64,000 nucleotides of DNA from Acidimicrobiales bacterium (GTDB lineage: Bacteria > Actinomycetota > Acidimicrobiia > Acidimicrobiales > Aldehydirespiratoraceae). Below the pieces are notes generated by a model, which was not told the DNA's origin, made no database searches, and saw only the letters and a list, made by a program, of their open reading frames with translations. The position numbers were made by a program, and so were the translations under genes. Where the stretch lies: NCBI GenBank assembly GCA_040219515.1, contig JAVJSI010000016.1, positions 61,390 to 125,389 of the forward strand, given 5' to 3'. Of the stretch, positions 1-64,000 are shown in pieces. Each line of letters starts with the position of its first letter. Within the stretch, counting starts at the first letter, position 1.

Positions 1-585
1 GCGGGGGAGGCGCACCCGCCGGCGGCCGAGGGAGCCCGAGGCGGTCGGCATGTCGTCGAGGCGGTCGGTGAGCGTCCGGGCCGTGAGGCTGCCGGTCGAG
101 GCCTCGTCGGCGAGGCCGAGGAGCGCGTCCCGCAACTCGGTTGTGGCCCCCGGGGCGAGATGGCGGATGAGGTCACCGAGCGCCGCGAGGTCGTCGGCTT
201 CACCGACCGGGTCGAACGGGGTTGCGTCGGCCAGTCCGCAGATCACCGGCCGGCGGCTGCCGCTCACGACGACGTGGTCGGCGACGAGGGACCGGTGGGC
301 CAGGCCGAGGTCGTGGAGGTCGGCGACGGTCGATGCCAACGTCGCCAGGCCTTCGACGATCTCGCGGTCGGTGGCCGGGGGGGTGCGGGCCCAGGTGTCG
401 GTGCCCACGTAGGCCGTGTGCAGTTCGGGCGGGTCGCCGTCGACGAAGTCGACGTAGGGGACCAGACCCGGATGATCGAGGCGGGCGAGCAACTCCGCTT
501 CGCGACGGCGGCGGCCGGGGTCGGAGGCCTCGGCGCGCTTGACCGCGATCAAACGATCGTCGATGCGAGTGACGGTGATGGTCAT
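1..585 (-). CDS. Protein-kinase-like (probable pseudokinase) protein, N-terminal part; C-terminus runs off the left edge
   Basis: Hand translation of the minus strand from ATG at 585..583 gives 195 uninterrupted codons to base 1 (MTITVTRIDDRLIAVKRAEASDPGRRRREAELLARLDHPGLVPYVDF...LAHRSLVADHVVV...ICGLADA). It is kinase-like in the beta3 Lys (IAVK) and alphaC (REAELLARLDHP), but HRD reads HRS and DFG reads GLA. It is absent from the ORF track because it has no stop inside the window. Confidence 0.5.
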   Translation of the reverse strand, partial: MTITVTRIDDRLIAVKRAEASDPGRRRREAELLARLDHPGLVPYVDFVDGDPPELHTAYVGTDTWARTPPATDREIVEGLATLASTVADLHDLGLAHRSLVADHVVVSGSRRPVICGLADATPFDPVGEADDLAALGDLIRHLAPGATTELRDALLGLADEASTGSLTARTLTDRLDDMPTASGSLGRRRVRLPR

Positions 586-679
586 ACAGCATGAAATAAC
601 ACGAAAAGTGCGTAGATGCAATCTCCTGGTGTGTCGTTCGCCATCATGGGCTGTCGGGTGCGAGCGCTAGCCTTGTGGG

Positions 680-2089
680 ATGTCGTCGCCCCGAGTCGTT
701 GCGGTCGAGCCGGGTTCGCCGGCTGCCCTCGCGGGTATCCGCGCGGGCGACGAGATCCGGGCGATCGACGGCGAAGTGCCGCGCGACGTCATCCGTTGGC
801 AGATCCTCACCGACGAACCCGAGGTGCATCTCTCCATCGAGCGCGACGATGCCCGGGTGGAGACGGTGGTGCACAAGGCCGACGGCGAACCGTTGGGAAT
901 CGAGGTGCACGCCGCGGTCTTCGACAAGGTGCAGACCTGCGACAACCATTGTGAGTTCTGCTTCATCCATCAGCTCCCCAAGGGCATGCGACGGTCGCTC
1001 TACCTGAAGGACGACGACTATCGCCTGTCCTTCCTCTACGGGAACTTCACCACGCTCACGCGGTTCACGGAGCTCGATCTCGAGCGGGTCATCACCGAGC
1101 GGCTGTCGCCGCTGCACGTGTCGATTCATGCCACCGACCCCGAGATCCGCGCCGACATCCTGCGCAACCGCCGCGGCGCCGTCTCGTTGCGGTGGCTTCG
1201 GGCCCTGCTCGACGCCGGGATCGAGGTCCACGGCCAGGTCGTGGTCTGCCCGGGCCTCAACGACGGCGACGTGCTCGACGACACCCTGGCCGGCGTCCTC
1301 GAACGCTTCCCCGAACTCGCCACCGTGTGCGTGGTGCCGCTCGGCGTCTCCCAGTTCAACACCCAGGAGCGCATGCGGCCCCACACGCTGGCCGAGGCCC
1401 AGCGCGTCGTCGATGTGGTCGACGGCTGGCAGGAGACCTTTCTCGCTGCCCTCGGCCGCCGCGTGGTGTTCGCGGCCGACGAGTACTACCTGCTCGCCGA
1501 GCGGCCGTTTCCGGCCGCCGAGATCTACGGCGACTTCCCGATGCACGAGGACGGCATCGGCATGGCCCGCACTCTCGAAGCCGAGTTCCACGACCCCACC
1601 GCCGAGCCGACCGGCACGCAGGCCGGATTCTTCGCCTGGGTCGACGGTGCTCCCGCCGACGGCTATCGAGCGCCTCGCACCGATTCGCCCGCCACGGCGG
1701 TCGCCGCAGCCGGGAGCGGTCCGGTCGCGTTGGTCCCGGTCTCGTTGACGCCTCGACCCAACGCGCCGGTCGGGATTCTCACCGGCACCCTGGGGGCGCC
1801 GATTCTGGCGCCGCTCGTGGCCGAGATCGGGCGCGACGACGTGCGGGTGATCCCCGTCCCCAACGACTACTTCGGCGGCAACATCGGGGTGAGCGGCCTG
1901 ATGGTCGGCGAAGACATCGCCCGCGTCCTCGCCGCCGAGCCCGAAGGCCACCGCTACGTCTTGCCCGACGTCTGTCTGAGTCGAGGTGTCTTCCTCGACG
2001 GCACCCGCCCGGAGGACCTGCCGCGACCCGTCGAGGTCATTGCGACCGATGGCGCTGCCCTGCGCCGAGCCCTGGAGGGCGTCCGATGA
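680..2089 (+). CDS. PDZ domain + radical-SAM-like DUF512-family protein
   Basis: 469-aa ORF with a PDZ-like N-terminus (VEPGSPAALAGIRAGDEIRAIDG). A CX3CX2C cluster (CDNHCEFC) is followed by DDDYRLSFLYGNFTTLT, typical of the DUF512-type radical SAM family. Its stop overlaps the der start (ATGA at 2086..2089). Confidence 0.8.
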   Translation: MSSPRVVAVEPGSPAALAGIRAGDEIRAIDGEVPRDVIRWQILTDEPEVHLSIERDDARVETVVHKADGEPLGIEVHAAVFDKVQTCDNHCEFCFIHQLPKGMRRSLYLKDDDYRLSFLYGNFTTLTRFTELDLERVITERLSPLHVSIHATDPEIRADILRNRRGAVSLRWLRALLDAGIEVHGQVVVCPGLNDGDVLDDTLAGVLERFPELATVCVVPLGVSQFNTQERMRPHTLAEAQRVVDVVDGWQETFLAALGRRVVFAADEYYLLAERPFPAAEIYGDFPMHEDGIGMARTLEAEFHDPTAEPTGTQAGFFAWVDGAPADGYRAPRTDSPATAVAAAGSGPVALVPVSLTPRPNAPVGILTGTLGAPILAPLVAEIGRDDVRVIPVPNDYFGGNIGVSGLMVGEDIARVLAAEPEGHRYVLPDVCLSRGVFLDGTRPEDLPRPVEVIATDGAALRRALEGVR

Positions 2090-3399
2090 AGAAGCCGTTG
2101 GTTGCGATCGTCGGACGGCCCAATGTCGGCAAGTCCACCCTGGTCAACCGCATCCTCGGGCGCCGCGAGGCGATCGTCGAGGAGCGACCGGGCGTCACCC
2201 GCGATCGCAAGGAAGTGGAGTGCGAATGGCTCGGTCACGAGTTCCGTCTGCTCGACACGGGCGGATGGATGACCGACGGCGATGAACTCGACGACAAGGT
2301 GACGGCGCAGAGCGAGCGGGCGATGGCCGAGGCCGACGTGGTGATGTTCGTGCTCGACTCGACGGTTGGGGTCACTCCCGACGACGTGCAGGTGGCCAAT
2401 CTCCTGCGCCGCTCGCCGATTCCCGTTCTCGTGGTGGGCAACAAGGTCGACGACGTCAGTCACGAGGCGGCGATCTGGGAGCTGCTGGGGCTGGGAATGG
2501 GCGACCCGTTCCCGGTCAGCGCGTTGCACGGGAAGGGCACCGGCGACCTGCTCGACGCGCTCATCGCCCTGCTGCCCGAACGCACCGACGAGTCCGACGA
2601 GGACGACACGCTCGACGCCGACGACGAGAAGATGTTCTCGGTCAGCCTGGTCGGTCGCCCCAACGTCGGGAAGTCGACACTGTTCAACCGGCTCATCGGT
2701 GAGGAGCGCTCGGTCGTCCACGACCGGCCCGGCACCACCCGCGATGCGATCGACACGATCGTCGAGACCGAACACGGACCGATCAAGTTCGTCGACACCG
2801 CCGGCATGCGCCGCAAGTCCCGCATCGACGAGGACACCGAGTACTACTCCACCGTGCGCGCCCTGAAGGCCGTCGACCTCTCCGACGTGGCGCTGCTGGT
2901 GATCGATGCGACGATCGGTATCACCCACCAGGACCAACGTCTCGCCGAGCGGGTCGACGGTGCGGGCTGTCCGATCGTCATCCTGCTCAACAAGTGGGAA
3001 CTCCTCGGCACCGAGGCCCGCGAGAAGATCGCCGACGATCTCGAACGCAAGCTGTCGTTCCTGGCCGATCCGCCGGTCCTGCGCATCAGCGCGCTGACCG
3101 GCAAGGGAGTGAATCGGCTCTGGCCGGCACTGCAGACGGCTGTGGGGGAGTACCGCACCCGCATTCCGACCCGCGAGGTGAACAAGGTGATCCGTGCCGC
3201 CCAGGCCGCCCAGCCGGCGCCCCACGGGGCGCGGGTTCTCTACGCCACGCAGGGCGCCACCGATCCGCCGACGTTCACGCTGTTCGCCAATCGGGAAGTC
3301 CCCTCCACCTACCTGCGCTATCTCGAGCGTTCGCTGCGCGAGGCGTTCTCGCTCGGATCGACACCGATAAAGGTGCGGGTCCGAAAGCGCAGCGACTGA
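2086..3399 (+). CDS. der: Ribosome-associated GTPase Der/EngA (tandem GTPase domains + KH-like C-terminus)
   Basis: Two P-loops (GRPNVGKSTLVNR and GRPNVGKSTLFNR), DTGG/DTAG and NKVD/NKWE motifs. The long ORF 1192..3399 is trimmed to the ATG at 2086 (MKKPLVAIVGRPNVGKS), which gives the usual ~437 aa. Confidence 0.95.
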   Translation: MKKPLVAIVGRPNVGKSTLVNRILGRREAIVEERPGVTRDRKEVECEWLGHEFRLLDTGGWMTDGDELDDKVTAQSERAMAEADVVMFVLDSTVGVTPDDVQVANLLRRSPIPVLVVGNKVDDVSHEAAIWELLGLGMGDPFPVSALHGKGTGDLLDALIALLPERTDESDEDDTLDADDEKMFSVSLVGRPNVGKSTLFNRLIGEERSVVHDRPGTTRDAIDTIVETEHGPIKFVDTAGMRRKSRIDEDTEYYSTVRALKAVDLSDVALLVIDATIGITHQDQRLAERVDGAGCPIVILLNKWELLGTEAREKIADDLERKLSFLADPPVLRISALTGKGVNRLWPALQTAVGEYRTRIPTREVNKVIRAAQAAQPAPHGARVLYATQGATDPPTFTLFANREVPSTYLRYLERSLREAFSLGSTPIKVRVRKRSD

Positions 3400-3448
3400 G
3401 CGCTACCATTCACAGACCGAGTTCGCCCGTGTCGCCGGAGGAGGCCCG

Positions 3449-4531
3449 ATGACCACCATCATTCTCGGCATTCTCGCCCTGGTCGCTTCGGCGACCGCCG
3501 CGGTCTACGCCCATTCGGCCCGATTGAGAGTGCGGCTCGTCTCGCTCGTGAACTCCGATCCGGCGATGGACATCGAGGCCCACTCGCTGGCGTTCGCCTC
3601 GTACCGCAAGGAGGCGCACACCTCGCTGTTCTACGGCCTGCTCGCGCTCGCGGCGGCGACGGCTGCGGTGGTGGGTGGCGGTGGCACCGGCGCCCGCCCG
3701 TTCGGTCTGATGATCGTGCCGGCCGTGGCCGGGCTCTGGTGGTCTCGCAGTTCGAGCCGCGAGGCGCGCATGGCCCGCAACCGGTTCGACCTCGAACGCC
3801 GAGCCGGCGAGGCGCTCGAACAGGAACAGCTGGCCCCCAAGGCGTGGGCCGCTCGTCTGGCGCCCGAAGAGGTGCCCGACTTCAGCGGCTTCGAGATCGG
3901 TCGCGTCTACCAGGCCGGCTCGGGTCTGATGGCGGGTGACTTCTTCGATGTCCATCGCCTGAGCCCCACCCGCGTCGCGGCGGTCATCGGCGACGTCGCG
4001 GGTCACGGCATCGAGTCCTCGATCACCGCTTTTCAGGCGAAATACCTGCTCAGGGTGTTCCTGCGGCAGTTCCGTGATCCCGCCCAGGCGTTCGAAGAGC
4101 TCAACGCCCAGCTCGCGGCCGGCGACCGCCACGAGGAGTTCATCTCGGCCGTGGTCATCGTCTTCGACACCGAAGCGGGCACCCTGCGGTACGCCTCGGC
4201 GGGTCACCCGGCGGTGTTCCTGTTCCAGGAGGACGGCACCCTGCCACTGCGCTCCACCGGCCCGCTGCTGATGCTCGACCCCAAGGCCGGCTACTTCTCG
4301 CGCGAGATCTCCATGGAGAGCGGCGACCTGGTGGTCATGTACACCGATGGCCTGGCCGAAGCCCGGGCCGGTGGCCCGCTCTTCGGTGAGGAGCGCATCA
4401 TCAAGACCGCCGAACGTGAGCTCAACGCGCCGGCCGACGTGCTGTGCAAGGCACTGCTGGATGCGGCGAAGGACCACGCCGGAGGCGTGATCGACGACGA
4501 CACCGCCATCATGGCGATCCGTCGCGACTGA
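3449..4531 (+). CDS. Membrane-anchored PP2C/SpoIIE-family serine phosphatase
   Basis: N-terminal hydrophobic helices are followed by GDFFDV...IGDVAGHGIESS...YASAGHP...MYTDGLAEA, the RsbU/SpoIIE PP2C pattern. A strong RBS (GGAGGAGG) lies upstream of the ATG. Confidence 0.85.
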   Translation: MTTIILGILALVASATAAVYAHSARLRVRLVSLVNSDPAMDIEAHSLAFASYRKEAHTSLFYGLLALAAATAAVVGGGGTGARPFGLMIVPAVAGLWWSRSSSREARMARNRFDLERRAGEALEQEQLAPKAWAARLAPEEVPDFSGFEIGRVYQAGSGLMAGDFFDVHRLSPTRVAAVIGDVAGHGIESSITAFQAKYLLRVFLRQFRDPAQAFEELNAQLAAGDRHEEFISAVVIVFDTEAGTLRYASAGHPAVFLFQEDGTLPLRSTGPLLMLDPKAGYFSREISMESGDLVVMYTDGLAEARAGGPLFGEERIIKTAERELNAPADVLCKALLDAAKDHAGGVIDDDTAIMAIRRD

Positions 4532-4568
4532 GCCGCAGAATCCCCTCCGGTCCGCCTAGCCTCGACCG

Positions 4569-4778
4569 ATGCCGTGGTGCGAACCGTGTGAGAAGAACTG
4601 GACACCGTCGTCGCTCTCGGCCGACGGCAACTGTCCCGACTGCGGTCGACCAGTGGAGGGCACGCCGGGTGTCGACCACGCTCCCCACACGACGCCCTGG
4701 CATTTCTGGGTCGGTGTGGCCTTCGCCGCCGCCTACCTTCTGTGGCGCGCCGTCGAGGGACTGTTGCTGCTCTTCTGA
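4569..4778 (+). CDS. Small zinc-ribbon membrane protein (hypothetical)
   Basis: 69 aa with CxxC...CxxC (CEPC, CPDC) and a C-terminal hydrophobic helix (WHFWVGVAFAAAYLLW). I recognise no homology. Confidence 0.4.
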   Translation: MPWCEPCEKNWTPSSLSADGNCPDCGRPVEGTPGVDHAPHTTPWHFWVGVAFAAAYLLWRAVEGLLLLF

Positions 4779-4832
4779 GCCGGGTCTTCCGACCCAGGCG
4801 ATCGGCGCCGGACGCGCCTATCCTCAGGCGTC

Positions 4833-5720
4833 ATGAACGCGGACATGCTCCAGAAGATCAAGAACGAGAGCGGCTTCATCGCCGCCCTCGACCAGAGTGG
4901 TGGCAGCACTCCCAAGGCGCTGAAGCTCTACGGCATCGAGGAGGACGCCTACGACGGCGAGGAGGAGATGTTCGATCTCATCCACGCGATGCGGAGCCGC
5001 ATCGTCACCAGCCCCAGCTTCAACGGCGACCGGGTGCTCGGCGCGATCCTTTTCGAGATGACCATGGACCGTGACATCGACGGTGTCGGCACCGCCGAGT
5101 ACCTGTGGAACACCAAGAACGTCGTGCCGTTCCTGAAGGTCGACAAGGGCCTCGCCGACGAGGTCGACGGCGTGCAGGTCATGAAGCCGATGCCCGATCT
5201 CGACGCGCTGTGCGAGCGGGCCGTGGGCAAGGGCGTGTTCGGCACGAAGATGCGTTCGGTCATCAACGAGGCCGACGCCGCAGGCGTCGATGCGGTGGTC
5301 GACCAGCAGTTCGAGGTCGGCAAGCAGATCCTCGGTCACGGGCTGATGCCCATCATCGAGCCCGAGGTCAACATCAATTCCTCGACGAAGGCTGAGGCCG
5401 AGGCGTTGCTCAAGGCCGCCATTCTCCGCAATCTCGACGGTCTGGCCGACGACCAGCAGGTGATGCTGAAGCTCACGCTTCCCGAGGCCGACGGCTTCTA
5501 CGCCGACCTGATCGCGCACCCCAAGGTGCTCAAGGTCGTGGCGCTGTCCGGCGGCTACTCACGCGACGAGTCCTGCGCCCGACTCGGTCGCCAGCAGGGC
5601 ATGATCGCCAGCTTCTCGCGTGCCCTCACCGAGGGCCTCTCGGCCCAGCAGAGCGACGACGAGTTCAACTCGCTGCTCGACGGCGCGGTCGGCAGCATCG
5701 CCGCCGCGTCGGCCACCTGA
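4833..5720 (+). CDS. fda: Fructose-bisphosphate aldolase, class I (Fda type)
   Basis: N-terminus KNESGFIAALDQSGGSTPKALKLYGI...SPSFNGDRVLGAILFEMTMDR...VPFLKVDKGLA closely follows the Gram-positive class I Fda sequence as I recall it. Confidence 0.9.
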   Translation: MNADMLQKIKNESGFIAALDQSGGSTPKALKLYGIEEDAYDGEEEMFDLIHAMRSRIVTSPSFNGDRVLGAILFEMTMDRDIDGVGTAEYLWNTKNVVPFLKVDKGLADEVDGVQVMKPMPDLDALCERAVGKGVFGTKMRSVINEADAAGVDAVVDQQFEVGKQILGHGLMPIIEPEVNINSSTKAEAEALLKAAILRNLDGLADDQQVMLKLTLPEADGFYADLIAHPKVLKVVALSGGYSRDESCARLGRQQGMIASFSRALTEGLSAQQSDDEFNSLLDGAVGSIAAASAT

Positions 5721-8435
5721 TCACGCCCGTCGGAAGCGGCGCCGCACTCGCGGGTTGACCCGGGCTCTGACCGTCTCGACGGCCAGATAGAGCGCCGGGA
5801 AGGCCGTGAGCACGAGGAACGTCGAGCTCACGAGGCCACCGATCAACACGAAACAGAGCGCTTCCCAGAACGGGTCGCTGAGGGCCAGTGGAAGAAGCCC
5901 GGCCACGGTGGTCGCAGTCGTGACCACGAGTGGACGGAAACGCCGTTCGACGGCCTCACGGATCGCTTCGGCCGGAGTCCCGCCGCGCCCGCGGGCCTGA
6001 TTCGCGGCGTCGACGAGCAGGATGGTGTTGTTGACCGCCACGCCGATGAGGGCGATGAACCCGACCCCGACGAAGAAGCTGATGGAGTTGTCGGTGCGCT
6101 CGAGCAGGTTGAAGACGCCGAAGAACGAGAACGGCACGGCGAGGAACACGAGCAGCGGCTGGACCAGCGAACGGAACTGCAGCACGAGGAACAGCAGCGT
6201 CAGAACGATGGCGAAGATCAGGGCGATCCCCAGCGATGCGAAGTCGTCCTGGTTGTCGGACTCCAGCCCGAAGTCGAAGTTCAGGGCATCGGCATCGAGG
6301 CCGCGGGCCTCGAGATCGGCCGCCGGCCAGCGATCGGCGACGAAGTCCTCGGCGGCGGTGAGGTTGCTGGTGGTGTCGTCGGTGTCGAATGCCGCCCGCA
6401 CCTCGAGCTTGGGAACCCCGTCGGTCCGCCACACCTGGTCGGCGGAGGCGACGAAGGCGGTGGTGAACCGGGTCGGGTCACCCGTGGTCTTGTCGATCAT
6501 GCTCCCGGGCAACGCCTCGGCCACTTCCATGGCGAGGGCCTCGGCCGCCGCGAGCTGGCCTTCGTCGAAGACGATCTGGACCTGGAAGGGGAACTCGTCG
6601 ACCGGCGGTCCGACGTCGACCGGATTCGCGACGACCCGAACGCCCTCGACCTCGGCGGTGGCCTGCTCGATACGGTCGACGTAGCCGGGCGAGGTCTCAC
6701 CGCGGTCGCTCATCGGCACGAGATCCACGAAGGCGAACGAGCCCCGAGCATTGCCGCTCACGACCTGGTAGCGCTCGGCATCGTCCCCGAGTACGTCGAG
6801 CACGATGGTGTCGATGTCGGCCTGGATCGCTCGCGCGACGTCGATCGTGGTGCCGGGGTCGAAGTCGACGCTGATCTGGAGCGCATTCGAGTCCTTGGTC
6901 GGAGGGAAGATGTTGAATCCGATTCGTCCGGCCGCACCGAAGGAGTTGGCGATCATGGCGACGGCGAGGGCGACGAGCCCCACCCACACCACGCGCCCCC
7001 GCCAGCCGTGACCGGCCGGATAGGCGGCGAGACGACCGAGATCGCGGGCCACGCGTTTCTGGAGGCGGACGACGGGCCCGGTGGCCCTGGAGCCCCGCAG
7101 GATGAAGACACGACCGAGTGTCGGGATGACGGTGACCGACAGCAGGAACGACAGCGCCAGGGTGAGCATGACGGTGACCGGGATCGGACGGATGAACTCG
7201 CCGAGGATGCCGCTGATGAACACCATCGGTGCGAAGACGGTGAGGGTGCTGAGCGTGCCCGCGAACGAGGCTGCCCCGACGCGATCGACCGCGGCGCGGA
7301 TGACCCCGACCTCACGGGGGTCTTCGTTGGTCGCGATGTCCCGATTGGCATCGACGGATTCGCTGACGACGATGGCGTCGTCCACGAGGAGCCCGAGCGT
7401 CAGGATGAGCCCGAACAGCGTGATGGTGTTGAGCGAGTAGCCGATGAGCAGGAGGCCGATGAGCGACGTGAGCATGACGGTGGCCATGAACGCCGCCGTC
7501 AGCACGGCCGCACGCCAGCCGATGAGCAGGAGGCTGATGAGGGCCACTGCGACGAGGCCGACGAGGAGGTTGGACGTGAGTGAGCCGAGTTGGGCCCGGA
7601 TGTCGTCGGCGAACTCCGCGCCGATCACTGCTCTGAAGCCCTCGTCGAGGCCCACACCGTCGTCGAGTCGCTGCTGCACGGCGTCGCTGAACTCGAGGGT
7701 GTCGACGTCGGCGTCGTCGTTGCGGATCAGGCCGACGCCGATCGATTCCGTGCTCGACGTGTCGCCCTGTTCCGCGTAGCGCGTGAACGACGTCCGCCGG
7801 ATCTCCTCCTCGGCCGTCGTGGGGTTGACGGATGCGGTCAGCAGGTCCAGGGGTTCGGCCAGCGAGACCTCGTCGAGACCGTCGAGCATGTCGGCGGCCC
7901 GACTGGCCTGTGACTGGAGCGTGTCCGCCGAGGCGCTGTCGGGGCCGATGATCGTGACGATGATGTCGTAGGTGTCGTTGAACTTCGTGGCGTCGACCGG
8001 CTCGATGGTGAGATCGACCACGTCCGGGAGGACCGGCTCGGCCACCGCGGTGAGCGCGGCCACCCCGTCGCGCGACGAGAATGACGAGTCGAACTCCACG
8101 ACGCCGACGAACCCGTTGTCGCGAGCGAACGTGCGAATCTGGTCGACCCCCTCCACGTCGGCGTAGGCGGCCTCGAACGGGATCGCGATCTCGGCGTCGA
8201 CCCGAGCGGGATCGTCCACGAAGTACGTGGCTTCCGCGACGACGACGGGGATGTTGACCGGGGGGAAGCCCTCGCGGTCGAGTCCGTCGGCGTAGGCGTA
8301 GCTGCCGAGAAGCAGCAGGCCGGCCCAGACGACGAGCGTCGCACGCGGTCGTCGAGTCGCCAGGAGCGCCGCCCGCGTGACGAGGCGCGTCCGTTCTGGT
8401 GGGGGAGAACCAGGCACCGGGAGAACGTACTCCAA
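5721..8435 (-). CDS. RND-superfamily efflux/transport permease (AcrB/MMPL-like)
   Basis: 904-aa ORF with two blocks of multiple TM helices, each following a large soluble loop. Typical RND segments are present (LVDDAIVVSE, FLVLQFRS, GFIALIGVAVNNTILLVD). The true start may be internal, around 8378. Confidence 0.8.
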   Translation of the reverse strand: MEYVLPVPGSPPPERTRLVTRAALLATRRPRATLVVWAGLLLLGSYAYADGLDREGFPPVNIPVVVAEATYFVDDPARVDAEIAIPFEAAYADVEGVDQIRTFARDNGFVGVVEFDSSFSSRDGVAALTAVAEPVLPDVVDLTIEPVDATKFNDTYDIIVTIIGPDSASADTLQSQASRAADMLDGLDEVSLAEPLDLLTASVNPTTAEEEIRRTSFTRYAEQGDTSSTESIGVGLIRNDDADVDTLEFSDAVQQRLDDGVGLDEGFRAVIGAEFADDIRAQLGSLTSNLLVGLVAVALISLLLIGWRAAVLTAAFMATVMLTSLIGLLLIGYSLNTITLFGLILTLGLLVDDAIVVSESVDANRDIATNEDPREVGVIRAAVDRVGAASFAGTLSTLTVFAPMVFISGILGEFIRPIPVTVMLTLALSFLLSVTVIPTLGRVFILRGSRATGPVVRLQKRVARDLGRLAAYPAGHGWRGRVVWVGLVALAVAMIANSFGAAGRIGFNIFPPTKDSNALQISVDFDPGTTIDVARAIQADIDTIVLDVLGDDAERYQVVSGNARGSFAFVDLVPMSDRGETSPGYVDRIEQATAEVEGVRVVANPVDVGPPVDEFPFQVQIVFDEGQLAAAEALAMEVAEALPGSMIDKTTGDPTRFTTAFVASADQVWRTDGVPKLEVRAAFDTDDTTSNLTAAEDFVADRWPAADLEARGLDADALNFDFGLESDNQDDFASLGIALIFAIVLTLLFLVLQFRSLVQPLLVFLAVPFSFFGVFNLLERTDNSISFFVGVGFIALIGVAVNNTILLVDAANQARGRGGTPAEAIREAVERRFRPLVVTTATTVAGLLPLALSDPFWEALCFVLIGGLVSSTFLVLTAFPALYLAVETVRARVNPRVRRRFRRA

Positions 8436-8480
8436 TGCGGTAGGTCCGGCCCCCCAACGCGGGTATCGTCACTGCCGTCA

Positions 8481-8555
8481 CGGGCTGTGGCGCAGCTTGG
8501 TTAGCGCGTCGGTCTGGGGGACCGAAGGTCGGAGGTTCAAATCCTCTCAGCCCGA
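8481..8555 (+). tRNA. tRNA-Pro (anticodon GGG)
   Basis: Hand-folded 75-nt cloverleaf. Acceptor stem is CGGGCUG/CAGCCCG + A73, D stem GCGC/GCGC, anticodon stem UCGGU/ACCGA with loop CUGGGGG (GGG at 34-36, G37), and T arm GGAGG-UUCAAAU-CCUCU. CCA is not encoded. Confidence 0.9.
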
Positions 8556-8556
8556 C
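8513..8556. repeat. attL: 44-bp direct repeat covering the tRNA-Pro 3-prime half
   Basis: tctgggggaccgaaggtcggaggttcaaatcctctcagcccgac is identical to 17122..17165. Confidence 0.9.
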
Positions 8557-8573
8557 AACGAAACTCCCGCAGC

Positions 8574-8599
8574 GGACCTTGGGGATTGGCCCAAGGTCC
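8574..8599 (+). terminator. Stem-loop just downstream of the reconstituted tRNA-Pro
   Basis: Perfect 10-bp inverted repeat ggaccttggg / cccaaggtcc with a 6-nt loop, 19 nt after the tRNA end. No clear U-tract. Confidence 0.45.
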
Positions 8600-8917
8600 G
8601 TACCGGGTGTAGCGGGCTCGATGTTGGGTTCGGACACCGCATGGACACGCCGGTCCGGTCTCGGAGTTCGGCTCCCAAGAAAGTTCTGGGTCCGCGTGCA
8701 AAAAACTGGGGTGTGGGTGGCCTTTACTCCATGAGAGGCACATTTCTGAGCCGTCCCGGTTACTCCGGTACGGGGCGGGAAACCGTGGTACACTCTCGTT
8801 TCACAACTTATCCCCGAGAGCTAGGGCCCGGGTTGGACAACTGTTCCGGCTCGAATACACCCCGAGGCGATACTCGTCATGGCTTGCCATGGGCTCTCTC
8901 TGATTACGGAGGAACCC

Positions 8918-9466
8918 ATGGTTCATTCATTTTTGCCCGACAATTCGCCCGTTACCGAGGCTCAGCTTCGCCAGTTCCACGCTGGTGTGAAGCGCCGGAG
9001 TTCGAGCCTTCTGAACGAACAGGACGTCGAGGACCTTGCGTCCGACATCCTTGTCGATGCGTACGCAGCAGCTAAGCGGCTGGGGTACGACCCGATGCGG
9101 TTGGCGTTCGCCATGTCGAAGAATCGCCCGAGGTACTACAGCCGGGCCAAGACCCGCAAGGTCCGAGAACTCGGCGAACTCGACCTGCTTGTCGCCGGTG
9201 ACGACCCCGATGACCCCGAAGACGAACTGGTCGATGACACGGCCTGGACCGACCATCGGGCCTCGTTCGAGGACCTGCTGGGTCTGAACGCCATGCTCCA
9301 GGACTTGCCCGAGCACCAGCGCCACGTCGTAGAACTCGACCTGGCAGGCCTTACCGATGACGAGATTGGCCAGGTCCTCGACCGGTCCGTCTCCACCGTT
9401 AGTCGCCGGCGCACGGCCGCAAGAGCCTCGATTCGGCGACAGTGTCGCCACACCGGGTCGGCCTGA
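8918..9466 (+). CDS. Island-encoded sigma-70-family-like protein (region 4 HTH clear, region 2 weak)
   Basis: C-terminus LPEHQRHVVELDLAGLTDDEIGQVLDRSVSTVSRRRTAARASIRR is a typical ECF/sigma-70 region 4. The start is moved from 8879 to the ATG at 8918, preceded by GGAGGA (8908..8913). Confidence 0.6.
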   Translation: MVHSFLPDNSPVTEAQLRQFHAGVKRRSSSLLNEQDVEDLASDILVDAYAAAKRLGYDPMRLAFAMSKNRPRYYSRAKTRKVRELGELDLLVAGDDPDDPEDELVDDTAWTDHRASFEDLLGLNAMLQDLPEHQRHVVELDLAGLTDDEIGQVLDRSVSTVSRRRTAARASIRRQCRHTGSA

Positions 9467-9484
9467 CCCCGACATCTAGAAGTC

Positions 9485-9509
9485 GCCCCGGGGGACAGCC
9501 CCCCGGGGC
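9485..9509 (+). terminator. GC-rich hairpin between the sigma-like gene and the ATPase gene
   Basis: gccccggggg / cccccggggc 10-bp stem with a 5-nt loop. A second 6-bp hairpin follows (acagcg-caacagt-cgctgt, 9515..9533). Could act as an attenuator, terminator or operator. Confidence 0.4.
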
Positions 9510-9562
9510 ACCACACAGCGCAACAGTCGCTGTGCAACAGCAAACCCGAGGAGGGTACTGAA

Positions 9563-11446
9563 ATGACTAGGAAGAACACAGCTCAGGAGCATCTCGAGAA
9601 GCAGCGCGACTACGTCAAGAAGCGTCAGCTCGAGAATCAGAAGAAGGCGGCTGCCAACAGCGGCTCCGCCGGGCTCGTCGACGAGAAGATGTTGGCGGAG
9701 ACCATGCGGTCCGTTCGCTACCGGGACGAAGCGCACGCAGCCGGCGACCTCATCGACAACGCGATCGAGTCCGGGGCCACACAGGTTCACCTGGCGTTCA
9801 AGACCAACGGCAACGTCATCGAGGAGGTCGCCTTCATCGACGACGGCTCCGGCATCGACGCTACGTTCCTGCCGCACGCCACCAAGTGGGGCGGCTCGTC
9901 GAACGAGGGGCAACGCAACACCTTTGGTCGGTTCGGGTTTGGGCTTTCCAGCGCCTCCGTGAACCGCGGGCGCGCCTACGACGTCATCTCCCGGACGAAC
10001 CCTGGCGGCTTCAAGAAGGTGACCGTCGACCTTGACAATCTGTCGCAGGTGGGCGGGCTCGTCGAACTCCCTGAGGTCAACGACGGAGACCTCCCGGATT
10101 GGGTGGTCGACTACATCGAACGCGGCGCTAGCGATGAGCACGAGGCCTTTGAGGGCGGCGTCGACGCCGTTCGCACCGTTGTCATCTGGCGGAAGCTGGA
10201 CCGGCTGAACTGGCACAAGCGACCCCAGGCCTCGGCGAAGTACCGCGAGCACCTTGGGATTACCTACGCGAGCTGGCTCGGAGTTATTCGCCTCGTGGTC
10301 GAGGGAGCGCGAGTCGAACCCGTCGATGTGCTGTTCACGACGCCTGGTCATCGATGGTTTGAGATTGATGACTACCCCGGAGCCGACCCGCAGACTTCGA
10401 TTGAGTTCGATGTCCCCGACGCGAACGGGCAGAAGCATCCGGTCAAGGTGCGGTTCTCGTACCTGAGCGTCCCCGCCTACAACGCGCTTGCGTTGCCGTC
10501 GGGGCGCGGCCGGCCATCCAAGGTGCGCGCGAACGTCCGGAAGAACAACAACGGGGTCTTCGTCACCAGGAATGGCCGCTTCATCGAACTCGTGAAGACG
10601 GACGTCATCTCCTGGAACAACTACATGCGCCAGGTCGGCGTTGCCCTTGACTTCCCGCCTGCCCTCGACGAGGTGTTCGGGGTGACACCGGACAAGCAGA
10701 CCATCGTCTTCAACGAGCGCGTAGAGGACCTCTTGAGGACGCACGGGGTCGTCCGGGCGATGAACTCCCTCCGCGACCAGGTTGGCGCAGAGAGAAAGCT
10801 CGACGACATCTCGGACGATGCGATTCCCGATGAGGCCGACGAGAACACTCAGCGACCCTCGGAGAAGGTCATTGCCAAGGTGGTCGAGCGCGACTTCCGG
10901 AGCGCCCGAAAGGAGAGCGATGAGGCGAGGGCCGAGGCGGCGCGGAATCTTCGACGCCGGGTCAAGGAGGCGGCCGCCGAAACCGGGCTTCCGGAGGAGG
11001 ACATCGAGGAGGCCATCGTCGCCCGGCAACAGAAGCGCCCGTACCGCGTCGAGTTCATCAACCAGACCGCGGACGAGGCCTTCTACACCCCTTACATGGA
11101 CGGCAGCCAGCTCGTAGTGCGGGTCAACACAGCGCATCCGTGGTATCGCGAGGTCTATAGCCGACTCGATGCCGGCCAGGCGGAGATTCGCTCCGGGCTC
11201 GAACTAACGCTGTTCGTGTTGGGGATGAGCGAGATTGATTCCACGGGGGAGATGCGCATCTTCTATCGGTCCGAGCGCCTCGAGTGGTCTAGGAAGCTCG
11301 CGGACGCGTTCGACCTGCACCCGCTTGTCTTCAATGAAGCGGACTCACTGGAGGACGCCCGTGAGTTCGACGAGGGCCCGTGGGTGGAAGATGAGGAAGA
11401 CGATGAGCAACCCGCCGAGAAGGGCGCCGATACGGGAGCGGGATAG
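9563..11446 (+). CDS. GHKL-superfamily ATPase (HATPase_c_3 / MORC-MutL-Hsp90-like), island cargo
   Basis: 627 aa with N-box AAGDLIDNAIESGA, G1 box FIDDGSGID and G2 box GRFGFGLSSAS. There is no His-kinase dimerisation/phosphoacceptor region. The C-terminal tail is acidic. RBS GAGGAGGG lies upstream. Confidence 0.85.
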   Translation: MTRKNTAQEHLEKQRDYVKKRQLENQKKAAANSGSAGLVDEKMLAETMRSVRYRDEAHAAGDLIDNAIESGATQVHLAFKTNGNVIEEVAFIDDGSGIDATFLPHATKWGGSSNEGQRNTFGRFGFGLSSASVNRGRAYDVISRTNPGGFKKVTVDLDNLSQVGGLVELPEVNDGDLPDWVVDYIERGASDEHEAFEGGVDAVRTVVIWRKLDRLNWHKRPQASAKYREHLGITYASWLGVIRLVVEGARVEPVDVLFTTPGHRWFEIDDYPGADPQTSIEFDVPDANGQKHPVKVRFSYLSVPAYNALALPSGRGRPSKVRANVRKNNNGVFVTRNGRFIELVKTDVISWNNYMRQVGVALDFPPALDEVFGVTPDKQTIVFNERVEDLLRTHGVVRAMNSLRDQVGAERKLDDISDDAIPDEADENTQRPSEKVIAKVVERDFRSARKESDEARAEAARNLRRRVKEAAAETGLPEEDIEEAIVARQQKRPYRVEFINQTADEAFYTPYMDGSQLVVRVNTAHPWYREVYSRLDAGQAEIRSGLELTLFVLGMSEIDSTGEMRIFYRSERLEWSRKLADAFDLHPLVFNEADSLEDAREFDEGPWVEDEEDDEQPAEKGADTGAG

Positions 11447-11497
11447 GAAGCACGAGGGCGGCCGGGGCCATAAGGGCCCCGGCCGAGAGCGTCCGAG

Positions 11498-13324
11498 GTG
11501 AACGCGATGAGCATGCCGACCAAGAAGGAGAAGAAGGCCCTCCGCCAGAGGGTGCTCGATGAACTCGCGAACGTGCGCGGCCACACGGCCCTGGCACTCG
11601 ACTCCGAGGGGACAGACGCGAAGGACCATCTGCGCATGGCTCATGGGACACAGCGACAGGAGCTCCTCGACTCGTCGACTGAGTGGCTGGTCGCCAACGA
11701 GGACCGGATGCTCGAGCAGTTCGCGAACGGTTCGGATGTCGACCCCGCGGCGATTGACCCGGTCGTGGTCCCCGTTCGGACCCAGGGGGACGCCGATACC
11801 TTTCGATTTGCAGCTCTTCAGTGGTCCGTCCCGGTGTCTCAGGGGTACGGGCGACGGAGCCGGTTCCTCGTCCGCGACCGGCAGAACGACAAGCTGCTGG
11901 CAATCTTCGCATTGGGCGACCCGGTCATCGCTCAACGCTCCCGCGAGAAGGCGATTGGTTGGACTACTGAGCAGCGCAACCTAAGGCTCTACAACGTCTA
12001 CGACGCGTTCGTCCTCGGCGCCGTCGAGCCCTACCGGCAGCTGCTCGGCGGAAAGCTCGTTGCCCTGCTGATGCTCTCAAACGAGACGCGCACCTTCCTC
12101 GCGAACAAGTACCGCGGGAACACAACCGAGATTGCTGGCCTTGTGAAGGACCCGACTCCCGCCCTCATAACGACGTCGTCGGCGCTCGGCCGCTCCTCGG
12201 TCTACAACCGCGTCACATACCGAGGGACGAAGATGCTCCATTCGGTCGGGTTCACCGAGGGCTACGGCCACTTTCAGTTCTCGGGTGACCTCTTCGAGGA
12301 GCTTCGATCGTACGCCCGCCGCGTGGCTGAGGGAGATGTCAACCAAGCGGGGCGCCATCAGTCGAATCGCTTCGGCAAGGGGCCCAACTGGCGGTTCAGG
12401 GTCATTCGGAATGCACTTGAGCTACTTGAGGTCGACGAGCAGCTGCTGCAGCACAACGTTCGACGCGAAGTCTTCTTGGCGCCGGTGGCCCACAACTGGG
12501 ATTCCTATCTCCGCGGTGATGAAGATGAACTCGACGAGTTCGACCTACCTACCGCACAACTCGCTGAGTACTACCGCGAGCGCTGGGCGGTGGGGCGAGC
12601 GGAACGCAAGCCCGCATTCCGCTTCTGGGACCGGACTGAACTGCGGCTCACGCCGCAGCTGTCGAGCCGTCCAGTCCAGTTATCGCTGGCCAGTGCGCAA
12701 GTAGCGGCCGGTCGTGTCGAACTCGGCGCGTATCACCTTCGAATCGGCGTGGGGGTCGAGGACTGCAGAGGCAAAGCCCCTTCCGGTCGTGTGCTCGATG
12801 GACGTGCCTACCTCAGCCTCCTCGAGGGGCCCGACACTGCCCTCACGCTCGCCGACATCGAGTGGGAGGACGGCCAGCGGGAAGTCGTCGGGTGGTCGGG
12901 CGGTAGCGGGAGCACCGAGGGCCTCATCCGGAGGCATCGCGTGCAGGTGTTCCCCGCGAAGCGATTCCGCGACATGGCTGCCATGGAGCTTCGGGCTGCT
13001 GTCGTGGGCCGGGACCAAGGCATCAGCATCAGGAAGACGACGAACGACCGGCTGTCTGCCCTCGTGGGATTCGATGTCGAGAAGGCCCTCGATGTCGAGT
13101 TCGGGGCGGTGACAGGAACCCGAGAGTCGCTGCTTCGAGATGACGGCTCCAGACGGGCACAGCTCTGCGCCGTCTTCCCCTCCGCGGACCGCGCAGTACC
13201 GGCACTGGTCTGGGCGTTGACTAGGCCGCTAGCCCTCTTGGGAGAGAGCATGAGCGAAGGGCTCTTGCTCGACTCGCCGATGCTTCGCAGGCGGCCGCCG
13301 TCGCTGGAGGAGTTCTCGACTTGA
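11498..13324 (+). CDS. DUF4338 (Druantia DruA)-like protein with uncharacterised C-terminal half
   Basis: 608 aa. Residues ~115-200 (GRRSRFLVRDRQNDKLLAIFALGDPVIAQRSREKAIGWTTEQRNLRLYNVYDAFVLGAVEPYRQLLGGKLVALL) follow the DUF4338 pattern as I remember it (..RYLV.D..G..L..LgF..AAW....RD..IGW..eQR...L..VvNN.RFLILP). A likelier start is the ATG at 11507, which has GAGG 8 nt upstream. The assignment is from memory, not an HMM. Confidence 0.6.
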   Translation: MNAMSMPTKKEKKALRQRVLDELANVRGHTALALDSEGTDAKDHLRMAHGTQRQELLDSSTEWLVANEDRMLEQFANGSDVDPAAIDPVVVPVRTQGDADTFRFAALQWSVPVSQGYGRRSRFLVRDRQNDKLLAIFALGDPVIAQRSREKAIGWTTEQRNLRLYNVYDAFVLGAVEPYRQLLGGKLVALLMLSNETRTFLANKYRGNTTEIAGLVKDPTPALITTSSALGRSSVYNRVTYRGTKMLHSVGFTEGYGHFQFSGDLFEELRSYARRVAEGDVNQAGRHQSNRFGKGPNWRFRVIRNALELLEVDEQLLQHNVRREVFLAPVAHNWDSYLRGDEDELDEFDLPTAQLAEYYRERWAVGRAERKPAFRFWDRTELRLTPQLSSRPVQLSLASAQVAAGRVELGAYHLRIGVGVEDCRGKAPSGRVLDGRAYLSLLEGPDTALTLADIEWEDGQREVVGWSGGSGSTEGLIRRHRVQVFPAKRFRDMAAMELRAAVVGRDQGISIRKTTNDRLSALVGFDVEKALDVEFGAVTGTRESLLRDDGSRRAQLCAVFPSADRAVPALVWALTRPLALLGESMSEGLLLDSPMLRRRPPSLEEFST

Positions 13325-13539
13325 GCCCGACGCGGAGGCCACTTTCACTCCACCTTCGACTCGCCGTGTGGAGGTCCGACGAGTACGTCTGTCAGCATTG
13401 TCGCGGAGTTGGTTCGTGGCTCTCTCTCGAGGTTGACCACATCGTCCCGATTGCGCTCGGAGGCTCAGACATGTTCGAGAACCTCCAGACTCTGTGCCGG
13501 GGATGCAACCGCCGCAAGGGTGCCCGGTTCGTCGGTTGA
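13321..13539 (+). CDS. HNH endonuclease (small, stand-alone)
   Basis: 72 aa: CQHC...EVDHIVPIALGGSDMFENLQTLCRGCNRRKG, i.e. two CxxC pairs plus the H-N-H core. The TTG start overlaps the stop of the preceding gene (TTGA), suggesting translational coupling. Confidence 0.85.
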   Translation: MSPTRRPLSLHLRLAVWRSDEYVCQHCRGVGSWLSLEVDHIVPIALGGSDMFENLQTLCRGCNRRKGARFVG

Positions 13540-13596
13540 GCTGTTTCAAGCGGTGGCGAGGGCTTCTCGGCATCGCGGAATGTCGAACAGCTCAAC
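13535..13596 (+). terminator. Long imperfect stem-loop at the HNH stop codon
   Basis: Outer arms gttgagctgtt (13535..13545) and aacagctcaac (13586..13596) are perfectly complementary. Inner pairings are gcggtg/catcgc (one G-U) and cgag/ctcg. The structure spans the HNH TGA. Confidence 0.4.
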
Positions 13597-13944
13597 AAGC
13601 CGACGATGGAGCTCTCCCGACTATTCTCCCGCGTGCTCGAGGTCCGACGTCCATCGTTAGAGCTCCTGTGGTCGCCGCGGAGCTCGTTCTCCCAGATGTC
13701 GAATGCGAGCTCGAACTGGGCACCGCGATTCGTGGGGCGGGTGACAGACGTGAGTGCCGGCATCAACTCGCGCCGAACTTTCTCGCCGAACCGGCTATCG
13801 ATGAGTACCGCCTCGAGGAAGATTCTCGCCCAATATGTAAATCGAGAGGGCCAGGGGTCTCGGAGCCCGGTGCGTCGGCTGAACTTTCGACACCCCCCCC
13901 GGGGCCCAGAGCCTTGCTTCCGCAGTTCTCCGAGCGCCTAGTGC

Positions 13945-14100
13945 TCAGGTGCGTACCGACTCGGCCGGGTGGTTCCGTATGCGGCCGAGGGCGTTCAGAG
14001 CTGCTCGTAGCGCCTCCTCGACAAGGTCCAGCTCGTCATCCGGCTGGTCGCCCTGCTCGAGTTCGTCCTCGTCGGGGTCGTACGAACTGACGCTAGGCAT
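13945..14100 (-). CDS. Possible 51-aa micro-ORF coupled to the upstream wHTH gene
   Basis: Hand translation gives MPSVSSYDPDEDELEQGDQPDDELDLVEEALRAALNALGRIRNHPAESVRT. Its ATG (14100..14098) overlaps the TGA of gene 14100..14774 (ATGA). It is below the ORF-track size cut-off. Confidence 0.3.
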   Translation of the reverse strand: MPSVSSYDPDEDELEQGDQPDDELDLVEEALRAALNALGRIRNHPAESVRT

Positions 14101-14774
14101 CAGCGGCCGCCTTGCTCGTGGGATGGCCGGGACACCTCGGTTGCCGGCCGGTTGCCAGTTGTTTGGTTATCGACTCCGTTTAAGCGCCCTCGTGCCGCGA
14201 GCAGGCCGAGTGCGTTGACTTCGCGGTCTGCGCGGCGATCGCATCCCGCGACGAATACCGGAGGCGGCGGAGGTGGTTCGAGCGATGTCGCCCGTTGGAC
14301 GCCCTGGTTACCCGAGGTTCTACTGGTTTGGTACCGCAGGGGAGCCGCTGCGGTCTTCGGCGGAACCGCTGCCGTCACCGATGGAACCGCTGAGGGGTGC
14401 GTCCCCTCGACGCGCAGCGGTTCCGGATGGGGAACCGCTAGTTGGTCGAGGATGGAGGTAGTTACGGTCAGTGAGTACTCACTGCCGCGTCGACCGCGGC
14501 CCATAGCGATGAGTTCGAGCAGGCCGACCTCTACAAGCTCCTGCAGAAGCGGAGCGATCGCTGCGGACCGAAAGCCGAGCAGCTGTTGAAGCCGGCGCCG
14601 GGAGGTGAAGACGCTCGCACCGTCTCGGTCTGCGTCGATGGCCAAGACACGCATGACTATTCCGGCTCTCGTGGTGACGACGCCCTTGAGGACCAGGCTG
14701 TTGCCATACCTGGCCCACCCGAGGGCCGTGACGCCAATCTCGCGAAGGTTGAGGCGTCGGTCGCGTTCATCCAC
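14100..14774 (-). CDS. Island winged-helix DNA-binding protein (hypothetical; MarR/Rep-like wHTH)
   Basis: 224 aa. The segment RRRLQQLLGFRSAAIAPLLQELVEVGLLELIAMGRGRRGSEYSL looks like a wHTH, and the C-terminal half is Pro/Ala-rich and low complexity. Confidence 0.55.
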   Translation of the reverse strand: MDERDRRLNLREIGVTALGWARYGNSLVLKGVVTTRAGIVMRVLAIDADRDGASVFTSRRRLQQLLGFRSAAIAPLLQELVEVGLLELIAMGRGRRGSEYSLTVTTSILDQLAVPHPEPLRVEGTHPSAVPSVTAAVPPKTAAAPLRYQTSRTSGNQGVQRATSLEPPPPPPVFVAGCDRRADREVNALGLLAARGRLNGVDNQTTGNRPATEVSRPSHEQGGR

Positions 14775-14813
14775 GGTCGCCTATGTCCGACGGTCGATTT
14801 ACGTTCGGCCTGG

Positions 14814-15056
14814 TCATGTCACACCGCCCCGCGAACTCCGCTCAGCGGACTCCAGGAGCCATTTGCGGAGAGCGGCAATGGGGTACTGGACCTTCCCGCC
14901 GAGGCGGATAGAGAGCGGGCCTCGGTCGAGTGCTCGCCACTCGTAGAGCCGGGCTCGCGGGATGCCCATCGCCGACTCCACGGTTGTCACGTCGGCCATG
15001 GTTCGGCCATCCGCCTCCAGGTCGTCCAGCCACTTCGTCAGGTTCTCGTCGGTCAT
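14814..15056 (-). CDS. xis: Excisionase-family / AlpA-like HTH DNA-binding protein
   Basis: 80 aa. TVESAMGIPRARLYEWRALDRGPLSIRLGGKVQYPIAALRKWL matches the HTH_17/excisionase pattern (..t.y.w...g..P...lG+..r....l..Wl). Confidence 0.7.
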   Translation of the reverse strand: MTDENLTKWLDDLEADGRTMADVTTVESAMGIPRARLYEWRALDRGPLSIRLGGKVQYPIAALRKWLLESAERSSRGGVT

Positions 15057-15159
15057 ATCTGCCTCAGTTCCGTGCGGTCAGGTGCTCATCCGGACGCACT
15101 CTGGCGGAATTGGGTCGACTATGCAATAGTATGCGGACCTATACCTTAGGAGGTGAGTC

Positions 15160-15807
15160 ATGGTGAATCCAGCCATCGAGGTGTCATTCGGGAATGGCGG
15201 GTGGATTTGTGCTGTGACGTCATCCCTCCCAGACCATGTGGCGTGGGTCCGGCTGGCGGACGCCGGTCATGGCTATCGGTCGGTCGAGGTCTTCGTCTTG
15301 GGTCGCGGCGGAGCACCTGTCGACGCCGACGTTCTTCGTGCGATTCCTCTGGCACGAATCGAGACAGTGGTGAACGTCAACCGCGTGGACCTCGAATCGC
15401 GGATGCAGCTCCCAGCCCCGCAACTGGCTACCGCAGCCCGGCACTACGCGACGAGTTTCGGCTCGGAGGCCGAGAGCACGTGGGTCACTGAGATGTTCGA
15501 CAGCCAGATGGAAGACTTCACGGGTCACCGGCCCAATGAGCCGCGTCTAGAGCGCAGGAGCGGGAAGCCGAAGGAGTTGGCCTTGGAGAAGGCTCGTCTC
15601 GACATCCCGCCCGGCCGGAAGCGAGGAGACAACTTCTATCGCCAAGTCGCCGACGTGTACCGATTCCTTGCACCTCGGAGTCGGGCGGTGAACAAGCTGA
15701 TTGCCGAGGCAAATGGTGTGCCCAAGACGACAGTCGACAGATGGGTGCGCGAGTGCCGAAAGCGGGGCTTCTTGCCGGCGACGCGTCAAGGCTCGGTGAC
15801 CGCATGA
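15160..15807 (+). CDS. Island hypothetical protein with C-terminal HTH
   Basis: 215 aa with strong RBS TAGGAGGTG. The C-terminus NGVPKTTVDRWVRECRKRGFL is HTH-like. It ends 31 bp upstream of the integrase. Confidence 0.55.
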   Translation: MVNPAIEVSFGNGGWICAVTSSLPDHVAWVRLADAGHGYRSVEVFVLGRGGAPVDADVLRAIPLARIETVVNVNRVDLESRMQLPAPQLATAARHYATSFGSEAESTWVTEMFDSQMEDFTGHRPNEPRLERRSGKPKELALEKARLDIPPGRKRGDNFYRQVADVYRFLAPRSRAVNKLIAEANGVPKTTVDRWVRECRKRGFLPATRQGSVTA

Positions 15808-15838
15808 CAGCATCAACCGTCAACTTGGGGGCAACGCC

Positions 15839-16978
15839 GTGGCTTCCGTGAGCGTTCACCGTGCTGCTGACCGCTGGAAGGTCCGATGGCGAGAGCCCGA
15901 TGGGAAGGAACGCGCCAAGCGCTTCGACTTGAAGCGGGACGCGTCGAGCTTCGCGACGAGAGTACGTAGAGAACTGGACGTCGGCTCGTATCAGACGCGG
16001 ACGGAGTTCGAGCTTCATGCGAAGCGCCAGCGGGAGGCAACGGTCCGTGCCGTTGCTCGCCGGTGGCTTGAACTTGAGAGCGTCCGACTGAAGCCGACGA
16101 CGGTCGTGGCCTACGAGTCGATTATTGAGGGTCACATCGAGGCTGCCTTTGGAACCACCCCGGTTTCGCAGTTGGACGCTCGAGATGTTCAGCAGTTCGT
16201 GGCTGGGCTCACGTCCGGTGGCCGCCAGCCAAGGACGGTGCGCAACGTCGTGAATGTTCTCCGACCCGTCCTCGAGCTGGCAGTGAGTGAGGGTCTGGTG
16301 GACAAGAACCCGGCGGATGGTGTTCGCCTGCCACCGCCGCGAACGACGGCCTCGGAGCGGATGGTGTTCGCGCCTGCCGAGGAACTCATTCGCCTCGCCA
16401 CCGAACTCGGTAGGACCTACTCGCCGCTGGTGCTGTTCGCTGCGTTCGTTGGTCTTCGGGCAGGCGAGCTACATGCGTTGCGCGTAGGGGACGTCGACAG
16501 CTCTAGAGGGAGGGTGACGATTAGGAGGTCGGTCGAGGAGGTGCGTGGTCGACTCGTCGAGGGCACGCCCAAGAACGGCCGGGAGAGAACCGTCGGGGTT
16601 CCACCGGAAGTGCTGGCCGCGCTGAGTCCGCGACTGCTCGAGCGCTCGTCCCGGGACCTCGTCTTCACGACAGACTCCGGTGGGCAGATTCGCCACAGCA
16701 ACTTCTACCGTCGGCATTACCGACCAGCGGTCGTGCGATGCTCGACGGCCTCGGACTTGCCGAAGGACTTCCGTTTTCATGACCTCCGGCACTCGTGCGC
16801 CGCGCTGTTAATCGCAGAAGGAGCTCACCCGAGGGCCATCATGGAGAGACTTGGACACTCTTCCATCAGCGTCACGCTGGACACGTACGGCCATCTCTTC
16901 CCGAGTATCGATGAGTCGCTGACGGCGGCGCTGGACACCACGATTCGGGCGGCCCTCGAAGGCATTGAGGCCGCGTGA
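15839..16978 (+). CDS. int: Tyrosine recombinase / phage-type integrase
   Basis: 379 aa with an N-terminal SAM-like core-binding region. The catalytic domain carries ...RAGELHALRVGDVD..., HDLRHSCAALLIAEGAHPRAIMERLGHSSISVTLDTYGHLF (R..HxxR..Y). GTG start. Confidence 0.95.
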   Translation: MASVSVHRAADRWKVRWREPDGKERAKRFDLKRDASSFATRVRRELDVGSYQTRTEFELHAKRQREATVRAVARRWLELESVRLKPTTVVAYESIIEGHIEAAFGTTPVSQLDARDVQQFVAGLTSGGRQPRTVRNVVNVLRPVLELAVSEGLVDKNPADGVRLPPPRTTASERMVFAPAEELIRLATELGRTYSPLVLFAAFVGLRAGELHALRVGDVDSSRGRVTIRRSVEEVRGRLVEGTPKNGRERTVGVPPEVLAALSPRLLERSSRDLVFTTDSGGQIRHSNFYRRHYRPAVVRCSTASDLPKDFRFHDLRHSCAALLIAEGAHPRAIMERLGHSSISVTLDTYGHLFPSIDESLTAALDTTIRAALEGIEAA

Positions 16979-17121
16979 TTGGACACCTGGTGGACACAGG
17001 CCCTCGGGGAAGGTCCGGGACCAACCGTGAACGGACGAGGTCGGGAGGCGTGGACTCCTAGCGGTTCCTCAGGTTTCGGAGCCCTTGAGTTCTGAGAATC
17101 GGCTCCCGTTTCCGAAATCGT

Positions 17122-17165
17122 TCTGGGGGACCGAAGGTCGGAGGTTCAAATCCTCTCAGCCCGAC
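17122..17165. repeat. attR: displaced ancestral 3-prime half of tRNA-Pro
   Basis: Identical 44 bp to 8513..8556. The upstream sequence does not complete a cloverleaf, so this is not a second tRNA gene. Confidence 0.9.
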
Positions 17166-17179
17166 CACCGAAGAACCTC

Positions 17180-17207
17180 GAGGATCCCCGCTTCGGCGGG
17201 GATCCTC
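17180..17207 (+). terminator. Perfect 12-bp hairpin with UUCG loop after attR (probable ancestral tRNA terminator)
   Basis: gaggatccccgc-ttcg-gcggggatcctc, followed by ccgtttcc. Confidence 0.55.
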
Positions 17208-17286
17208 CCGTTTCCGGGGGCCGCGTCCATCCGCCGTCCCATCCGAGACCCGGTCACTCGACGACCTGGCCGCCTACGCTTCCTCC

Positions 17287-18231
17287 GTGACAGGAATCGG
17301 GCTGGTCGGGTGCGGGCGATGGGGACGACACATCCTGCGGGATCTCCTGGCGCTGGAGTGCACGGTGACGGTCGTCGAGCGGTCGCGTGCGGGACGCGAG
17401 AGGGCGCGGGGCCTGGGCGCCCACCGCGTCGCCTCGACGGTGGACCAGCTCGACGACGTCGACGGCGTCGTGATCGCAACGCCGGTCGCCACCCACGCGA
17501 CCTTCATCCACCAGGGGCTCGACCTCGGCGTTCCGGTCTTCACCGAGAAGGCCATGACCGACGACGTCGGGGCCGCGGACGAGATCGTTGAGCGCGCGGC
17601 TGATCGCGTCTTCGTCATGGAGAAGTGGCGGTATCACCCGGCAGTCATCCGACTCGCCGAACTGGCGGCGGAGGGCACCCTCGGGCAGATCGCCGGTATG
17701 TCGACAGTCCGCCACCAGTGGGGTGACAGCCATCCCGACACCGATCCGGTCTGGACATTGCTGCCCCACGATCTCTCGATCGCGAATCACGTGCTCGGTG
17801 GGATCCCGTCGGCGATCTCGGCGCAGCGCGTCAGCGGCCTCGTGGACGACACGTCTGGCCGCAGCGAGCCGTTCGAATGCTCATTCGCCGGCCTGATCGG
17901 CGCGCTGGGCGACGAGGGGGCGCCATGGCTGCACGTCGATGTGTCCGCCCGGGCGCCCCGCGTCCGTCGAGAAGTCCTGCTGTTCGGCAGCACCGCCACC
18001 GCTCGGCTGTCCGATGACGACTACGGGGTGGTGGAGATCCGAGCGACCGGCGACGACGAGGTGCGGGTGGAACGGGTGGCCGACACCATGCCGCTCCTGG
18101 CGGAACTGGCGGCGTTCGTCGGGTTCGTCGCGGGGACGGGCCCGGCCCCGCTGGCGTCGGCCGCGGACGGGGCCTTGGGAGTCAGACGAGTGGCTCAGCT
18201 GCGGGCACTTGCGGCGGGAGCGTCGACATGA
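17287..18231 (+). CDS. Gfo/Idh/MocA-family NAD(P)-dependent oxidoreductase
   Basis: N-terminal Rossmann IGLVGCGRWGRH, VVIATPVATHATFIHQGLDLGVPVFTEKAMT. GTG start. Confidence 0.85.
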   Translation: MTGIGLVGCGRWGRHILRDLLALECTVTVVERSRAGRERARGLGAHRVASTVDQLDDVDGVVIATPVATHATFIHQGLDLGVPVFTEKAMTDDVGAADEIVERAADRVFVMEKWRYHPAVIRLAELAAEGTLGQIAGMSTVRHQWGDSHPDTDPVWTLLPHDLSIANHVLGGIPSAISAQRVSGLVDDTSGRSEPFECSFAGLIGALGDEGAPWLHVDVSARAPRVRREVLLFGSTATARLSDDDYGVVEIRATGDDEVRVERVADTMPLLAELAAFVGFVAGTGPAPLASAADGALGVRRVAQLRALAAGAST

Positions 18232-18733
18232 GCTCAGCAAGCGACGGGAGGGCGGCATCGCGCTCGCTGATGAGCGGTTCGGTGACGGGCCAGTCGAGCC
18301 GAAGCTCCGGATCGTCGAAGCGGCATCCGTGCTCGTCGGCGGGATCGAAGTAGTGCGACACCGCGTAGACGTGGATCGACGGCTCGGTGAAACAGAAGCC
18401 GTGGGCGACGCCAGGCGGAATCGCGATCGCCCCGGAGCCGGCGCGCAGCTCGACCGTCGCAGCTCGCCGAAAGCTCGGCGAAGCGGCGCGAAGATCGTGG
18501 AGACCGATCACAGCGGCGCCCTCGGCGAGCAGGAGGAGGTCGTGATGTCGCTGATGCACGTGCACACCTCTGAGCACGCCCTGTTCGCTGCGCACGACGT
18601 TCCACTGGCGAGGTGCGGACCCTTCCTGTGTGTTCGCACGCCAGATCTCGGTGAGTGAGCCGCGTTCGTCGCGATGGGGCGTGAACGGTTGCAGGGTGAC
18701 GCCCTCGATACCGTCGACCGTTGCTCTCGTCAC
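18182..18733 (-). CDS. dTDP-4-dehydrorhamnose 3,5-epimerase-like cupin (RmlC family), copy 1
   Basis: HRDERGSLTEIWR...RGVHVHQRHHDLLLLAEGAAVIGLHDLR...IPPGVAHGF...YFDPADEHGCRFDDPELRLDWP is the RmlC pattern. Its 3-prime end overlaps the convergent oxidoreductase gene by 50 bp. Confidence 0.85.
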   Translation of the reverse strand: MTRATVDGIEGVTLQPFTPHRDERGSLTEIWRANTQEGSAPRQWNVVRSEQGVLRGVHVHQRHHDLLLLAEGAAVIGLHDLRAASPSFRRAATVELRAGSGAIAIPPGVAHGFCFTEPSIHVYAVSHYFDPADEHGCRFDDPELRLDWPVTEPLISERDAALPSLAELMSTLPPQVPAAEPLV

Positions 18734-19275
18734 GCCAGGAACCGGTCTGTGGCGAAGTCGTGCATCAGTTGCTCGAGCGACCCGGCCGCCGCGTCCTCGT
18801 CGCTCAGCAGCGGACGTTCGTCGGGCCAGTCGATCCCGAGACCGGGGTCATCGAAGCGGCAGCGCCACTCGTCGGAGCCGTCCCATTCTCGGGAGAAGCC
18901 GAGCAGGTAGGACGCGGCGTCGTCGAACCAGAAGCCGTGGACGACACCAGGAGGGATTCGGATGGAGCCGTCCTCGGGGCCGAGCGGCCGGAAGTCCGAC
19001 GACCCCGCGGTGGGGCTGTCGGGGCGGATGTCATGGAGCGCGAGGTGAAGGGTGCCGCTCACGACCACGAGTTGATCGACGCGCCGGCGGTGGACATGCA
19101 TTCCGCGCAGCGTTCGCGAACGACTCGTGCAGAGCGTCCACTGGCGAGGTCGATCGTCGTGGTCGTGCCACTCGTCACGCCATATCTCGGTGAATTGACC
19201 GCGCGCATCGCGGTGCGCGGTGGTTCTTCGCTGTTGCACCGCGGCGATGCCATCGCCGCTCCACCCGATCAACAC
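18730..19275 (-). CDS. RmlC-family cupin, copy 2 (divergent paralogue)
   Basis: HRDARGQFTEIWR...RGMHVHRRRVDQLVVVSGTLHLALHDIR...IPPGVVHGFWF...RCRFDDPGLGIDWP. There is a 4-bp overlap with copy 1. Confidence 0.8.
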   Translation of the reverse strand: MLIGWSGDGIAAVQQRRTTAHRDARGQFTEIWRDEWHDHDDRPRQWTLCTSRSRTLRGMHVHRRRVDQLVVVSGTLHLALHDIRPDSPTAGSSDFRPLGPEDGSIRIPPGVVHGFWFDDAASYLLGFSREWDGSDEWRCRFDDPGLGIDWPDERPLLSDEDAAAGSLEQLMHDFATDRFLA

Positions 19276-19292
19276 GAGGGCATCCTAGGGGA

Positions 19293-20264
19293 ATGACACA
19301 CGGCCAGCCGACTCGGATCGGCGTGATGATCCCGACATTCGACCACGGTCCGATGGTGCGCTTCGCCATCCGCTCGGTACTCGATCAGGACCTGGCGCCG
19401 GCGGAGGTGCTCGTCGTCGGCGACGGCGCACCTGATGCGACCGCAGCGACGGTGCTGGCGCTGGGCGCCGCCGACGCCAGAGTTCGCTGGCTTCCGTATC
19501 CCAAGGGTGAGCGGCACGGTGAACGCAGTCGCCACGACGTCTTGACGAAGCACACCGATGTCGACGCGGTCTTCTATCTCGGGGATGACGACGTCTGGTT
19601 TCCGGACCATCTCGCTCGCCTCGTGCCCCGGCTCGCCGATCACGATTGTGTCTTCGGACTCGACACGCGGGTCCAGCCCGACGGGAGCATGAAGGGGCGT
19701 ATCCACGATCTCGACCGGCCGGCCTACAGGGCGCGACTGCTCGAGAACGACAATCGCAGCTCGTTGAGTTCGTTCGGTCATCGGATGGATGCCTATCGGT
19801 CATTGCCCGAGGGCTGGCGGCCGGCCCCACCCGACATCAACACCGACACGTTCATGTATCAGCAGTTCATCGCGGCGGGCGCAACGGCGACGAGCGGATT
19901 GGTGCCGACCGTCCTGCATCTCGGTACCGCTCCCCGACGGCGGATGCCGCTCGCCGAGCGCGAAGCCGAGCTCGAGTCCTACGCAACGGCGATGGGCGAT
20001 CCGAGCTGGCGTTGGGACGCGGTCGACTCGAAGCTCTTCGACTGGGTGCAACGGCAAGCCTCCATGTTCGAGGAACGCACGTGGCAGCTGGCCGATGAAC
20101 GAGACGACGCGGCGCGAGAGAACCAGCAGGAGTTGGACCGACTCGAGCGCCGGCACGCCTCCGAGCTCGCACGGCTGACAAAGGACCTCGACAGTGGTCG
20201 GGTTGCGGCGCGGACAGTGGTCAGAAAGCTCACGCGTCGCCTGGTCGGTCGCGCTCGTCGCTGA
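19293..20264 (+). CDS. Family-2 glycosyltransferase with C-terminal coiled-coil
   Basis: IGVMIPTFDHGPMVRFAIRSVLDQDL...VLVVGDGAPD...YLGDDDVWFPDHL (GT-A fold, DxD). The last ~80 aa are charged and helical. Confidence 0.85.
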   Translation: MTHGQPTRIGVMIPTFDHGPMVRFAIRSVLDQDLAPAEVLVVGDGAPDATAATVLALGAADARVRWLPYPKGERHGERSRHDVLTKHTDVDAVFYLGDDDVWFPDHLARLVPRLADHDCVFGLDTRVQPDGSMKGRIHDLDRPAYRARLLENDNRSSLSSFGHRMDAYRSLPEGWRPAPPDINTDTFMYQQFIAAGATATSGLVPTVLHLGTAPRRRMPLAEREAELESYATAMGDPSWRWDAVDSKLFDWVQRQASMFEERTWQLADERDDAARENQQELDRLERRHASELARLTKDLDSGRVAARTVVRKLTRRLVGRARR

Positions 20265-20409
20265 AGACACTGAGGAGAAAGTCCGCGTCTGGCGCGGCCG
20301 GCGACCACTCCTTGTGGTCGGCGTTCCTTGTGGGGGACGCGGGACGTGCGCTACCTTCGCCCGGCGGATGTGCGGGGGACGTGCACCGGGGGGCGTTGGA
20401 GGCACTTTC

Positions 20410-22611
20410 ATGAAGCAGGGACGGGCGAATCGCGGACGACGTGCGTTGGGTGTGGTGGTCGCAGCTGCGATGTTCACACTGAGTGGGTGCACCTTTCTCG
20501 GTCGGGTCAACGTCCCCGACGGCTACAGCACGGCGGCACCACCGAGCACGGCAGCCAGCACCGATCCGGCGATCTCGGCGACCGGCGAGGTCGTGGCGTT
20601 CGTCTCGGCGTCTGATGACCTCGTTGCCGGTGACACCAACGGCACGAGCGATGTGTATGTCCGCGATGGCCTGGTCACGTCCCGGGCCAGCCTGACGAAT
20701 GGCGGCGGCGAGTCGGCCGGGACTGCGTCGCAGCCGTCGGTTTCCGCCGATGGTCGGTACGTGGCGTTCGTGTCGACCGGTGCGGACCTGGTGGCGGGCG
20801 ACACCAACGGCACCGAGGACGTCTTCGTCCGCGACCGTGTGGCCGGTACGACCGAGCGCGTGAGCGTGACGAATGGCGGCGGCCAGTCGGCCGGGACTGC
20901 GTCGCAGCCGTCGGTTTCCGCCGATGGTCGGTACGTGGCGTTCGTGTCGACCGGTGCGGACCTGGTGGCGGGCGACACCAACGGCAGTAGCGACGTGTTC
21001 GTTCGTGACCGGGTCGCAAGCACGACCGAACGGGTCAGCGTGCGGAGCAGCGGCAACCAAGCCAACGGTGCGAGCAGCGAGCCTTCGATCAGCCCTTCGG
21101 GAGAATGGGTCGCCTACACGTCGCTGGCGACGAACCTCGTCAGTGGCGACAGCAACGGCGTCGCCGACGTGTTCCTGTCGGCCCGTGCGGGAGGCGACAC
21201 CACGCGGGCCAGCGTGCCCGATACTGTCACCCGCCCGTTCCAGCAATCGAACGGTGCCAGTTCAGAACCGGTGGTGAGCGACGAAGCCACCGGCTACCTG
21301 GGTGCACCGGCCCCGGTGATCGCGTTCTCATCCGAAGCGACCAACCTCGAGGGCACCGACGGCAACTCGGGCCGCGACGTATTCGTCACGAGTCGGGTCT
21401 TCGGCGCGATCGATCGCACCCTGCGCCTGAGCAACAGCGCCGAGATCGCCTCGGCACCGTCCCTGGCCCTGATCGACGGTGGCCCCAGGTTCGTGGTGTC
21501 ATTCGTCGTGGGCGACGATGTGGTGTCGGTCGAGCGTCTCTCGCCGGTCGACCTCGCCGGTGTGCAGCGCAGAACCGTGAGCGTCGACAACGACGGTGGC
21601 CCGGCCAACGGCGCGAGCGGATCGCCGGCGGTGTCGGGCGACGGGCGTTTCGTCGCGTTCGAGTCGACCGCCGGAAATCTCGCCGGCGGGACCGCCGTCG
21701 CGACGGCCGGCGACATACGGATCGGTCGAGCGACCAAGACCAGCGTCGAGGCAGTGACCCCGGACCGCCTCGGCTTGCTGGAAACGCGTGACCTCACCGT
21801 CAGCGGTGCGAACTTCGATCCGGGAAGCTCGGCGATCTCGCTCGGCGGATTGCTCGTCAACTCCACCACCTTCGTGTCGGCCGACGAACTCGTGGTGAAC
21901 GTGACGGCAACGGTCGATGCCGCGACGGAGGACTTTCAATCGCTCTACATCCTGACGGCCGGCCGCGCCGGCGGACCCGACGGCCTCGATCTGGCCACGT
22001 GCGAGGACTGCATCGAGATCGCTGCGGTGGTCGAGCAACCCGGCGACGTCGACATCGAGATCACCGAGATCGCGATCGAGATCGGCGGATTCGAGTTCGC
22101 CACGCCCAGCTGCCCGCTCGGGGCGTGCCCGGCGATCTCCGGAGAGGTCTCGGTCGACGGTGACCTCGAGTTCGGTCTCGACTCGATCGAGCTCGACCCG
22201 ATCGAGATTCCGGTGGAACTCATCCAGGGTCTCGAGGTCACCGTCGGTCTGGTGCCCAAGTTCGTGGCCCCGAACGGCACGGTGGTTCCGGCCAACGGCG
22301 CCATCGACCTCGGGTTCGGCTTCGCCATCGGTCTCGAGAGCGCGCTCTTGCCGTCGTCGTGCGCGATCGGGCCGGTGCAGGCATCGCTGTCGGCTGGTCC
22401 CGGCGGCGATCCGCTCGGTGTCGCCTACGACCAGGCCGACGGCACGGCGGTCCTGCACGGCGGCTTCACCGAGGAGCTCGCCATCACCGGGTGTGGTCTG
22501 TTCACCGGTGTGCTGAACACGCTGTTCGGGTTCCCGATCCCGATCGCCGAGAACCAGCTCGAACTCCGCGTGCAGCTCGACCCGGTCCTGACCGGCACCG
22601 TCGTTCCCTGA
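20410..22611 (+). CDS. Lipoprotein with PD40/TolB-like beta-propeller repeats and IPT/TIG-like domain
   Basis: The start is trimmed to MKQGRANRGRRALGVVVAAAMFTLSGC (signal peptide + lipobox LSGC). There are more than six repeats of the S.DGRYVAF.S.A.NLV.GDTNG..DVFVRD type. TPDRLGLLETRDLTVSGANFDPGS is IPT-like. Confidence 0.75.
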   Translation: MKQGRANRGRRALGVVVAAAMFTLSGCTFLGRVNVPDGYSTAAPPSTAASTDPAISATGEVVAFVSASDDLVAGDTNGTSDVYVRDGLVTSRASLTNGGGESAGTASQPSVSADGRYVAFVSTGADLVAGDTNGTEDVFVRDRVAGTTERVSVTNGGGQSAGTASQPSVSADGRYVAFVSTGADLVAGDTNGSSDVFVRDRVASTTERVSVRSSGNQANGASSEPSISPSGEWVAYTSLATNLVSGDSNGVADVFLSARAGGDTTRASVPDTVTRPFQQSNGASSEPVVSDEATGYLGAPAPVIAFSSEATNLEGTDGNSGRDVFVTSRVFGAIDRTLRLSNSAEIASAPSLALIDGGPRFVVSFVVGDDVVSVERLSPVDLAGVQRRTVSVDNDGGPANGASGSPAVSGDGRFVAFESTAGNLAGGTAVATAGDIRIGRATKTSVEAVTPDRLGLLETRDLTVSGANFDPGSSAISLGGLLVNSTTFVSADELVVNVTATVDAATEDFQSLYILTAGRAGGPDGLDLATCEDCIEIAAVVEQPGDVDIEITEIAIEIGGFEFATPSCPLGACPAISGEVSVDGDLEFGLDSIELDPIEIPVELIQGLEVTVGLVPKFVAPNGTVVPANGAIDLGFGFAIGLESALLPSSCAIGPVQASLSAGPGGDPLGVAYDQADGTAVLHGGFTEELAITGCGLFTGVLNTLFGFPIPIAENQLELRVQLDPVLTGTVVP
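20693..20991 (+). repeat. Intragenic tandem duplication, 174-bp period
   Basis: 20693..20817 and 20867..20991 (~125 bp each) differ at one position (ggcgag vs ggccag). The remaining ~49 bp of each unit are diverged. Confidence 0.85.
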
Positions 22612-22717
22612 CCCCGGGTCCGGCGGGGATCGCTTGTTTGGCGCGCCCGGCAGCCGGGTAGGAGGTCGTTGCGCGCTGTACGCGTGACCACCCCGCCAGG
22701 TTCCAGGAGGACCGCCC

Positions 22718-24157
22718 ATGTCGACCGAGCCCACCACGACCGATGCTGGTATTCCCGTTGCCAGCGACGAGCACTCGCTCACCGCCGGCGCCGACGGACC
22801 GATCGTGTTCCACGATCACTACCTGATGGAGCAGATGGCGGCCTTCAACCGGGAGATGATTCCCGACCGCCAGCCGCACGCCAAGGGCAGTGGCGCGTTC
22901 GGCTCGTTCGAGGTGACCCAGGATGTCACTCAGTGGACGAAGGCGTCGCTGTTCCAACCGGGAGCGAAGACCGACATGGTCGCGCGCTTCTCCACGGTTG
23001 CCGGCGAGAGCGGTTCGCCCGACACGTGGCGCGATCCCCGTGGTTTCGCGCTGAAGTTCTACACCGACGAGGGCAACTACGACATGGTGGGCAACAACAC
23101 CCCGGTCTTCTTCGTCCGTGACCCGATGAAGTTCCAGCACTTCATCCACTCCCAGAAGCGACGCGCCGACAACGGACTGCGTGATCACGACATGCAGTGG
23201 GACTTCTGGTCGCTCTCGCCCGAGACGGCACACCAGGTCGCCTGGTTGATGGGTGATCGAGGGATCCCGAAGACGTGGCGCAACATGAACGGCTACTCGA
23301 GCCACACCTACATGTGGGTCAACGCCGAGGGCCAGCGCGTCTGGGTCAAGTACCACTTCAAGACCGACCAGGGCATCGAGTTCTTCACCCAGGAGGAGGC
23401 CGACAGGGTGGCCGGTGACGACGCCGACTACCACCGTCGCGATCTGTTCACGAACATCGACGACGGCAACTTCCCGTCCTGGACGTTGAAGGTGCAGATC
23501 ATGCCGTTCGACGACGCCGAGAACTACCGATTCCATCCCTTCGACCTGACGAAGGTGTGGCCCCACGACGACTACCCGCTCCACGAAGTGGGTCGGATGA
23601 CGCTCGACCGGAATCCGACCGACTTCCACAGTCAGATCGAGCAGGCGGCGTTCCAGCCCAACAATCTCGTACCCGGCATCGGGCCGAGTCCCGACCGCAT
23701 GCTCCTGGCCCGGCTGATCGCCTACGCCGATGCCCACCGGGCCCGGCTCGGCGTGAACTATCAGCAGATCCCGGTGAATGCGCCCCAGTGCCCGTTCCAC
23801 AGCTACAGCAAGGGCGGCGCCATGCGCATGGACACGGTGAGCGACCCCGTCTACGCCCCGAACAGCAAGGGTGGGCCGGCGGCCGACCCGGCGAAGTACC
23901 CGAACGACGCCGTCTGGTCGGGCGGGGGAGAGTTCCAGCACGCGCCCTACGTGCCGCATGCCGACGACACGGACTTCGTGCAGCCCGGCACCCTCGTGCG
24001 CGAGGTGATGGACGACGCGGCCAGGGAACGACTCGTGGAGAATGCGGCGGGACACCTCTCCGACGGCGTGTCGGACGAGGTGCTCGAGCGCTCGCTCGAC
24101 TACTGGCGCAACATCGACAAGCAGACCGGCGACAAGATCGCCGAGAACATCACCTGA
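22718..24157 (+). CDS. katA: Monofunctional haem catalase
   Basis: 479 aa: [65 protein letters not shown]. Canonical catalase core. Confidence 0.95.
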
Positions 24158-24177
24158 CCGGCGCGACGCGCCGGTGG

Positions 24178-25413
24178 TCAGCAGCCCGAGCCGGGCCGGT
24201 CCGGGACCGAGGGGTCGACCACCTCGATGTGCACGTGCGGCCACGACGGCGATGCGGTGAGGTCATCGACCTGCGAGACGAACGGAAGGACCGTCGCGTG
24301 GTCGCCGATCACCGTTTCGCCGGCGACGACCGTGTCACCCACGGCGGGTCGAAGCCCCTCGAAATGCAGCACCTTGACCTCCCAGCCGGGCCGGTCGGTC
24401 GGTTCGATCACCACGAACTCGTCACGATGGTCGCAATAGAGCGTGTATCCGCCACCGCGGATGACGGTGCCCGTGACCGGCGAGCGGATCTCGTCGGCCG
24501 GGTCGATCACGATGTCGGCCGAAGTGTGGCTGCCGTTTCCCCGACCCCTCGATGCCATCGTGGTGACGGCCACCTCGGTCGGCAGGAGCTCCAGCTGCTG
24601 CGCCCCGTCGTGATTGCTCTCGTGGAAGCCGATCATCTCGACTCGTGCACTCGGGAGACTCAGCGTGAGTGGGCCGACGGTGGCGAAGGGGCCGTAGGCG
24701 GTCTCGGACACCTGTCGCACTGCGTCACCGCCATCGCAGGTCGCCGAGGTGGGATCGACGACGACGCCCGGCCGGCCCTCATGGCGATGGAGGAAGGTCG
24801 CCAGTTGGCCGCGCGTGACGCGGAGATCGGGAGAGAACGTGGTCGCCGAGGTGCCGGTGGTGATGCCCTGTGAGTGCATCCACGAGACGGGTGCGTCCTG
24901 CCACGTCCGGGTGACGTCGACGAAGGGATGCAGAGGTGCGTCGGGCTCTCCCCCCATTCGGTGGAGCATCGCGGCGACTTCGCCCCTGGTGACCAGCGCA
25001 TTCGGCGCATAGGTGGTGGGGGAGGTGCCCACGGTGATGCCCTCGGCGGCGAGCCACGAGACGGCGTCGTGCTGCCAATCGGCGATCACGTCGTCGAACG
25101 GGTGCGGTGCCGGCGCAGCGGGCTCGCCCTCCACCCGCCACAGGAACGCTGCCAGCTGCCCTCGTGTGACGAGCCCGTCGGGGCTGAAGCACGATGGACT
25201 CGTCCCCGTCGTGATGTCGTTGTCGACCATCCACTGGACCGCATCCGTGTAGTACCGGTCGGGTGCAACGTCGCCGAATCCGGCGATCGCACCGGCCGGT
25301 TGCACGACCATCGTCAGCGCCGCGAACACCACCGTGATGGCAAGTCGACGATGGACTCGTCCGCATCGATGCCGATCACCCGAGGTGGCCATCACGGCCG
25401 CCGAACGTAGCAC
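24178..25413 (-). CDS. Secreted protein with three SLH domains + C-terminal M23/LytM-like domain (tentative)
   Basis: Signal-like N-terminus, then 3x F.DV......DAV.W.....IT.G.....F.P...VTRGQ.A.FL.R (SLH). The C-terminus carries WPHVHIEV (HxH) and FHESNHD. Confidence 0.75.
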   Translation of the reverse strand: MLRSAAVMATSGDRHRCGRVHRRLAITVVFAALTMVVQPAGAIAGFGDVAPDRYYTDAVQWMVDNDITTGTSPSCFSPDGLVTRGQLAAFLWRVEGEPAAPAPHPFDDVIADWQHDAVSWLAAEGITVGTSPTTYAPNALVTRGEVAAMLHRMGGEPDAPLHPFVDVTRTWQDAPVSWMHSQGITTGTSATTFSPDLRVTRGQLATFLHRHEGRPGVVVDPTSATCDGGDAVRQVSETAYGPFATVGPLTLSLPSARVEMIGFHESNHDGAQQLELLPTEVAVTTMASRGRGNGSHTSADIVIDPADEIRSPVTGTVIRGGGYTLYCDHRDEFVVIEPTDRPGWEVKVLHFEGLRPAVGDTVVAGETVIGDHATVLPFVSQVDDLTASPSWPHVHIEVVDPSVPDRPGSGC

Positions 25414-25431
25414 CGAAACTCTTGCGCCAGG

Positions 25432-27489
25432 ATGACGCGGTTTCGGTCACGCCCTGCTGTACCTTTCCCGCGCATGCCCTCCCGACCTCGCCCGGCCGCT
25501 CGTCCAAGCGGCCATCGCTCCGCCACCGTCACGGTCGTCCTCGCGCTCTTCGCGACGCTGGTGAGCGTCGTGCCGGTGAGTGGCGCACCAGTCGCCTGTC
25601 CGGCCGGCACCATGGCGTTCGACGACGTTCCCGCCTCGTCGTTCGCGTACGACGACATCGTGTGCATCGAGCGACTGGACATCACCACCGGCACGAGCCC
25701 GACGACCTACTCACCGAGCGATTTCGTGACCCGTGAGCAGATGGCGTCGTTCCTCTCCCGGCTCTACCGGGTCATCAACGGCGAGGCCGCGCCGGTGGCT
25801 GCCACACCGTTCACCGATGTCGCCGCCGACTCCTTTGCCACGCGCGACATCGCCCGGATCTACGGGCTCGGCATCACCACGGGCACGACGGGCACGACGT
25901 ATGCGCCGGAGGACTTCGTGACCCGTGAGCAGATGGCGTCGTTCCTCGCCCGGCTGCGTCGGGTGCTCGAGGGCTATTGCGCCTCACCGGAGAGCCCGTT
26001 CACCGATGTGGCGGACACCTCGTTCGCGAAGCTCGATGTCGCGTGCCTCTACGGCCTGAAGATCACGACCGGCACCACGCCCACGACGTACTCGCCGAAC
26101 GATTTCGTCACGCGGGAACAGATGGCGTCGTTCCTCGCCCGCTTCTACCGGACGGGACGGCGCGACGCGAGCTTCACTCCACGGCCGCCGCGTCCAGGAG
26201 ACCCCGTGGTCCCTCGCAACCCGGTCGACCCCCGCAACCCTGTTGATCCCCGAGACCCGCTGGATCCGCGCAACGTGAGCTGCGCGTTGCGAACCGAGTA
26301 CGTCGATGTGAACGAGGTCGTGACGACCGGCCGTCTCGCCGTGTGGTGGGGCCCGACCGGCGGCGATCTCACCGACATCGCCGACCTCGTGCTCGACGAC
26401 ATGGCGTGGGCGTGGGACGTTGCCACCGACACACTGGGGTTCGATCCGCCGCAGGGTTTCCCCGAGTACTGCACCAACATCTACCTGATCGACACCGGTG
26501 GCGTCACCGACAGCCTGACCGCGGGCTTCGGCGAGGACGTCAACGGCGTCCCGTATGTGAACCTCCCCGTCGGCATCGCCTCGCAGTTCCTCACGACGCC
26601 GCCCGGGCCGAACTCCCAGAGTCAGTACACGACCCACGAGATGATGCACGTCTTCCAGGTCGGTGCGCCGTTCCCGAACAGCGGCGACGCGGCCTGGTAC
26701 TGGGAAGCAGTGGCCGAGTGGTTCGTCGACCGGGTGCACCCCACCGACACCGTCGGCAAGGACTCGATCGGTCAGTATCTGCTGAACCCGCAGCTGCCGC
26801 TCTGGGCCTCCAGGAACAACCAGGGGTCGCCGGCCGGAGAGCTCAGCGTGAGCCGACGCTTCCACGACTACGGGGCCGGCGCCTTCCTCACCTGGCTGAG
26901 CGAGGGCAACGGTGCGACCAGCGCGATCGTCGACTCCTGGGACGACGTGCCGTCCGGCACCCTTCCCCAGGAGTGGCTCTTCGACGAACTGGCTCGCGAC
27001 GGCGAGGACATGGCTGCCTCGTTCGTCGACTTCGCCGCTCACGCGGCGACGGTCGACTTCTCCCGCAATGCTGCGGCGATCCGGAACCATCGCGACGAGG
27101 CTGCGTCGTCCGCGGCGAACGCGGGCGACGTCCACTTCCGGACGGCGACCGTGGGCAATGCCGGCATCGGCTGGACCGGTGCCCCCAGCTCCTTGATTCC
27201 GGGTGCGTGGGCCTACAACGCCATCTCGCTCGCGGCCACGTCGGCCGGCACCTTCTCGGTCGAGATCGACCCTGCGGCCACCGGATCCAAGGGGAGCCGG
27301 TCCGATCTCCGGGGAGTGGCGGTTCGCCAGCGGGGAAACACCCGCACCTACGTCCCGTTGGGCAGTGACGACAAGGCCTCGGTCGCGGTTGTCGCCGGTG
27401 ACGAGCTGTGGCTCGTCGTGGCGAGTGTGCCCGACGTGTTCAGCGGCAACGAGCGCTTCGACTACGACTACCGCTTCGTGAAGTCGTAG
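25432..27489 (+). CDS. Secreted protein with three SLH domains + HExxH(+E) metallopeptidase-like domain
   Basis: 3x SLH (FDDVPASSFAYDDIVCIERLDITTGTSPTTYSP.DFVTREQMASFL), a PRNPVDPRNPVDPRDPLDPRN linker, then TTHEMMHVFQ...WYWEAVAEWF (gluzincin-like). An alternative start is the ATG at 25474. Confidence 0.75.
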   Translation: MTRFRSRPAVPFPRMPSRPRPAARPSGHRSATVTVVLALFATLVSVVPVSGAPVACPAGTMAFDDVPASSFAYDDIVCIERLDITTGTSPTTYSPSDFVTREQMASFLSRLYRVINGEAAPVAATPFTDVAADSFATRDIARIYGLGITTGTTGTTYAPEDFVTREQMASFLARLRRVLEGYCASPESPFTDVADTSFAKLDVACLYGLKITTGTTPTTYSPNDFVTREQMASFLARFYRTGRRDASFTPRPPRPGDPVVPRNPVDPRNPVDPRDPLDPRNVSCALRTEYVDVNEVVTTGRLAVWWGPTGGDLTDIADLVLDDMAWAWDVATDTLGFDPPQGFPEYCTNIYLIDTGGVTDSLTAGFGEDVNGVPYVNLPVGIASQFLTTPPGPNSQSQYTTHEMMHVFQVGAPFPNSGDAAWYWEAVAEWFVDRVHPTDTVGKDSIGQYLLNPQLPLWASRNNQGSPAGELSVSRRFHDYGAGAFLTWLSEGNGATSAIVDSWDDVPSGTLPQEWLFDELARDGEDMAASFVDFAAHAATVDFSRNAAAIRNHRDEAASSAANAGDVHFRTATVGNAGIGWTGAPSSLIPGAWAYNAISLAATSAGTFSVEIDPAATGSKGSRSDLRGVAVRQRGNTRTYVPLGSDDKASVAVVAGDELWLVVASVPDVFSGNERFDYDYRFVKS

Positions 27490-27508
27490 CGTCGCCGGCA
27501 TCGGCCCG

Positions 27509-28753
27509 GTGGAGGAATCGGGCTGCGTCGCGTCACTCCGCTACCGTCCGCCCGTGTCCGACTCCACCTCGAGCGGGGCGATCCCGCTCCGGCGCGACCC
27601 CAACATTCCGTACTACGTCGTCACCGCGGTGCTCACGATGGGCTACGGATCGGTGTTCACCCTGCTGGCCGAGTTCCGCAACGAGTTCGGGTTCAGTGAG
27701 AGTCAGCTGGGGCTCATCGCATCGGCCGGCTTCTTCGCCGGCTTCGTCGCCCAGGTGGGCCTCGCCCCGCTTGCCGACCGGGGTCGCACGGCGCAGATGA
27801 TCCGCGGTGGGGTCCTGCTCGCCGCCGTGGGGATGCTCGGTATGGTCGTCGCCGATCAGCTGTGGATGTTCGTCGGGTCACGAGTGGTGTTCGGGCTCAG
27901 CACCGGTGCCGTCGCTCCGGCCATGCGCCGGCTCCTCATCACCCGCGACCCGGACGCTGTGGGCACGACGCTGGGCCGGCTCACTGCGTTTGACATCAGC
28001 GGGTTCGTCCTCGGCCCCGTCCTGGCCGCGGTGATGGTGGAGCTGGGCGGCATCAGACTCCCGTTCATCGTTCTCATGGCTGCGAACCTGCTCCTGTTCG
28101 GATGGGTCGGCCGCCTCGACCTGCGCACGCCGCCCGGTGACGGTGTCCGGCGCCCGACTCTGCCGCTGCTGCGAATCCCCCGGATCCAGTCGGCGCTGTT
28201 CGCCGGCGTCGCGTTCTATCTGACCATCGCCTACTTCGAGGCGACCTGGGCGCTCCTCCTCGACGACAATGGGGCCGAGACGTGGTTCATCGGGCTGTCG
28301 TTGAGCCTGTTCACGATCCCGATGATCCTCATCGCGCCGACCGGCGGCCGCATGGCGCAGGCGCGCGGCCACGCGGCGGTGGTCGGCTGGTCGATCTCCG
28401 TCGCGGCGGTCTGCACACTTCTCTACGGCTGGGTCGACGGCCTCTGGATCCTGCTGCTCGTGTCGGTGGTGCACGCCATCGCGGATGCATTCACGATGCC
28501 GGCCAACCAGGTGGCGATCGCGACGGCGACACCGCGCGAACAGCTCGCGGCAGGACAGGGGCTCTTCAGCGCGATCGGCGTGCTCGTGTCGGGCGTGGTC
28601 GCCTATGGTGCCGGTGCGCTCTACGAGGCCGAGGGCCCGAAGTTGCTGTTCACCTCGGCGTCGATGGCAATGATCGTGTTCCTGGGGCTGTCCTTGTGGC
28701 GGCACCGCTCGGCGCCGGTCGCCGAGAGAACGATGCAGGAGGAGAGACTGTGA
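27509..28753 (+). CDS. MFS transporter
   Basis: 414 aa, about 12 hydrophobic helices, with the MFS loop motif GLAPLADRGRTAQ between TM2 and TM3. Confidence 0.85.
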   Translation: MEESGCVASLRYRPPVSDSTSSGAIPLRRDPNIPYYVVTAVLTMGYGSVFTLLAEFRNEFGFSESQLGLIASAGFFAGFVAQVGLAPLADRGRTAQMIRGGVLLAAVGMLGMVVADQLWMFVGSRVVFGLSTGAVAPAMRRLLITRDPDAVGTTLGRLTAFDISGFVLGPVLAAVMVELGGIRLPFIVLMAANLLLFGWVGRLDLRTPPGDGVRRPTLPLLRIPRIQSALFAGVAFYLTIAYFEATWALLLDDNGAETWFIGLSLSLFTIPMILIAPTGGRMAQARGHAAVVGWSISVAAVCTLLYGWVDGLWILLLVSVVHAIADAFTMPANQVAIATATPREQLAAGQGLFSAIGVLVSGVVAYGAGALYEAEGPKLLFTSASMAMIVFLGLSLWRHRSAPVAERTMQEERL

Positions 28754-30984
28754 TCGATCGTCGAGGGTTTCTGGTCGGAGCATCGTCGCTCGCCGCATTG
28801 ACGGCGTGCAGTGGCGGAGGTGGTTCGGGCGATGGCGCGCCGTCGACGACCACCACTGGGACGAGCACGACGTCGACGGTCGCCCCGACGACGACCGGAG
28901 CCGCACCGGCCGCCGGCGGCCTGGCCGCGCCCGGCAGCGCCGGACTCGTCGACGAGAGCTACTTCCAGACGCAGATCGACAGCTATCTCACCTACGCGAC
29001 GGCGTCGCCTCGGCCTGCTTCCGCGTCGGGCGTGGCGGTTCAGCTGGCGGCCGCCCGCCGGGACCCCTCATTCACGTGGGACATCGGCGCGGTCAGCGTC
29101 GAGGGCTTCGCCGATCGCTGGACCCAACTCGACGAGTGGCGTGACACTCGCGACTTCCAGTTCATGTATTTCAACTGGCTGCTCGCGCACGGCCAGGGAA
29201 CTACCGAGATGACCCGCATCGACCCGGCGGTCATCGAGGCGATCACCCAGCGGGTGCTGGCCAACCGCTACCGCTACGACGATCCGCTACCCGCCGACCG
29301 CGTCGACCATCTGTGGTACTGGTCGGAGAACCATCGCATCATCACGCTGTCCAACGAGCTGTTGGCCGGCCAGTTCTTCCCCGACGAGGTGTTCGAGGTC
29401 ACCGGGATGACAGGCGGCGAGCACTGGGCCCGGGCCCGCCCCGAGATCCTCGACTGGATCCACGAACGAGCCGAATTCGGCTTCTTCGAATGGCACTCCA
29501 ACGTGTACATGGCCAAGAACGTCACGCCGCTCCTCTCGTTGTGCGAACTCAGCGACGACGACGAGATCGTGAACGCCGCCGCGATGGGACTCGACCTCTG
29601 CCTCGTCGACATGGCGGCGCACTATCACCGGGGCGCCTACGTGGCGCCGCACGGGCGTACCTACAAGAAGGACAAGATGACCGCCCGCGACGAGGACACC
29701 TTCGACCTGGCGAAACTCCTCTTCGACCGCACGCCGGGCGACCACAGCTCCGTCGACAGCACGACGGCGACGTTCTTCTGTCTCGCCGAGAAGTACCGGC
29801 CACCGGCCGCGGTGATCGCGATCGCCCAGTCCGACGAAGTGTCGATCACCCGCGAGCGCCACGGCATCCATGTCAACAGTCGGGAGCCGATCAGCGATTC
29901 GCCCGAGGCGCCGTTCGGCTACGACTTCAAGGACCCGGCAAACATGGCGTTCTGGTGGTCGGCCGGGCTGATCGGGGTCTGGCAGATGGCCGAGGTGAGC
30001 ACTGCCGAAGCCAATGAACACCGTCTGTGGGAGGGTGATGTCTTCACCCAGATCAAGCAGCTCAGCGACGTGCAGGGCGGCGACGTCGAGAAGATCGAAC
30101 AGTGGCTGCTCGACAACTACATGATCCTCAACCTCGGCGGGCTCGACGAGGCGAACACCTATGCGTGGCGCAGCCCCCAGGTCAGCCTCGCGTCGGTACT
30201 CGATCACCGGAAGGGCCAGATGCGCGATCAGGTGCAGATCTGGCAGGCGACCATCGATCCCGACGCCCGGGTCTTCACCAACCATCCGATGACCGGCCTG
30301 CCCGAGTCGACCGACTGGAGCGACGACGGCGGCGACCCGGGCTACTGGACCGGCGAGGCCTCGATGCCCCGTACCGCCCAGTTCGAGCGGACCGCCATCC
30401 ACATCTACTCACCGCTCTGGGACGAGACGACCGACGAGATCCTCGATCTCGTCTTTCGCTACCGCGACTACACCCACGCCTACTTTCCCCAGGACCACTT
30501 CGACGAGGTACGTCAGGTCGGCAACTGGACGCTGGGGGCGAGGAACGGGGGCTACGTGGCGCTCTGGTCGCAGCGCCCGGCGACGTGGCGAACCTACGAC
30601 CCGGCGGTGCACGCGACGAACGGCATGAGCAAACCCTTCGACCTCGTGGCCGAGGGCGGACCGGACAACGTCTGGATCGTGGAGGTCGGTACGGAAGACG
30701 ACGGGACGTTCGACGAATTCGTCACCGGCGTCACGGCCGACGAGCCGGTGGTGACCGGGACGGGCGAGGTGGACGTCAGGTGGGTGTCGCCGAGCGCGGG
30801 GGAGATGAGCTTCGGCTGGTCTGCGCCGTTCGTGGTGGCCGGCATCGACACGCCGATCGCCGACTTTCCACGGCACGACTCGCCCTGGGGAATCGTCGAG
30901 CGACTCGAGACTCGGCACCGGTTGGCGGCCGGTGATGCAACGCTCGACCTCGATTTCGATGCGATGACCCGAGCGCTCGGCTGA
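28750..30984 (+). CDS. Tat-signal lipoprotein of unknown function (large secreted protein)
   Basis: Trimmed to the GTG at 28750 (VIDRRGFLVGASSLAALTACSGGGG: twin-Arg + lipobox). It overlaps the MFS stop (GTGA). A Thr/Ser-rich linker is followed by ~680 aa in which I recognise no motif. Confidence 0.65.
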   Translation: MIDRRGFLVGASSLAALTACSGGGGSGDGAPSTTTTGTSTTSTVAPTTTGAAPAAGGLAAPGSAGLVDESYFQTQIDSYLTYATASPRPASASGVAVQLAAARRDPSFTWDIGAVSVEGFADRWTQLDEWRDTRDFQFMYFNWLLAHGQGTTEMTRIDPAVIEAITQRVLANRYRYDDPLPADRVDHLWYWSENHRIITLSNELLAGQFFPDEVFEVTGMTGGEHWARARPEILDWIHERAEFGFFEWHSNVYMAKNVTPLLSLCELSDDDEIVNAAAMGLDLCLVDMAAHYHRGAYVAPHGRTYKKDKMTARDEDTFDLAKLLFDRTPGDHSSVDSTTATFFCLAEKYRPPAAVIAIAQSDEVSITRERHGIHVNSREPISDSPEAPFGYDFKDPANMAFWWSAGLIGVWQMAEVSTAEANEHRLWEGDVFTQIKQLSDVQGGDVEKIEQWLLDNYMILNLGGLDEANTYAWRSPQVSLASVLDHRKGQMRDQVQIWQATIDPDARVFTNHPMTGLPESTDWSDDGGDPGYWTGEASMPRTAQFERTAIHIYSPLWDETTDEILDLVFRYRDYTHAYFPQDHFDEVRQVGNWTLGARNGGYVALWSQRPATWRTYDPAVHATNGMSKPFDLVAEGGPDNVWIVEVGTEDDGTFDEFVTGVTADEPVVTGTGEVDVRWVSPSAGEMSFGWSAPFVVAGIDTPIADFPRHDSPWGIVERLETRHRLAAGDATLDLDFDAMTRALG

Positions 30985-31097
30985 CGCCGAAATGGCGGGG
31001 ACATGAGGAAACGTGGGGGACGCGCCGAAACGTGGCAGACTGGATGAACCGTCATCGGTGAACGAGGCGAATTGCGCCTCGTTTTTCAAGAAAGTAT

Positions 31098-31304
31098 GTG
31101 ATTCCAGTGCAAGGCAAAGTGAAGTTCTTCAACGCTGAAAAGGGATTCGGATTCATCGAGCGCGAAGGCGCCTCCGACGTGTTCGTCCACTTCTCCAACA
31201 TCGTCGGTGACGGCTACAAGTCCCTCGACGAAGGCCAGACCGTCGAATTCGACGTCGCTCCGGGACGCAAGGGCGAAGAAGCCCAGAACGTCCGGGTCGT
31301 CTGA
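31098..31304 (+). CDS. cspA: Cold-shock protein (CspA family)
   Basis: [30 protein letters not shown] contains the RNP1 (KGFGFI) and RNP2 (VFVHF) motifs. Confidence 0.95.
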
Positions 31305-31381
31305 TCCAGTACGAATACCGACCAGCGCCGCCGGCCTTCGGGTCGGCGGCGTTCGTCGTTTTGGCGTCGTTGCCGATCGGC

Positions 31382-32533
31382 TCAGTGTTCGGCGATGAGT
31401 GGCCCCGCGAGGGTCGGCCGGTCGGGGGCGAGGTCAGCGGGCGTAAGCCCCGCGGCGCTGAGGTCGGTGGGGAGCTCGCCGTCGACGACGAGGGCAGCCG
31501 CGGCCCGGGCCAGGGCGGGCGCCATCTGGATCCCGTAGCCGCCCTGGCCGACGCACCAGTGGAATCCCGCTGCGTCGGGCGCCTCGCCCACGACGGGCGA
31601 CCGATCCGCCGCGAAGGTCCGGAGCCCGGCCCAGGTCGACGTCACGTGGTGGACATCGAGCGTGAGCCAGTGGTTCAGTGCGTCGAGGCCGAGCGCGATG
31701 TCGATCTCGTCGGGACGGGCGTCGCAGGGTGCCGACGGCGTCTCGTCGGCGGGGGAGACCAGGAGGCCGCCGGGCTCCGGTTTGCAATACCCCGCCATGA
31801 CACCGTCGTCGTTCTCGAAGGCGACGAGTGGCCAGCCGGCCGTATCGACCTCGGCCGGCAGGCCGACGATGCCCACCGAGCGACGCAGCGGGTGCAGCCC
31901 GACCGGCGACACACCGGCGCGGCGGGCAACCTCGTCGCCCCAGGCTCCGGCGGCGTTGACCACGGTCGGGGTGTCGATGACCTCGCCGTCGGCCAACTCG
32001 ACCGACCAGGCCTGGTGGCGCGAGAGCGACACTGCCGGACTCGAGGTGCGGACGATCCCGGCCCGTGACCGCAGCGTCGCGACGTACGACTGATGGATCG
32101 CGGCGACATCGAGCTCCATCGCGCCCGGCTCCAGCACGCCACACGTGACATGTTCGGCCAGCGCAGGGACGAGGCGTCGGGCCTCGGCGCCGTCGACGAA
32201 GCGAGTGTCGGACGCCACGGTGAGCGCAACCGCGGCGTCGGCCGAGAGTTGGGCCTCGTGCGCCTCGCTGCCGACGCGAAGACACGCCCGTGGGGCCCAC
32301 AACGGCACCTGCGGGTGACTGGCGAAATAGGTCGCCGAGGCGGCCGTGAGCCGACGGACGACCTCGTTGCCGTAGTTCGCGAGGTACTGGGCCGCCGATC
32401 GACCCGTCGTGTGGAACGCCATGGTGGGCTCCATCTCGACGACGGTGACCCGCAACCCCCGGTTCGCCAGCTCCGCAGCGACCGACACGCCGGCGAGCCC
32501 GGCGCCGATGACGACACAGTCGGCGGTGCTCAT
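31382..32533 (-). CDS. FAD-dependent oxidoreductase (DAO / glycine-sarcosine oxidase-like family)
   Basis: N-terminal CVVIGAGLAGVSVAAELANRGLRVTVVE dinucleotide fold, 383 aa. Confidence 0.85.
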   Translation of the reverse strand: MSTADCVVIGAGLAGVSVAAELANRGLRVTVVEMEPTMAFHTTGRSAAQYLANYGNEVVRRLTAASATYFASHPQVPLWAPRACLRVGSEAHEAQLSADAAVALTVASDTRFVDGAEARRLVPALAEHVTCGVLEPGAMELDVAAIHQSYVATLRSRAGIVRTSSPAVSLSRHQAWSVELADGEVIDTPTVVNAAGAWGDEVARRAGVSPVGLHPLRRSVGIVGLPAEVDTAGWPLVAFENDDGVMAGYCKPEPGGLLVSPADETPSAPCDARPDEIDIALGLDALNHWLTLDVHHVTSTWAGLRTFAADRSPVVGEAPDAAGFHWCVGQGGYGIQMAPALARAAAALVVDGELPTDLSAAGLTPADLAPDRPTLAGPLIAEH

Positions 32534-32602
32534 TCGCAGGAGGCTACGTGACCCGGACGGTGGAAGATCGCTACGGTGGTGTCACCGGACGAGAGGAAAC
32601 CC

Positions 32603-33181
32603 ATGACCGTCACCGATCCCATCGAAGTCGACGCCAACCCGGACTCGTTCCGGCGCATGGACGAGTCCACCGCCGAGCAGTGGGCCGTCATCGGTGAGCG
32701 GACCTCGGCCAACCAGGGTCGGGTGGCCGACCGCATGATGATCCTGCTCGAGTCGTTGGCCCACATCAGTGACGGCTTCATCACCGATCAGCTCACGCAT
32801 TGTCTCCAGACGGCGACGATGGCCGAACGGGCCGGCGCCGACGACGAGATGATCTTCGGAGCGTTGTGCCACGACATCGGCAAGGCGATCTCGGTGCCGA
32901 ACCACGGCGCCATCTCCGCCGAGATGATCAAGCCCTACGTGCGCAACGACGTCTACGAGGCGATCAAGAACCACCAGGACTTCCAGGGCCGCCACTACTA
33001 CCAGCACTTCGGCGTGCCCACGAACCTGCGGGATCGCTTTGCGGACGAGTCATGGTTCGCATTGTGCGAGCAGTTCACCGACGACTGGGACCAGCAGGCG
33101 TTCGATCCCGACTACGACACGCTGCCGCTCGAGCACTTCGAGCCGCTCATCCGCCGGCTGACGGCGGAAGCGAAGTTCTGA
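32603..33181 (+). CDS. HD-domain protein (possibly PhnZ/MIOX-like HD oxygenase family; tentative)
   Basis: LTHCLQTATMAERAGADDEMIFGALCHDIGK...NHGAISAEMIKPYV...AIKNHQDFQGRHYYQHFG. The start is set at the ATG at 32603 after GAGAGGAAA. Confidence 0.75.
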   Translation: MTVTDPIEVDANPDSFRRMDESTAEQWAVIGERTSANQGRVADRMMILLESLAHISDGFITDQLTHCLQTATMAERAGADDEMIFGALCHDIGKAISVPNHGAISAEMIKPYVRNDVYEAIKNHQDFQGRHYYQHFGVPTNLRDRFADESWFALCEQFTDDWDQQAFDPDYDTLPLEHFEPLIRRLTAEAKF

Positions 33182-33182
33182 A

Positions 33183-33950
33183 TCAGGCGCGAAGGCGCAG
33201 CCGCCACTTGACGAGCGTGCCCACGGCCTGGAGGCCGTCGCGCCAGCCGATCTTCTTGCCGTCGTCGTGGGTGCGAGCCTCGTAGTCGATCGGCACCTCG
33301 TGAATGGTCACACGGCGGCGCAGCAGCCGGGCGGTGATCTCGGGCTCGATGTCGAAACGGTCGGCTTCGAGCCGCATGTCGTCGAGGAGATCCAGCCGGA
33401 TCATCTTGTAGCAGGTCTCCATGTCCGTGATGCCGGCCCCGAACAGCACGCGGGTCATCGCCGTGAGGCCCTTGTTGGCCCAGCGATTGCGACGGCGCAT
33501 GCCGGTGGTCTCGCCGAGGAAACGGCTGCCGTAGACGACATCGGCGGTGCCGTCGATGATCGGGCGGAGCAGCTGCTCCCACTGCGTCGGGTCGTACTCG
33601 AGGTCGGCGTCCTGGATGACGACGACGTCACCGACCGCAGCGTTGAGACCGGTGCGAATGGCGGCGCCCTTTCCGCGATTCTGCGGGTGCTTGGCCACGC
33701 GCAGCCGGGGATCCGGGATGGAATCGAGGATGTCGAGCGATGCGTCGCTCGACCCGTCGTCCACTGCGATCAGGTCGATGTCGACACCCAACTCGAGGTC
33801 GAGGACCCGGTGGATGACGTCGGCCAGAGTCGACTCCTCGTTGAACACCGGCATGATCACCGACAGGGTGGGACGGGTGATCCCGCCGTGGGTGTCGGTG
33901 GGGCCGTCTGTCGCGGCGGGCGCGGCAGGCGAGAGCGTGTGGGAAGCCAT
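33183..33950 (-). CDS. Family-2 glycosyltransferase (polyprenol-phosphate hexosyltransferase-like)
   Basis: LSVIMPVFNEESTL...LIAVDDGSSDASL...HPQNRGKGAAIRTGL...VIQDADLEYDP. Confidence 0.9.
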   Translation of the reverse strand: MASHTLSPAAPAATDGPTDTHGGITRPTLSVIMPVFNEESTLADVIHRVLDLELGVDIDLIAVDDGSSDASLDILDSIPDPRLRVAKHPQNRGKGAAIRTGLNAAVGDVVVIQDADLEYDPTQWEQLLRPIIDGTADVVYGSRFLGETTGMRRRNRWANKGLTAMTRVLFGAGITDMETCYKMIRLDLLDDMRLEADRFDIEPEITARLLRRRVTIHEVPIDYEARTHDDGKKIGWRDGLQAVGTLVKWRLRLRA

Positions 33951-33985
33951 GCTCCCATATCGGCTGATTTCGGTGCTTCTTGACG

Positions 33986-35023
33986 TCAGCGGCGACGGAT
34001 CTCGATGGTGCCGGCGCCGGCGCTCGTCGACCCGATGGCGGCGGCGCGGTGACCCGACGACTCGAGCGCGAGCAGCACGTCAGCGGCCACCGCCGGATCG
34101 ACGCCGAACAGCAGCCCCCCGGAGGTCTGTGCATCGGCGAGCACGGTGACATCGAGGTCGGTGACCCCGTCGCCGATCTGCAGCCGATCCTCGATCCAGG
34201 CGAGGTTTCGGCCGGTGCCGCCAGGCACCACGCCGGCGGCGGCGAGCTCTGCCGAGCCGTCGATGACGGGCACGGCGTCGACGTCGACCCGGAGGTCGAC
34301 TCCCGACTCCTCGGCCATGCGTCCGCCGTGCCCGAGCAGGCCGAATCCGGTGACATCGGTGGCGCCGGTGGCCCCTGCCTCGACCGCGATTGCCGCGGCG
34401 GCAGCATTGGTGCGGATCATGCTGGCCACGGCCGTGGCGACGATGTCGGGGGCGGCCGCACCGCGCTTGAGCCCGGTGGTGATGATGCCGATGCCGAGTG
34501 GCTTCGTGAGGATCAGTGTCTGGTGGGGCCGTAGGCCTGCGTTGGTCAGCATCCGGTCGGGGTGGACCTCGCCGATGACCGCCATGCCGTACTTGGGTTC
34601 GGGGTCGTCGACGGTGTGGCCGCCGGCGACGACGAAGCCGCTCTCGGCCGCGATGTCGTGCCCGCCCTGGAGAACGTCGCCGAGCAGTTCGGTCGAGAGC
34701 TCCTCGGTGTTCCAGCACACCAGGTTCAGCGCGAGGAGCGGTCGCCCTCCCATCGCGTAGACGTCGCTGACCGCGTTGGCGGCCGCGACGCGGCCCCAGT
34801 CCCGCGCGTCGTCGACCACCGGTGTGATGAAGTCGGCGGTGACCACGAGGGCGCGATCGTCGGCGAGGCGCCACACGGCGGCGTCGTCGCCGGTGAGGGC
34901 GCCCACGAGAAGATCGGGGCTGTCGGTCGGGGAGAGGCGGCGCACGACCTGCGCCAGTTCGCCAGGGGCGAGCTTGCAGCCTCAACCAGCGCCGTGACTG
35001 AACTCGGTGAGTCGACGAGTCAT
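33986..35023 (-). CDS. selD: Selenide, water dikinase SelD, with in-frame UGA (selenocysteine) at 34984..34982
   Basis: The track ORF 33986..34945 is SelD-like (GGHTVDDPEPKYGMAVIG, LTKPLGIGI). Hand translation upstream gives MTRRLTEFSHGAG-TGA-GCKLAPGELAQVVRRLSP in the same frame. SHGAG[C/U]GCK is the SelD active-site loop. The total is 345 aa, and RBS GAGGGGG lies upstream of the ATG at 35023. Confidence 0.9.
34934..34984 (-). promoter_or_regulatory. Candidate bacterial SECIS element following the selD UGA
   Basis: The mRNA reads UGAGGC...[GGCGCA-GGUCG-UGCGCC]GCCUC. The 6-bp apical stem (34955..34939) has a GGUC-containing loop resembling my recollection of the E. coli fdhF SECIS apex. A lower stem GAGGC/GCCUC closes at the UGA. 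Confidence 0.5.
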
Positions 35024-35086
35024 CGTGAGGAACCCCCTCTCCCGCTCGGTGTCCGACCCTCGCACCCTACGTCGTAGGGTGACCGG

Positions 35087-36157
35087 ATGAGCGCGCCAGC
35101 CACCGTCGATTCCCGTCTCCAGACCCGAGTGACCGAACTCTTCGGCGTCGACTATCCGATAGTGCAGACCGGCATGGGCTGGGTGGCCGGAGCGTCGTTG
35201 GTCACCGGCACTGCCGATGCCGGAGGGCTCGGAATCCTGGCCGCGGCCACGATGACCTACGAGGAGATGGTGGCGGCGATCGCCGCGGTGAAGTCGCGCA
35301 CCGACAAGCCGTTCGGCGTCAACATGCGCACCGACGCGGCCGACGTCGAGCAGCGGGTCGATCACCTCATCGCCCAGAAGGTGAAGGTCGCCTCGTTCGC
35401 CCAGGCCCCGCGACCCGACATGGTGAAGAAGCTGAAGGACAACGGTGTGGTCGTGGTGCCGACCGTGGGTGCTCGCCGCCACGCCGAGAAGGTGGCCGAG
35501 TGGGGCGTCGACGCCGTCCTCTGCCAGGGTGCCGAGGGCGGTGGCCACACCGGCACCGTGCCGACCTCACTGCTGCTGCCCGAAGTGCTCGACGCGGTCG
35601 ACATCCCGGTCATCGCGGCCGGTGGTTTCCACGACGGTCGCGGTCTTGCCGCCGCGCTCGCATGGGGTGCCGACGGCATCGCGATGGGCACGCGCTTCCT
35701 GCTCACCGCCGACAGCAAGGTGCCCGACGAGGTCAAGGCCGTCTACCTCGACACACCGGTGACCGGCACGGTGGTGTCGACCGCGATCGACGGCGCGCCA
35801 CAGCGGGTCATCCGGACCGAGGTGATCGAGAACCTCGAGCGCACCGGCCTGCTCAACCTGCCCCGGGCCGGTGTGAACGCCCTCAAGTTCCGAAAGCTCA
35901 CCGACACGTCGATCGGCGACCTGCTGAAGGAGGGCATCAGCATGAAGCGGAATCAGGATCTCACCTGGGCCCAGGTCGCCATGGCCGCCAACGCCGCCAT
36001 GCTCACGCGGGCGACGCTGGTCGAAGGGAAGCTCGAGGTGGGAATCCTGCCCACCGGCCAGTGTGTGGGCGTGGTCGACGACCTCCCCACCTGTGCCGAG
36101 CTGATCGAGCGCATCGCCGCCGAGGCAATCGCCCGTTTCGACACCGTTTGCCCCTAG
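35087..36157 (+). CDS. Nitronate monooxygenase / FabK-like FMN oxidoreductase (NMO family)
   Basis: FGVDYPIVQTGMGWVAGASLV...GGLGILAA...EGGGHTG...IPVIAAGGFHDGRGLAAALAWGADGIAMGTRFL. Confidence 0.9.
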   Translation: MSAPATVDSRLQTRVTELFGVDYPIVQTGMGWVAGASLVTGTADAGGLGILAAATMTYEEMVAAIAAVKSRTDKPFGVNMRTDAADVEQRVDHLIAQKVKVASFAQAPRPDMVKKLKDNGVVVVPTVGARRHAEKVAEWGVDAVLCQGAEGGGHTGTVPTSLLLPEVLDAVDIPVIAAGGFHDGRGLAAALAWGADGIAMGTRFLLTADSKVPDEVKAVYLDTPVTGTVVSTAIDGAPQRVIRTEVIENLERTGLLNLPRAGVNALKFRKLTDTSIGDLLKEGISMKRNQDLTWAQVAMAANAAMLTRATLVEGKLEVGILPTGQCVGVVDDLPTCAELIERIAAEAIARFDTVCP

Positions 36158-36159
36158 TA

Positions 36160-36345
36160 TTCCTCCGTTCCGAGGAGCGAAGTCCGGTGTGATTCCGGCG
36201 CTGTCCCGCAACGGTGATGCCTGTCCGCTTCGGCGGAGGGGATGAGCCCGGTCGCCTCCGACGAGCCACACGAAACGACCCTCGAGGAAGGGACGCTCGT
36301 GCGATGCGGACTCGCTCCTTGTCGCTCGTGCAATTGACCTCGAGC
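36160..36345 (+). promoter_or_regulatory. Cobalamin (B12) riboswitch leader
   Basis: GGAGCGAAGUCCGGUGUGAUUCCGGCGCUGUCCCGCAACGGUGA (core gctgtcccgcaacggt at 36200..36215), a B12-box-like GAGCCCGGUCGCC, then GAGCCACAC and GGAAGGGAC. The 5-prime uuccucc (36160..36166) is complementary to the RBS ggaggaa (36351..36357). A B12 transport/salvage operon lies downstream. Confidence 0.75.
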
Positions 36346-36360
36346 CACAAGGAGGAACCC

Positions 36361-37284
36361 ATGAAACGCAGTCCACTCACGATCCTGCTCGCCCTGCTCG
36401 CCGTGCTGGCGATGCTCGCCGCCGCGTGCGGTGATGACGACGACACCAGCGTCGCCGACGACGAGGTCGCCGACGACGCCGAGGACGGTGCCGGCGCGGA
36501 GGACGGTGCCGGAAACGTCGAGCGCATCGTGTCGCTGTCACCGACCGCGACGGAGATCCTGTTCGCCATCGGCGCGGGTGACCAGGTCGTGGCGGTCGAT
36601 CAGTTCTCCAACCATCCCGCCGATGCCCCGATGACCGATCTCGACGGCTTCTCGGTGAACGTCGAAGCGGTCGCCGAATACGATCCGCAGATCGTCACCA
36701 TGCAGGCGAGCGCGGCCACCGCCGAGCTCGAGGCCCTCGGCATCACCGTGATCGCCCGGGATGCACCGACCGACTTCGACGGCATCTACAGCCAGATCGA
36801 GGAACTCGGCGCCGCCACCGGCCACATGGCCGAGGCAGCCGAGCTCGTCCTGCAGATCCAGACCGACATCGATGCACTCGTGGCGACTGCACCCGACGCA
36901 GAGGGCTTGACCTACTACCACGAGCTCGGCACCGACTACTACAGCGTGAACCGCGATTCGTTCGTGGCCGAGGTCTATGCCCTCTTCGGACTGCAGAGCA
37001 TCGGCGACGAAGCCGACGGCGAGGCGTTCAACGGCTACCTGCCGCTCTCCGAGGAATTCATTCTGGGCGCTGATCCGGACATGATCTTCCTCGCCGACAC
37101 GATCTACGCCGGCCAGACCGCCGAGACGGTTGCCGCGCGACCGGGCTGGGCCGATCTCACGGCGGTCCAGCAGAACGCCGTCGTCGAACTCGATGACGAC
37201 ATCGCATCACGTTGGGGACCGCGGGTCGTCGAGTTCGCCGAGGCCATCGCCGGCGTGCTGGCCGCAGTGGCGGCACCAGCCTGA
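36361..37284 (+). CDS. btuF: ABC transporter periplasmic binding lipoprotein, BtuF/FecB class (cobalamin/siderophore type)
   Basis: Trimmed to MKRSPLTILLALLAVLAMLAAACG (lipobox). RIVSLSPTATEILFAIGAGDQVVAVD is the class III SBP signature. The B12 assignment rests on the riboswitch context. Confidence 0.8.
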   Translation: MKRSPLTILLALLAVLAMLAAACGDDDDTSVADDEVADDAEDGAGAEDGAGNVERIVSLSPTATEILFAIGAGDQVVAVDQFSNHPADAPMTDLDGFSVNVEAVAEYDPQIVTMQASAATAELEALGITVIARDAPTDFDGIYSQIEELGAATGHMAEAAELVLQIQTDIDALVATAPDAEGLTYYHELGTDYYSVNRDSFVAEVYALFGLQSIGDEADGEAFNGYLPLSEEFILGADPDMIFLADTIYAGQTAETVAARPGWADLTAVQQNAVVELDDDIASRWGPRVVEFAEAIAGVLAAVAAPA

Positions 37285-37286
37285 GT

Positions 37287-38357
37287 ATGGGTTCGCCGCG
37301 ACCCGCCGAGGTCCGCGCCGCGGCGCCACAGGGCGCCCGGCTCGGCTTCGGCGCGGTCTCCGCGGGCGTCCTGGCGATCCTCGTGGCGAGTTTCGCCGGC
37401 CTCACGATGGGCCCGGTCGACCTCTCGATCAGCGAGGTTTTTCGCGAACTGGCCGACGGCCTTCCGGGTGTCGATCTCGACTCCGGGCTGTCGAGCACCC
37501 ATCAGGCGATCGTCACGCAGATCCGGTTTCCCCGCGTCGTCCTGGGTCTCATGGTCGGCGCGACGCTGTCGCTGAGCGGGGCCGCCTATCAGGGAGCGTT
37601 CCGCAACCCGCTGGCCGATCCCTATCTGCTCGGCATCGCGGCCGGGGCCGGCCTCGGCGCGACGATCGCGATCACCGAGGGCCTCGGCGATGGTTCGGGG
37701 GTCCTGGACGCCGTCCCGCTCGCGGCCTTCGTCGGGGGTCTCGCGGCGGTGTGGATCTCGTATGTGGCGGGCCACATCGGCGGACGTTCGACGGTGACGC
37801 TGATCCTGGCCGGCGTTGCCGTCGCCAGCTTCCTGACCGCCTGTCAGACCTACGTGCTGCAGGCCAACAGCGACGTGATCCGCGAGGTCTACACGTGGAT
37901 TCTCGGACGGATCGCCACGTCGGGATGGAACGAACCGGCCCTGCTCGCGCCCTACTTCGTCCTCACGACGGTGGTCGTTCTCCGCTACCGGCGCGCCCTC
38001 GACGTGCTGGCCGTGGGCGACGAGGAAGCCGCATCGTTGGGGGTCAACCCGCGACGTGTACGGCTGATCGTGGTGCTCGCGGCGTCGTTGGGCGCCGCCG
38101 CGGCCGTGGCGGTGTCGGGGCTCATCGGGTTCGTCGGCATCATCGTACCCCACACGGTGCGGCTGCTCTTCGGTGCCAGCAACCGCGTGGTTCTGCCGCT
38201 CTCGGTGCTGTTCGGCGCCGCCTTCATGGTGGCCGCCGATCTGCTGGCCCGGATCGTGCTCGAACCGGCCGAGTTGCCGATCGGGGTGGTCACCGCCTTC
38301 ATCGGCGCGCCGTTCTTCGCTCTGGTGCTGCGCGCGAGTCGGCGGGAGGTCTGGTGA
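37287..38357 (+). CDS. btuC: FecCD/BtuC-family ABC permease
   Basis: RFPRVVLGLMVGATLSLSGAAYQGAFRNPLADPYLLGIAAGAGLGA and the C-terminal PIGVVTAFIGAPFF are typical FecCD segments. Confidence 0.9.
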   Translation: MGSPRPAEVRAAAPQGARLGFGAVSAGVLAILVASFAGLTMGPVDLSISEVFRELADGLPGVDLDSGLSSTHQAIVTQIRFPRVVLGLMVGATLSLSGAAYQGAFRNPLADPYLLGIAAGAGLGATIAITEGLGDGSGVLDAVPLAAFVGGLAAVWISYVAGHIGGRSTVTLILAGVAVASFLTACQTYVLQANSDVIREVYTWILGRIATSGWNEPALLAPYFVLTTVVVLRYRRALDVLAVGDEEAASLGVNPRRVRLIVVLAASLGAAAAVAVSGLIGFVGIIVPHTVRLLFGASNRVVLPLSVLFGAAFMVAADLLARIVLEPAELPIGVVTAFIGAPFFALVLRASRREVW

Positions 38358-39130
38358 ACGGCACCCTGACCATCCGCGACCTGTCGGTGGAACTCGGCGG
38401 CACGCCCGTGCTGTCCGGCGTGGACCTCGCGCTCTCCGAGGGGTGCTGGGTCAACGTGATCGGTCCCAACGGCGCCGGGAAGACGACCCTGTTGCGCGCC
38501 ATCCTGGGGGCCGTGTCCTTCAGTGGCGAGATCGCGGTCGGCGACGTACCGGCTCGCGACGCGATGGCCAGAGCTCGGGCAGTGGCCTACGTCCCCCAGA
38601 CACCGGTGATTCCGCCGGGCGTGATGGTCATCGACTACGTGATGCTCGGCCGCACGCCGCACCGCGGCGTTTTCGCCGCCGACTCACTGCGTGACAGAGA
38701 GGTCGCCGGAGCGGTGATCGAGCGACTGGACCTCGGTGGCTTCGCCGAACGCGAGGTGAGCAGTCTGTCGGGCGGTGAGCGCCAGCGAGTGGTGCTGGCC
38801 CGGGCGCTCGCCCAGGAAGCGGCGCTCCTGCTGCTCGACGAACCGACCACCGCGCTCGATCTCGGCCACCAGCAGGACGTGCTCGACCTGGTCGAGGAGT
38901 TGCGGCGAGAGCAGGGACTGACGGTTCTCGCCACACTGCACGACCTCACCCTGGCCGCGCGCTACGGCGACGAGCTCGCCGTGCTGGCCGAGGGCCGCGT
39001 GGTGCAGAGCGGCCCTCCGGCCACCGTCCTCACGCAGGCGCTGATCGCCGCCCACTTCCACGCCAACGTCCGAATCATCGATGATGTCGACGGGCCGGTC
39101 ATCGTTCCGGTCGCCGGTCGACCCACCTGA
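38354..39130 (+). CDS. btuD: ABC transporter ATP-binding protein (BtuD/FecE type)
   Basis: Walker A GPNGAGKTT, signature LSGGERQR, Walker B LLLLDEPT. The GTG start overlaps the permease stop (GTGA). Confidence 0.9.
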   Translation: MNGTLTIRDLSVELGGTPVLSGVDLALSEGCWVNVIGPNGAGKTTLLRAILGAVSFSGEIAVGDVPARDAMARARAVAYVPQTPVIPPGVMVIDYVMLGRTPHRGVFAADSLRDREVAGAVIERLDLGGFAEREVSSLSGGERQRVVLARALAQEAALLLLDEPTTALDLGHQQDVLDLVEELRREQGLTVLATLHDLTLAARYGDELAVLAEGRVVQSGPPATVLTQALIAAHFHANVRIIDDVDGPVIVPVAGRPT

Positions 39131-39139
39131 GGAGCATGC

Positions 39140-39715
39140 ATGTCCACCACCCCCGACGAACCGCTCACTGAGGATCCTCGGCCCGACGGCCTGACCGTGG
39201 CGAAGAGTCTCGTGCTGGTCAACACCGGCGACGGCAAGGGAAAGTCCTCCGCCGCGTTCGGTGTCGCCCTTCGGGCACGGGCGCGGGGCTGGCCGGTGGC
39301 CGTCGTGCAGTTCCTGAAGTCCGAGGACTGGGTCACCGGCGAACAGATGATGGCCGATGAGCTCGGCATGGACTTCTGGTCGCTCGGCGACGGCTTCACA
39401 TGGGACAGCGACGACCTCGCCAAGGACGAGGCCGAGGCCCGCGAGGCCTGGCGTCAGGGCAAGGCGATCGTCGAGGCGGGTGAGCATCGCCTGGTGGTGT
39501 TCGACGAGATTACCTATCCCGTGAACTGGGGATGGATCGACGCCGAGGAGGTGGAGGCGACCTTCCGTGCCCGTCCGGCCAACGTGTCGCTCGTGCTGAC
39601 CGGTCGCGACGCCCCCGAGTGGATGATCGAGCTGGCCGACACCGTCACCGAGATGGTGAAGACCAAGCACGCCTACGACTCGGGTATCGCCGCCAAGAAG
39701 GGCATCGACTTCTGA
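39140..39715 (+). CDS. cobO: Cob(I)yrinic acid a,c-diamide / cob(I)alamin adenosyltransferase
   Basis: VNTGDGKGKSSAAFGVALRARARGWPVAVVQFLK...LVVFDEITYPVNWGWI...LVLTGRDAP...ADTVTEM (CobO/BtuR pattern). Confidence 0.9.
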   Translation: MSTTPDEPLTEDPRPDGLTVAKSLVLVNTGDGKGKSSAAFGVALRARARGWPVAVVQFLKSEDWVTGEQMMADELGMDFWSLGDGFTWDSDDLAKDEAEAREAWRQGKAIVEAGEHRLVVFDEITYPVNWGWIDAEEVEATFRARPANVSLVLTGRDAPEWMIELADTVTEMVKTKHAYDSGIAAKKGIDF

Positions 39716-40248
39716 TGCTGACCCTCCTCACCGGAGGAGCGCGAAGCGGCAAGTCGTCGGCCGCAGTCCGCCTGGCCACGGTGTCGGGTCGCGCGGTCGT
39801 CTACGTCGCCACCGCCGAGGCGGGCGACGACGAGATGGCCGATCGCATCTCCCGCCACCAGGCCGATCGACCGTCCGAGTGGACCACGATCGATGCGCCG
39901 CGAGCGCTGGCGGAGGCCGTACGGACCGTCGACACCCAAGCCGCCGTCATCGTGGACTGCCTGGCCCTGTGGGTCACGAACCTGCTGGATCTGGCCGACG
40001 AGGAGATCCACGAGCGGGCGGCGGCCCTGGCGGGTGCGCTACGCGAGCGACAGGCCGACACGATCGTGGTGACCAACGAGGTCGGTGACGGCATCGTGCC
40101 CGACAACGCCGTGGCCCGGCGGTTTCGCGACGTGCTGGGCACCGTCAACCAGCAGGTCCGGTCGGTCAGCGATCAGGCCTACCTCTGTGTGGCCGGCGGC
40201 GTGATCCCGATCACCGATCTCACCGGACCCGAGGCGGGCCGTGTCTGA
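39715..40248 (+). CDS. cobU: Adenosylcobinamide kinase / adenosylcobinamide-phosphate guanylyltransferase
   Basis: MLTLLTGGARSGKSSAA P-loop, RISRHQADRP, VIVDCLALWVTNLL. The ATG overlaps the cobO stop (TGATG). Confidence 0.9.
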   Translation: MLTLLTGGARSGKSSAAVRLATVSGRAVVYVATAEAGDDEMADRISRHQADRPSEWTTIDAPRALAEAVRTVDTQAAVIVDCLALWVTNLLDLADEEIHERAAALAGALRERQADTIVVTNEVGDGIVPDNAVARRFRDVLGTVNQQVRSVSDQAYLCVAGGVIPITDLTGPEAGRV

Positions 40249-41227
40249 GCTGGAGGCGTTGCTGACGGATCTGCCGGGGCCCGACGCTGCGTCGGCAATG
40301 GCGGTCGGAATCCGTGCGTCGCACGTGCTGCGGCCAACCGGCGTGTTCATGGAACTGGACCGGGTCGCGGCCTGGTTGGCCGGCTGGCAGGGCACGGACG
40401 CGCCCCGTGTCGCACGGCCGCACGCGATCGTCTTCGCCGCCGATCACGGTGTCGCGAGCGAGGGGGTGAGTGCCTACCCGGCATCGGTGACCGCGGTCAT
40501 GGTCGATGCCCTGGCGGAGGGTGCCGCGACGGCGTCGGTGCTGGCCCGCGAGGCAGGGGCGACGCTCGAGGTGGTCGATGTCGGTGTCGGGGAGCCGACC
40601 GGCAACCTCCGGACCGAGTCGGCCATGACCCCGGCGCGGTTCGACGCAGCCATCACGGCCGGTGTCGCGGCCGTCGAACGCTGTGACGCCGACCTGCTCG
40701 TGCTCGGCGAGATGGGCATCGCCAACACCACGGCCGCCGCAGCCGTGGCGGCCGCAGTGGTCGGCGGTGATGCCGCCGACTGGGTCGGACCGGGTACCGG
40801 CGTGGCCGACGAGGTGCTGGCCGGCAAGGTCCGGGTGGTGGCCGATGCCCTGGACCGGGTCGGTCCGGTCGGACCGATCGAGGCACTGCGCGAGCTCGGC
40901 GGCGCGGAGCTGGCGGCGATCGCAGGCGCCACGATGGCGGCGCGTCACCGCCGTCTTCCGATCCTGCTCGACGGTTTCATCGTCGCCGCGGCGGTCGCGC
41001 CACTCGCGGCGGCCGAGCCGGGTGCGCTGCGGCACTGCATCGCCGCGCACCGTTCATCCGAGCCGGGTCACCGCCGTCTGCTCGAGTACCTGGGGATGTC
41101 GCCACTGCTGGACCTCGGCCTTCGACTGGGCGAGGGGAGTGGCGCGCTGGCGGCCGTGCCGTTGGTGCGCATGGCGGCCGCCGCAGTGGTCGATGTGGCG
41201 ACCTTCGAGGAGTGGGGCGTGACGTGA
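40241..41227 (+). CDS. cobT: Nicotinate-nucleotide--dimethylbenzimidazole phosphoribosyltransferase
   Basis: FAADHGVASEGVSAYP, LLVLGEMGIANTTAAAAV, LGLRLGEGSGA. Confidence 0.9.
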   Translation: MSELEALLTDLPGPDAASAMAVGIRASHVLRPTGVFMELDRVAAWLAGWQGTDAPRVARPHAIVFAADHGVASEGVSAYPASVTAVMVDALAEGAATASVLAREAGATLEVVDVGVGEPTGNLRTESAMTPARFDAAITAGVAAVERCDADLLVLGEMGIANTTAAAAVAAAVVGGDAADWVGPGTGVADEVLAGKVRVVADALDRVGPVGPIEALRELGGAELAAIAGATMAARHRRLPILLDGFIVAAAVAPLAAAEPGALRHCIAAHRSSEPGHRRLLEYLGMSPLLDLGLRLGEGSGALAAVPLVRMAAAAVVDVATFEEWGVT

Positions 41228-41970
41228 CGTCGGCTCGCATCGCGTGGTCGTTCCTGACCCGCCTGCCGGGTGGCGCCCATCCGGGCCCGAGCGACTCCAT
41301 GGCGTCGGCGGTCCCGTGGTTCCCGGTCGTCGGACTGGTCCTCGGCGCCGGTCTGGGCGCCGTCTACCTCGGCCTCTTCGAGATCACCTCGCCGACGGTC
41401 GCCGCGCTGGCCACCATCGGTCTCGGCGCGCTCGCAACCGGCGCGTTTCACGAGGACGGGCTGGCCGACACGTTCGACGCGTTCGGCGGCTACGAGCCCG
41501 AGCAGCGTCTCGAGATCATGCGCGACTCGAGGATCGGCACCTTCGGCACGCTGGCGCTCGTGGTGGCGACCGGGCTGAAGGTCGCCGGACTCGCGAGCCT
41601 CGACGGCGCCGACGGACTTGTCGCACTGGTCGTCGCCCACAGCGCGGCGCGCGCCACGGCGTTGCTCGTGATGCGGGCCGGTCCGGACGCGCGGACCGAA
41701 GGACTCGCAGCCAGCGCCACCGACCTTCCTCGCACGGCGGTGGCCGGCGTGGTGGCCGTCACGGCGCTGGCCGGGGTCGGCCTCGGACCGGTGACCGCAA
41801 TTGCGGTCGCCGCCCTGCTCGGCGTCGCCGTCGGTGCCGTGCGGGTCGCGCGGCGTCGATTCGGCGGGACGACCGGCGATGTCCTGGGGGCGGTCGAGCA
41901 GGTGAGCGAGATCGTCGTGCTACTCGTGTGCGCGGAGCTGGTGGGCGAACTGGGCTGGCTGTGGGGCTGA
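41212..41970 (+). CDS. cobS: Adenosylcobinamide-GDP ribazoletransferase (cobalamin synthase)
   Basis: AWSFLTRLP, GAFHEDGLADTFDAFGG and multiple TM helices. The start may be a few codons downstream. Confidence 0.9.
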   Translation: MGRDVTSARIAWSFLTRLPGGAHPGPSDSMASAVPWFPVVGLVLGAGLGAVYLGLFEITSPTVAALATIGLGALATGAFHEDGLADTFDAFGGYEPEQRLEIMRDSRIGTFGTLALVVATGLKVAGLASLDGADGLVALVVAHSAARATALLVMRAGPDARTEGLAASATDLPRTAVAGVVAVTALAGVGLGPVTAIAVAALLGVAVGAVRVARRRFGGTTGDVLGAVEQVSEIVVLLVCAELVGELGWLWG

Positions 41971-42464
41971 CGCTGCGGCTGCTGCGCCACGGCACGACGG
42001 AGTGGACCGAGGCCGGCCGATACTGCGGCCATGCCGACCCCGGTTTGAACGAGACGGGGCGGCTTGCCCTGCGTTCGGTCTGGCTGCCGGAGTCGGTCTA
42101 CCGATCCGTGGTGTGCTCCGACCTCCGACGCTGTCGTGAGACCGCGGCGGCGCTGGGCCTCGCGCCGACGCTCACAGCGGCCCTGCGCGAGTTCGACTTC
42201 GGGGCGATCGAAGGTGCGACCTGGGAGGAACTCGACGACGATGTCAGGACGGCACTGCTCGATCACGACTCGTTCGTGGCCCCCGACGGCGAGTCGGTCG
42301 AGGGGTTCGGCGCCCGGATCGACACGTTCGTCGAAGGACTGGACGATGGCCGACACCTGCTCGTCACCCACGGCGGGGTGATCCAGCACCTGCTTCGCCG
42401 GGCGGGTGTGGACCGCCATGTCGGTCCGGGGGAGTGGGTCGACGTGGAGATCAGCCCCCGCTGA
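41961..42464 (+). CDS. cobC: Histidine-phosphatase-family protein, probable alpha-ribazole phosphatase
   Basis: LRLLRHGTTEWTEAGRYCGHADPGLNETG (RHG motif) in the last position of the cob operon. The start (GTG at 41961, overlapping the cobS stop) is uncertain. Confidence 0.7.
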   Translation: MGLTLRLLRHGTTEWTEAGRYCGHADPGLNETGRLALRSVWLPESVYRSVVCSDLRRCRETAAALGLAPTLTAALREFDFGAIEGATWEELDDDVRTALLDHDSFVAPDGESVEGFGARIDTFVEGLDDGRHLLVTHGGVIQHLLRRAGVDRHVGPGEWVDVEISPR

Positions 42465-43641
42465 CGAGGTCCTCGGCGCCCTTCGGGAGCGCCACCGCTC
42501 CGTCGCGATCGTCGAGCCAGCCCTCGGGCAGGTGCACGTCCTTGGGCGAGCCGTGATGGCCGCGCACCATGCGCATTCCGCCGTCGGGGAACGGGATGGT
42601 GCGATCGAGTTCGCCGATCAGCGTCCGCATCTCGTCGAGCGAGGCGACCTTGTTGAGCCGCCGGCGGATCGCGTTGCCGGTGGGAAAGCCCTTGAGGTAC
42701 CAGCCGGTGTGCTTGCGGAAGTCGCGGATGCCGTGGGGCTCGCCCATCCAGTCGCACAGGAGTTCGGCATGTTCGACCATGCCGTCGAGCACCTCGCCGA
42801 GCTCGGGGCGCGGCGGCACTTCCCGCCCTTCGAACACCTCGGCGAGGTCCCGGAAGATCCAGGGCCGTCCGAGGCAACCCCGACCGACGACCACGCCGTC
42901 GGCACCGCTCTCCCGCATCATGCGGAGGGCGTCGTCGGCCTCCCAGATGTCGCCGTTGCCGAACACCGGAATGGAGGTGACGGCCTCCTTGAGCTGGGCG
43001 ATCCGCCGCCAATCGGCGTTGCCGCTGTAGAGCTGGTTGGCAGTGCGCGCGTGCAGCGCCACCGAACGGCAGCCCTCGTCTTCGGCGATGCGGCCGGCGT
43101 CGAGGAACGTGATCGCATCGTCGTCGATCCCCACCCGGAACTTCACCGTCACGGGCACGTCGCCCGCGGCCGCAACGGCGGCCCGCACGATGGAGCGGTA
43201 GAGCTCGCGCTTCCACGGCAACGCGGCCCCGCCCCCGTGACGGGTGACCTTCTTCATCGGGCAACCGAAGTTCATGTCGATGTGATCGACGGGGCGGCCG
43301 TCGTGGGTGTCGCCGCTCACGAGCATGCGGGTGGCCTCGCCGATCGAGTAGGGCTCGGTGCCGTAGAGCTGGATGCTCCGGGGAGCCTCGTCCGGGGCGA
43401 ACGCCGACAGCTCGAGACTCTTGCGGTGACCCTCGACGATGGCGCGGGCGGTGATCATCTGGTTGACGTAGAGGCCGGCGCCGTAGCGTCGGCACAGTGT
43501 CCGGAACGGCGCGTTGGTGACCCCGGCCATGGGTGCCAGCACGACCGGCGGCCAGACCGGAAGATCGCCGATCGCCACCGGTTCGAACTCGCCGGCCCGC
43601 GCGGGAGGTTGCGCGAGGTCGGAAGGGGCGGTGGAGGTCAC
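42451..43641 (-). CDS. dus: tRNA-dihydrouridine synthase
   Basis: VVLAPMAGVTNAPFRTLCRRYGAGLYVNQMI, DMNFGCPMKKVT, VTVKFRVG, HARTANQLYSG. Confidence 0.9.
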   Translation of the reverse strand: MTSTAPSDLAQPPARAGEFEPVAIGDLPVWPPVVLAPMAGVTNAPFRTLCRRYGAGLYVNQMITARAIVEGHRKSLELSAFAPDEAPRSIQLYGTEPYSIGEATRMLVSGDTHDGRPVDHIDMNFGCPMKKVTRHGGGAALPWKRELYRSIVRAAVAAAGDVPVTVKFRVGIDDDAITFLDAGRIAEDEGCRSVALHARTANQLYSGNADWRRIAQLKEAVTSIPVFGNGDIWEADDALRMMRESGADGVVVGRGCLGRPWIFRDLAEVFEGREVPPRPELGEVLDGMVEHAELLCDWMGEPHGIRDFRKHTGWYLKGFPTGNAIRRRLNKVASLDEMRTLIGELDRTIPFPDGGMRMVRGHHGSPKDVHLPEGWLDDRDGAVALPKGAEDLVSGG

Positions 43642-43705
43642 GACAACAGGCTACGAAGTCCATTCCTGCGACGCGTACTGCGCCGGTGTGCGGGACCGCG
43701 ATCGG

Positions 43706-44308
43706 TCATCGACGGTGGCCGTAGGCGAGGAGATCGACCCCGGCTCGGAGGCAGAGTCGGTGCAGGAGTCCCATGGGCAGCCCGATGACGTTGGAGACGC
43801 TGCCGGTGACGGTGTCGGCGAAGAGCCCACCGGCGCCCTGGAGCCCATAGCTCCCGGCCTTGTCGTCGGCGTCTCCCGTCGCGACGTACCAGTCGACGAT
43901 CGCGTCGCTCAGCGCATCGACGGCGACCTCCGAGCGCTCGTGACCGCTGGTGGTCGTGGTCGTTCCGTCGGCCTCCACCACCACGATCGCCACGCCGGTG
44001 ACGACGTCGTGGCGGCGGCCGGCGAGCCGGCGCAGCGTGGCCGCCGCATCCGCTCGATCCAGCGGCTTGCCGAGGATCTCGCCGTCGAGCACGACCGACG
44101 TGTCGGCGCCGATCACCGCACAGTCCGGGACGGCGACGGCGAGTGCCTTCTCCTCGGCCAGGCGAACGACATAGAGACGCGGATCCTCGCCGGGGAGCGG
44201 GGTTTCGTCGATGTCGGCGGCGACGACGTCGAAGGCGTCGGTGAGGCGGCTCAGGATGTCGCGGCGCCGGGGCGACGAGGAGGCGAGGACGAGGCGGCGG
44301 AGGGTCAC
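43706..44308 (-). CDS. maf: Maf-like nucleoside triphosphate pyrophosphatase
   Basis: LVLASSSPRRRDIL...GADTSVVLDGEILGKP...KAGSYGLQG. Confidence 0.9.
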   Translation of the reverse strand: MTLRRLVLASSSPRRRDILSRLTDAFDVVAADIDETPLPGEDPRLYVVRLAEEKALAVAVPDCAVIGADTSVVLDGEILGKPLDRADAAATLRRLAGRRHDVVTGVAIVVVEADGTTTTTSGHERSEVAVDALSDAIVDWYVATGDADDKAGSYGLQGAGGLFADTVTGSVSNVIGLPMGLLHRLCLRAGVDLLAYGHRR

Positions 44309-44471
44309 GCGGCCAGTTTGTCAGCTTCATGCGAGGCGCCACCCACCCCGCCCGCGTGCGGCGTACCCTCTCCCCATCGACGAAGAAACCTGGTCCGCCG
44401 AGCGCGAACCCGACGAACCTGTTGCCCTCCCGTCGGAGGACACCAACCTCGAGATCCGGCCCGACTCGTTC

Positions 44472-45605
44472 ATGGTCACCTCGGGGTTTCTGCGCGCCGG
44501 GAATCAGCCGAACGTTCCATCGCCGGCCCCCGAGGGTCCCGAGTGGACCTACGACGAGGCCGACGAGGCCGCCCACGGCTTCCTCGTCGAGGTGGCCGGC
44601 GAGCGGACGATGCCCGAGTTCATCGACGACCCGGTCGAGCACGCCCGGGCCAACGGAATTCTGCTGTTGTTCAGTGACGAAGTGCAGGCGTCGTTCGAGA
44701 CCTACCTGGCCCGGATGCCCGAACCGCGGGTCGAGGCCTGGCGCGATCTGATCGCCGGTGGGGCCAGCTCCGAGGCGTTCGGTCCGCTGACCCTGCAGGA
44801 GAAGCTCGACGAGGAGCAGGTCAGCGAGGCACTTCAGAAGGGCCGCAAACAGCGGACCGTCAATCTCGCAGTCGGTGCACTCGTCTCGTTGGTTGCCATC
44901 GTGGCCGTGGTCGTCACCTACACGCAGTTCATCGCCGACGAGGGCCGAACCGAGGGTGCCTTCCGTTTCGACGGTGAGGACGACCCGCCCGAGGTCGCGG
45001 CTCGCACCGGTGGTCCGCCGGTGGCGAGCGAGACCCTCACCGTCGGCCTGTCCCAGCCGGTGTCGGTGGCGGCGGGAAGCGGGGCCGAGGTCGAGCGGAT
45101 CGTCGCCGCGCCGTTCGCCGACTTCCCGTTCATGCCGGGCGAGATCCGGGCGTCGTTGTTCCAGTACGCGGGAGCCGGGCACGTCGTGTTCGTCGGCCCC
45201 GAGGGGTTCGTCGAAACGGCCTGCCTGCGAGCCAGCGTCGTCACCGCCGATCTGCGACCGTTGGACACGGTCACCCACGGGCCCTGCTCGCAGCCCGTCG
45301 GCCGGGCTGCGTCGGTCGGGTGTCTCGGCACCAGTGCGGTGCTGCTCGACCTCGAGGTTCCCGCCGGTGAGGTGACGTTGCCCGAGGGTGGCACCGGCTT
45401 CGCCGACGCCGTCCGGGTGCAGATGATCGGCGACGACCCCGCCTACGAGGTGCTCACCCTGCGGGGCACCATCGAGGTCGGCCTCGACGAGCCCATCGAC
45501 GTTCCCCGATTCGGTGGAGAGGTCGGCGACGAGCTCGGCTTCGACCTCGGCGCCGACGTGGTCGGCACGTGCACCATCACGGGTGACCTCCCGGGACGCT
45601 CCTGA
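44472..45605 (+). CDS. Hypothetical single-pass membrane protein
   Basis: The first ATG downstream of the divergent maf start was chosen. One TM helix (VNLAVGALVSLVAIVAVVV) is present and I recognise no motif. Its stop overlaps the SRAP gene start. Confidence 0.5.
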   Translation: MVTSGFLRAGNQPNVPSPAPEGPEWTYDEADEAAHGFLVEVAGERTMPEFIDDPVEHARANGILLLFSDEVQASFETYLARMPEPRVEAWRDLIAGGASSEAFGPLTLQEKLDEEQVSEALQKGRKQRTVNLAVGALVSLVAIVAVVVTYTQFIADEGRTEGAFRFDGEDDPPEVAARTGGPPVASETLTVGLSQPVSVAAGSGAEVERIVAAPFADFPFMPGEIRASLFQYAGAGHVVFVGPEGFVETACLRASVVTADLRPLDTVTHGPCSQPVGRAASVGCLGTSAVLLDLEVPAGEVTLPEGGTGFADAVRVQMIGDDPAYEVLTLRGTIEVGLDEPIDVPRFGGEVGDELGFDLGADVVGTCTITGDLPGRS

Positions 45606-46333
45606 TGTGCGGGCGGTTCGCCTCCACCACCCCGCCCGACCAGCTGGCGAAGTACTTCGGCGCGGAGCTGGCCGAGGAGTTGCTCCCCGGGTCGAGCGAC
45701 GCGGACGCGGCGAACTTCAACGTTGCGCCGACCCAGGGCGTCTACACGGTCTACGAGGACGGGGATGTGCGTCGACTCGACGCGTTCCACTGGGGCCTGG
45801 TGCCGTTCTGGGCGAAGGATCCCAAGATCGGGAGCCGCATGATCAACGCCCGGGCCGAGACCCTGGCCGAGAAGAACTCCTACAAGCGGCCGTTCGCCAA
45901 ACGGCGCTGCATCATCCCGGCCGACGGCTTCTACGAGTGGAAGAAGGTCGAGGGTCAGAAGAAGAAGCAGCCGATGTACATGAGCCGGGTCGACGGTGAG
46001 CCGTTCGCCTTCGCCGGGCTGTGGGAGGTGTGGAAGGACGAGAACCACACCGACGGCGACGACGACCCTCTCGAGCTCCACAGCTGCACCATCATCACCG
46101 GTGAGCCCAACGAGAAAGTGGCCGCAGTCCACGACCGAATGCCGGTCATGCTGCCGCCCGAACGGTGGGATGCCTGGCTCGATCGCGACAATCGCGACAT
46201 CGAGAGCCTTCAGCAGTTCCTCGTGCCCGCGCCGGCGCAGCTGATCCGCCTGCATCCCGTGTCGACGGCGGTCAACAACGTGCGCAACAACGGCCCGGAC
46301 CTGATCGACGAGGCCGAGCCGGTGAGCGACTGA
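45605..46333 (+). CDS. yedK: SOS-response-associated peptidase (SRAP/YedK, abasic-site DNA-protein crosslink)
   Basis: Starts MCGRF (catalytic Cys2), then FHWGLVPFWAKD, NARAETLAEK, IIPADGFYEW. Confidence 0.9.
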   Translation: MCGRFASTTPPDQLAKYFGAELAEELLPGSSDADAANFNVAPTQGVYTVYEDGDVRRLDAFHWGLVPFWAKDPKIGSRMINARAETLAEKNSYKRPFAKRRCIIPADGFYEWKKVEGQKKKQPMYMSRVDGEPFAFAGLWEVWKDENHTDGDDDPLELHSCTIITGEPNEKVAAVHDRMPVMLPPERWDAWLDRDNRDIESLQQFLVPAPAQLIRLHPVSTAVNNVRNNGPDLIDEAEPVSD

Positions 46334-46338
46334 GCCGA

Positions 46339-46737
46339 TCAGCCAGTGAGCGCGTCGCTCAGCTGGAGTTGCAGACGATCGAGGTCGTCCTGATCGGGCG
46401 ACGTGTCGGCCTGCGCGAAGTCGAGCGCCGCCATGGAGTCCATCGGGACGACATGGATGTGCACGTGGGGCACCTCGAAGCCGGCGATCATCAGGCCGAT
46501 GCGGGCAGGGGAGAGGAGCGCCTTCTGTGCGTTGCCGATCCGATGGGCGACGCCGGTGAGGTGCTGCACAGTGATGGTGTCGAGATCGGTCCACTGGTCG
46601 ACTTCGGTCCGCGGGACCACCAGGGCATGGCCCCGGGCCAACGGCCGGATGTCGAGAAACGACACGCAGGTTTCGTCCTGCCAGATGAAACGGCCGGGGA
46701 TCTCGCCGTCGATGATGCGGGTATAGATGGAAGCCAC
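46339..46737 (-). CDS. HIT-family (histidine triad) protein
   Basis: IYTRIIDGEIPGRFIWQD...RGHALVVP...VPHVHIHVVP (HxHxHxx). Confidence 0.9.
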   Translation of the reverse strand: MASIYTRIIDGEIPGRFIWQDETCVSFLDIRPLARGHALVVPRTEVDQWTDLDTITVQHLTGVAHRIGNAQKALLSPARIGLMIAGFEVPHVHIHVVPMDSMAALDFAQADTSPDQDDLDRLQLQLSDALTG

Positions 46738-46760
46738 CCCTGGATCGTAGGCTCCGCACC

Positions 46761-47378
46761 GTGAGCCCCGACGAACCGCCGCCGCGAGACCGCCAGATCG
46801 GCATCTTCGAGGATCGGATCGTCACGGTTCCCAACCTCATCTCGCTGGCCCGCCTCGCCTGCATCCCCGTGTTTCTCTGGCTGCTGTTCAGCGAAGACGA
46901 CCGCCTGGGCGCGGCACTCCTGTGGGCCGTCGTCGGCGCCACCGACTGGGTCGACGGATGGTGGGCCCGGAAGTTCGACGTGGTCAGCGAGTTCGGGAAG
47001 CTGATCGACCCGGTGACCGACCGGGCGGTGTTGATCGTGGGTGTGTTCGCGGTCGGGGTCGACGGGTCGGTGCCGTGGTGGTTGGTCGGCCTCACGCTCG
47101 CCCGCGAAGTGCTCGTGGCCATCGCGGGCGTCGTGCTCGGGGCACTCGGTGCCCGCCGCATCGACGTCACGTGGTGGGGCAAGTGCGCGACCTTCGGCCT
47201 GTATTTCGCCTTCCCACTGCTGCTCGGCGGCGCGTCGGATGCGGGTGTCGCCGATGCCCTCCGCTGGGCCGGGTGGGCCTGTGCGATACCCTCGCTGATC
47301 TACTCCTACCTCTCGGCCGCGCAGTACATCCCTCTCGGACTCACGGCGCTGCGCGAAGGTCGTCTCGACCGGGCCTAG
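46761..47378 (+). CDS. CDP-alcohol phosphatidyltransferase (PgsA/cardiolipin synthase type)
   Basis: GATDWVDGWWARKFDVVSEFGKLIDPVTDR matches DG(x)2AR(x)8G(x)3D(x)3D. GTG start. Confidence 0.85.
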   Translation: MSPDEPPPRDRQIGIFEDRIVTVPNLISLARLACIPVFLWLLFSEDDRLGAALLWAVVGATDWVDGWWARKFDVVSEFGKLIDPVTDRAVLIVGVFAVGVDGSVPWWLVGLTLAREVLVAIAGVVLGALGARRIDVTWWGKCATFGLYFAFPLLLGGASDAGVADALRWAGWACAIPSLIYSYLSAAQYIPLGLTALREGRLDRA

Positions 47379-50300
47379 TCGTCGGGGTCATCCACAGTGA
47401 CGGTGAAGACGAACGGGGTCGACGTGTCGGTCCCGCCGCCGTCATCGCGGAGCTCGATCGTGATGGTCGAGGTGCCGAACGAGGACCCGGTGAAGGTGAG
47501 GGCACCCGACGAGTCGACGGCCGGCGGGACGGAGAAGATTCCAGGGTTCGTGTTCCCGGTGACCACGAAGGAGAGGACCTGCGACGATTCGTTGGCTGCG
47601 CCGGCCGATATCGCCGACGCCCAGCCGGCGAACGTTGCTGATCCCGGGAAAACCGTTCTGTCGGGCCCGCCGGTGAAGCTCGGGGCGTCGTTCACCGCGG
47701 TGATGGTGAAGGAGACCGTCGCGGTGGCGCACAGCCCGACGCTGTCGCACACCTGGTAGTCGAACGACTCGGCGCCGTTGGCGTCGGCGGTCGGGGTGTA
47801 GTCGATGGTGCCGTCGGGGCGCGGTACCGCCGTGCCGCGAGACGCAGGCGACGTGATGGTCACGCTCGTGGGATCGATGTTGGGATCGACGTCGTTGGCG
47901 AGCACATCGATGTTCACGGTGGCTGCGTCCTCGAGGATCGCGGCTTCCGCATCATCGACGGCCACAGGTGCCACGTTGGCGGTGGTGAGCACCAGGGCGC
48001 TCGGGTAGTCGGCCGTCATCGCGATCCACATGTCGTGCTTGGTGAACTGGACCCAGAGCACGAGTTCGTGGCCGGGCAGCACGTCGTGGGTGACGGTGCC
48101 GAGATCGATCTCGCGGTACGACCATTCGTCGTCCTCATCGCCCCATTCCTCGACGAAGAAGTCGGTCGATGCGATGGAGGTGCAGCTACTGCCGAGGCAG
48201 TCGTACAGCCAGATGTAGGGATGGGTGTCGTGATCCCCGTGGAAACCCGCGGTGCTCGACCAGAGCTGGAGGGTGACCGGTCCGTCGAGCGAGACGGTGC
48301 CGGCCGACGCCGGAAGGGTCCAGGTCTGGTACTCGTCACCCGGCGGGGAGAACAGGCGACCGAGCAGGCTGCCGCTCTTCTCGATCGTCAGTCCGGGGTC
48401 GTCGTCGCCGTCGGCGTCGAAGACGGGATCGCTCGAGGCGGGTGGTGCAACCACGAGATCGTAGTCGTCGGCCGAGCCGCCGCGGTCGTCGAGGTACCAG
48501 CTGACAGTGGAGATGCCGTCGTCGATGAGCACCCGGACGGTGGCGACGTCGGTGGAGCCCCCCGGATCGCGGACGCGGTAGACGAACGTATCGGTACCGA
48601 CGAATCCGGGGTCGGGTGTGTAGGTGAACGAGCCGTCGGCTGCGAGGACGACGGAGCCGTCGGAGGGGACGACGACCGGGGTGGTTTCGACGGTGAGCGG
48701 TTCGCGGTCGGGATCGCCGTCGTTCGTGAGCAGGCCCGGAGCGACGACGACGAGATCGGTGTCCTCGGCGCCGGCATAGCCGTCGTCGGCTGCGATCGGT
48801 GCGTCGGGCCCCGGAGTGACCGTGAACCGGCCGACTGCGCTGTCGCTGCCGCCGGCGCCATCGGTCACCGTGTAGGAGAAGGTGATCACGCCGTTCCAGT
48901 CGGCACCGGGTACGAAACGGAACACGCCACCGCTCTGGAGCGTGAGTGTGCCGTACTCGATGCCCGACGCGTCGTAGCCCGAAACCGAGAGGAAATCGAG
49001 GTCGCTGTCGGTGTCGTTCGCCAGAACATTCAACAGCCCGAACGGCGCGTCCTCCGCGATCGTCGTCGAGTCGTCGTTGGCGATCGGCGCGTCGTTGGCG
49101 CTGGTCACGGAGATGAGAGCGGTCACCGGGTCCGACCGGTCGATCCCACCGTTCGAGGTTCCGCCGTTGTCGGCCGCTGTGACGGTGATCGTCGCGGTGC
49201 CGTGCGCATCGGCCCTCGGCCGGAATGTGAGGGTGCCCGACGGGCTGACGGCGGGTGCGGTGACGAACAGCGAGGGGTTGGTGGTCTTCACGGAGAACAC
49301 GACGGATTGGCCGGTCTCGTCGGCGGGTCCCGGGGAGATCGTCCTGGCCCACCCGCTCCGGCTGACCAGGCCTGCGTCCTCGGAGACGGTCACCGGTGAC
49401 CCCGCGGTGAAGGACGGTGCGTCGTTGACCGCCGTGACGCTGACGGACACCCACGCCCGGCTGCACGAACCGACAAGATCGCAGATCTCGTATTCGAAGG
49501 TCGAGACGCCGTTGCGATCGGCCGCGGGGGTGAAGCGGATCTTGCCGCTCTCGACCACGGCACTGCCGCTGGTCGGATCCGAGGTGATCGCGAGCGTGGA
49601 CAGGTCGGCGCCTCCCGACCCGGCGAGATCGTTGGCGAGGACGTGGATGAGCGCGCTGCCGTCCTCGAGAACGGCAGCCGTGTCGGCGAAGGCGGCCATG
49701 CGCACCGGTGCGGCCCCGACGATGATCGTCGCAGTGGCGCTCGCCCGGGCGCCGGCCGGATCCTGCACGGTGTAGCGGAGCGAGCCCGTTCCCTGGAAGC
49801 CGACGGCGGGCTTGAACGTCACGTTCGCGCCGTCGTGGGTCGCCGTCCCGCCGACGATGTCGCTCATCGCGACGATCGTGAGCGGGTCGCCGTCGACGTC
49901 GGTGTCGTTGGCGAGCACCGGAACGAGGACCTCCGTCCGGTAGGGGGTCGAGACGCCATCGGCCGATGCCTTCGGCGCGTCGTTGACCGGGACGATGTCG
50001 ACCGTGACCCGTCCCGTGGCGCTGCCGCCGTTGCCATCGCCGATCTGGTATTCGAGCACCGTTCGACCGTTGGCGTCGGGTGGCGGTGTGTAGCGCACAC
50101 CGTTGGAGACGATCGCCGCCGAATCGCCGATGTACCCGCCCACCCGGGCGACAGAGAGCAACGCGAGCGTGTCGCCGTCGGCATCGGTGTCGTTGGCCAG
50201 CACGTCGATGACGACAGGGGAGTCCTCATTCGTCGTTGCGGTGTCGGGAGTGGCGACGGGGTCGTCGTTCACGCTCGTGACGGCGATGGTGACGGTCGAC

Positions 50301-51664
50301 GTGGTGCACCGGTCGTTCTTGCAGGACTCCACGGTGGCGACCACGGTGCCGGTGGCGTCGGGACCCGGTGTGTAGCGGAGGATCTGGTCGGCGCCGAGAT
50401 GCAGTGTTCCTTCGTTCGGCGTCGAGAGCAGGCGGATACTGTCGGGCGACCCGAGGAGATCGCCGAGGTCGGCCGTCATCTCCGCGTCCTCCGAGGTGGC
50501 CAGCGCGAGGTCGGGGGCCACGTAGGCGATGTCGTCGTCGGCGATGAACTCGACTCCGATCGCGGCGGGTTCGGGCTGCTCGTCGACCACGGTGGGCATG
50601 AGTCCGCTGAGGGCGGCGCCGACCACGGCCATGGCCGAGGTGATGGCTGTCGTGGCGACCGGGGCGACCGGCGTCTGACCGATGACCGGGAGTTGGGTGA
50701 GCCACGACATGGGGCCCATGACGAGGCGCAGGCGGCCGAGTCCGATGCTCAGGAAGGCCCGGACGACCTGCGGGTCGAACTGCGTGCCGGCATTGGCCGC
50801 GAGCTCCTTGCGGCCGAACTCGGCCGAGTGGGGCGGTTTGTAGGACCGAGCCGAGGTGATCACGTCGTAGGCATCGGCCACTGCGACGATGCGGCCCGAC
50901 AGCGAGATCTCCTCGGCGGCCAGCCCGTTGGGATAGCCGCCCCCGTCCCAGCGTTCGTGATGTTGGGAGGCGGCATCAGCCCAGGAACCGAGCCATCCCC
51001 GGAGGGGCTCGACCAGGTGCGCGCCCATCGCCGGATGGCTCCGCAGGATCGCCCACTCCTCGTCGTCGGGGCGGCCGTTCTTGCAAAGGATCTCTGGCGG
51101 CACCGACAGCTTGCCGACATCGTGGATCAGGCCGGCCCAATGGAGCTTCGCGAGTTCGTGCTCCGGGAGACCCATCTCCTCGCCGATCATCAGGGAGTAC
51201 GCCCGGACCCGCTCGGTGTGGCCCCGGGTCAAGCGATCGTGTCGATTGAGTTCGGCGGCGAGCATGAGGAGATGCTCGGCCGCCTCCTGCGGCGTCTGCT
51301 CGTCGAGTGTGCCTTCGGCAACGCTGCGCTGGAGCTGTCGCACGGTGTTGTGGCGGATCGCGAGCTTGAAGCGCGACGGAGCATGATCGGGAAAGACGAG
51401 CGACAACCGGAAGAGGGCGACGATCGGCAGAAGATGGCGCAGGATCCGGTCGCCGATGTAGACGATCGCCATCACCGCTGCGGTCAGGAGGGCGAACCAC
51501 GCGATCGTGGGAAACAGGCCTCCGGGCCGCTCGATGACCCGGTCCGCGACGGAGATGAACGCGATCGCGGTGATCAACGGCAGCAGGAAGATGACCAACC
51601 GGAGTACGGCTGCGACGAGAGGTCGCTGGGTCCATCCCGTCGATCCGGGAGCTGACTCGGACAT
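47375..51664 (-). CDS. Membrane protein: 2 TM + HD-GYP domain + TM + ~1070 aa of cadherin-like/Ig-like repeats
   Basis: HD-GYP at residues ~140-305 (HTERVRAYS...HDVGKL...HHERWDGGGYPNGL). Hydrophobic segments lie at ~16-40, ~51-71 and ~338-360. At least 7 modules of the ..VNDAP.A.DD...T.ED..V.I.VLANDTD.DGD.L type follow. Confidence 0.85.
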   Translation of the reverse strand: MSESAPGSTGWTQRPLVAAVLRLVIFLLPLITAIAFISVADRVIERPGGLFPTIAWFALLTAAVMAIVYIGDRILRHLLPIVALFRLSLVFPDHAPSRFKLAIRHNTVRQLQRSVAEGTLDEQTPQEAAEHLLMLAAELNRHDRLTRGHTERVRAYSLMIGEEMGLPEHELAKLHWAGLIHDVGKLSVPPEILCKNGRPDDEEWAILRSHPAMGAHLVEPLRGWLGSWADAASQHHERWDGGGYPNGLAAEEISLSGRIVAVADAYDVITSARSYKPPHSAEFGRKELAANAGTQFDPQVVRAFLSIGLGRLRLVMGPMSWLTQLPVIGQTPVAPVATTAITSAMAVVGAALSGLMPTVVDEQPEPAAIGVEFIADDDIAYVAPDLALATSEDAEMTADLGDLLGSPDSIRLLSTPNEGTLHLGADQILRYTPGPDATGTVVATVESCKNDRCTTSTVTIAVTSVNDDPVATPDTATTNEDSPVVIDVLANDTDADGDTLALLSVARVGGYIGDSAAIVSNGVRYTPPPDANGRTVLEYQIGDGNGGSATGRVTVDIVPVNDAPKASADGVSTPYRTEVLVPVLANDTDVDGDPLTIVAMSDIVGGTATHDGANVTFKPAVGFQGTGSLRYTVQDPAGARASATATIIVGAAPVRMAAFADTAAVLEDGSALIHVLANDLAGSGGADLSTLAITSDPTSGSAVVESGKIRFTPAADRNGVSTFEYEICDLVGSCSRAWVSVSVTAVNDAPSFTAGSPVTVSEDAGLVSRSGWARTISPGPADETGQSVVFSVKTTNPSLFVTAPAVSPSGTLTFRPRADAHGTATITVTAADNGGTSNGGIDRSDPVTALISVTSANDAPIANDDSTTIAEDAPFGLLNVLANDTDSDLDFLSVSGYDASGIEYGTLTLQSGGVFRFVPGADWNGVITFSYTVTDGAGGSDSAVGRFTVTPGPDAPIAADDGYAGAEDTDLVVVAPGLLTNDGDPDREPLTVETTPVVVPSDGSVVLAADGSFTYTPDPGFVGTDTFVYRVRDPGGSTDVATVRVLIDDGISTVSWYLDDRGGSADDYDLVVAPPASSDPVFDADGDDDPGLTIEKSGSLLGRLFSPPGDEYQTWTLPASAGTVSLDGPVTLQLWSSTAGFHGDHDTHPYIWLYDCLGSSCTSIASTDFFVEEWGDEDDEWSYREIDLGTVTHDVLPGHELVLWVQFTKHDMWIAMTADYPSALVLTTANVAPVAVDDAEAAILEDAATVNIDVLANDVDPNIDPTSVTITSPASRGTAVPRPDGTIDYTPTADANGAESFDYQVCDSVGLCATATVSFTITAVNDAPSFTGGPDRTVFPGSATFAGWASAISAGAANESSQVLSFVVTGNTNPGIFSVPPAVDSSGALTFTGSSFGTSTITIELRDDGGGTDTSTPFVFTVTVDDPDD

Positions 51665-51792
51665 ACCCTTTCCCGTCGGCGGGGCCTGTGCACCAATTCA
51701 GCTGCGCCAGAAGATAGGGCCGATCGACCTACGGCCGGCCGAACGCCGAGCACGACTCTTGACGGGGAATTCCGCGTACTAGGTTCGGCGGT

Positions 51793-54282
51793 ATGAAGGC
51801 CGTGATCATGGCGGGCGGCGAGGGCACTCGACTTCGCCCGCTGACCTCCAACGTTCCGAAACCGATGATGCCCCTGGCCAACCGGCCGATGATGGAGCAC
51901 ATCCTCGATCTGCTGAAACAACACGGGTTCGACGAGGTCGTCGTCACCGTGTCGTTCATGGCGAACCACATCCGGAACTGGTTCGGCGACGGCTCGGAGT
52001 TCGGGGTCAAGATGACCTACGCCGTCGAGGAGACGCCGCTCGGGACCGCCGGGTCGGTGCGCAACGCGATGGACGAGTTGACCGAACCGTTCCTGGTGAT
52101 CTCCGGTGACGTCCTCACCGATGTGGACCTCACGAAGATCGTCGAGGCGCACAAGGCCAAGGGCGCGCTCGCCACGATCGGACTGATCCGGGTCGACAAT
52201 CCGCTCGAGTTCGGCATCGTGATCACCCGCGACGACGGCTCGATCGAACGGTTCCTCGAGAAGCCGGGCTGGGGCCAGGTCTTCAGCGACACCATCAACT
52301 CGGGCATCTTCGTTCTCGAACCGGAGATCTTCGACTACATCGAGGCCGACCGACCCGTCGACTTCTCGAGCGAGGTGTTCCCAGCCCTCCTGGCCGACGA
52401 GAAGCCGCTCTTCGGCGCCGTGGCCGAGGGCTACTGGGAGGACGTGGGCAATCTCGAGAGCTACGTCAGCGCCCATGGCGACATCCTCGACGGTCGGGTG
52501 AAGGTGGCGATCGACGGCTTCGAGCAGACCGAGGGTCTCTTCGTCGGCACCAACGTGAAGATCGATCCGACGGCCACCGTCACCGGGCCCGGCGTGATCG
52601 GTGACAACTGCCGTATCGAGGCCGGGGTGCGGCTCGGCCCCTACACCGTCCTGGGGGCCAACGTACGCGTGCGGGCCGACGCCGACATCGAGAGAGCGGT
52701 CATCGCCGACAACGCCTACATCGCCGAACGGGTGAACGTGGGCGGCGCCGTCATCGGACGGGCCTGTGATCTGCGGGCCGGTGTGAAGGTCGACGAGGGT
52801 GCCGTGATCGGCGACGAATGCTTCGTCGGCGAGGGTGCGGTGATCGGCTCCGACGTCAAGATCTATCCGTTCAAGACCATCGAGGCGGGCGCCGCGGTCA
52901 ACACCTCGATCGTCTGGGAGAGCAAGGGCGCCCGCAGCCTTTTCGGCCGCGACGGTGTGTCGGGGCTCGCCAATGTCGACATCACCCCCGAACTCGCCAC
53001 GCGTCTGGCGATGGCCTACGGCTCCACCCTCCAGCAGGGCGACGTGGTCATCACGGCTCGCGACTCGTCCCGGTCGGCCCGCATGCTGAAGCGGGCCGTC
53101 CACGCCGGCCTCAACGCCACGGGGATCTCCGTGCAGGACCTCGAGGTCGTCCCCCTGCCGGTCACCCGCTTCACCACCCGGCGGCCCGCCATCGCCGGTG
53201 CCGTGGCGCTGCGCCTCGAACGCAACGACCCCAACAGCGTCGTGATCCAGTTCATGGACGGCGACGGGGCCGACCTGGCCGAGAACGGCCACCGCAAGAT
53301 CGAGAGGATCTTCAATCGCGAGGACTACCGCCGTGTGCTCCCCAGCGAGATCGGCGACATCGACTATCCGCCGAGGGCGCTGGAGCACTATGCGACCGCG
53401 CTCGAGTCGATGGTCGATCTTCCGGCGATTCGGGCTGCTCGCACCAAGGTGGTCGCCGACTACGGCAACGGCGCGGTGTCGTTCATCATGCCGAACCTGC
53501 TCGCCAAGCTGGGCGCGGAGGTACTTGCGATCAATCCTTTCGCGAGCACGCAGCGCGCCGTCGACTTCGACCGCGAGGCCAACGCCAAGGTCGTGGCCGA
53601 CATGGTGATCTCGTCGGCGGCCGGGCTCGGCGTGATGTTCTCGGCCGGCGGCCAGCTGCTGAGTGTGGTCGACGACACCGGACGACTGCTCGCCCACACC
53701 GAGCTCGTCCTGGCGCTGATCGACCTGATGGGCGACGACCTCGACGGCGCCCGCGTGGCGCTGCCGGTCTCCATGACCTCCAGAGCCGGCCGGCTGGTCG
53801 AGGCTCACAATGGTTCGGTCGTGCTCACCCAGACGTCCGGGGCCGCCATCATGAGCGCTGCGTCCGACCCCTTCGTGTGCTTCGCGGCCGACACCAACGG
53901 CCGCTACGTCGTGCCGGAGTTCATGCCCGCCTTCGACGCCACGGCCACGTTCGTGTCGCTGCTCGGACTCCTCGCCTCGAGCGGCCGCAAGCTGAGCGAC
54001 GTGGTCGATGCCCTGCCCGAGGTGTTCATGGTCACCCGTGAGGTGGTCACGCCGTGGGAACAGAAGGGCGCGGTGATGAGAGTCCTCGTCGAGCAGTCCA
54101 ACGATCGCGACGTCGACCTGGTCGACGGTGTGCGCATCCATCATCCCGAGGGCTGGGCGCTCGTGCTGCCCGATCCCGACGACCCGGTCACCCGGGTGAC
54201 GGCCGAGGGCGACGACCTCGCGTCGGCCGAACGCCTGGCCGACGAGTACGTCCGGCGTATCGAACAGATGGTTCGTTCCTGA
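51793..54282 (+). CDS. Fused sugar-phosphate nucleotidyltransferase (ManC/GlmU-like, with LbH) + phosphomannomutase/phosphoglucomutase
   Basis: MKAVIMAGGEGTRLRPLT...LGTAGSV..ISGDVLTD, then hexapeptide repeats, then PGM/PMM domains (829 aa). Confidence 0.9.
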   Translation: MKAVIMAGGEGTRLRPLTSNVPKPMMPLANRPMMEHILDLLKQHGFDEVVVTVSFMANHIRNWFGDGSEFGVKMTYAVEETPLGTAGSVRNAMDELTEPFLVISGDVLTDVDLTKIVEAHKAKGALATIGLIRVDNPLEFGIVITRDDGSIERFLEKPGWGQVFSDTINSGIFVLEPEIFDYIEADRPVDFSSEVFPALLADEKPLFGAVAEGYWEDVGNLESYVSAHGDILDGRVKVAIDGFEQTEGLFVGTNVKIDPTATVTGPGVIGDNCRIEAGVRLGPYTVLGANVRVRADADIERAVIADNAYIAERVNVGGAVIGRACDLRAGVKVDEGAVIGDECFVGEGAVIGSDVKIYPFKTIEAGAAVNTSIVWESKGARSLFGRDGVSGLANVDITPELATRLAMAYGSTLQQGDVVITARDSSRSARMLKRAVHAGLNATGISVQDLEVVPLPVTRFTTRRPAIAGAVALRLERNDPNSVVIQFMDGDGADLAENGHRKIERIFNREDYRRVLPSEIGDIDYPPRALEHYATALESMVDLPAIRAARTKVVADYGNGAVSFIMPNLLAKLGAEVLAINPFASTQRAVDFDREANAKVVADMVISSAAGLGVMFSAGGQLLSVVDDTGRLLAHTELVLALIDLMGDDLDGARVALPVSMTSRAGRLVEAHNGSVVLTQTSGAAIMSAASDPFVCFAADTNGRYVVPEFMPAFDATATFVSLLGLLASSGRKLSDVVDALPEVFMVTREVVTPWEQKGAVMRVLVEQSNDRDVDLVDGVRIHHPEGWALVLPDPDDPVTRVTAEGDDLASAERLADEYVRRIEQMVRS

Positions 54283-54323
54283 CCAGCGCGCCTGGCCCGG
54301 GGTCTTGCGTTAGGTTCTCGACC

Positions 54324-54704
54324 ATGAACGTGCCAGAAGGACTTCGATACTCGTCCGACCATGAATGGGTGGCGGTCGACGGCAACATCGCTCGCGTGGG
54401 GATCACCGACTACGCCCAGGACGCGCTGGGCGACGTGGTCTACGTGGACCTGCCCGATGGCGGCACCACCGTCAGCGCCACCGAGTCGTTCGGCGAGGTG
54501 GAATCGACGAAGTCCGTCTCCGAGCTCTATGCCCCCGTCTCCGGCGAGGTGATCGAGGTCAATTCCCAACTGACCGACACCCCCGAGAAGCTCAACGACG
54601 ACGCCTATGGCGACGGGTGGCTGATCGCGATCGAGATGTCGGATCCATCGGAGCTCGACGCCCTGCTCGACGCCGGCGCCTACACGTCGCTCATCGAGGG
54701 GTGA
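54324..54704 (+). CDS. gcvH: Glycine cleavage system H protein
   Basis: YSSDHEWV...ARVGITDYAQDALGDVVYVDLP...VESTKSVSELYAPVSGEV (lipoyl-Lys in ESTK). Confidence 0.95.
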   Translation: MNVPEGLRYSSDHEWVAVDGNIARVGITDYAQDALGDVVYVDLPDGGTTVSATESFGEVESTKSVSELYAPVSGEVIEVNSQLTDTPEKLNDDAYGDGWLIAIEMSDPSELDALLDAGAYTSLIEG

Positions 54705-54706
54705 GC

Positions 54707-55177
54707 ATGGGTGATCTCGTCTGCCGCGAGTGCGGCCATGGCAATCTCGCAACCGCCAACTTCTGTTCCTCCTGTGGCACGGGGCTTCCCAAAGACGACA
54801 TCACCTCCGATCTGCCCATGGTCGACGTCGATTCCGACGCCATGTCCGACATCGACCGTTCGGCCTTCGGCAAGCATGAGGGGCTGTTCGTGGTGCCCCA
54901 CGGCCCCAAGGCGGGTGCCCGCTACGCACTCGACGCCGACCGGGTGACCGTCGGGCGTCACCCCGAGAGCGACATCTTCCTCGACGACATCACCGTGTCC
55001 CGACGTCATGTCGAGGTCCGACGCGAGGGGGCCCGCTACTGGGTCCGTGATGTCGGATCGCTCAACGGCACCTACGTGAACCGCGAGAGGGCCGATGATC
55101 GTGAGTTGGTCGACGGCGACGAACTCCAGGTCGGCAAGTACAAGCTCGTGTTCGTGCACGGCACGGGCAGCGCATGA
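54707..55177 (+). CDS. Zinc-ribbon + FHA domain protein (GarA/OdhI-position homologue)
   Basis: N-terminal CRECGHGN...CSSCG, then FHA: RVTVGRHPESDIFLDDITVSRRHVEVRREGARYWVRDVGSLNGTYVN. Confidence 0.9.
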   Translation: MGDLVCRECGHGNLATANFCSSCGTGLPKDDITSDLPMVDVDSDAMSDIDRSAFGKHEGLFVVPHGPKAGARYALDADRVTVGRHPESDIFLDDITVSRRHVEVRREGARYWVRDVGSLNGTYVNRERADDRELVDGDELQVGKYKLVFVHGTGSA

Positions 55178-55195
55178 GCAGGGGAGCGCACCCGA

Positions 55196-56134
55196 ATGGC
55201 TGAGGCTCGTCATCACTCGATCGGTGAGGTGTTGTCGATGCTCAAGGACGAGCACACCGATGTCACCATCTCCAAGATCCGCTTCTTCGAGAGTCAGGGC
55301 CTGATCGCCCCGGAGCGCACCCCCTCGGGCTACCGCAAGTTCTACGACGGCGACATCGACCGGCTCCGCTGGATTCTCGTGCAACAGCGTGACCACTATC
55401 TGCCGCTGAAGGTCATCAAGCGTCGGATGGAGGAACCCGGGTTCGATCCCACGGCCGACATCGCCCCACCCGACGGGCCCCTGCCCGAGCCCACCCTGTT
55501 CACCCGCCCCGACGAGATCGAGGCTGAAGCTGTGGTCGAGGTCGAGACTGTCGTGGTGGCCGAGCTCGACGACGACGACGGCGCCGAGGCCGAGGTTGCG
55601 GTCGTCGAGACGGTCGCGATCGTCGAAGCATCCGACGCGCCCGCCGATGCCGAACCCGAGCCCGAACCCGATGTCGAACCCGATCCGGGGCCGGTCGCGG
55701 CCGAGGTGCCACCGGCGCCCCCCATCGCCGACGGCGACCCGCTCGACACGCCGTCGGCGTCGGTGAGCCTGTCCGCGCTCGAGCTCGCCGAGAGCGCCGG
55801 CGTCGATCTCGGACTCGTGGCCGATCTCGAACGGCTCGGTCTCATCCGGCCGGTCAACGGCGGCGAGGGTCACACCTTCGATCACGAGGCGCTGGTCGTT
55901 GCGAAGGCGGCCGGAGTGTTCAAGGCACGCGGGGTCGAACCCCGTCACCTGCGCATGTTCAAGGTGGCCGCGGATCGCGAGACCGGTGTGCTCGAACAGC
56001 TCGTGAGCGCGCGACTCAAGAAGGGCGGCGAGGTGCAACGGGTGGCCCGGGCCGAACTCAACGAACTCGTCGCGTTGGGTGAGACGATCCACCGGTCGAT
56101 CCTCCGGCGAGGTTTCGGCAACCAGCTCGACTGA
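55196..56134 (+). CDS. MerR-family transcriptional regulator (FtsR-like) with acidic low-complexity linker
   Basis: HSIGEVLSMLKDEHTDVTISKIRFFESQGLIAPERTPSGYRKFY. A central E/A/V/D/P-rich tract is followed by a second MerR-like C-terminal domain. Confidence 0.85.
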   Translation: MAEARHHSIGEVLSMLKDEHTDVTISKIRFFESQGLIAPERTPSGYRKFYDGDIDRLRWILVQQRDHYLPLKVIKRRMEEPGFDPTADIAPPDGPLPEPTLFTRPDEIEAEAVVEVETVVVAELDDDDGAEAEVAVVETVAIVEASDAPADAEPEPEPDVEPDPGPVAAEVPPAPPIADGDPLDTPSASVSLSALELAESAGVDLGLVADLERLGLIRPVNGGEGHTFDHEALVVAKAAGVFKARGVEPRHLRMFKVAADRETGVLEQLVSARLKKGGEVQRVARAELNELVALGETIHRSILRRGFGNQLD

Positions 56135-56135
56135 C

Positions 56136-56744
56136 ATGGGCGATTCCGGCTTGGGTGAGTCGAACAACGCTGCGTCGAGCAACGCTGCGTCGGCGGTTCC
56201 GGTCCTTCTCGACGAAGCGGCGATCGCCGCCACGGTCGAACGGCTGGCCGCGGAGATCAGCGCCGACTTCTCCGACGGCGTGGTTCTCGCCGGCGTGCTG
56301 CGGGGGAGCGTGCCGTTCCTCTCCGATCTGGCTCGGGCGCTGACCATCCGACCGCTGGTCGACTTCCTCGCCCTCACCCCGTATGCGCCCAACACCGGCC
56401 GGGTGCGCATGCTCAAGGATCTCGACATCGACATCGCCGGTCGCGAGGTCGTGATCGTCGAGGACATCGTCGACACCGGCCTCACCACGGCGTTCATCGT
56501 GGCCGAGATGCAGCGGCGTGATCCGAGTCGGGTCTCGGTGTGTACGTTCGTCGATCGTCCCGCTCGGCGGGTCGTGCCGGTCGAGCTCGACCACGTGGGC
56601 GTACAGATTCCCGACCAGTTCGTGGTCGGCTACGGACTCGACCACGAGGGGCGCTACCGCAATGCCCGGGTGTTGGCGGTGGCCGAGCCCGAAGTTCTCG
56701 CTCGCGACCCCGATGCCTACGTCGCAGCCCTGTACCCGGCGTAG
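56136..56744 (+). CDS. hpt: Hypoxanthine(-guanine) phosphoribosyltransferase
   Basis: GVLRGSVPFLSDL, VVIVEDIVDTGLT (PRPP motif), FVVGYGLDHEGRYRN. Trimmed to the ATG at 56136. Confidence 0.9.
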   Translation: MGDSGLGESNNAASSNAASAVPVLLDEAAIAATVERLAAEISADFSDGVVLAGVLRGSVPFLSDLARALTIRPLVDFLALTPYAPNTGRVRMLKDLDIDIAGREVVIVEDIVDTGLTTAFIVAEMQRRDPSRVSVCTFVDRPARRVVPVELDHVGVQIPDQFVVGYGLDHEGRYRNARVLAVAEPEVLARDPDAYVAALYPA

Positions 56745-56754
56745 GGTGTTCGTC

Positions 56755-57252
56755 ATGCACGAGATGGAGCTCCTCGGCGTACGGGTGGAGATGCCCACGA
56801 ACGCGCCCATGGTGCTGTTGCGCGAGCGCGACGGCCAGGGCCGCACGGTCCCGATCTACATCGGCGCGCCCGAGGCGACGGCGATCGCGCTGGCCCTCGA
56901 CGGTGTCGACACCCCGCGACCGATGACCCACGACCTCCTACGCGACATCCTTGAGGAGCTCGCGGTCGACGTCGAGCGGGTGGTCATCACCGACCTCCAC
57001 GACAAGACCTTCTTCGCCGAGATCCACCTACGGCGCGACGGCGAAGCCCACGTGATCTCCAGCCGGCCCTCCGACGCCATCGCAGTGGCGGCCCGAACCG
57101 GCACGCCGATCTTCGTCGAGACCGCGGTGATCGACGAGGTGGGCTTCACCGAGACCGACGACACCGCGCCCGAGGAACCGCCCGCCGAAGAGGTCGTCGA
57201 GGAGTTCATGGAGTTCCTCGACAACATCACCCCCGAGGACTTCGAGGACTGA
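56755..57252 (+). CDS. Bifunctional nuclease family protein (DUF151)
   Basis: LLGVRVEMPTNAPMVLLRE..GRTVPIYIGAPEATAIALALDGV.TPRPMTHDLL...FFAEIHL...SSRPSDAIAVAARTGTPIFV. Confidence 0.9.
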   Translation: MHEMELLGVRVEMPTNAPMVLLRERDGQGRTVPIYIGAPEATAIALALDGVDTPRPMTHDLLRDILEELAVDVERVVITDLHDKTFFAEIHLRRDGEAHVISSRPSDAIAVAARTGTPIFVETAVIDEVGFTETDDTAPEEPPAEEVVEEFMEFLDNITPEDFED

Positions 57253-57439
57253 GCGCCGTCGGCGGGCATCTCGCCTGTTCGCGCGCTCCGCGCGCAGAAT
57301 CGCGCGGGGTCGTTGACCGGCGCAGCCACCCGTCGTATTGTCAGGCCACTCACAACGACGTAATTTCGTCGATGTCACGCTCGGACCATCGAGGCCGGCG
57401 CCGCAACCGCGGCAATCACTGCAACAGGGAGACCGCAAC

Positions 57440-57910
57440 ATGGCAGGCGAGACCGGCTTCAGTGGCAAGCGCACGGCGGAGATCGTCGACATCACCTATC
57501 GACAGCTCGACTACTGGGCCCGTACCGATCTGGTTCGACCCTCGCTGGCCGACGCCAGTGGCTCGGGCAGCCGTCGGCAGTACTCCTATCGTGACCTCCT
57601 CGAGTTGAAGGTCATCAAGAGCCTGTTGGATTCGGGCATTCGCCTCGAACAGGTGCGCAAGGTCTTCGCCTACATGCGCAACCACCTCGGCGAAGACGTG
57701 GCCTCGGCCAACCTCGTGATCGACGGCTCCAACTCGGTACTCGTCAACACGGGCGAGGAATTGATCGATCTCCTCCAGAACGGTCAGGGCGTACTCAACG
57801 TGCTGCCGCTGGCCGGTGTGAAGGACGAGGTCGACGCCCGCATCGTGTCGCTCTATCCCGACATGGCCGGTGTGGTCGTCGAGATGCCCAAGGCCGCAGG
57901 CGACGCCTGA
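57440..57910 (+). CDS. MerR-family transcriptional regulator (small, Rv1830-position)
   Basis: TAEIVDITYRQLDYWARTDLVRPS...RRQYSYRDLLELKVIKSLLDSGIRLEQVRK. Trimmed to the ATG at 57440. Confidence 0.85.
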   Translation: MAGETGFSGKRTAEIVDITYRQLDYWARTDLVRPSLADASGSGSRRQYSYRDLLELKVIKSLLDSGIRLEQVRKVFAYMRNHLGEDVASANLVIDGSNSVLVNTGEELIDLLQNGQGVLNVLPLAGVKDEVDARIVSLYPDMAGVVVEMPKAAGDA

Positions 57911-57915
57911 GCCCC

Positions 57916-58239
57916 GTGGTCTCGTTCGCCCATTCGTCCGAACGCGAGGTCGCGTCGCTCCTCGACAGCTACGGCATCCGCTGGCACTACGAACCCACCA
58001 CGTTCGTGCTCGCGTCCGACGACGACGGAAACCCCACGTCGGCGTTCACCCCCGACTTCTACCTGCCGGACTTCGACACCTACATCGAGCTGACGACGCT
58101 GCGGCAACCGTTGGTCACCGGCAAGCACCGCAAGATCCGGCGGCTGCAGGAGCTACGGCCCGACGTCACCGTCAAGATCCTCTATCGCAAGGACCTCGAG
58201 CGGCTCGGCGCGAAGTACGGTCTGGCCGACGCCGCGTAG
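57916..58239 (+). CDS. Conserved-looking hypothetical protein (107 aa)
   Basis: GTG start 5 bp after the MerR stop. PDFYLPDFDTYIELT resembles a nuclease-fold D...E core only loosely. No confident call. Confidence 0.5.
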   Translation: MVSFAHSSEREVASLLDSYGIRWHYEPTTFVLASDDDGNPTSAFTPDFYLPDFDTYIELTTLRQPLVTGKHRKIRRLQELRPDVTVKILYRKDLERLGAKYGLADAA

Positions 58240-58270
58240 GCGCCGTCGTCCACGAACTCCGGAGATCTCC

Positions 58271-59338
58271 GTGTCCAACGATCGTCGCTCGCCGCTTCAC
58301 GACGCCCACGTAGCGCTCGGTGCCAAGATGGTGCCGTTCGGCGGTTGGGAGATGCCGCTCTCCTACGGCGAGGGCACGTTGGCCGAGCACGCGGCCTGTC
58401 GCAGCGACGCGGTGGTCTTCGACGTCTCGCACCTCGGCACGGTTCGGGTGAGCGGCGAGGGCGCCCTGGACGCGTTGCAGTGGGCGTTCACGAACGATCT
58501 CGGCCGGATCGAGCCCGGCCGGGCCCAGTACACCCATCTGCTCGACCCGTCGGACGCCTCCGTGCTCGACGACATCATCGTCTGGTGGCTCGACGTCGAC
58601 CGGTTCGACGTGATGCCCAACGCCTCCAACACCAGCCGTGTGGAGAAGGCGCTGGCCGACGGCCCGACGGCTCCCGAGATCGTCGATGTCACCGGCAGCC
58701 GAGCCGTATTGGCGGTGCAGGGTCCCAACGCCCGTGAGCGTCTGGCCACGGTCGCCCCCGAGGCGGCCGCCATCGGCCGTTTCCGGGTTGCCGAAGTCGA
58801 GATCGCCGGTCATCCGGTCATCGTGGCCGGCACCGGCTACACGGGCGAGGACGGACTGGAGATCGCCGCACCGGTCGACGCCGCTGCGGCGGTCTGGGAC
58901 CTGGTGCGCACCACCGGCATCGCGCCGGCCGGACTCGGCGCCCGCGACACGCTGCGACTCGAGGCCGGCCTGCCGCTGCACGGGCACGAACTCGGGCCGG
59001 GTATCACCTCACTCGATGCCGGCCTGGGCTGGGTCGTGCGCTTCGAGAAGGACGACTTCCGGGGTCGATCAGCGCTGCTGGCCCAGAAGGAGCGAGGTGT
59101 CGATCGGCTGCTCACCGGGCTCGTGGTCGACGGGCGCCGTCCGCCGCGGGAAGGTCAGTCCGTGCGCCTGGGAGACACCGAGATCGGCACCATCAGCAGC
59201 GGAAACTTCTCACCCGTGCTCGAGCAGGGGATCGCCCTGGCGTTCCTGCCGCCCGACATCGAGGCCGGCACGGCGGTCACGATCGACGTGCGGGGCACCG
59301 ACGTGCCCGCCGTGGTGACCGCGCCGCCTTTCGTCTGA
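58271..59338 (+). CDS. gcvT: Glycine cleavage system aminomethyltransferase T
   Basis: SPLHDAHVALGAKMVPFGGWEMPLSY...VFDVSHLG...GYTGEDGLEI...ARDTLRLEAGLPLHGHEL. Confidence 0.95.
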   Translation: MSNDRRSPLHDAHVALGAKMVPFGGWEMPLSYGEGTLAEHAACRSDAVVFDVSHLGTVRVSGEGALDALQWAFTNDLGRIEPGRAQYTHLLDPSDASVLDDIIVWWLDVDRFDVMPNASNTSRVEKALADGPTAPEIVDVTGSRAVLAVQGPNARERLATVAPEAAAIGRFRVAEVEIAGHPVIVAGTGYTGEDGLEIAAPVDAAAAVWDLVRTTGIAPAGLGARDTLRLEAGLPLHGHELGPGITSLDAGLGWVVRFEKDDFRGRSALLAQKERGVDRLLTGLVVDGRRPPREGQSVRLGDTEIGTISSGNFSPVLEQGIALAFLPPDIEAGTAVTIDVRGTDVPAVVTAPPFV

Positions 59339-59377
59339 GCGTGTGACCACTGTCTCGGCTCCGGCCGGAACAGGGGG

Positions 59378-59662
59378 GTGATCGGCGAGGTTGTAACGAT
59401 CACGACAGAGAAGGGCGAAACCATGTCGATCATCACCTCCACCCCCACCACGCAGACTCCCACGGCCTCCCAGATCGACGGCCGCATGCTGCTCGACGTG
59501 AGCCTGCTGCGGTCCAAGGCTGCCGATCTGCGTGTGAGCGCTGCGGACATCTCGGCACCGCTGTCGACCACCTACCGGCGCCGAGCGGCCGAACTCGAGC
59601 TGGAGGCCGCCGCATTGGCTGCCCGATTCGGCCTGGTCGAAGACCTCACGCTCGCGGCCTGA
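59378..59662 (+). CDS. Small hypothetical protein
   Basis: A more likely start is the ATG at 59423 (MSIITSTPTT...), which follows GAAGGG. The C-terminus is helical and Ala/Leu-rich. No motif. Confidence 0.4.
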   Translation: MIGEVVTITTEKGETMSIITSTPTTQTPTASQIDGRMLLDVSLLRSKAADLRVSAADISAPLSTTYRRRAAELELEAAALAARFGLVEDLTLAA

Positions 59663-59663
59663 C

Positions 59664-61298
59664 TCAGGGCGTCCAGCCCCAGCGCCAGATGCCCCGGATC
59701 GTGGGCGAGCCGTCGACGAAGTCGATCACCACGGTGTAGCGCCGCCAGTCGAGCGAATCCTGCGGGTTGGGCTCGGGGATGAACGCCGTGGCGGTGGTGA
59801 ACCGATCGAAGAATTCGGGCGGCAGACCGACCGAGTAGAAGAAGTTCGGGTCGTCGATCGCCACATCGGTGCCGATGGTGTATTCGGCGAGTTCCCACTC
59901 GGCCGTGTCGAAGCCGAGGAACTCCTCGACCGTCAGCTCGCAGTCACAGCTGCGGTCGTCGGTGCCGTCGGGGCTCCAGTTGTGGAGCTCGCCGAGCTCG
60001 TTGCGATCGATCGCGGTCCACGGGGTCGGGAAGTCGGCGAAGACACCGATGCCGCCGAACTCCGACTGGTTCGCCAGGGCACTCGGGTCGAGGCCGTCCT
60101 GCAGCATGAGGTCGTTGACCCAGTCGAGAAGGGACGGCGGTGGAGGGCGGCGGGTCACGAGGTATCGGCTGTTGACCCAGCCTCGCTGACCGTCGGCGTC
60201 GATCTCCCACCAGCTGTCGTCGTCGACGACCTCGGTGGCGCCGGTGGGCACCAGGCCGGTGGCATCGGGTGCGAGCTCGTACACGATCTCGTTGCTCACG
60301 CCGGCACCATCGCGGACGTTGAGCACGTCGTCGTCGGCGACGCCGAAGACGCTCAGTGTCGTCTGGGTGGCGACGGGAACGGTCCGATAGGCCGTGAACT
60401 CCGGGACCTCGTTGTCGGCCACGGTGGTGCCCTCGATGAGCACGGTGACGGGGCCGTCGTCGGCCGGGCGGGGCACGATCACCGAGAACTGGTCGAACTC
60501 GACACCGCCGACGCTGATGAGCGTCTCGCCGACGTCCTCGACGCGTAGCACTGCGGTGCCTTCGAAGGCGACACCCCCGCCGGTGATGCGCAGTGAGCCG
60601 ACGGAGTTCTCCTCCACGATGTCGATGCGGAACGAATCGCTCACGACATGGGTCACTGCCGGGCCTCGGTCGTCGACCGCGACGACGATCTTGAAGGCGA
60701 AGCTCTCCATGATGTCGCCCGACTCGGCCCGGCGGTGGACCCCGAAGGACTGGATCTCGGTGCCGATTGTGGAACTCTCGAGGCCGATCGTGGTCTCGCT
60801 GAGCGAGGGGTCCTCGATGCCGAGTTGAGTGGTTGCGTACGCCGTAGCCAACGCGTCGGCGTCGGTGATCGCGTCGTCACGCCACAACTCGAGGCCGGCG
60901 GCCAGCACCGCGGACGGGTCGGCTGCGAGGGGCTCGCCGAGACCGCCCTGGTTGACCCCGTCAGCAGGGGGCGCAGGCACGCTCGTGGTTGGCGCTGTGT
61001 CGGGCGCAGTCGTCGACGTCGTCGTGGGGTCCGTGGGGTAGTCCGGCACGGTGGTGGTCGTGTCGGCTTCGTTCACGACGTCGGGATCGTCGTCGGGCAG
61101 GTTCAGTAGGGCGATGCCGGCGATGAGCACGACGACGGCCGCCACGGCGCTGTAGCCGACCGGCCGGGCCCACGATCGTCGGGCTGCTTGTCGTTCGATG
61201 TCGTCCATGGCATTGGGGCTCACTGTGGTCTCGTTTGCTCGGGCGCGCAGGGCGCGGCGGATCTGGTCTTCGGTCGGGTCGGGTGAATGATCACTCAT
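59664..61298 (-). CDS. Anti-sigma-factor-like membrane protein with Thr/Pro linker and C-terminal SH3b-like segment
   Basis: Its ATG at 61298 overlaps the sigma gene stop (ATGA). It has one TM (VGYSAVAAVVVLIAGIALLNL) and a TTTVPDYPTDPTTTSTTAPDT linker. WWEIDADGQRGWVNSRYL is SH3b-like. It was carved out of the long ORF 59664..61850. Confidence 0.7.
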   Translation of the reverse strand: MSDHSPDPTEDQIRRALRARANETTVSPNAMDDIERQAARRSWARPVGYSAVAAVVVLIAGIALLNLPDDDPDVVNEADTTTTVPDYPTDPTTTSTTAPDTAPTTSVPAPPADGVNQGGLGEPLAADPSAVLAAGLELWRDDAITDADALATAYATTQLGIEDPSLSETTIGLESSTIGTEIQSFGVHRRAESGDIMESFAFKIVVAVDDRGPAVTHVVSDSFRIDIVEENSVGSLRITGGGVAFEGTAVLRVEDVGETLISVGGVEFDQFSVIVPRPADDGPVTVLIEGTTVADNEVPEFTAYRTVPVATQTTLSVFGVADDDVLNVRDGAGVSNEIVYELAPDATGLVPTGATEVVDDDSWWEIDADGQRGWVNSRYLVTRRPPPPSLLDWVNDLMLQDGLDPSALANQSEFGGIGVFADFPTPWTAIDRNELGELHNWSPDGTDDRSCDCELTVEEFLGFDTAEWELAEYTIGTDVAIDDPNFFYSVGLPPEFFDRFTTATAFIPEPNPQDSLDWRRYTVVIDFVDGSPTIRGIWRWGWTP

Positions 61299-61837
61299 GC
61301 GGGCTCCTGGAGTCGGTCGCGTACCGCGGCGACGCCGCGACTCGCATGGGTCTTCACCGAGCCGGGGCTGATGCCGAGCGTCTCGGCGATCTCGATCTCG
61401 GTGAGGTCGGCCTGGTAGCGCAGGAGCAGCACCTCGCTCTGCCGTCTCGGCAGGTCGCGGATGGCTTCGAGCACTCGTTGGTGCTCGAGGGCCGCCACCG
61501 CAGCGGTCTCCGCCGCGTCGGTGGTCTCCGCCGTGGGGGAGAGCGAGCGCAGGTGGCGGCGCCGCACTCGGCGCTTGCGCAGCTGCGAGCGAGCGCCGTT
61601 CAGAACCGCCGAACGAAGGTACGCGGCCTCCCGGCCGGCTTCGGCGGTGCGGTGGCCCCGGAGCAGCGCGGCGAACGCGTCCTGCACGATCTCCTCGCAC
61701 GTCTCGTTGTCGTCGAGCAGGCCGGAAACCAGACGCACGAGCCCGCGATAGTGCTCGGTGAAGAGCGCCTCGATCGAGTGGTGTGTCGTCAGTGGATCGG
61801 TCATGACCGGGTGCGGGGCTCCGGAGATGGTGTACAT
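61295..61837 (-). CDS. ECF (group IV) sigma-70 factor
   Basis: Region 2 is YRGLVRLVSGLLDDNETCEEIVQDAF. Region 4 is LPRRQSEVLLLRYQADLTEIEIAETLGISPGSVKTHASRG. An alternative start is at 61804. Confidence 0.9.
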   Translation of the reverse strand: MYTISGAPHPVMTDPLTTHHSIEALFTEHYRGLVRLVSGLLDDNETCEEIVQDAFAALLRGHRTAEAGREAAYLRSAVLNGARSQLRKRRVRRRHLRSLSPTAETTDAAETAAVAALEHQRVLEAIRDLPRRQSEVLLLRYQADLTEIEIAETLGISPGSVKTHASRGVAAVRDRLQEPA

Positions 61838-61887
61838 CGCGCCTCCTCACCCCCTACAGACGCCCGAGACCCGACTTGCGTTGACAT

Positions 61888-62682
61888 GTGGGCACGATTC
61901 TCGTCGGTTCCGGCGCGAGACTCGTGGACGTGGCGCAACGAACCCTGACGATACTGGTGGGGCTGGCCTGCCTGATGGCGCCCAGCGCCTGTGGCGACAG
62001 TGGACACGACGAGGAGGACGCGTCGATGCCGTCGACGACCGACCCGACCGAGCCCACGACCACCGCGTCGTCGCCGACGACCGTCCCCACGACGACCGTC
62101 CCCACGACGACCGTGGCCGCGTTCTCATCGACGGTGCGGCCGGCGACCGCCGAGGACCTGGGGGCGTCGTGGCGGTCGGGGTGCCCGGTGGACATCGAGG
62201 ACCTGCGCTGGCTCGACCTGACCCACTGGGACGACCGCGCGGAAGCGATCGGCGGGTCGCTGGTGGTGCACGCCGACCATGCCGACGATGTCGTCGGCGT
62301 CTTCGAGAAGCTCTTCGCGGCCCGCTTTCCGATCCTGTCCATGCGGCCGATCACCGAGTTCGGCGGCGACGACAACGCATCGATGCGGGCGAACAACACC
62401 TCCGCCTTCAACTGTCGAGAGATCGACGGTCGGCCGGGGGTGTGGAGCCAGCACGCCTACGGCGGGGCGATCGACATCAACCCGCTCGTGAACCCCTGGG
62501 TGCGGGGCAGCCGTGTCGACCCTCCGGCGGGTGCGCCCTACGTCGACCGGGATCCCTCCGTGCCCGGCCTGATCGTCGCCGGTGACGTGGTCACCGACGC
62601 ATTCGCGTCGATCGGCTGGGGGTGGGGCGGCAACTGGACCACGACCGTCGACTACCAACACTTCTCCCACAACAACCGCTGA
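61888..62682 (+). CDS. M15-family peptidoglycan peptidase (VanY / D,D-carboxypeptidase-like) lipoprotein
   Basis: Signal + lipobox (LMAPSACG) and a Thr/Pro linker. SQHAYGGAIDINP and GWGWGGNW...DYQHFS are the M15 H..D..H motifs. Confidence 0.85.
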   Translation: MGTILVGSGARLVDVAQRTLTILVGLACLMAPSACGDSGHDEEDASMPSTTDPTEPTTTASSPTTVPTTTVPTTTVAAFSSTVRPATAEDLGASWRSGCPVDIEDLRWLDLTHWDDRAEAIGGSLVVHADHADDVVGVFEKLFAARFPILSMRPITEFGGDDNASMRANNTSAFNCREIDGRPGVWSQHAYGGAIDINPLVNPWVRGSRVDPPAGAPYVDRDPSVPGLIVAGDVVTDAFASIGWGWGGNWTTTVDYQHFSHNNR

Positions 62683-62708
62683 CCCGCCCGCGCACGGGAA
62701 GGGGACGG

Positions 62709-63572
62709 TCAGGGGAGAGGGGTGATGACGGTTTCTCCGAATTCGGTGAGGGTGTCGGGGTCGGCGAAGTCGCTGGTCCAGACGTAGATCCGCTCGATAC
62801 CGGCCTCGGCCCGGGCGGCGAAGTGCTCGATGAGTTCGTCGGCGGTGCCGACGGCGTGGCCGGTGTCGGAGAATCGCTGCATGGCCTTGCCCACGATTTC
62901 CTCGCGGTCGCCACCCTCGGGCACGAAGGTCACCCGTTCCTGCAGCGAAGGACGGGCGTTGCCGGTCTTCGCTCGCAACTCGTCGAACTGATCGAGCTTG
63001 TGGATCGGGAGGTTCCACCAGTCGGCGAACCGGGCGACCAGGTCCAGCGTGCGGGGGCCCGCGCCGCCGATCACGATCGGAATGTGGTGCTCTGGAGCCG
63101 GTGACTGTTGCGCATCGACGAGCGAATGGTGCTCACCCTCGTAGGAGACCGGCTCGCCCGACCAGAGCGCTTGGACGACCTCGAGCGTCTCCGTGAGCCG
63201 GTCGACGCGGGCCCGGGCGGCGGTCTCGCCCACGCCGAACGTGGTGAACTCCGTGGGGACGCTGCCCCATCCGATGCCCAGCTCGAAGCGGCCCGCGGTG
63301 GCATGGTCGAGACTCACGGCCTGGCGGGCCAGCACGGCCGGGTGACGGAATGCATCACAGAGCACGAGATGGCCGACGGTGCCCGTGGTGTTCGCCCCGA
63401 TCCACGACGCGGCCACCATGGCGTCCCACATGGGCTGGGACTCGGCCATCGGTGGCGCGAGATGATCCATCAGCGCCACACCGCCGAAGCCGGCATCGAC
63501 GGCGACCTGCACGCGTTCGACCATCGTCGGCAGCGTCATCCGCATCTGGGGAAGAAAGAGTTGGAACTCCAT
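62709..63572 (-). CDS. Luciferase-like monooxygenase (LLM class, possibly F420-dependent) oxidoreductase
   Basis: Trimmed to MEFQLFLPQM. Motifs DAGFGGVALMDHL, GRFELGIGWG and IVIGGAGPRTL. Confidence 0.85.
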   Translation of the reverse strand: MEFQLFLPQMRMTLPTMVERVQVAVDAGFGGVALMDHLAPPMAESQPMWDAMVAASWIGANTTGTVGHLVLCDAFRHPAVLARQAVSLDHATAGRFELGIGWGSVPTEFTTFGVGETAARARVDRLTETLEVVQALWSGEPVSYEGEHHSLVDAQQSPAPEHHIPIVIGGAGPRTLDLVARFADWWNLPIHKLDQFDELRAKTGNARPSLQERVTFVPEGGDREEIVGKAMQRFSDTGHAVGTADELIEHFAARAEAGIERIYVWTSDFADPDTLTEFGETVITPLP

Positions 63573-63594
63573 GAGGCGCCGAGTGTGGCGCAGC

Positions 63595-64000
63595 TCAGGG
63601 GCGCACGTCGAGTTGTGGCAGCACGTCGACGGCGCGCTGGCGGAGCCAGTGGTCGGCCAGGGTGAGCAGCACCATCGCCTCGACCATCGGCACCGCCCGG
63701 GGGAGTACGCACGGATCGTGGCGGCCCCTGGCGGCGAGGGTGGTGGCCTCACCCGCTCGTGTCACGGTGTCCTGTTCGCTGGCGATCGTGCCCGTGGGCT
63801 TGAAGGCGACCCGACAGGTGATGTCCTCGCCGTTGGAGATTCCGCCCTGTATGCCGCCGCTGTGGTTGGTCGTGGTGCGGGGACCGTCGGGACCCGGCGC
63901 GAACGGATCGTTGTGGGCCAGGCCCGTCATCAGCGTGCCCGCGAATCCGCTGCCGATCTCGATTCCCTTCGCTGCGGGCAACGACATCAGGCCACCGGCG
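63595..64000 (-). CDS. aroC: Chorismate synthase, C-terminal part (N-terminus beyond the right edge)
   Basis: [11 protein letters not shown]...[16 protein letters not shown]...[17 protein letters not shown]. The frame stays open upstream of the track Met to base 64000. Confidence 0.9.

Follow-up and report, generated by a model that had tools for sequence, protein, structure and literature searches.

The 64-kb stretch of contig JAVJSI010000016.1 analysed here (the window), from an Acidimicrobiales bacterium of the Aldehydirespiratoraceae, carries a 4.7-kb cassette (8.88–13.54 kb) whose genes run in the order ECF-sigma-like, GHKL ATPase, DruA fused to a C-terminal domain (DruA::CTD), HNH. The cassette is the cargo of an 8.6-kb integrative element in tRNA-Pro. 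We favour, with some reserve, its interpretation as an undescribed, mobile-element-borne candidate defence module directed against phages or plasmids.

The cassette and its integrative element

The open reading frame singled out by the original prediction, 11498..13324 on the forward strand, is real (608 codons counted from the GTG at 11498) and is the third gene of the cassette. Its likely start is the ATG at 11507, which has GAGG ahead of it and gives the 605-aa protein annotated by NCBI (P0001, 100% identity). A GHKL ATPase and an HNH protein had been named as its partners, and both are genuine: a 627-aa ATPase of the MutL/MORC type is encoded upstream (9563..11446, +; PF13589 E=1.5e-13) and a 72-aa HNH endonuclease downstream (13321..13539, +; PF01844 E=4e-14). 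The setting outside Druantia was also correctly recognised, but its description was incomplete, the genes being part of a four-gene cassette that is conserved and carried by mobile elements. The first gene is ECF-sigma-like (8879..9466, +; Pfam Sigma70_r4_2 E=3.8e-8), with a likely start at ATG 8918 after GGAGGA; its product scored 44.5 bits against the NCBIfam sigma70-ECF model TIGR02937 (cutoff 42.9 bits). An ECF-type sigma factor is unusual within a defence operon. A scan for promoters and terminators was uninformative.

Junctions within the operon are tight, at 52 nt and −4 nt in the window and 0 to −1 nt in homologous loci. The TTG start of the HNH gene overlaps the DruA stop (TTGA) and is preceded by GGAGGAG, and the nuclease is probably translationally coupled to DruA::CTD. 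Its core residues, CQHC…DH…N…CRGC, follow the CxxC…H…N…CxxC pattern, and we predict that it is the effector of the cassette.

The family of the ATPase is named simply 'ATP-binding protein', and PADLOC-DB 2.0 has no model for this GHKL; its best PADLOC match is MzaB (E=2.7e-9, N-terminus only), and its N-terminal part shows weak similarity to MzaB, MutL and PMS1. Across 38 homologues, N66, D93xGxG97, G122xxG125xG127, T205 and K378-Q379 show no variation, and position 62 holds either D or E throughout. From these alignments the ATPase motifs are predicted to be intact, including the N-box Asn, the acidic base, the G1 and G2 boxes and the transducer Lys. Distant GHKL relatives pair with a PLD nuclease.

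The integration target of the element is a tRNA-Pro (GGG) gene detected by ARAGORN (8481..8556, +), the 3′ part of which forms attL (8509..8559). attL is the left-hand member of a pair of 51-nt direct repeats and is 96% identical to attR (17118..17168), the duplicated 3′ end of tRNA-Pro. A tyrosine integrase with SAM-like and central integrase domains is encoded at 15839..16978 (+; PF00589 E=6e-22). As in a tRNA-targeting element, an integrase is present and repeats duplicating the tRNA 3′ end bracket the cargo. The backbone further comprises a hypothetical 224-aa protein without Pfam, PADLOC or NCBIfam match (14100..14774, −), a hypothetical 215-aa protein, encoded ahead of the integrase and without family match (15160..15807, +), and an excisionase-like HTH_17 protein (14814..15056, −) with a weak PF12728 match under the cutoff (E=0.0041). 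HTH_17 genes adjoin integrases in related elements. GC content dips to 64% in the element, against 67–70% in the flanks.

The DruA module and its predicted fold

The DUF4338 assignment was borne out by profile searches. The DruA module (11507..12652, +) matched Pfam PF14236 with 242 bits against a 27-bit cutoff (E=1e-71), residues 40–340 covering positions 2–297 of the 297 in the profile, and matched PADLOC DruA (PDLC00002) over residues 17–384 (E=1.8e-112). About 110 N-terminal residues had been taken for an extension; they lie inside both profiles and are conserved in DruA proteins of all contexts, in which K42 and R46 reach 99% conservation, and so belong to the family. Among 84 DruA proteins from every context, 65 positions are at least 93% conserved, and the window protein keeps all 65. 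The protein is 41–45% identical to DruA from DruA–DruB/C–DruD–DruE operons.

Other DruA genes have DruE, NurA–HerA, kinase–ORC/CDC6 or ResIII as partners. PF14236 proteins fall into more than 1000 clusters, and DruA is often encoded apart from canonical Druantia, alongside partners of at least five types. It is a portable module, not a Druantia-specific part.

In the literature searched, DruA has no defined biochemical role, as the original prediction had stated, and GHKL proteins are not mentioned together with DruA. Its routine NCBI name, 'Druantia anti-phage system protein DruA', is a family label only and not a known function. GNAT transferases share the fold beta1-alpha1-alpha2-beta2-4-alpha3-beta5-alpha4-beta6 and bind the acyl-CoA pyrophosphate through motif A, Q/R-x-x-G-x-G/A, after beta4. 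The AF2 model of the DruA module (pLDDT 91) had GNAT folds as its top Foldseek matches, all of them weak (E>=0.057) and including Elongator/Elp3 chains. After the strand equivalent to beta4 comes an invariant P178-Y179-R-Q-L-L-G-G185-K186, similar but not identical to motif A. In the model, this P-Y-R-x-L-L-G-G-K segment is placed at the GNAT CoA-binding site, and a conserved S-x-x-G-R-S-S-x-Y-x-R segment lies at the place of the GNAT catalytic Tyr. These fold neighbours agree with the sole relevant remark that we found, a comparative-genomics statement that classes DUF4338 among the GNAT-like acetyltransferases (PMC10853773), and tentatively hint at a GNAT-like core.

At the sequence level, a link to GNAT proteins found no support: hhalign of the DruA family against E. 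coli RimI aligned only 16 columns, with a probability of 0.4%. None of 54 DruA family members matched a Pfam GNAT or acetyltransferase family at E<=10. DruA might then be a non-catalytic adaptor or sensor scaffold coupling NTPases to effectors, with the GNAT-like fold a relic. The lack of a significant sequence or profile match, Foldseek E-values above 0.05 and the variety of unrelated NTPase partners would fit such a role. We nevertheless consider it quite unlikely, as conservation of some 65 positions across phyla, including the motif-A-like segment, is more typical of an enzyme, and two-gene GHKL–DruA systems exist without any other candidate effector.

The C-terminal domain and the distribution of the cassette

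The C-terminal region of the fusion protein was proposed to be of about 280 aa and to contain no recognisable motif. Its novelty stood, with no Pfam or PADLOC family matched, but its length is nearer 220 aa: residues 340–385 are helices also present in short, ~385-aa DruA proteins and are thus not part of the novel region. The CTD (12653..13324, +) spans residues ~386–608 of the fusion, nt 12653..13321. Its AF2 model (pLDDT 93.8) consists of a beta-meander and, after it, an alpha/beta half; Foldseek matched it to nothing in PDB or BFVD. A weak similarity to 3fuy and 4nwr, which are integron-cassette proteins (E=0.0076, long-form profile against PDB sequences), was judged spurious because it was lost with the broader CTD-family profile.

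As a domain, the CTD is independent, mobile and unnamed. Its family has 110 cluster representatives outside the window and includes stand-alone proteins of ~183 aa, the C-termini of PglW-like NERD-kinase proteins and one fusion to a Schlafen/AlbA_2 domain; in the PglW-like defence kinases and the AlbA_2 protein it is a swap-in module, and one of the genes for these proteins adjoins a Type ISP R-M gene. DruA, PglW-like kinases and Schlafen/AlbA proteins are thereby connected through an unnamed domain family of ~185 aa. Since no HNH gene was found next to the stand-alone CTD genes, effector docking cannot be the general role of the CTD.

The cassette occurs in 10 distinct Actinomycetota loci, including the window, in different actinobacterial orders and at 52–60% identity. 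The GHKL gene (56–59% identity) is upstream of DruA::CTD in every long-form locus, and a sigma-like homologue directly precedes it in 13/13 of them. The HNH gene (56–64% identity) is downstream in 8 of the 10 distinct loci; in one locus, in Leifsonia, a SIR2 gene (SIR2_2) takes its place, and another (L014) is a decayed pseudogene copy. Identities among the long forms are 36–46% for the CTD and 28–31% for the sigma-like protein, versus 60–64% for the DruA core and 56–59% for GHKL. Judged by these sequence comparisons, the CTD and the sigma-like protein evolve faster than the DruA core, GHKL and HNH.

Such recurrence bears on another explanation for the window, that its DruA is the leftover of a Druantia type I operon, orphaned by the loss of druB–E and next to unrelated genes by chance. 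PADLOC and NCBI indeed label the protein simply DruA, and DruB–E genes are absent nearby: tblastn with DruE, DruB/C, DruD, DruK and DruG probes from loci L025, L036 and L042 found no homologue anywhere in the 64-kb window, nor was one of HerA found there, in keeping with the prediction of a DruA without its operon. Chance would not readily place the same gene order in 10 distinct loci of different orders, with overlapping or abutting reading frames. The long-form DruA proteins also form one clade in a neighbour-joining tree without support values, and only the decayed copy is visibly pseudogenised, not that in the window. We regard the remnant explanation as largely refuted and most improbable.

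Short DruA genes paired with GHKL genes, without CTD or HNH, are found in Streptomyces, Solirubrobacterales, Nitriliruptorales, Anaerolineae and Dehalococcoidia, and these two-gene pairs thus span Actinomycetota and Chloroflexota. The CTD and the separate effector therefore appear together. Conserved open reading frames upstream of the actinobacterial pairs are not sigma-like (hhalign probability 0.1%) and look like spurious high-GC frames; those upstream of the Chloroflexota pairs are sigma-r4-like (hhalign probability 95.9%). The suggestion that the window offers a simpler model for DUF4338 holds insofar as the set is compact, but the pair of GHKL and short DruA is simpler still. With two genes in the simplest DruA set and four here, reconstitution should be far easier than for the five-gene Druantia operon of >12 kb.

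Neighbourhoods elsewhere are likewise of the mobile-element or defence-island kind, with an integrase, TrwC, a T4SS coupling protein, TIR and DUF4062 (L003), Mrr-NB-ARC and RelA/SpoT (L001), a Streptomyces AICE (L005), or an integrase and a Mom-like gene adjoining the cassette (L008). The status of mobile-element cargo is equally compatible with a function selfish to the element. The cassette could then act in addiction or post-segregational killing, in exclusion of competing elements or as a regulator of excision or transfer, rather than in host defence against phages. It is always on or beside integrative or conjugative elements, a sigma-like regulator stands at its head, and nuclease or NADase effectors could serve as toxins. 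Against this, the DruA module is also part of bona fide Druantia operons and accompanies NurA–HerA or kinase–ORC partners in chromosomal defence-type neighbourhoods, and immune systems typically swap effectors and have accessory domains that evolve fast. We consider the selfish alternative unlikely, and its boundary with 'defence' is partly semantic.

The same cargo status might suggest counter-defence, in which a GNAT-type transferase and an ATPase would modify the element's own DNA, or modify or disable proteins of host restriction or defence, and so help the element to establish. Acyl-transferases can inactivate their targets, and the Mom-like gene beside one cassette would suit such a role. 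This strikes us as highly unlikely: DruA looks like a required first gene of Druantia I, reportedly a validated defence type, it co-occurs with nuclease and NADase effectors, and no copy was found in 50,697 phage records. On plasmids, only short canonical DruA proteins were found.

Proposed mechanism and comparison with known systems

If the cassette is a defence module, its core would be the MutL/MORC-like GHKL and DruA pair, in which the ATPase would use ATP to dimerise or to clamp onto nucleic acid. The arginine-rich, highly conserved DruA would be a GNAT-like acyl-transferase acting on a macromolecule, protein or nucleic acid. The CTD of the long form, which evolves fast, might be a specificity or docking domain that senses an invader component, recruits and gates a separate effector, or both. 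The effector would be the small HNH nuclease or, in Leifsonia, a SIR2 NADase-type protein, and the sigma-like protein probably acts as the regulator of cassette expression. Should it defend against phages, the cassette would be a new system type for Actinomycetota and would open a direct biochemical route to the DruA substrate. A bolder version, which we consider rather doubtful, would make DruA a universal ATPase-coupled acyl-transferase 'writer' on at least five NTPase chassis (DruE helicase, NurA–HerA, kinase–ORC/CDC6, ResIII and GHKL), marking an invader or host macromolecule. GHKL–DruA would then suffice as an autonomous immune system of minimal size. The CTD would be a new invader-sensing domain, common to PglW-like kinases, that gates HNH or SIR2.

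The window ATPase shares Bergerat-fold motifs and a transducer-domain Lys with the prokaryotic MutL/MORC-like GHKL ATPases of conflict systems, such as MzaB of the MZA system. The other Mza genes are absent, and against the MzaB equivalog NF041932 it scored 49 bits, over its N-terminal 160 residues only, versus a cutoff of 850 bits; the cassette is not an MZA system. TmcA/NAT10 and Elp3 combine a GNAT-fold transferase with an NTPase on nucleic acid, as the cassette might. The parallel is one of mechanism only, and the ATPase of the cassette is encoded apart, as a GHKL protein.

Closer in architecture are the DUF4338(GNAT)–DndF fusions described by Aravind and colleagues (PMC10853773), conflict-system proteins in which an N-terminal DruA/DUF4338 module likewise precedes an alpha+beta region that evolves fast. 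In both cases the alternative N-terminal partners are NERD with tandem kinases, or DUF4338. The CTD model differs in having no P-loop kinase core, and neither the window protein nor 29 CTD-family members matched the PADLOC DndF models. Some PglW-like NERD–pseudokinase–kinase proteins (BREX type 2/Pgl) end in the same CTD family, and these match just the first ~780 of the 1403 PglW profile positions. The CTD alone is common to both, the window protein having neither kinase nor NERD.

Druantia type I, of which DruA is the signature gene, was reportedly validated as a defence system type by Doron et al. 2018. The window protein resembles Druantia DruA as a full-length, high-scoring match with the same core residues. 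Its neighbours gave no PADLOC Dru match, and the cassette does not belong to Druantia type I. Canonical DruA proteins (~385–400 aa) end without the ~220-aa CTD. The window DruA differs from them in its position, behind a GHKL ATPase and not at the head of a helicase operon, and in carrying the CTD, with the HNH nuclease encoded next.

The DruA::CTD gene and its operon

In a window of ~68% G+C, where spurious ORFs are many, the ORF at 11498..13324 (+) is a genuine gene. An Acidimicrobiales MAG has an annotated protein of 605 aa, named 'DUF4338 domain-containing protein', that is 100% identical to the gene product and starts at ATG 11507, with GAGG just before it. Profile matches confirmed the predicted DUF4338 domain, both with PF14236 (DruA; E=1e-71, residues 40-340, whole profile covered) and with the PADLOC DruA model PDLC00002 (E=1.8e-112, residues 17-384). 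Since these matches span the N-terminal ~110 residues, which the original prediction had set apart as an addition, that region is part of the family, and 99% of DruA proteins, in all contexts, retain K42 and R46. A C-terminal half without nameable motif had also been proposed. An unexplained part does exist, and it comprises only the last ~220 residues.

Both predicted partners lie beside the DruA gene. Upstream, across a 52-nt gap, is the gene for a 627-aa GHKL ATPase (PF13589), itself preceded by an ECF-sigma-like gene (8879-9466; above the TIGR02937 cutoff). Downstream lies the gene for a 72-aa HNH protein (PF01844, E=4e-14), whose TTG start overlaps the stop codon of DruA (TTGA) and follows GGAGGAG at a distance of 8 nt. 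The GHKL protein is predicted to be an active MutL/MORC-type ATPase, since its acidic general base (D/E62), Mg-binding N66, DxGxG and GxxGxG boxes, T205 and transducer-region pair K378-Q379 are all invariant in 38 homologues. An identity as MzaB was ruled out (49 bits against an 850-bit cutoff). Neither Druantia genes (DruB/C/D/E/G/K) nor HerA were detectable across the whole window, which agrees with the predicted location outside a Druantia context.

A conserved cassette carried by an integrative element

Full-length relatives of DruA::CTD (~600-630 aa, 43-60% identity) form ~87 clusters, apparently all from Actinomycetota. Conservation of the cassette was assessed by inspecting loci and by running tblastn on 88 retrieved loci. 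The GHKL gene is directly upstream in every long-form locus, the sigma-like gene heads the cassette in 13/13 loci (the window, L001, L003 and L007-L015 among them), and HNH directly follows in 8 of 10 distinct loci, window included. At the Leifsonia aquatica locus a SIR2_2 protein occupies the HNH position, and L014 (6941-8734) holds a decayed, frameshifted cassette with DruA::CTD in two ORFs and no HNH downstream. Gene junctions measure 0 to -1 nt at several loci. This conservation contradicts, and essentially excludes, the reading of the DruA gene as an orphan Druantia remnant. Component identities are 60-64% for the DruA core, 56-59% for GHKL, 56-64% for HNH, 36-46% for the CTD and 28-31% for the sigma-like protein; the last two are the fast-evolving parts.

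The 3' 51 nt of a tRNA-Pro gene (8481-8556) recur at 17118-17168 with 96% identity, so that attL/attR repeats bracket 8.6 kb (8481-17168), at the end of which lies a tyrosine integrase gene (15839-16978). The bracketed stretch also holds a weakly matching Xis-like HTH and two hypothetical genes, and the cassette makes up ~55% of it. G+C is ~64% inside versus 67-70% outside. The bordering genes are unremarkable, with an RND transporter on the left side and an oxidoreductase and glycosyltransferases on the right. These features make the cassette the cargo of a small integrative element. Elsewhere too, mobile-element or defence-island genes surround it: integrase, TrwC, T4SS coupling protein, TIR and DUF4062 at L003; Mrr–NB-ARC and RelA/SpoT at L001; integrase and Mom at L008. 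Such cargo may be read as a module selfish to the element or as counter-defence; we favour, with moderate confidence, an element-borne defence module.

Two further features of the window stand apart from the element. A 1429-aa ORF (47375-51664, -) has an unusual architecture, in which an HD/HD_5 (HD-GYP-like) domain at the N-terminus is joined to numerous repeats of Big_9 and cadherin-like type, and G+C peaks locally at 73%, far above the window mean, at 40001-42000 (AT skew -0.14).

Fold and partners of DruA

The confident AF2 model of the DruA core (pLDDT 91, pTM 0.85) gave no Foldseek match in the PDB at E<0.001. The list consisted mostly of GNAT-fold enzymes (best E 0.057, probability 0.92-0.95): KKT23 acetyltransferase, the N-acyl amino acid synthase FeeM, the AHL synthases LasI and BjaI, Hat1 and a GNAT toxin. 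The modelled order of secondary-structure elements is compatible with GNAT, and the invariant P178-Y179-R-Q-L-L-G-G185-K186 sits after a beta4-like strand. We read this segment and S228…G231-R-S-S-x-Y236-x-R238 as placed like GNAT motif A and the motif-B tyrosine. Aravind and colleagues independently assigned DUF4338 to the GNATs (PMC10853773). Sequence-level GNAT tests were negative, and we therefore consider DruA only a probable GNAT-like enzyme; the rival reading is a non-catalytic adaptor. Its many invariant Arg/Lys suggest a polyanionic ligand, CoA or nucleic acid.

DruA is a portable module. Among the 80 species-representative loci nearest to the query, a set in which relatives of the query are over-represented, 18 had a GHKL partner, about 30 the DruE helicase (canonical DruA–DruB/C–DruD–DruE, DruE–DruK–DruA, DruE–DruA–DruB–DruG-like) and about 13 NurA-like plus HerA (L029, L032, L049, L055, L061, L066, L075 and others). 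Part of the remainder had Ser/Thr-kinase–ORC/CDC6 AAA+ (L045, L047, L087), ResIII/SNF2 helicase (L067) or, nearby, family-B DNA polymerase (L048) genes. The NurA–HerA, kinase–ORC/CDC6, ResIII/SNF2 and PolB contexts look like undescribed non-Druantia systems. A druA-last Druantia variant, DruE – PD-(D/E)xK (DruK-like) – DruA, was seen in Solirubrobacterales and Chloroflexia (L023, L025, L027, L028, L039).

Short DruA proteins (~385 aa, lacking the CTD) pair with a GHKL protein ~35% identical to that of the window and lack HNH; thus the CTD and a separate effector appear together. Such pairs occur in a Streptomyces AICE (neighbours FtsK/SpoIIIE, RepSA, SpdB), Solirubrobacterales, Nitriliruptorales, Anaerolineae and Dehalococcoidia; in Chloroflexota a sigma-r4-like gene heads them (L031, L070). 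In an NJ tree without support values, long forms made up one clade, sister to actinobacterial short GHKL forms and Solirubrobacterales DruE/DruK forms, and Chloroflexota GHKL-linked DruA grouped with Chloroflexota Druantia-type DruA, implying partner swapping. More distant GHKL relatives pair with a PLD nuclease or unknown genes. One, cyanobacterial and without DruA, precedes a PLD-family nuclease among transposases (L089, 2670-5472); another, also without DruA, adjoins an N6/N4 methyltransferase and unknown genes (L090, 6001-7839).

The CTD family and a proposed mechanism

Modelled alone with very high confidence (pLDDT 93.8), the CTD forms a five-strand beta-meander and more hairpins, then an alpha/beta half; Foldseek found no credible match in the PDB (best E=0.39, probability 0.13) or among viral models. 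Exhaustive phmmer returned 110 cluster representatives sharing the motifs AD..W.NG.RDV, ELR, GTR..L..D.G.RR..LC..F and VP..A..LTR, and no PADLOC model matched the family. Members are mostly stand-alone proteins of ~183-200 aa without Pfam domain (among P0249-P0415). Others are a swap-in C-terminal part of NERD–pseudokinase–kinase proteins 870-1206 aa long (P0253, P0295, P0308, P0312, P0331), whose match to the PADLOC PglW profile (E=2e-208) is confined to its first ~780 positions, and one lies N-terminal to a Schlafen/AlbA_2 domain (P0345). Stand-alone genes sit in variable regions rich in defence genes, among MmeI-type R-M, SNF2, M78-HTH, GmrSD, patatin and resolvase genes, and one PglW-like carrier adjoins a Type ISP R-M gene (loci L091-L094); no HNH was adjacent to the stand-alone copies. 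The CTD is thus an unnamed, ~185-aa mobile domain of conflict systems, which might sense, confer specificity or offer a docking surface.

In the defence module that we favour, GHKL–DruA would form the core: the ATPase would clamp or sense in an ATP-gated manner, and DruA would contribute a conserved activity as a transferase. Two additions would distinguish the long form, namely the CTD and an effector coupled to it by translation, which is HNH in the window and SIR2 in Leifsonia; the sigma-like protein would control the operon. The data establish the identities of the domains, the structure and conservation of the operon, the exchange of effectors and the setting on an element, and the activities and their order are inferred from these.

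Pfam, NCBIfam, PADLOC-DB 2.0 and the literature searched yielded no description of a GHKL–DruA(–CTD–HNH) system or of the CTD family. The DruA family itself is already known; the question of its routine annotation with a known function is answered for the name, which is routinely applied. Compared with Druantia type I, of which DruA is the signature gene, the cassette offers a compact route to DruA function and is of moderate interest, which would rise if DruA were an ATPase-coupled 'writer' common to many systems.

Follow-up and report, generated by a model that had tools for sequence, protein, structure and literature searches.

The selD gene of an Acidimicrobiales bacterium is very probably a selenoprotein gene, with an in-frame UGA followed by two conserved hairpins

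Does the selD gene of an uncultured Acidimicrobiales bacterium start at a GTG codon, as a mechanical list of open reading frames (ORFs) would have it, or is it a longer gene in which an in-frame UGA is read as selenocysteine (Sec)? The question arises in a 64,000-nt stretch of DNA (the window), for which the list gives a 319-aa ORF from GTG 34945 and a separate 188-aa ORF at 34982..35548. A sequence-only reading of the window had called the first a truncated SelD and the second spurious, the latter ending in 14 residues that belong to SelD. Both ORFs are indeed artefacts of this kind, but the final peptide of the 188-aa ORF, which is the true SelD N-terminus, has 13 residues rather than 14. 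Sec-containing forms of the enzyme are familiar: SelD ranks second among bacterial selenoprotein families in how widely it occurs, FdhA and SelD forming the leading pair (PMC1794560), Sec is encoded by 19% of prokaryotic SelD genes (PMC4561486), and Sec-type SelD has been listed in Acidimicrobiia (bioRxiv 10.64898/2026.04.03.716425). Actinobacteria such as Rubrobacter xylanophilus are also among those for which the Sec type is listed.

The complete coding sequence can be read on the minus strand at 33986..35023, from an ATG (35023..35021) to a terminal stop at 33986..33988, and corresponds to a selenide, water dikinase of 345 aa including Sec14, plus the stop. The 13 codons from ATG 35023 up to the UGA translate as MTRRLTEFSHGAG. 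The UGA itself, at 34982..34984 on the minus strand, would encode Sec as residue 14, and past it the frame reads GCKLAPGELAQVV and remains the same up to the terminal stop. The same-frame sequence after the UGA can also be written out as GCKLAPGELAQVVRRL, with GCKLAPGEL directly following the UGA. Upstream of the gene, an SD-like purine-rich run, GGGAGAGGGGG, can be read from the sequence at 35033..35043 (minus strand), with 9 nt spacing to ATG 35023. In the closest relatives the conserved peptide begins at the same Met, and one of these (L002) has in-frame stops just upstream. The terminal stop is also a UGA, with no SECIS behind it, and TGA is the stop of 30 of the 35 Pfam-supported genes in the window, this one included. 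Since TGA is an ordinary stop elsewhere in the window, recoding of the UGA in selD would be site-specific, with no variant genetic code.

For scoring with SelD HMMs, Cys was put in place of the residue at the UGA. The whole protein then scores 368.5 bits with TIGR00476, the SelD equivalog (cutoff 125), and 352.6 bits with NF002098 (cutoff 299). The AIRS and AIRS_C (PurM-like) pair, PF00586 and PF02769, is present in the results precomputed for the identical 319-aa product (P0001), and a search of solved structures matches E. coli SelD (PDB 3U0O) at E = 3e-77. In the alignment with 3U0O, SHGAG-U-GCK corresponds residue for residue to SHGAG-C17-GC-K20; thus the UGA stands at the position of the catalytic Cys17, and Lys17 of the window protein is the equivalent of E. 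coli Lys20. The sequence-only reading had placed an in-frame UGA in exactly this loop and had proposed that reading through it restores a length of 345 aa, and the model score, the alignment and the translation from ATG 35023 to the stop at 33986 bear out both statements. The gene is selD, full-length, and its product a predicted selenophosphate synthetase.

Whether the UGA is a property of this one assembly or of a lineage can be seen by locating the homologous codon in other genomes. In all, 80 selD loci came out of a scan of species-representative genomes, and the codon was found in each. TGA occupies it in all 17 Acidimicrobiia loci recovered (L001-L015, L021 and L022; 63-78% identity) and in 11 further loci, from Gaiellales, other Actinomycetota MAGs, Gemmatimonadota, Myxococcaceae and a deltaproteobacterial MAG; 50 loci, from Pseudonocardia, Mycobacterium, Kocuria, Streptomyces, Bacteroidota and others, have TGC or TGT there. 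The alignment to Sec- and Cys-type SelD that the earlier reading had called for therefore sets 29 TGA sequences against 50 TGC/TGT sequences at the same codon. Four further contigs carry TGA as well, namely a 49.7-kb Logan contig and three from ENA (3.7 Mb, 5.16 Mb and 94 kb). The Logan contig, from SRR26147846 (SRR26147846_25930), has an identical selD gene, and syntenic Sec-type copies lie on ERZ21861969 ctg21616c (3.73 Mb) and ERZ25766185 contig_1 (5.16 Mb). Together with the 28 genome loci, this makes 32 other Sec-type loci that keep the TGA, and in them the flanking peptide is conserved both before and after it. In every TGA locus RLTxFSHGAG precedes the UGA in frame with the downstream part, and its codons differ at third positions only (GGC/GGT/GGA, GCT/GCC/GCG). 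A peptide kept in frame with changes confined to third positions points to translation through the UGA codon.

Two explanations that dispense with recoding can be weighed against these data. One is that TGC became TGA through an error in sequencing or assembly, a case that the earlier reading had itself allowed for, or else through a recent inactivating mutation in what is now a pseudogene. A single base separates TGC from TGA, and Cys-type relatives exist at 65-68% identity. Yet the TGA recurs in 28 separately deposited assemblies and four contigs from several phyla, the remainder of the gene is intact with a full-equivalog score, and the hairpins described below are specific to the TGA forms, carry compensatory substitutions and are missing from all 50 Cys forms. 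With TGA in so many deposited loci and the peptide conserved, an error or a private pseudogene is excluded, and we regard this explanation as exceedingly improbable. The other is that the TGA is a genuine stop, the product being the 319-aa protein from GTG 34945 and the 13 upstream codons an untranslated leader. This is the form given by ORF finders and by public gene calls: among the best 120 matches in a collection of 5.8 billion proteins, 113 cover at most 92% of the query, lack the N-terminus and are mostly 317-321 aa long, and the other seven, near-full-length, are all Cys forms at 65-68% identity. A 319-aa product would, however, be deprived of the entire glycine-rich loop with its catalytic Cys/Sec and Lys. 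In E. coli, mutation of Cys17 or Lys20 inactivates the enzyme. Moreover, the protein sequence of the 13 upstream codons is kept in frame with the part past the TGA, with synonymous variation, across at least four phyla, and GTG 34945 sits inside a conserved hairpin, where it comprises the last loop base and the first two bases of the 3' arm and is merely an invariant Val codon. A genuine stop is accordingly very improbable.

That hairpin, the distal one of two (HP2; 34938..34956, minus strand), can be written U-GGCGCA / GGUCG / UGCGCC-G and is the candidate SelB-binding apex of a bacterial SECIS. Covariation was examined in an alignment of 69 nt around the UGA from 29 Sec-type sequences, in which pairs were counted for three helices; the 50 Cys-type homologues, the same enzyme at similar G+C, served as the control set. 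The arms of HP2 (34955..34950 with 34944..34939) are paired in 97.7% of cells, with changes on both sides in four of six pairs (n=29), and the variant stems GGCUCA/UGAGCC, GGCCCA/UGGGCC and CGCGCA/UGCGCG occur. The complete hairpin is present in 27 of 29 Sec-type sequences and in none of the 50 Cys-type ones. In the loop, G34948 and U34947 are invariant; G-U occupies loop positions 2-3 in 29/29 Sec-type versus 19/50 Cys-type sequences. The MFE of the window hairpin is -11.6 kcal/mol, and the mean MFE of the segment is -11.6 kcal/mol in the Sec type versus -4.5 kcal/mol in the Cys type. The sequence-only reading had described GGCGCA/GGUCG/UGCGCC as a SECIS-like hairpin, and the comparison with the Cys forms sustains that description.

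HP2 can also be held against the published bSECIS consensus, which allows 3-9 nt for the apical loop and 4-16 bp for the upper stem, places a G at loop position 1 or 2 with G/U after it, and asks for a UGA-loop distance of 16-37 nt and an MFE of at most -7.5 kcal/mol (PMC13188914, after Zhang & Gladyshev 2005). With its 5-nt loop GGUCG, 6 bp plus a U-G pair, a loop 32 nt and a base 26 nt from the UGA, and -11.6 kcal/mol, HP2 agrees with the consensus on every point. Covariation supports HP2 as a bona fide bacterial SECIS hairpin, to which SelB would presumably bind.

A second conserved hairpin, overlooked in the earlier reading, lies between the UGA and HP2. This proximal hairpin (HP1; 34957..34973, minus strand), G-CUCGCC / CCU / GGCGA-A-C, begins 8-9 nt past the UGA, encodes K-LAPGE-L and has an MFE of -7.6 kcal/mol. 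Its arms (34973..34967 with 34963..34957) are paired in 86.7% of cells, with changes on both sides in five of seven pairs (n=29), and at least six of the seven pairs form in 20 of 29 Sec-type sequences, compared with 1 of 50 Cys-type ones. The compensatory changes surface in the protein as coupled amino-acid swaps (LAPGE, LGPAE, IAPGD, IRPAD). The third helix counted was an outer pairing of GAGGC (34983..34979) with GCCUC (34938..34934), spanning 34934..34983 on the minus strand, which the sequence-only reading had drawn as the base of the element. The complementary segments are there in the sequence, yet as a conserved feature the stem was rejected: 60.7% of cells are paired, three of five pairs have changes on both sides, and for three of the five, pairing fails in 16 to 19 of the Sec-type sequences (n=29). 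The outer pairing is found in the window and its closest relatives only.

Taken as a whole, the structure is matched by none of 500 column shuffles, and when the 3' partners are slid by 1-3 columns as a control, pairing falls to 34-47%. RNAalifold recovers HP1 and HP2 independently. The fold of a single 66-nt sequence is not exceptional (z = -1.37), and so it is the comparative evidence that places the inner hairpin above chance. Rfam gives no SECIS or tRNA-Sec match in a whole-window search at gathering thresholds, and no SECIS family even at E up to 10 on 34880..35040; its SECIS models are also reported to perform poorly on bacterial SECIS elements (bioRxiv 10.64898/2026.04.03.716425).

The earlier reading had likened the apex to the SECIS of E. 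coli fdhF. The fdhF element used for the comparison has 100% identity to fdhF in at least 5413 E. coli records. Part of the likeness is real: both are coding-region hairpins past the UGA, and GCA-GGUCG-UGC in the window can be set beside GCA-GGUC-UGC in fdhF, with the loop G-U in common. The remainder differs. In fdhF one U is unpaired in GGUUGCA/UGCACC, whereas HP2 is a perfect 6-bp helix with no bulged U; the fdhF hairpin has its base 11 nt and its loop 18 nt from the UGA, in contrast to 26 nt and 32 nt for HP2; and where fdhF has a lower stem, the gap between the UGA and HP2 is filled by the separate conserved hairpin HP1. The window element is therefore not a strict fdhF-type SECIS.

These distances raise the question of which hairpin SelB would bind. 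HP1, at 8-9 nt past the UGA, is near the 11 nt at which the minimal fdhF element of E. coli lies and is likewise Sec-specific and covarying, so that it could be the SelB site with HP2 as an accessory or stabilising stem. Its loop, however, is CCN, and because there is no conserved G or U in the first positions, it fails the loop criterion of the bSECIS consensus (PMC13188914). The invariant G-U and the fdhF-like GCAGGUC apex belong to HP2, which is also far better conserved (97.7% versus 86.7% paired). Binding of SelB to HP1 is thus unlikely, and we retain HP2 as the candidate site; HP1, located where the ribosomal mRNA entrance would lie, is probably a folded spacer or an auxiliary stem of the SECIS.

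A stronger version of this arrangement can be considered, in which HP1 and HP2 form one bipartite SECIS and HP1 is required as the folded spacer that brings HP2 to the mRNA entrance. We put this forward tentatively, as possible but doubtful, and view with the same reserve its extension to the Sec-type selD genes of Acidimicrobiia, Gemmatimonadota, Myxococcaceae and a deltaproteobacterial lineage as a common design. If it were true, the coupled swaps near the N-terminus (LAPGE, LGPAE, IAPGD, IRPAD) would be dictated by RNA pairing, and RNA structure would clearly be restricting the protein sequence beside an active site. Two-stem bSECIS models for SelD have been described in Clostridiales, Campylobacter, Deltaproteobacteria and Pasteurellales (PMC4561486, Supplement S6). 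In that set the hairpins of Clostridiales SelD are in tandem, as in the window, and the proteobacterial SelD models are nested. Since tandem models already exist for Clostridiales, a bipartite element here would be an extension and not a new principle.

Insertion of Sec also calls for dedicated machinery, and the window and the surroundings of related genes were searched for it. ARAGORN finds no tRNA-Sec in the 64-kb window, where it reports a tRNA-Pro only, and no tRNA-SeC in 28 Sec-type loci with 10-kb flanks. Pfam scans find no SelA or SelB domains among 49 proteins scanned from the window, and tblastn with E. coli SelA and SelB queries, taken as a lead, gives no hit either in the window or up to 10 kb to each side of selD at the Sec-type genome loci. 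The same tblastn search does detect selA and selB at about 29 actinomycete loci, beside a selD of the Cys type, and tRNA-SeC is there too in 8 of the 8 such loci scanned. Because the machinery is detected at Cys-type loci, the search tools work, and its absence from the window and the Sec-type flanks means that it is not linked to selD in this lineage. A precedent for such dispersal is Actinomarina, in which 84 of 84 complete genomes have selA, selB, selC and selD apart from one another and roughly half encode SelD as a selenoprotein (bioRxiv 10.64898/2026.04.03.716425). We infer that selA, selB and selC lie elsewhere in the genome of the Acidimicrobiales bacterium. Two scans for further in-frame TGA codons in the window, one using GC3 on both sides and the other a bSECIS-like hairpin 16-37 nt downstream, both recovered selD and gave no convincing candidate for another selenoprotein gene.

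The failure to find Sec machinery in the window or beside the Sec-type relatives could be taken to favor yet another explanation, that read-through of the UGA, stimulated by the RNA structure, inserts a standard amino acid (Trp or Cys, by near-cognate decoding), much as has been proposed, without a SECIS, for insect SPS1-UGA; stem-loops near a UGA can indeed drive Sec-independent read-through in eukaryotic SPS genes (PMC4561486). What this leaves unaccounted for is the placement of the UGA exactly at the Cys/Sec catalytic position, where Trp would not support catalysis, and the fit of the hairpin, with its invariant loop G-U, to the SelB-type bSECIS consensus. In addition, the Sec form of selD co-occurs with selA, selB and selC in complete Actinomarina genomes (bioRxiv 10.64898/2026.04.03.716425). 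Read-through by a standard amino acid is therefore quite improbable as the main mode of decoding. At a low level, it could still help to bootstrap the feed-forward loop outlined below.

Decoding of the UGA as Sec through the downstream SECIS, making the full-length selD gene itself a selenoprotein gene, is in our judgment very probable. Translation would begin at ATG 35023 and meet the UGA at codon 14, with the SECIS, HP1 plus HP2 with its invariant loop G-U, in the next 50 nt of coding sequence. The apex of HP2 would be bound by SelB-GTP-Sec-tRNA(Sec), so that Sec is inserted instead of termination taking place, and elongation would then continue to the ordinary UGA stop at 33986. In the resulting protein, Sec14 and Lys17 of the glycine-rich N-terminal loop would take part in the formation of selenophosphate from selenide and ATP. 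In the absence of selenium, the expected product is the 13-residue peptide only. Because SelA needs selenophosphate to make Sec-tRNA(Sec), full-length SelD would depend on its own product and on selenium, a positive feed-forward arrangement that suggests autoregulation of selD. The idea of autoregulation in Sec-type SelD is traced to Guimaraes et al. 1996 in a passage of a recent preprint (bioRxiv 10.64898/2026.04.03.716425).

Several known systems can be compared with this one. Sec-type SelD/SPS2 proteins, such as those of Haemophilus influenzae, Aquifex aeolicus, Clostridia and mammals (SEPHS2), belong to the same family and have the catalytic UGA at the same position; as in the window, the SECIS is described as lying inside the coding sequence immediately downstream, and the self-dependence on selenophosphate is the same. 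The differences are the lineage, here an uncultured member of the Acidimicrobiales, and the hairpin sequence, which is particular to the group of Acidimicrobiia, Gemmatimonadota and Myxococcaceae. The Sec-type selD of Actinomarina is of the same class, with 342-346 aa, an MRLT-type N-terminus and dispersed machinery genes (bioRxiv 10.64898/2026.04.03.716425); Actinomarina belongs to another order, however, and its genomes are about 1.1 Mb, whereas the window has 68% G+C and its relatives are found on contigs of 3.7-5.2 Mb. The Cys-type SelD of actinomycetes (Pseudonocardia, Mycobacterium, Kocuria and others) is an orthologue at 50-63% identity with the same loop motif, SHGAG-C-GCK. It differs in having TGC or TGT at the codon and in lacking both hairpins, with a complete HP2 in 0 of 50 sequences, and selA and selB flank many of its loci.

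The identification of a Sec-type SelD in this organism is correct and well supported but already known in kind, and our understanding of selenium biology is unchanged by it. Its main value is for annotation. The arrangement is routinely mis-annotated by gene callers as a truncated gene, the public calls for this gene and most of its close relatives being N-terminally truncated (the 113 of the best 120 matches noted above), and its entry should give a selenoprotein of 345 aa. The organism becomes a predicted user of Sec, for which selA, selB and selC, and probably further selenoproteins, can be expected elsewhere in the genome, and one more Acidimicrobiales lineage is added to the distribution of Sec-type SelD. 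The covariation set of 29 Sec-type versus 50 Cys-type sequences could also seed a covariance model for the bacterial SelD SECIS, which is missing in Rfam.

No selenium-related neighbor of selD was found, and no flanking gene points to any one use of selenophosphate. The window belongs to the chromosome of an Acidimicrobiales lineage and is a syntenic segment with GCV_T, MerR, BFN, CDP-OH transferase, Maf, Dus, cob genes, NMO and selD, and the block from GCV_T to selD is common to relatives on Mb-sized contigs. Around selD, what the relatives have in common is limited to the upstream NMO gene and the Maf-Dus-cob block, and the GT2 gene downstream of selD is not conserved at that place.

Across the 80 selD loci from species-representative genomes, the genes for selenium machinery divide cleanly between an arrangement clustered with selD, at loci of the Cys-type (TGC or TGT at the catalytic codon), and a dispersed one, at loci of the Sec-type (TGA at that codon). 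The Sec-type loci are L001-L015, L021, L022 and others, and the Cys-type loci fall within L016-L080. Both selA and selB adjoin selD at about 29 of the 50 Cys-type loci, all of these about 29 being from Actinomycetota, and tRNA-SeC was found in each of the eight scanned loci (8/8) where a Cys-type selD has selA/selB alongside. In the 10-kb flanks of the Sec-type genes, selA/selB and tRNA-SeC were found at none of the 28 loci. The split between clustered and dispersed machinery is probably a phylogenetic pattern.

Among Pfam-supported genes across the window, 35 were checked for their stop codon, and 30 of these end in TGA. The selD gene is among them, with its terminator at 33986-33988, and thus UGA serves this gene twice, once for selenocysteine and once as the usual stop. 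Two Cys-type SelD proteins among the best database matches, P0115 and P0092 (67-68% identity), retain the Sec-type peptide (CKLAPGEL / CKLAPAAL) a short way after the Cys; they may be recent Sec-to-Cys conversions in which SECIS-encoded sequence has been left as remnants.

Past the NMO gene, itself divergent from selD, lies a plus-strand cluster for B12 uptake and salvage (36138-42464), headed by a cobalamin riboswitch (36138-36273, plus strand; RF00174, 33.4 bits). Its genes encode a periplasmic binding protein of the Peripla_BP_2 family, a FecCD permease, an ABC ATPase, CobO/BtuR adenosyltransferase, CobU, CobT (DBI_PRT), CobS and a His_Phos_1 (CobC-like) protein.

The region at 8481-17000, adjoining tRNA-Pro(GGG) (8481-8556), is a probable integrated island, with slightly reduced G+C (0.62-0.65 vs 0.67-0.69) and a tyrosine integrase (15839-16975) at its far end. 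It contains an HATPase_c_3 protein (9563-11443; weak PADLOC match to MzaB) and a Druantia-type DruA/DUF4338 protein (11498-13321; strong PADLOC match, 374 bits); other Druantia components were not identified.

Elsewhere in the window, ORFs of 900 aa (28282-30981) and 728 aa (59664-61850) have no Pfam or PADLOC match. Two divergent genes (24178-27489) encode SLH-domain (S-layer homology) proteins, one with DUF6055. A 1429-aa protein (47375-51664, minus strand) has an N-terminal HD_5/HD domain (HD-GYP-like phosphohydrolase) and, after it, numerous Big_9 and cadherin-like repeats, joining a usually cytoplasmic signalling domain to repeats of extracellular type.
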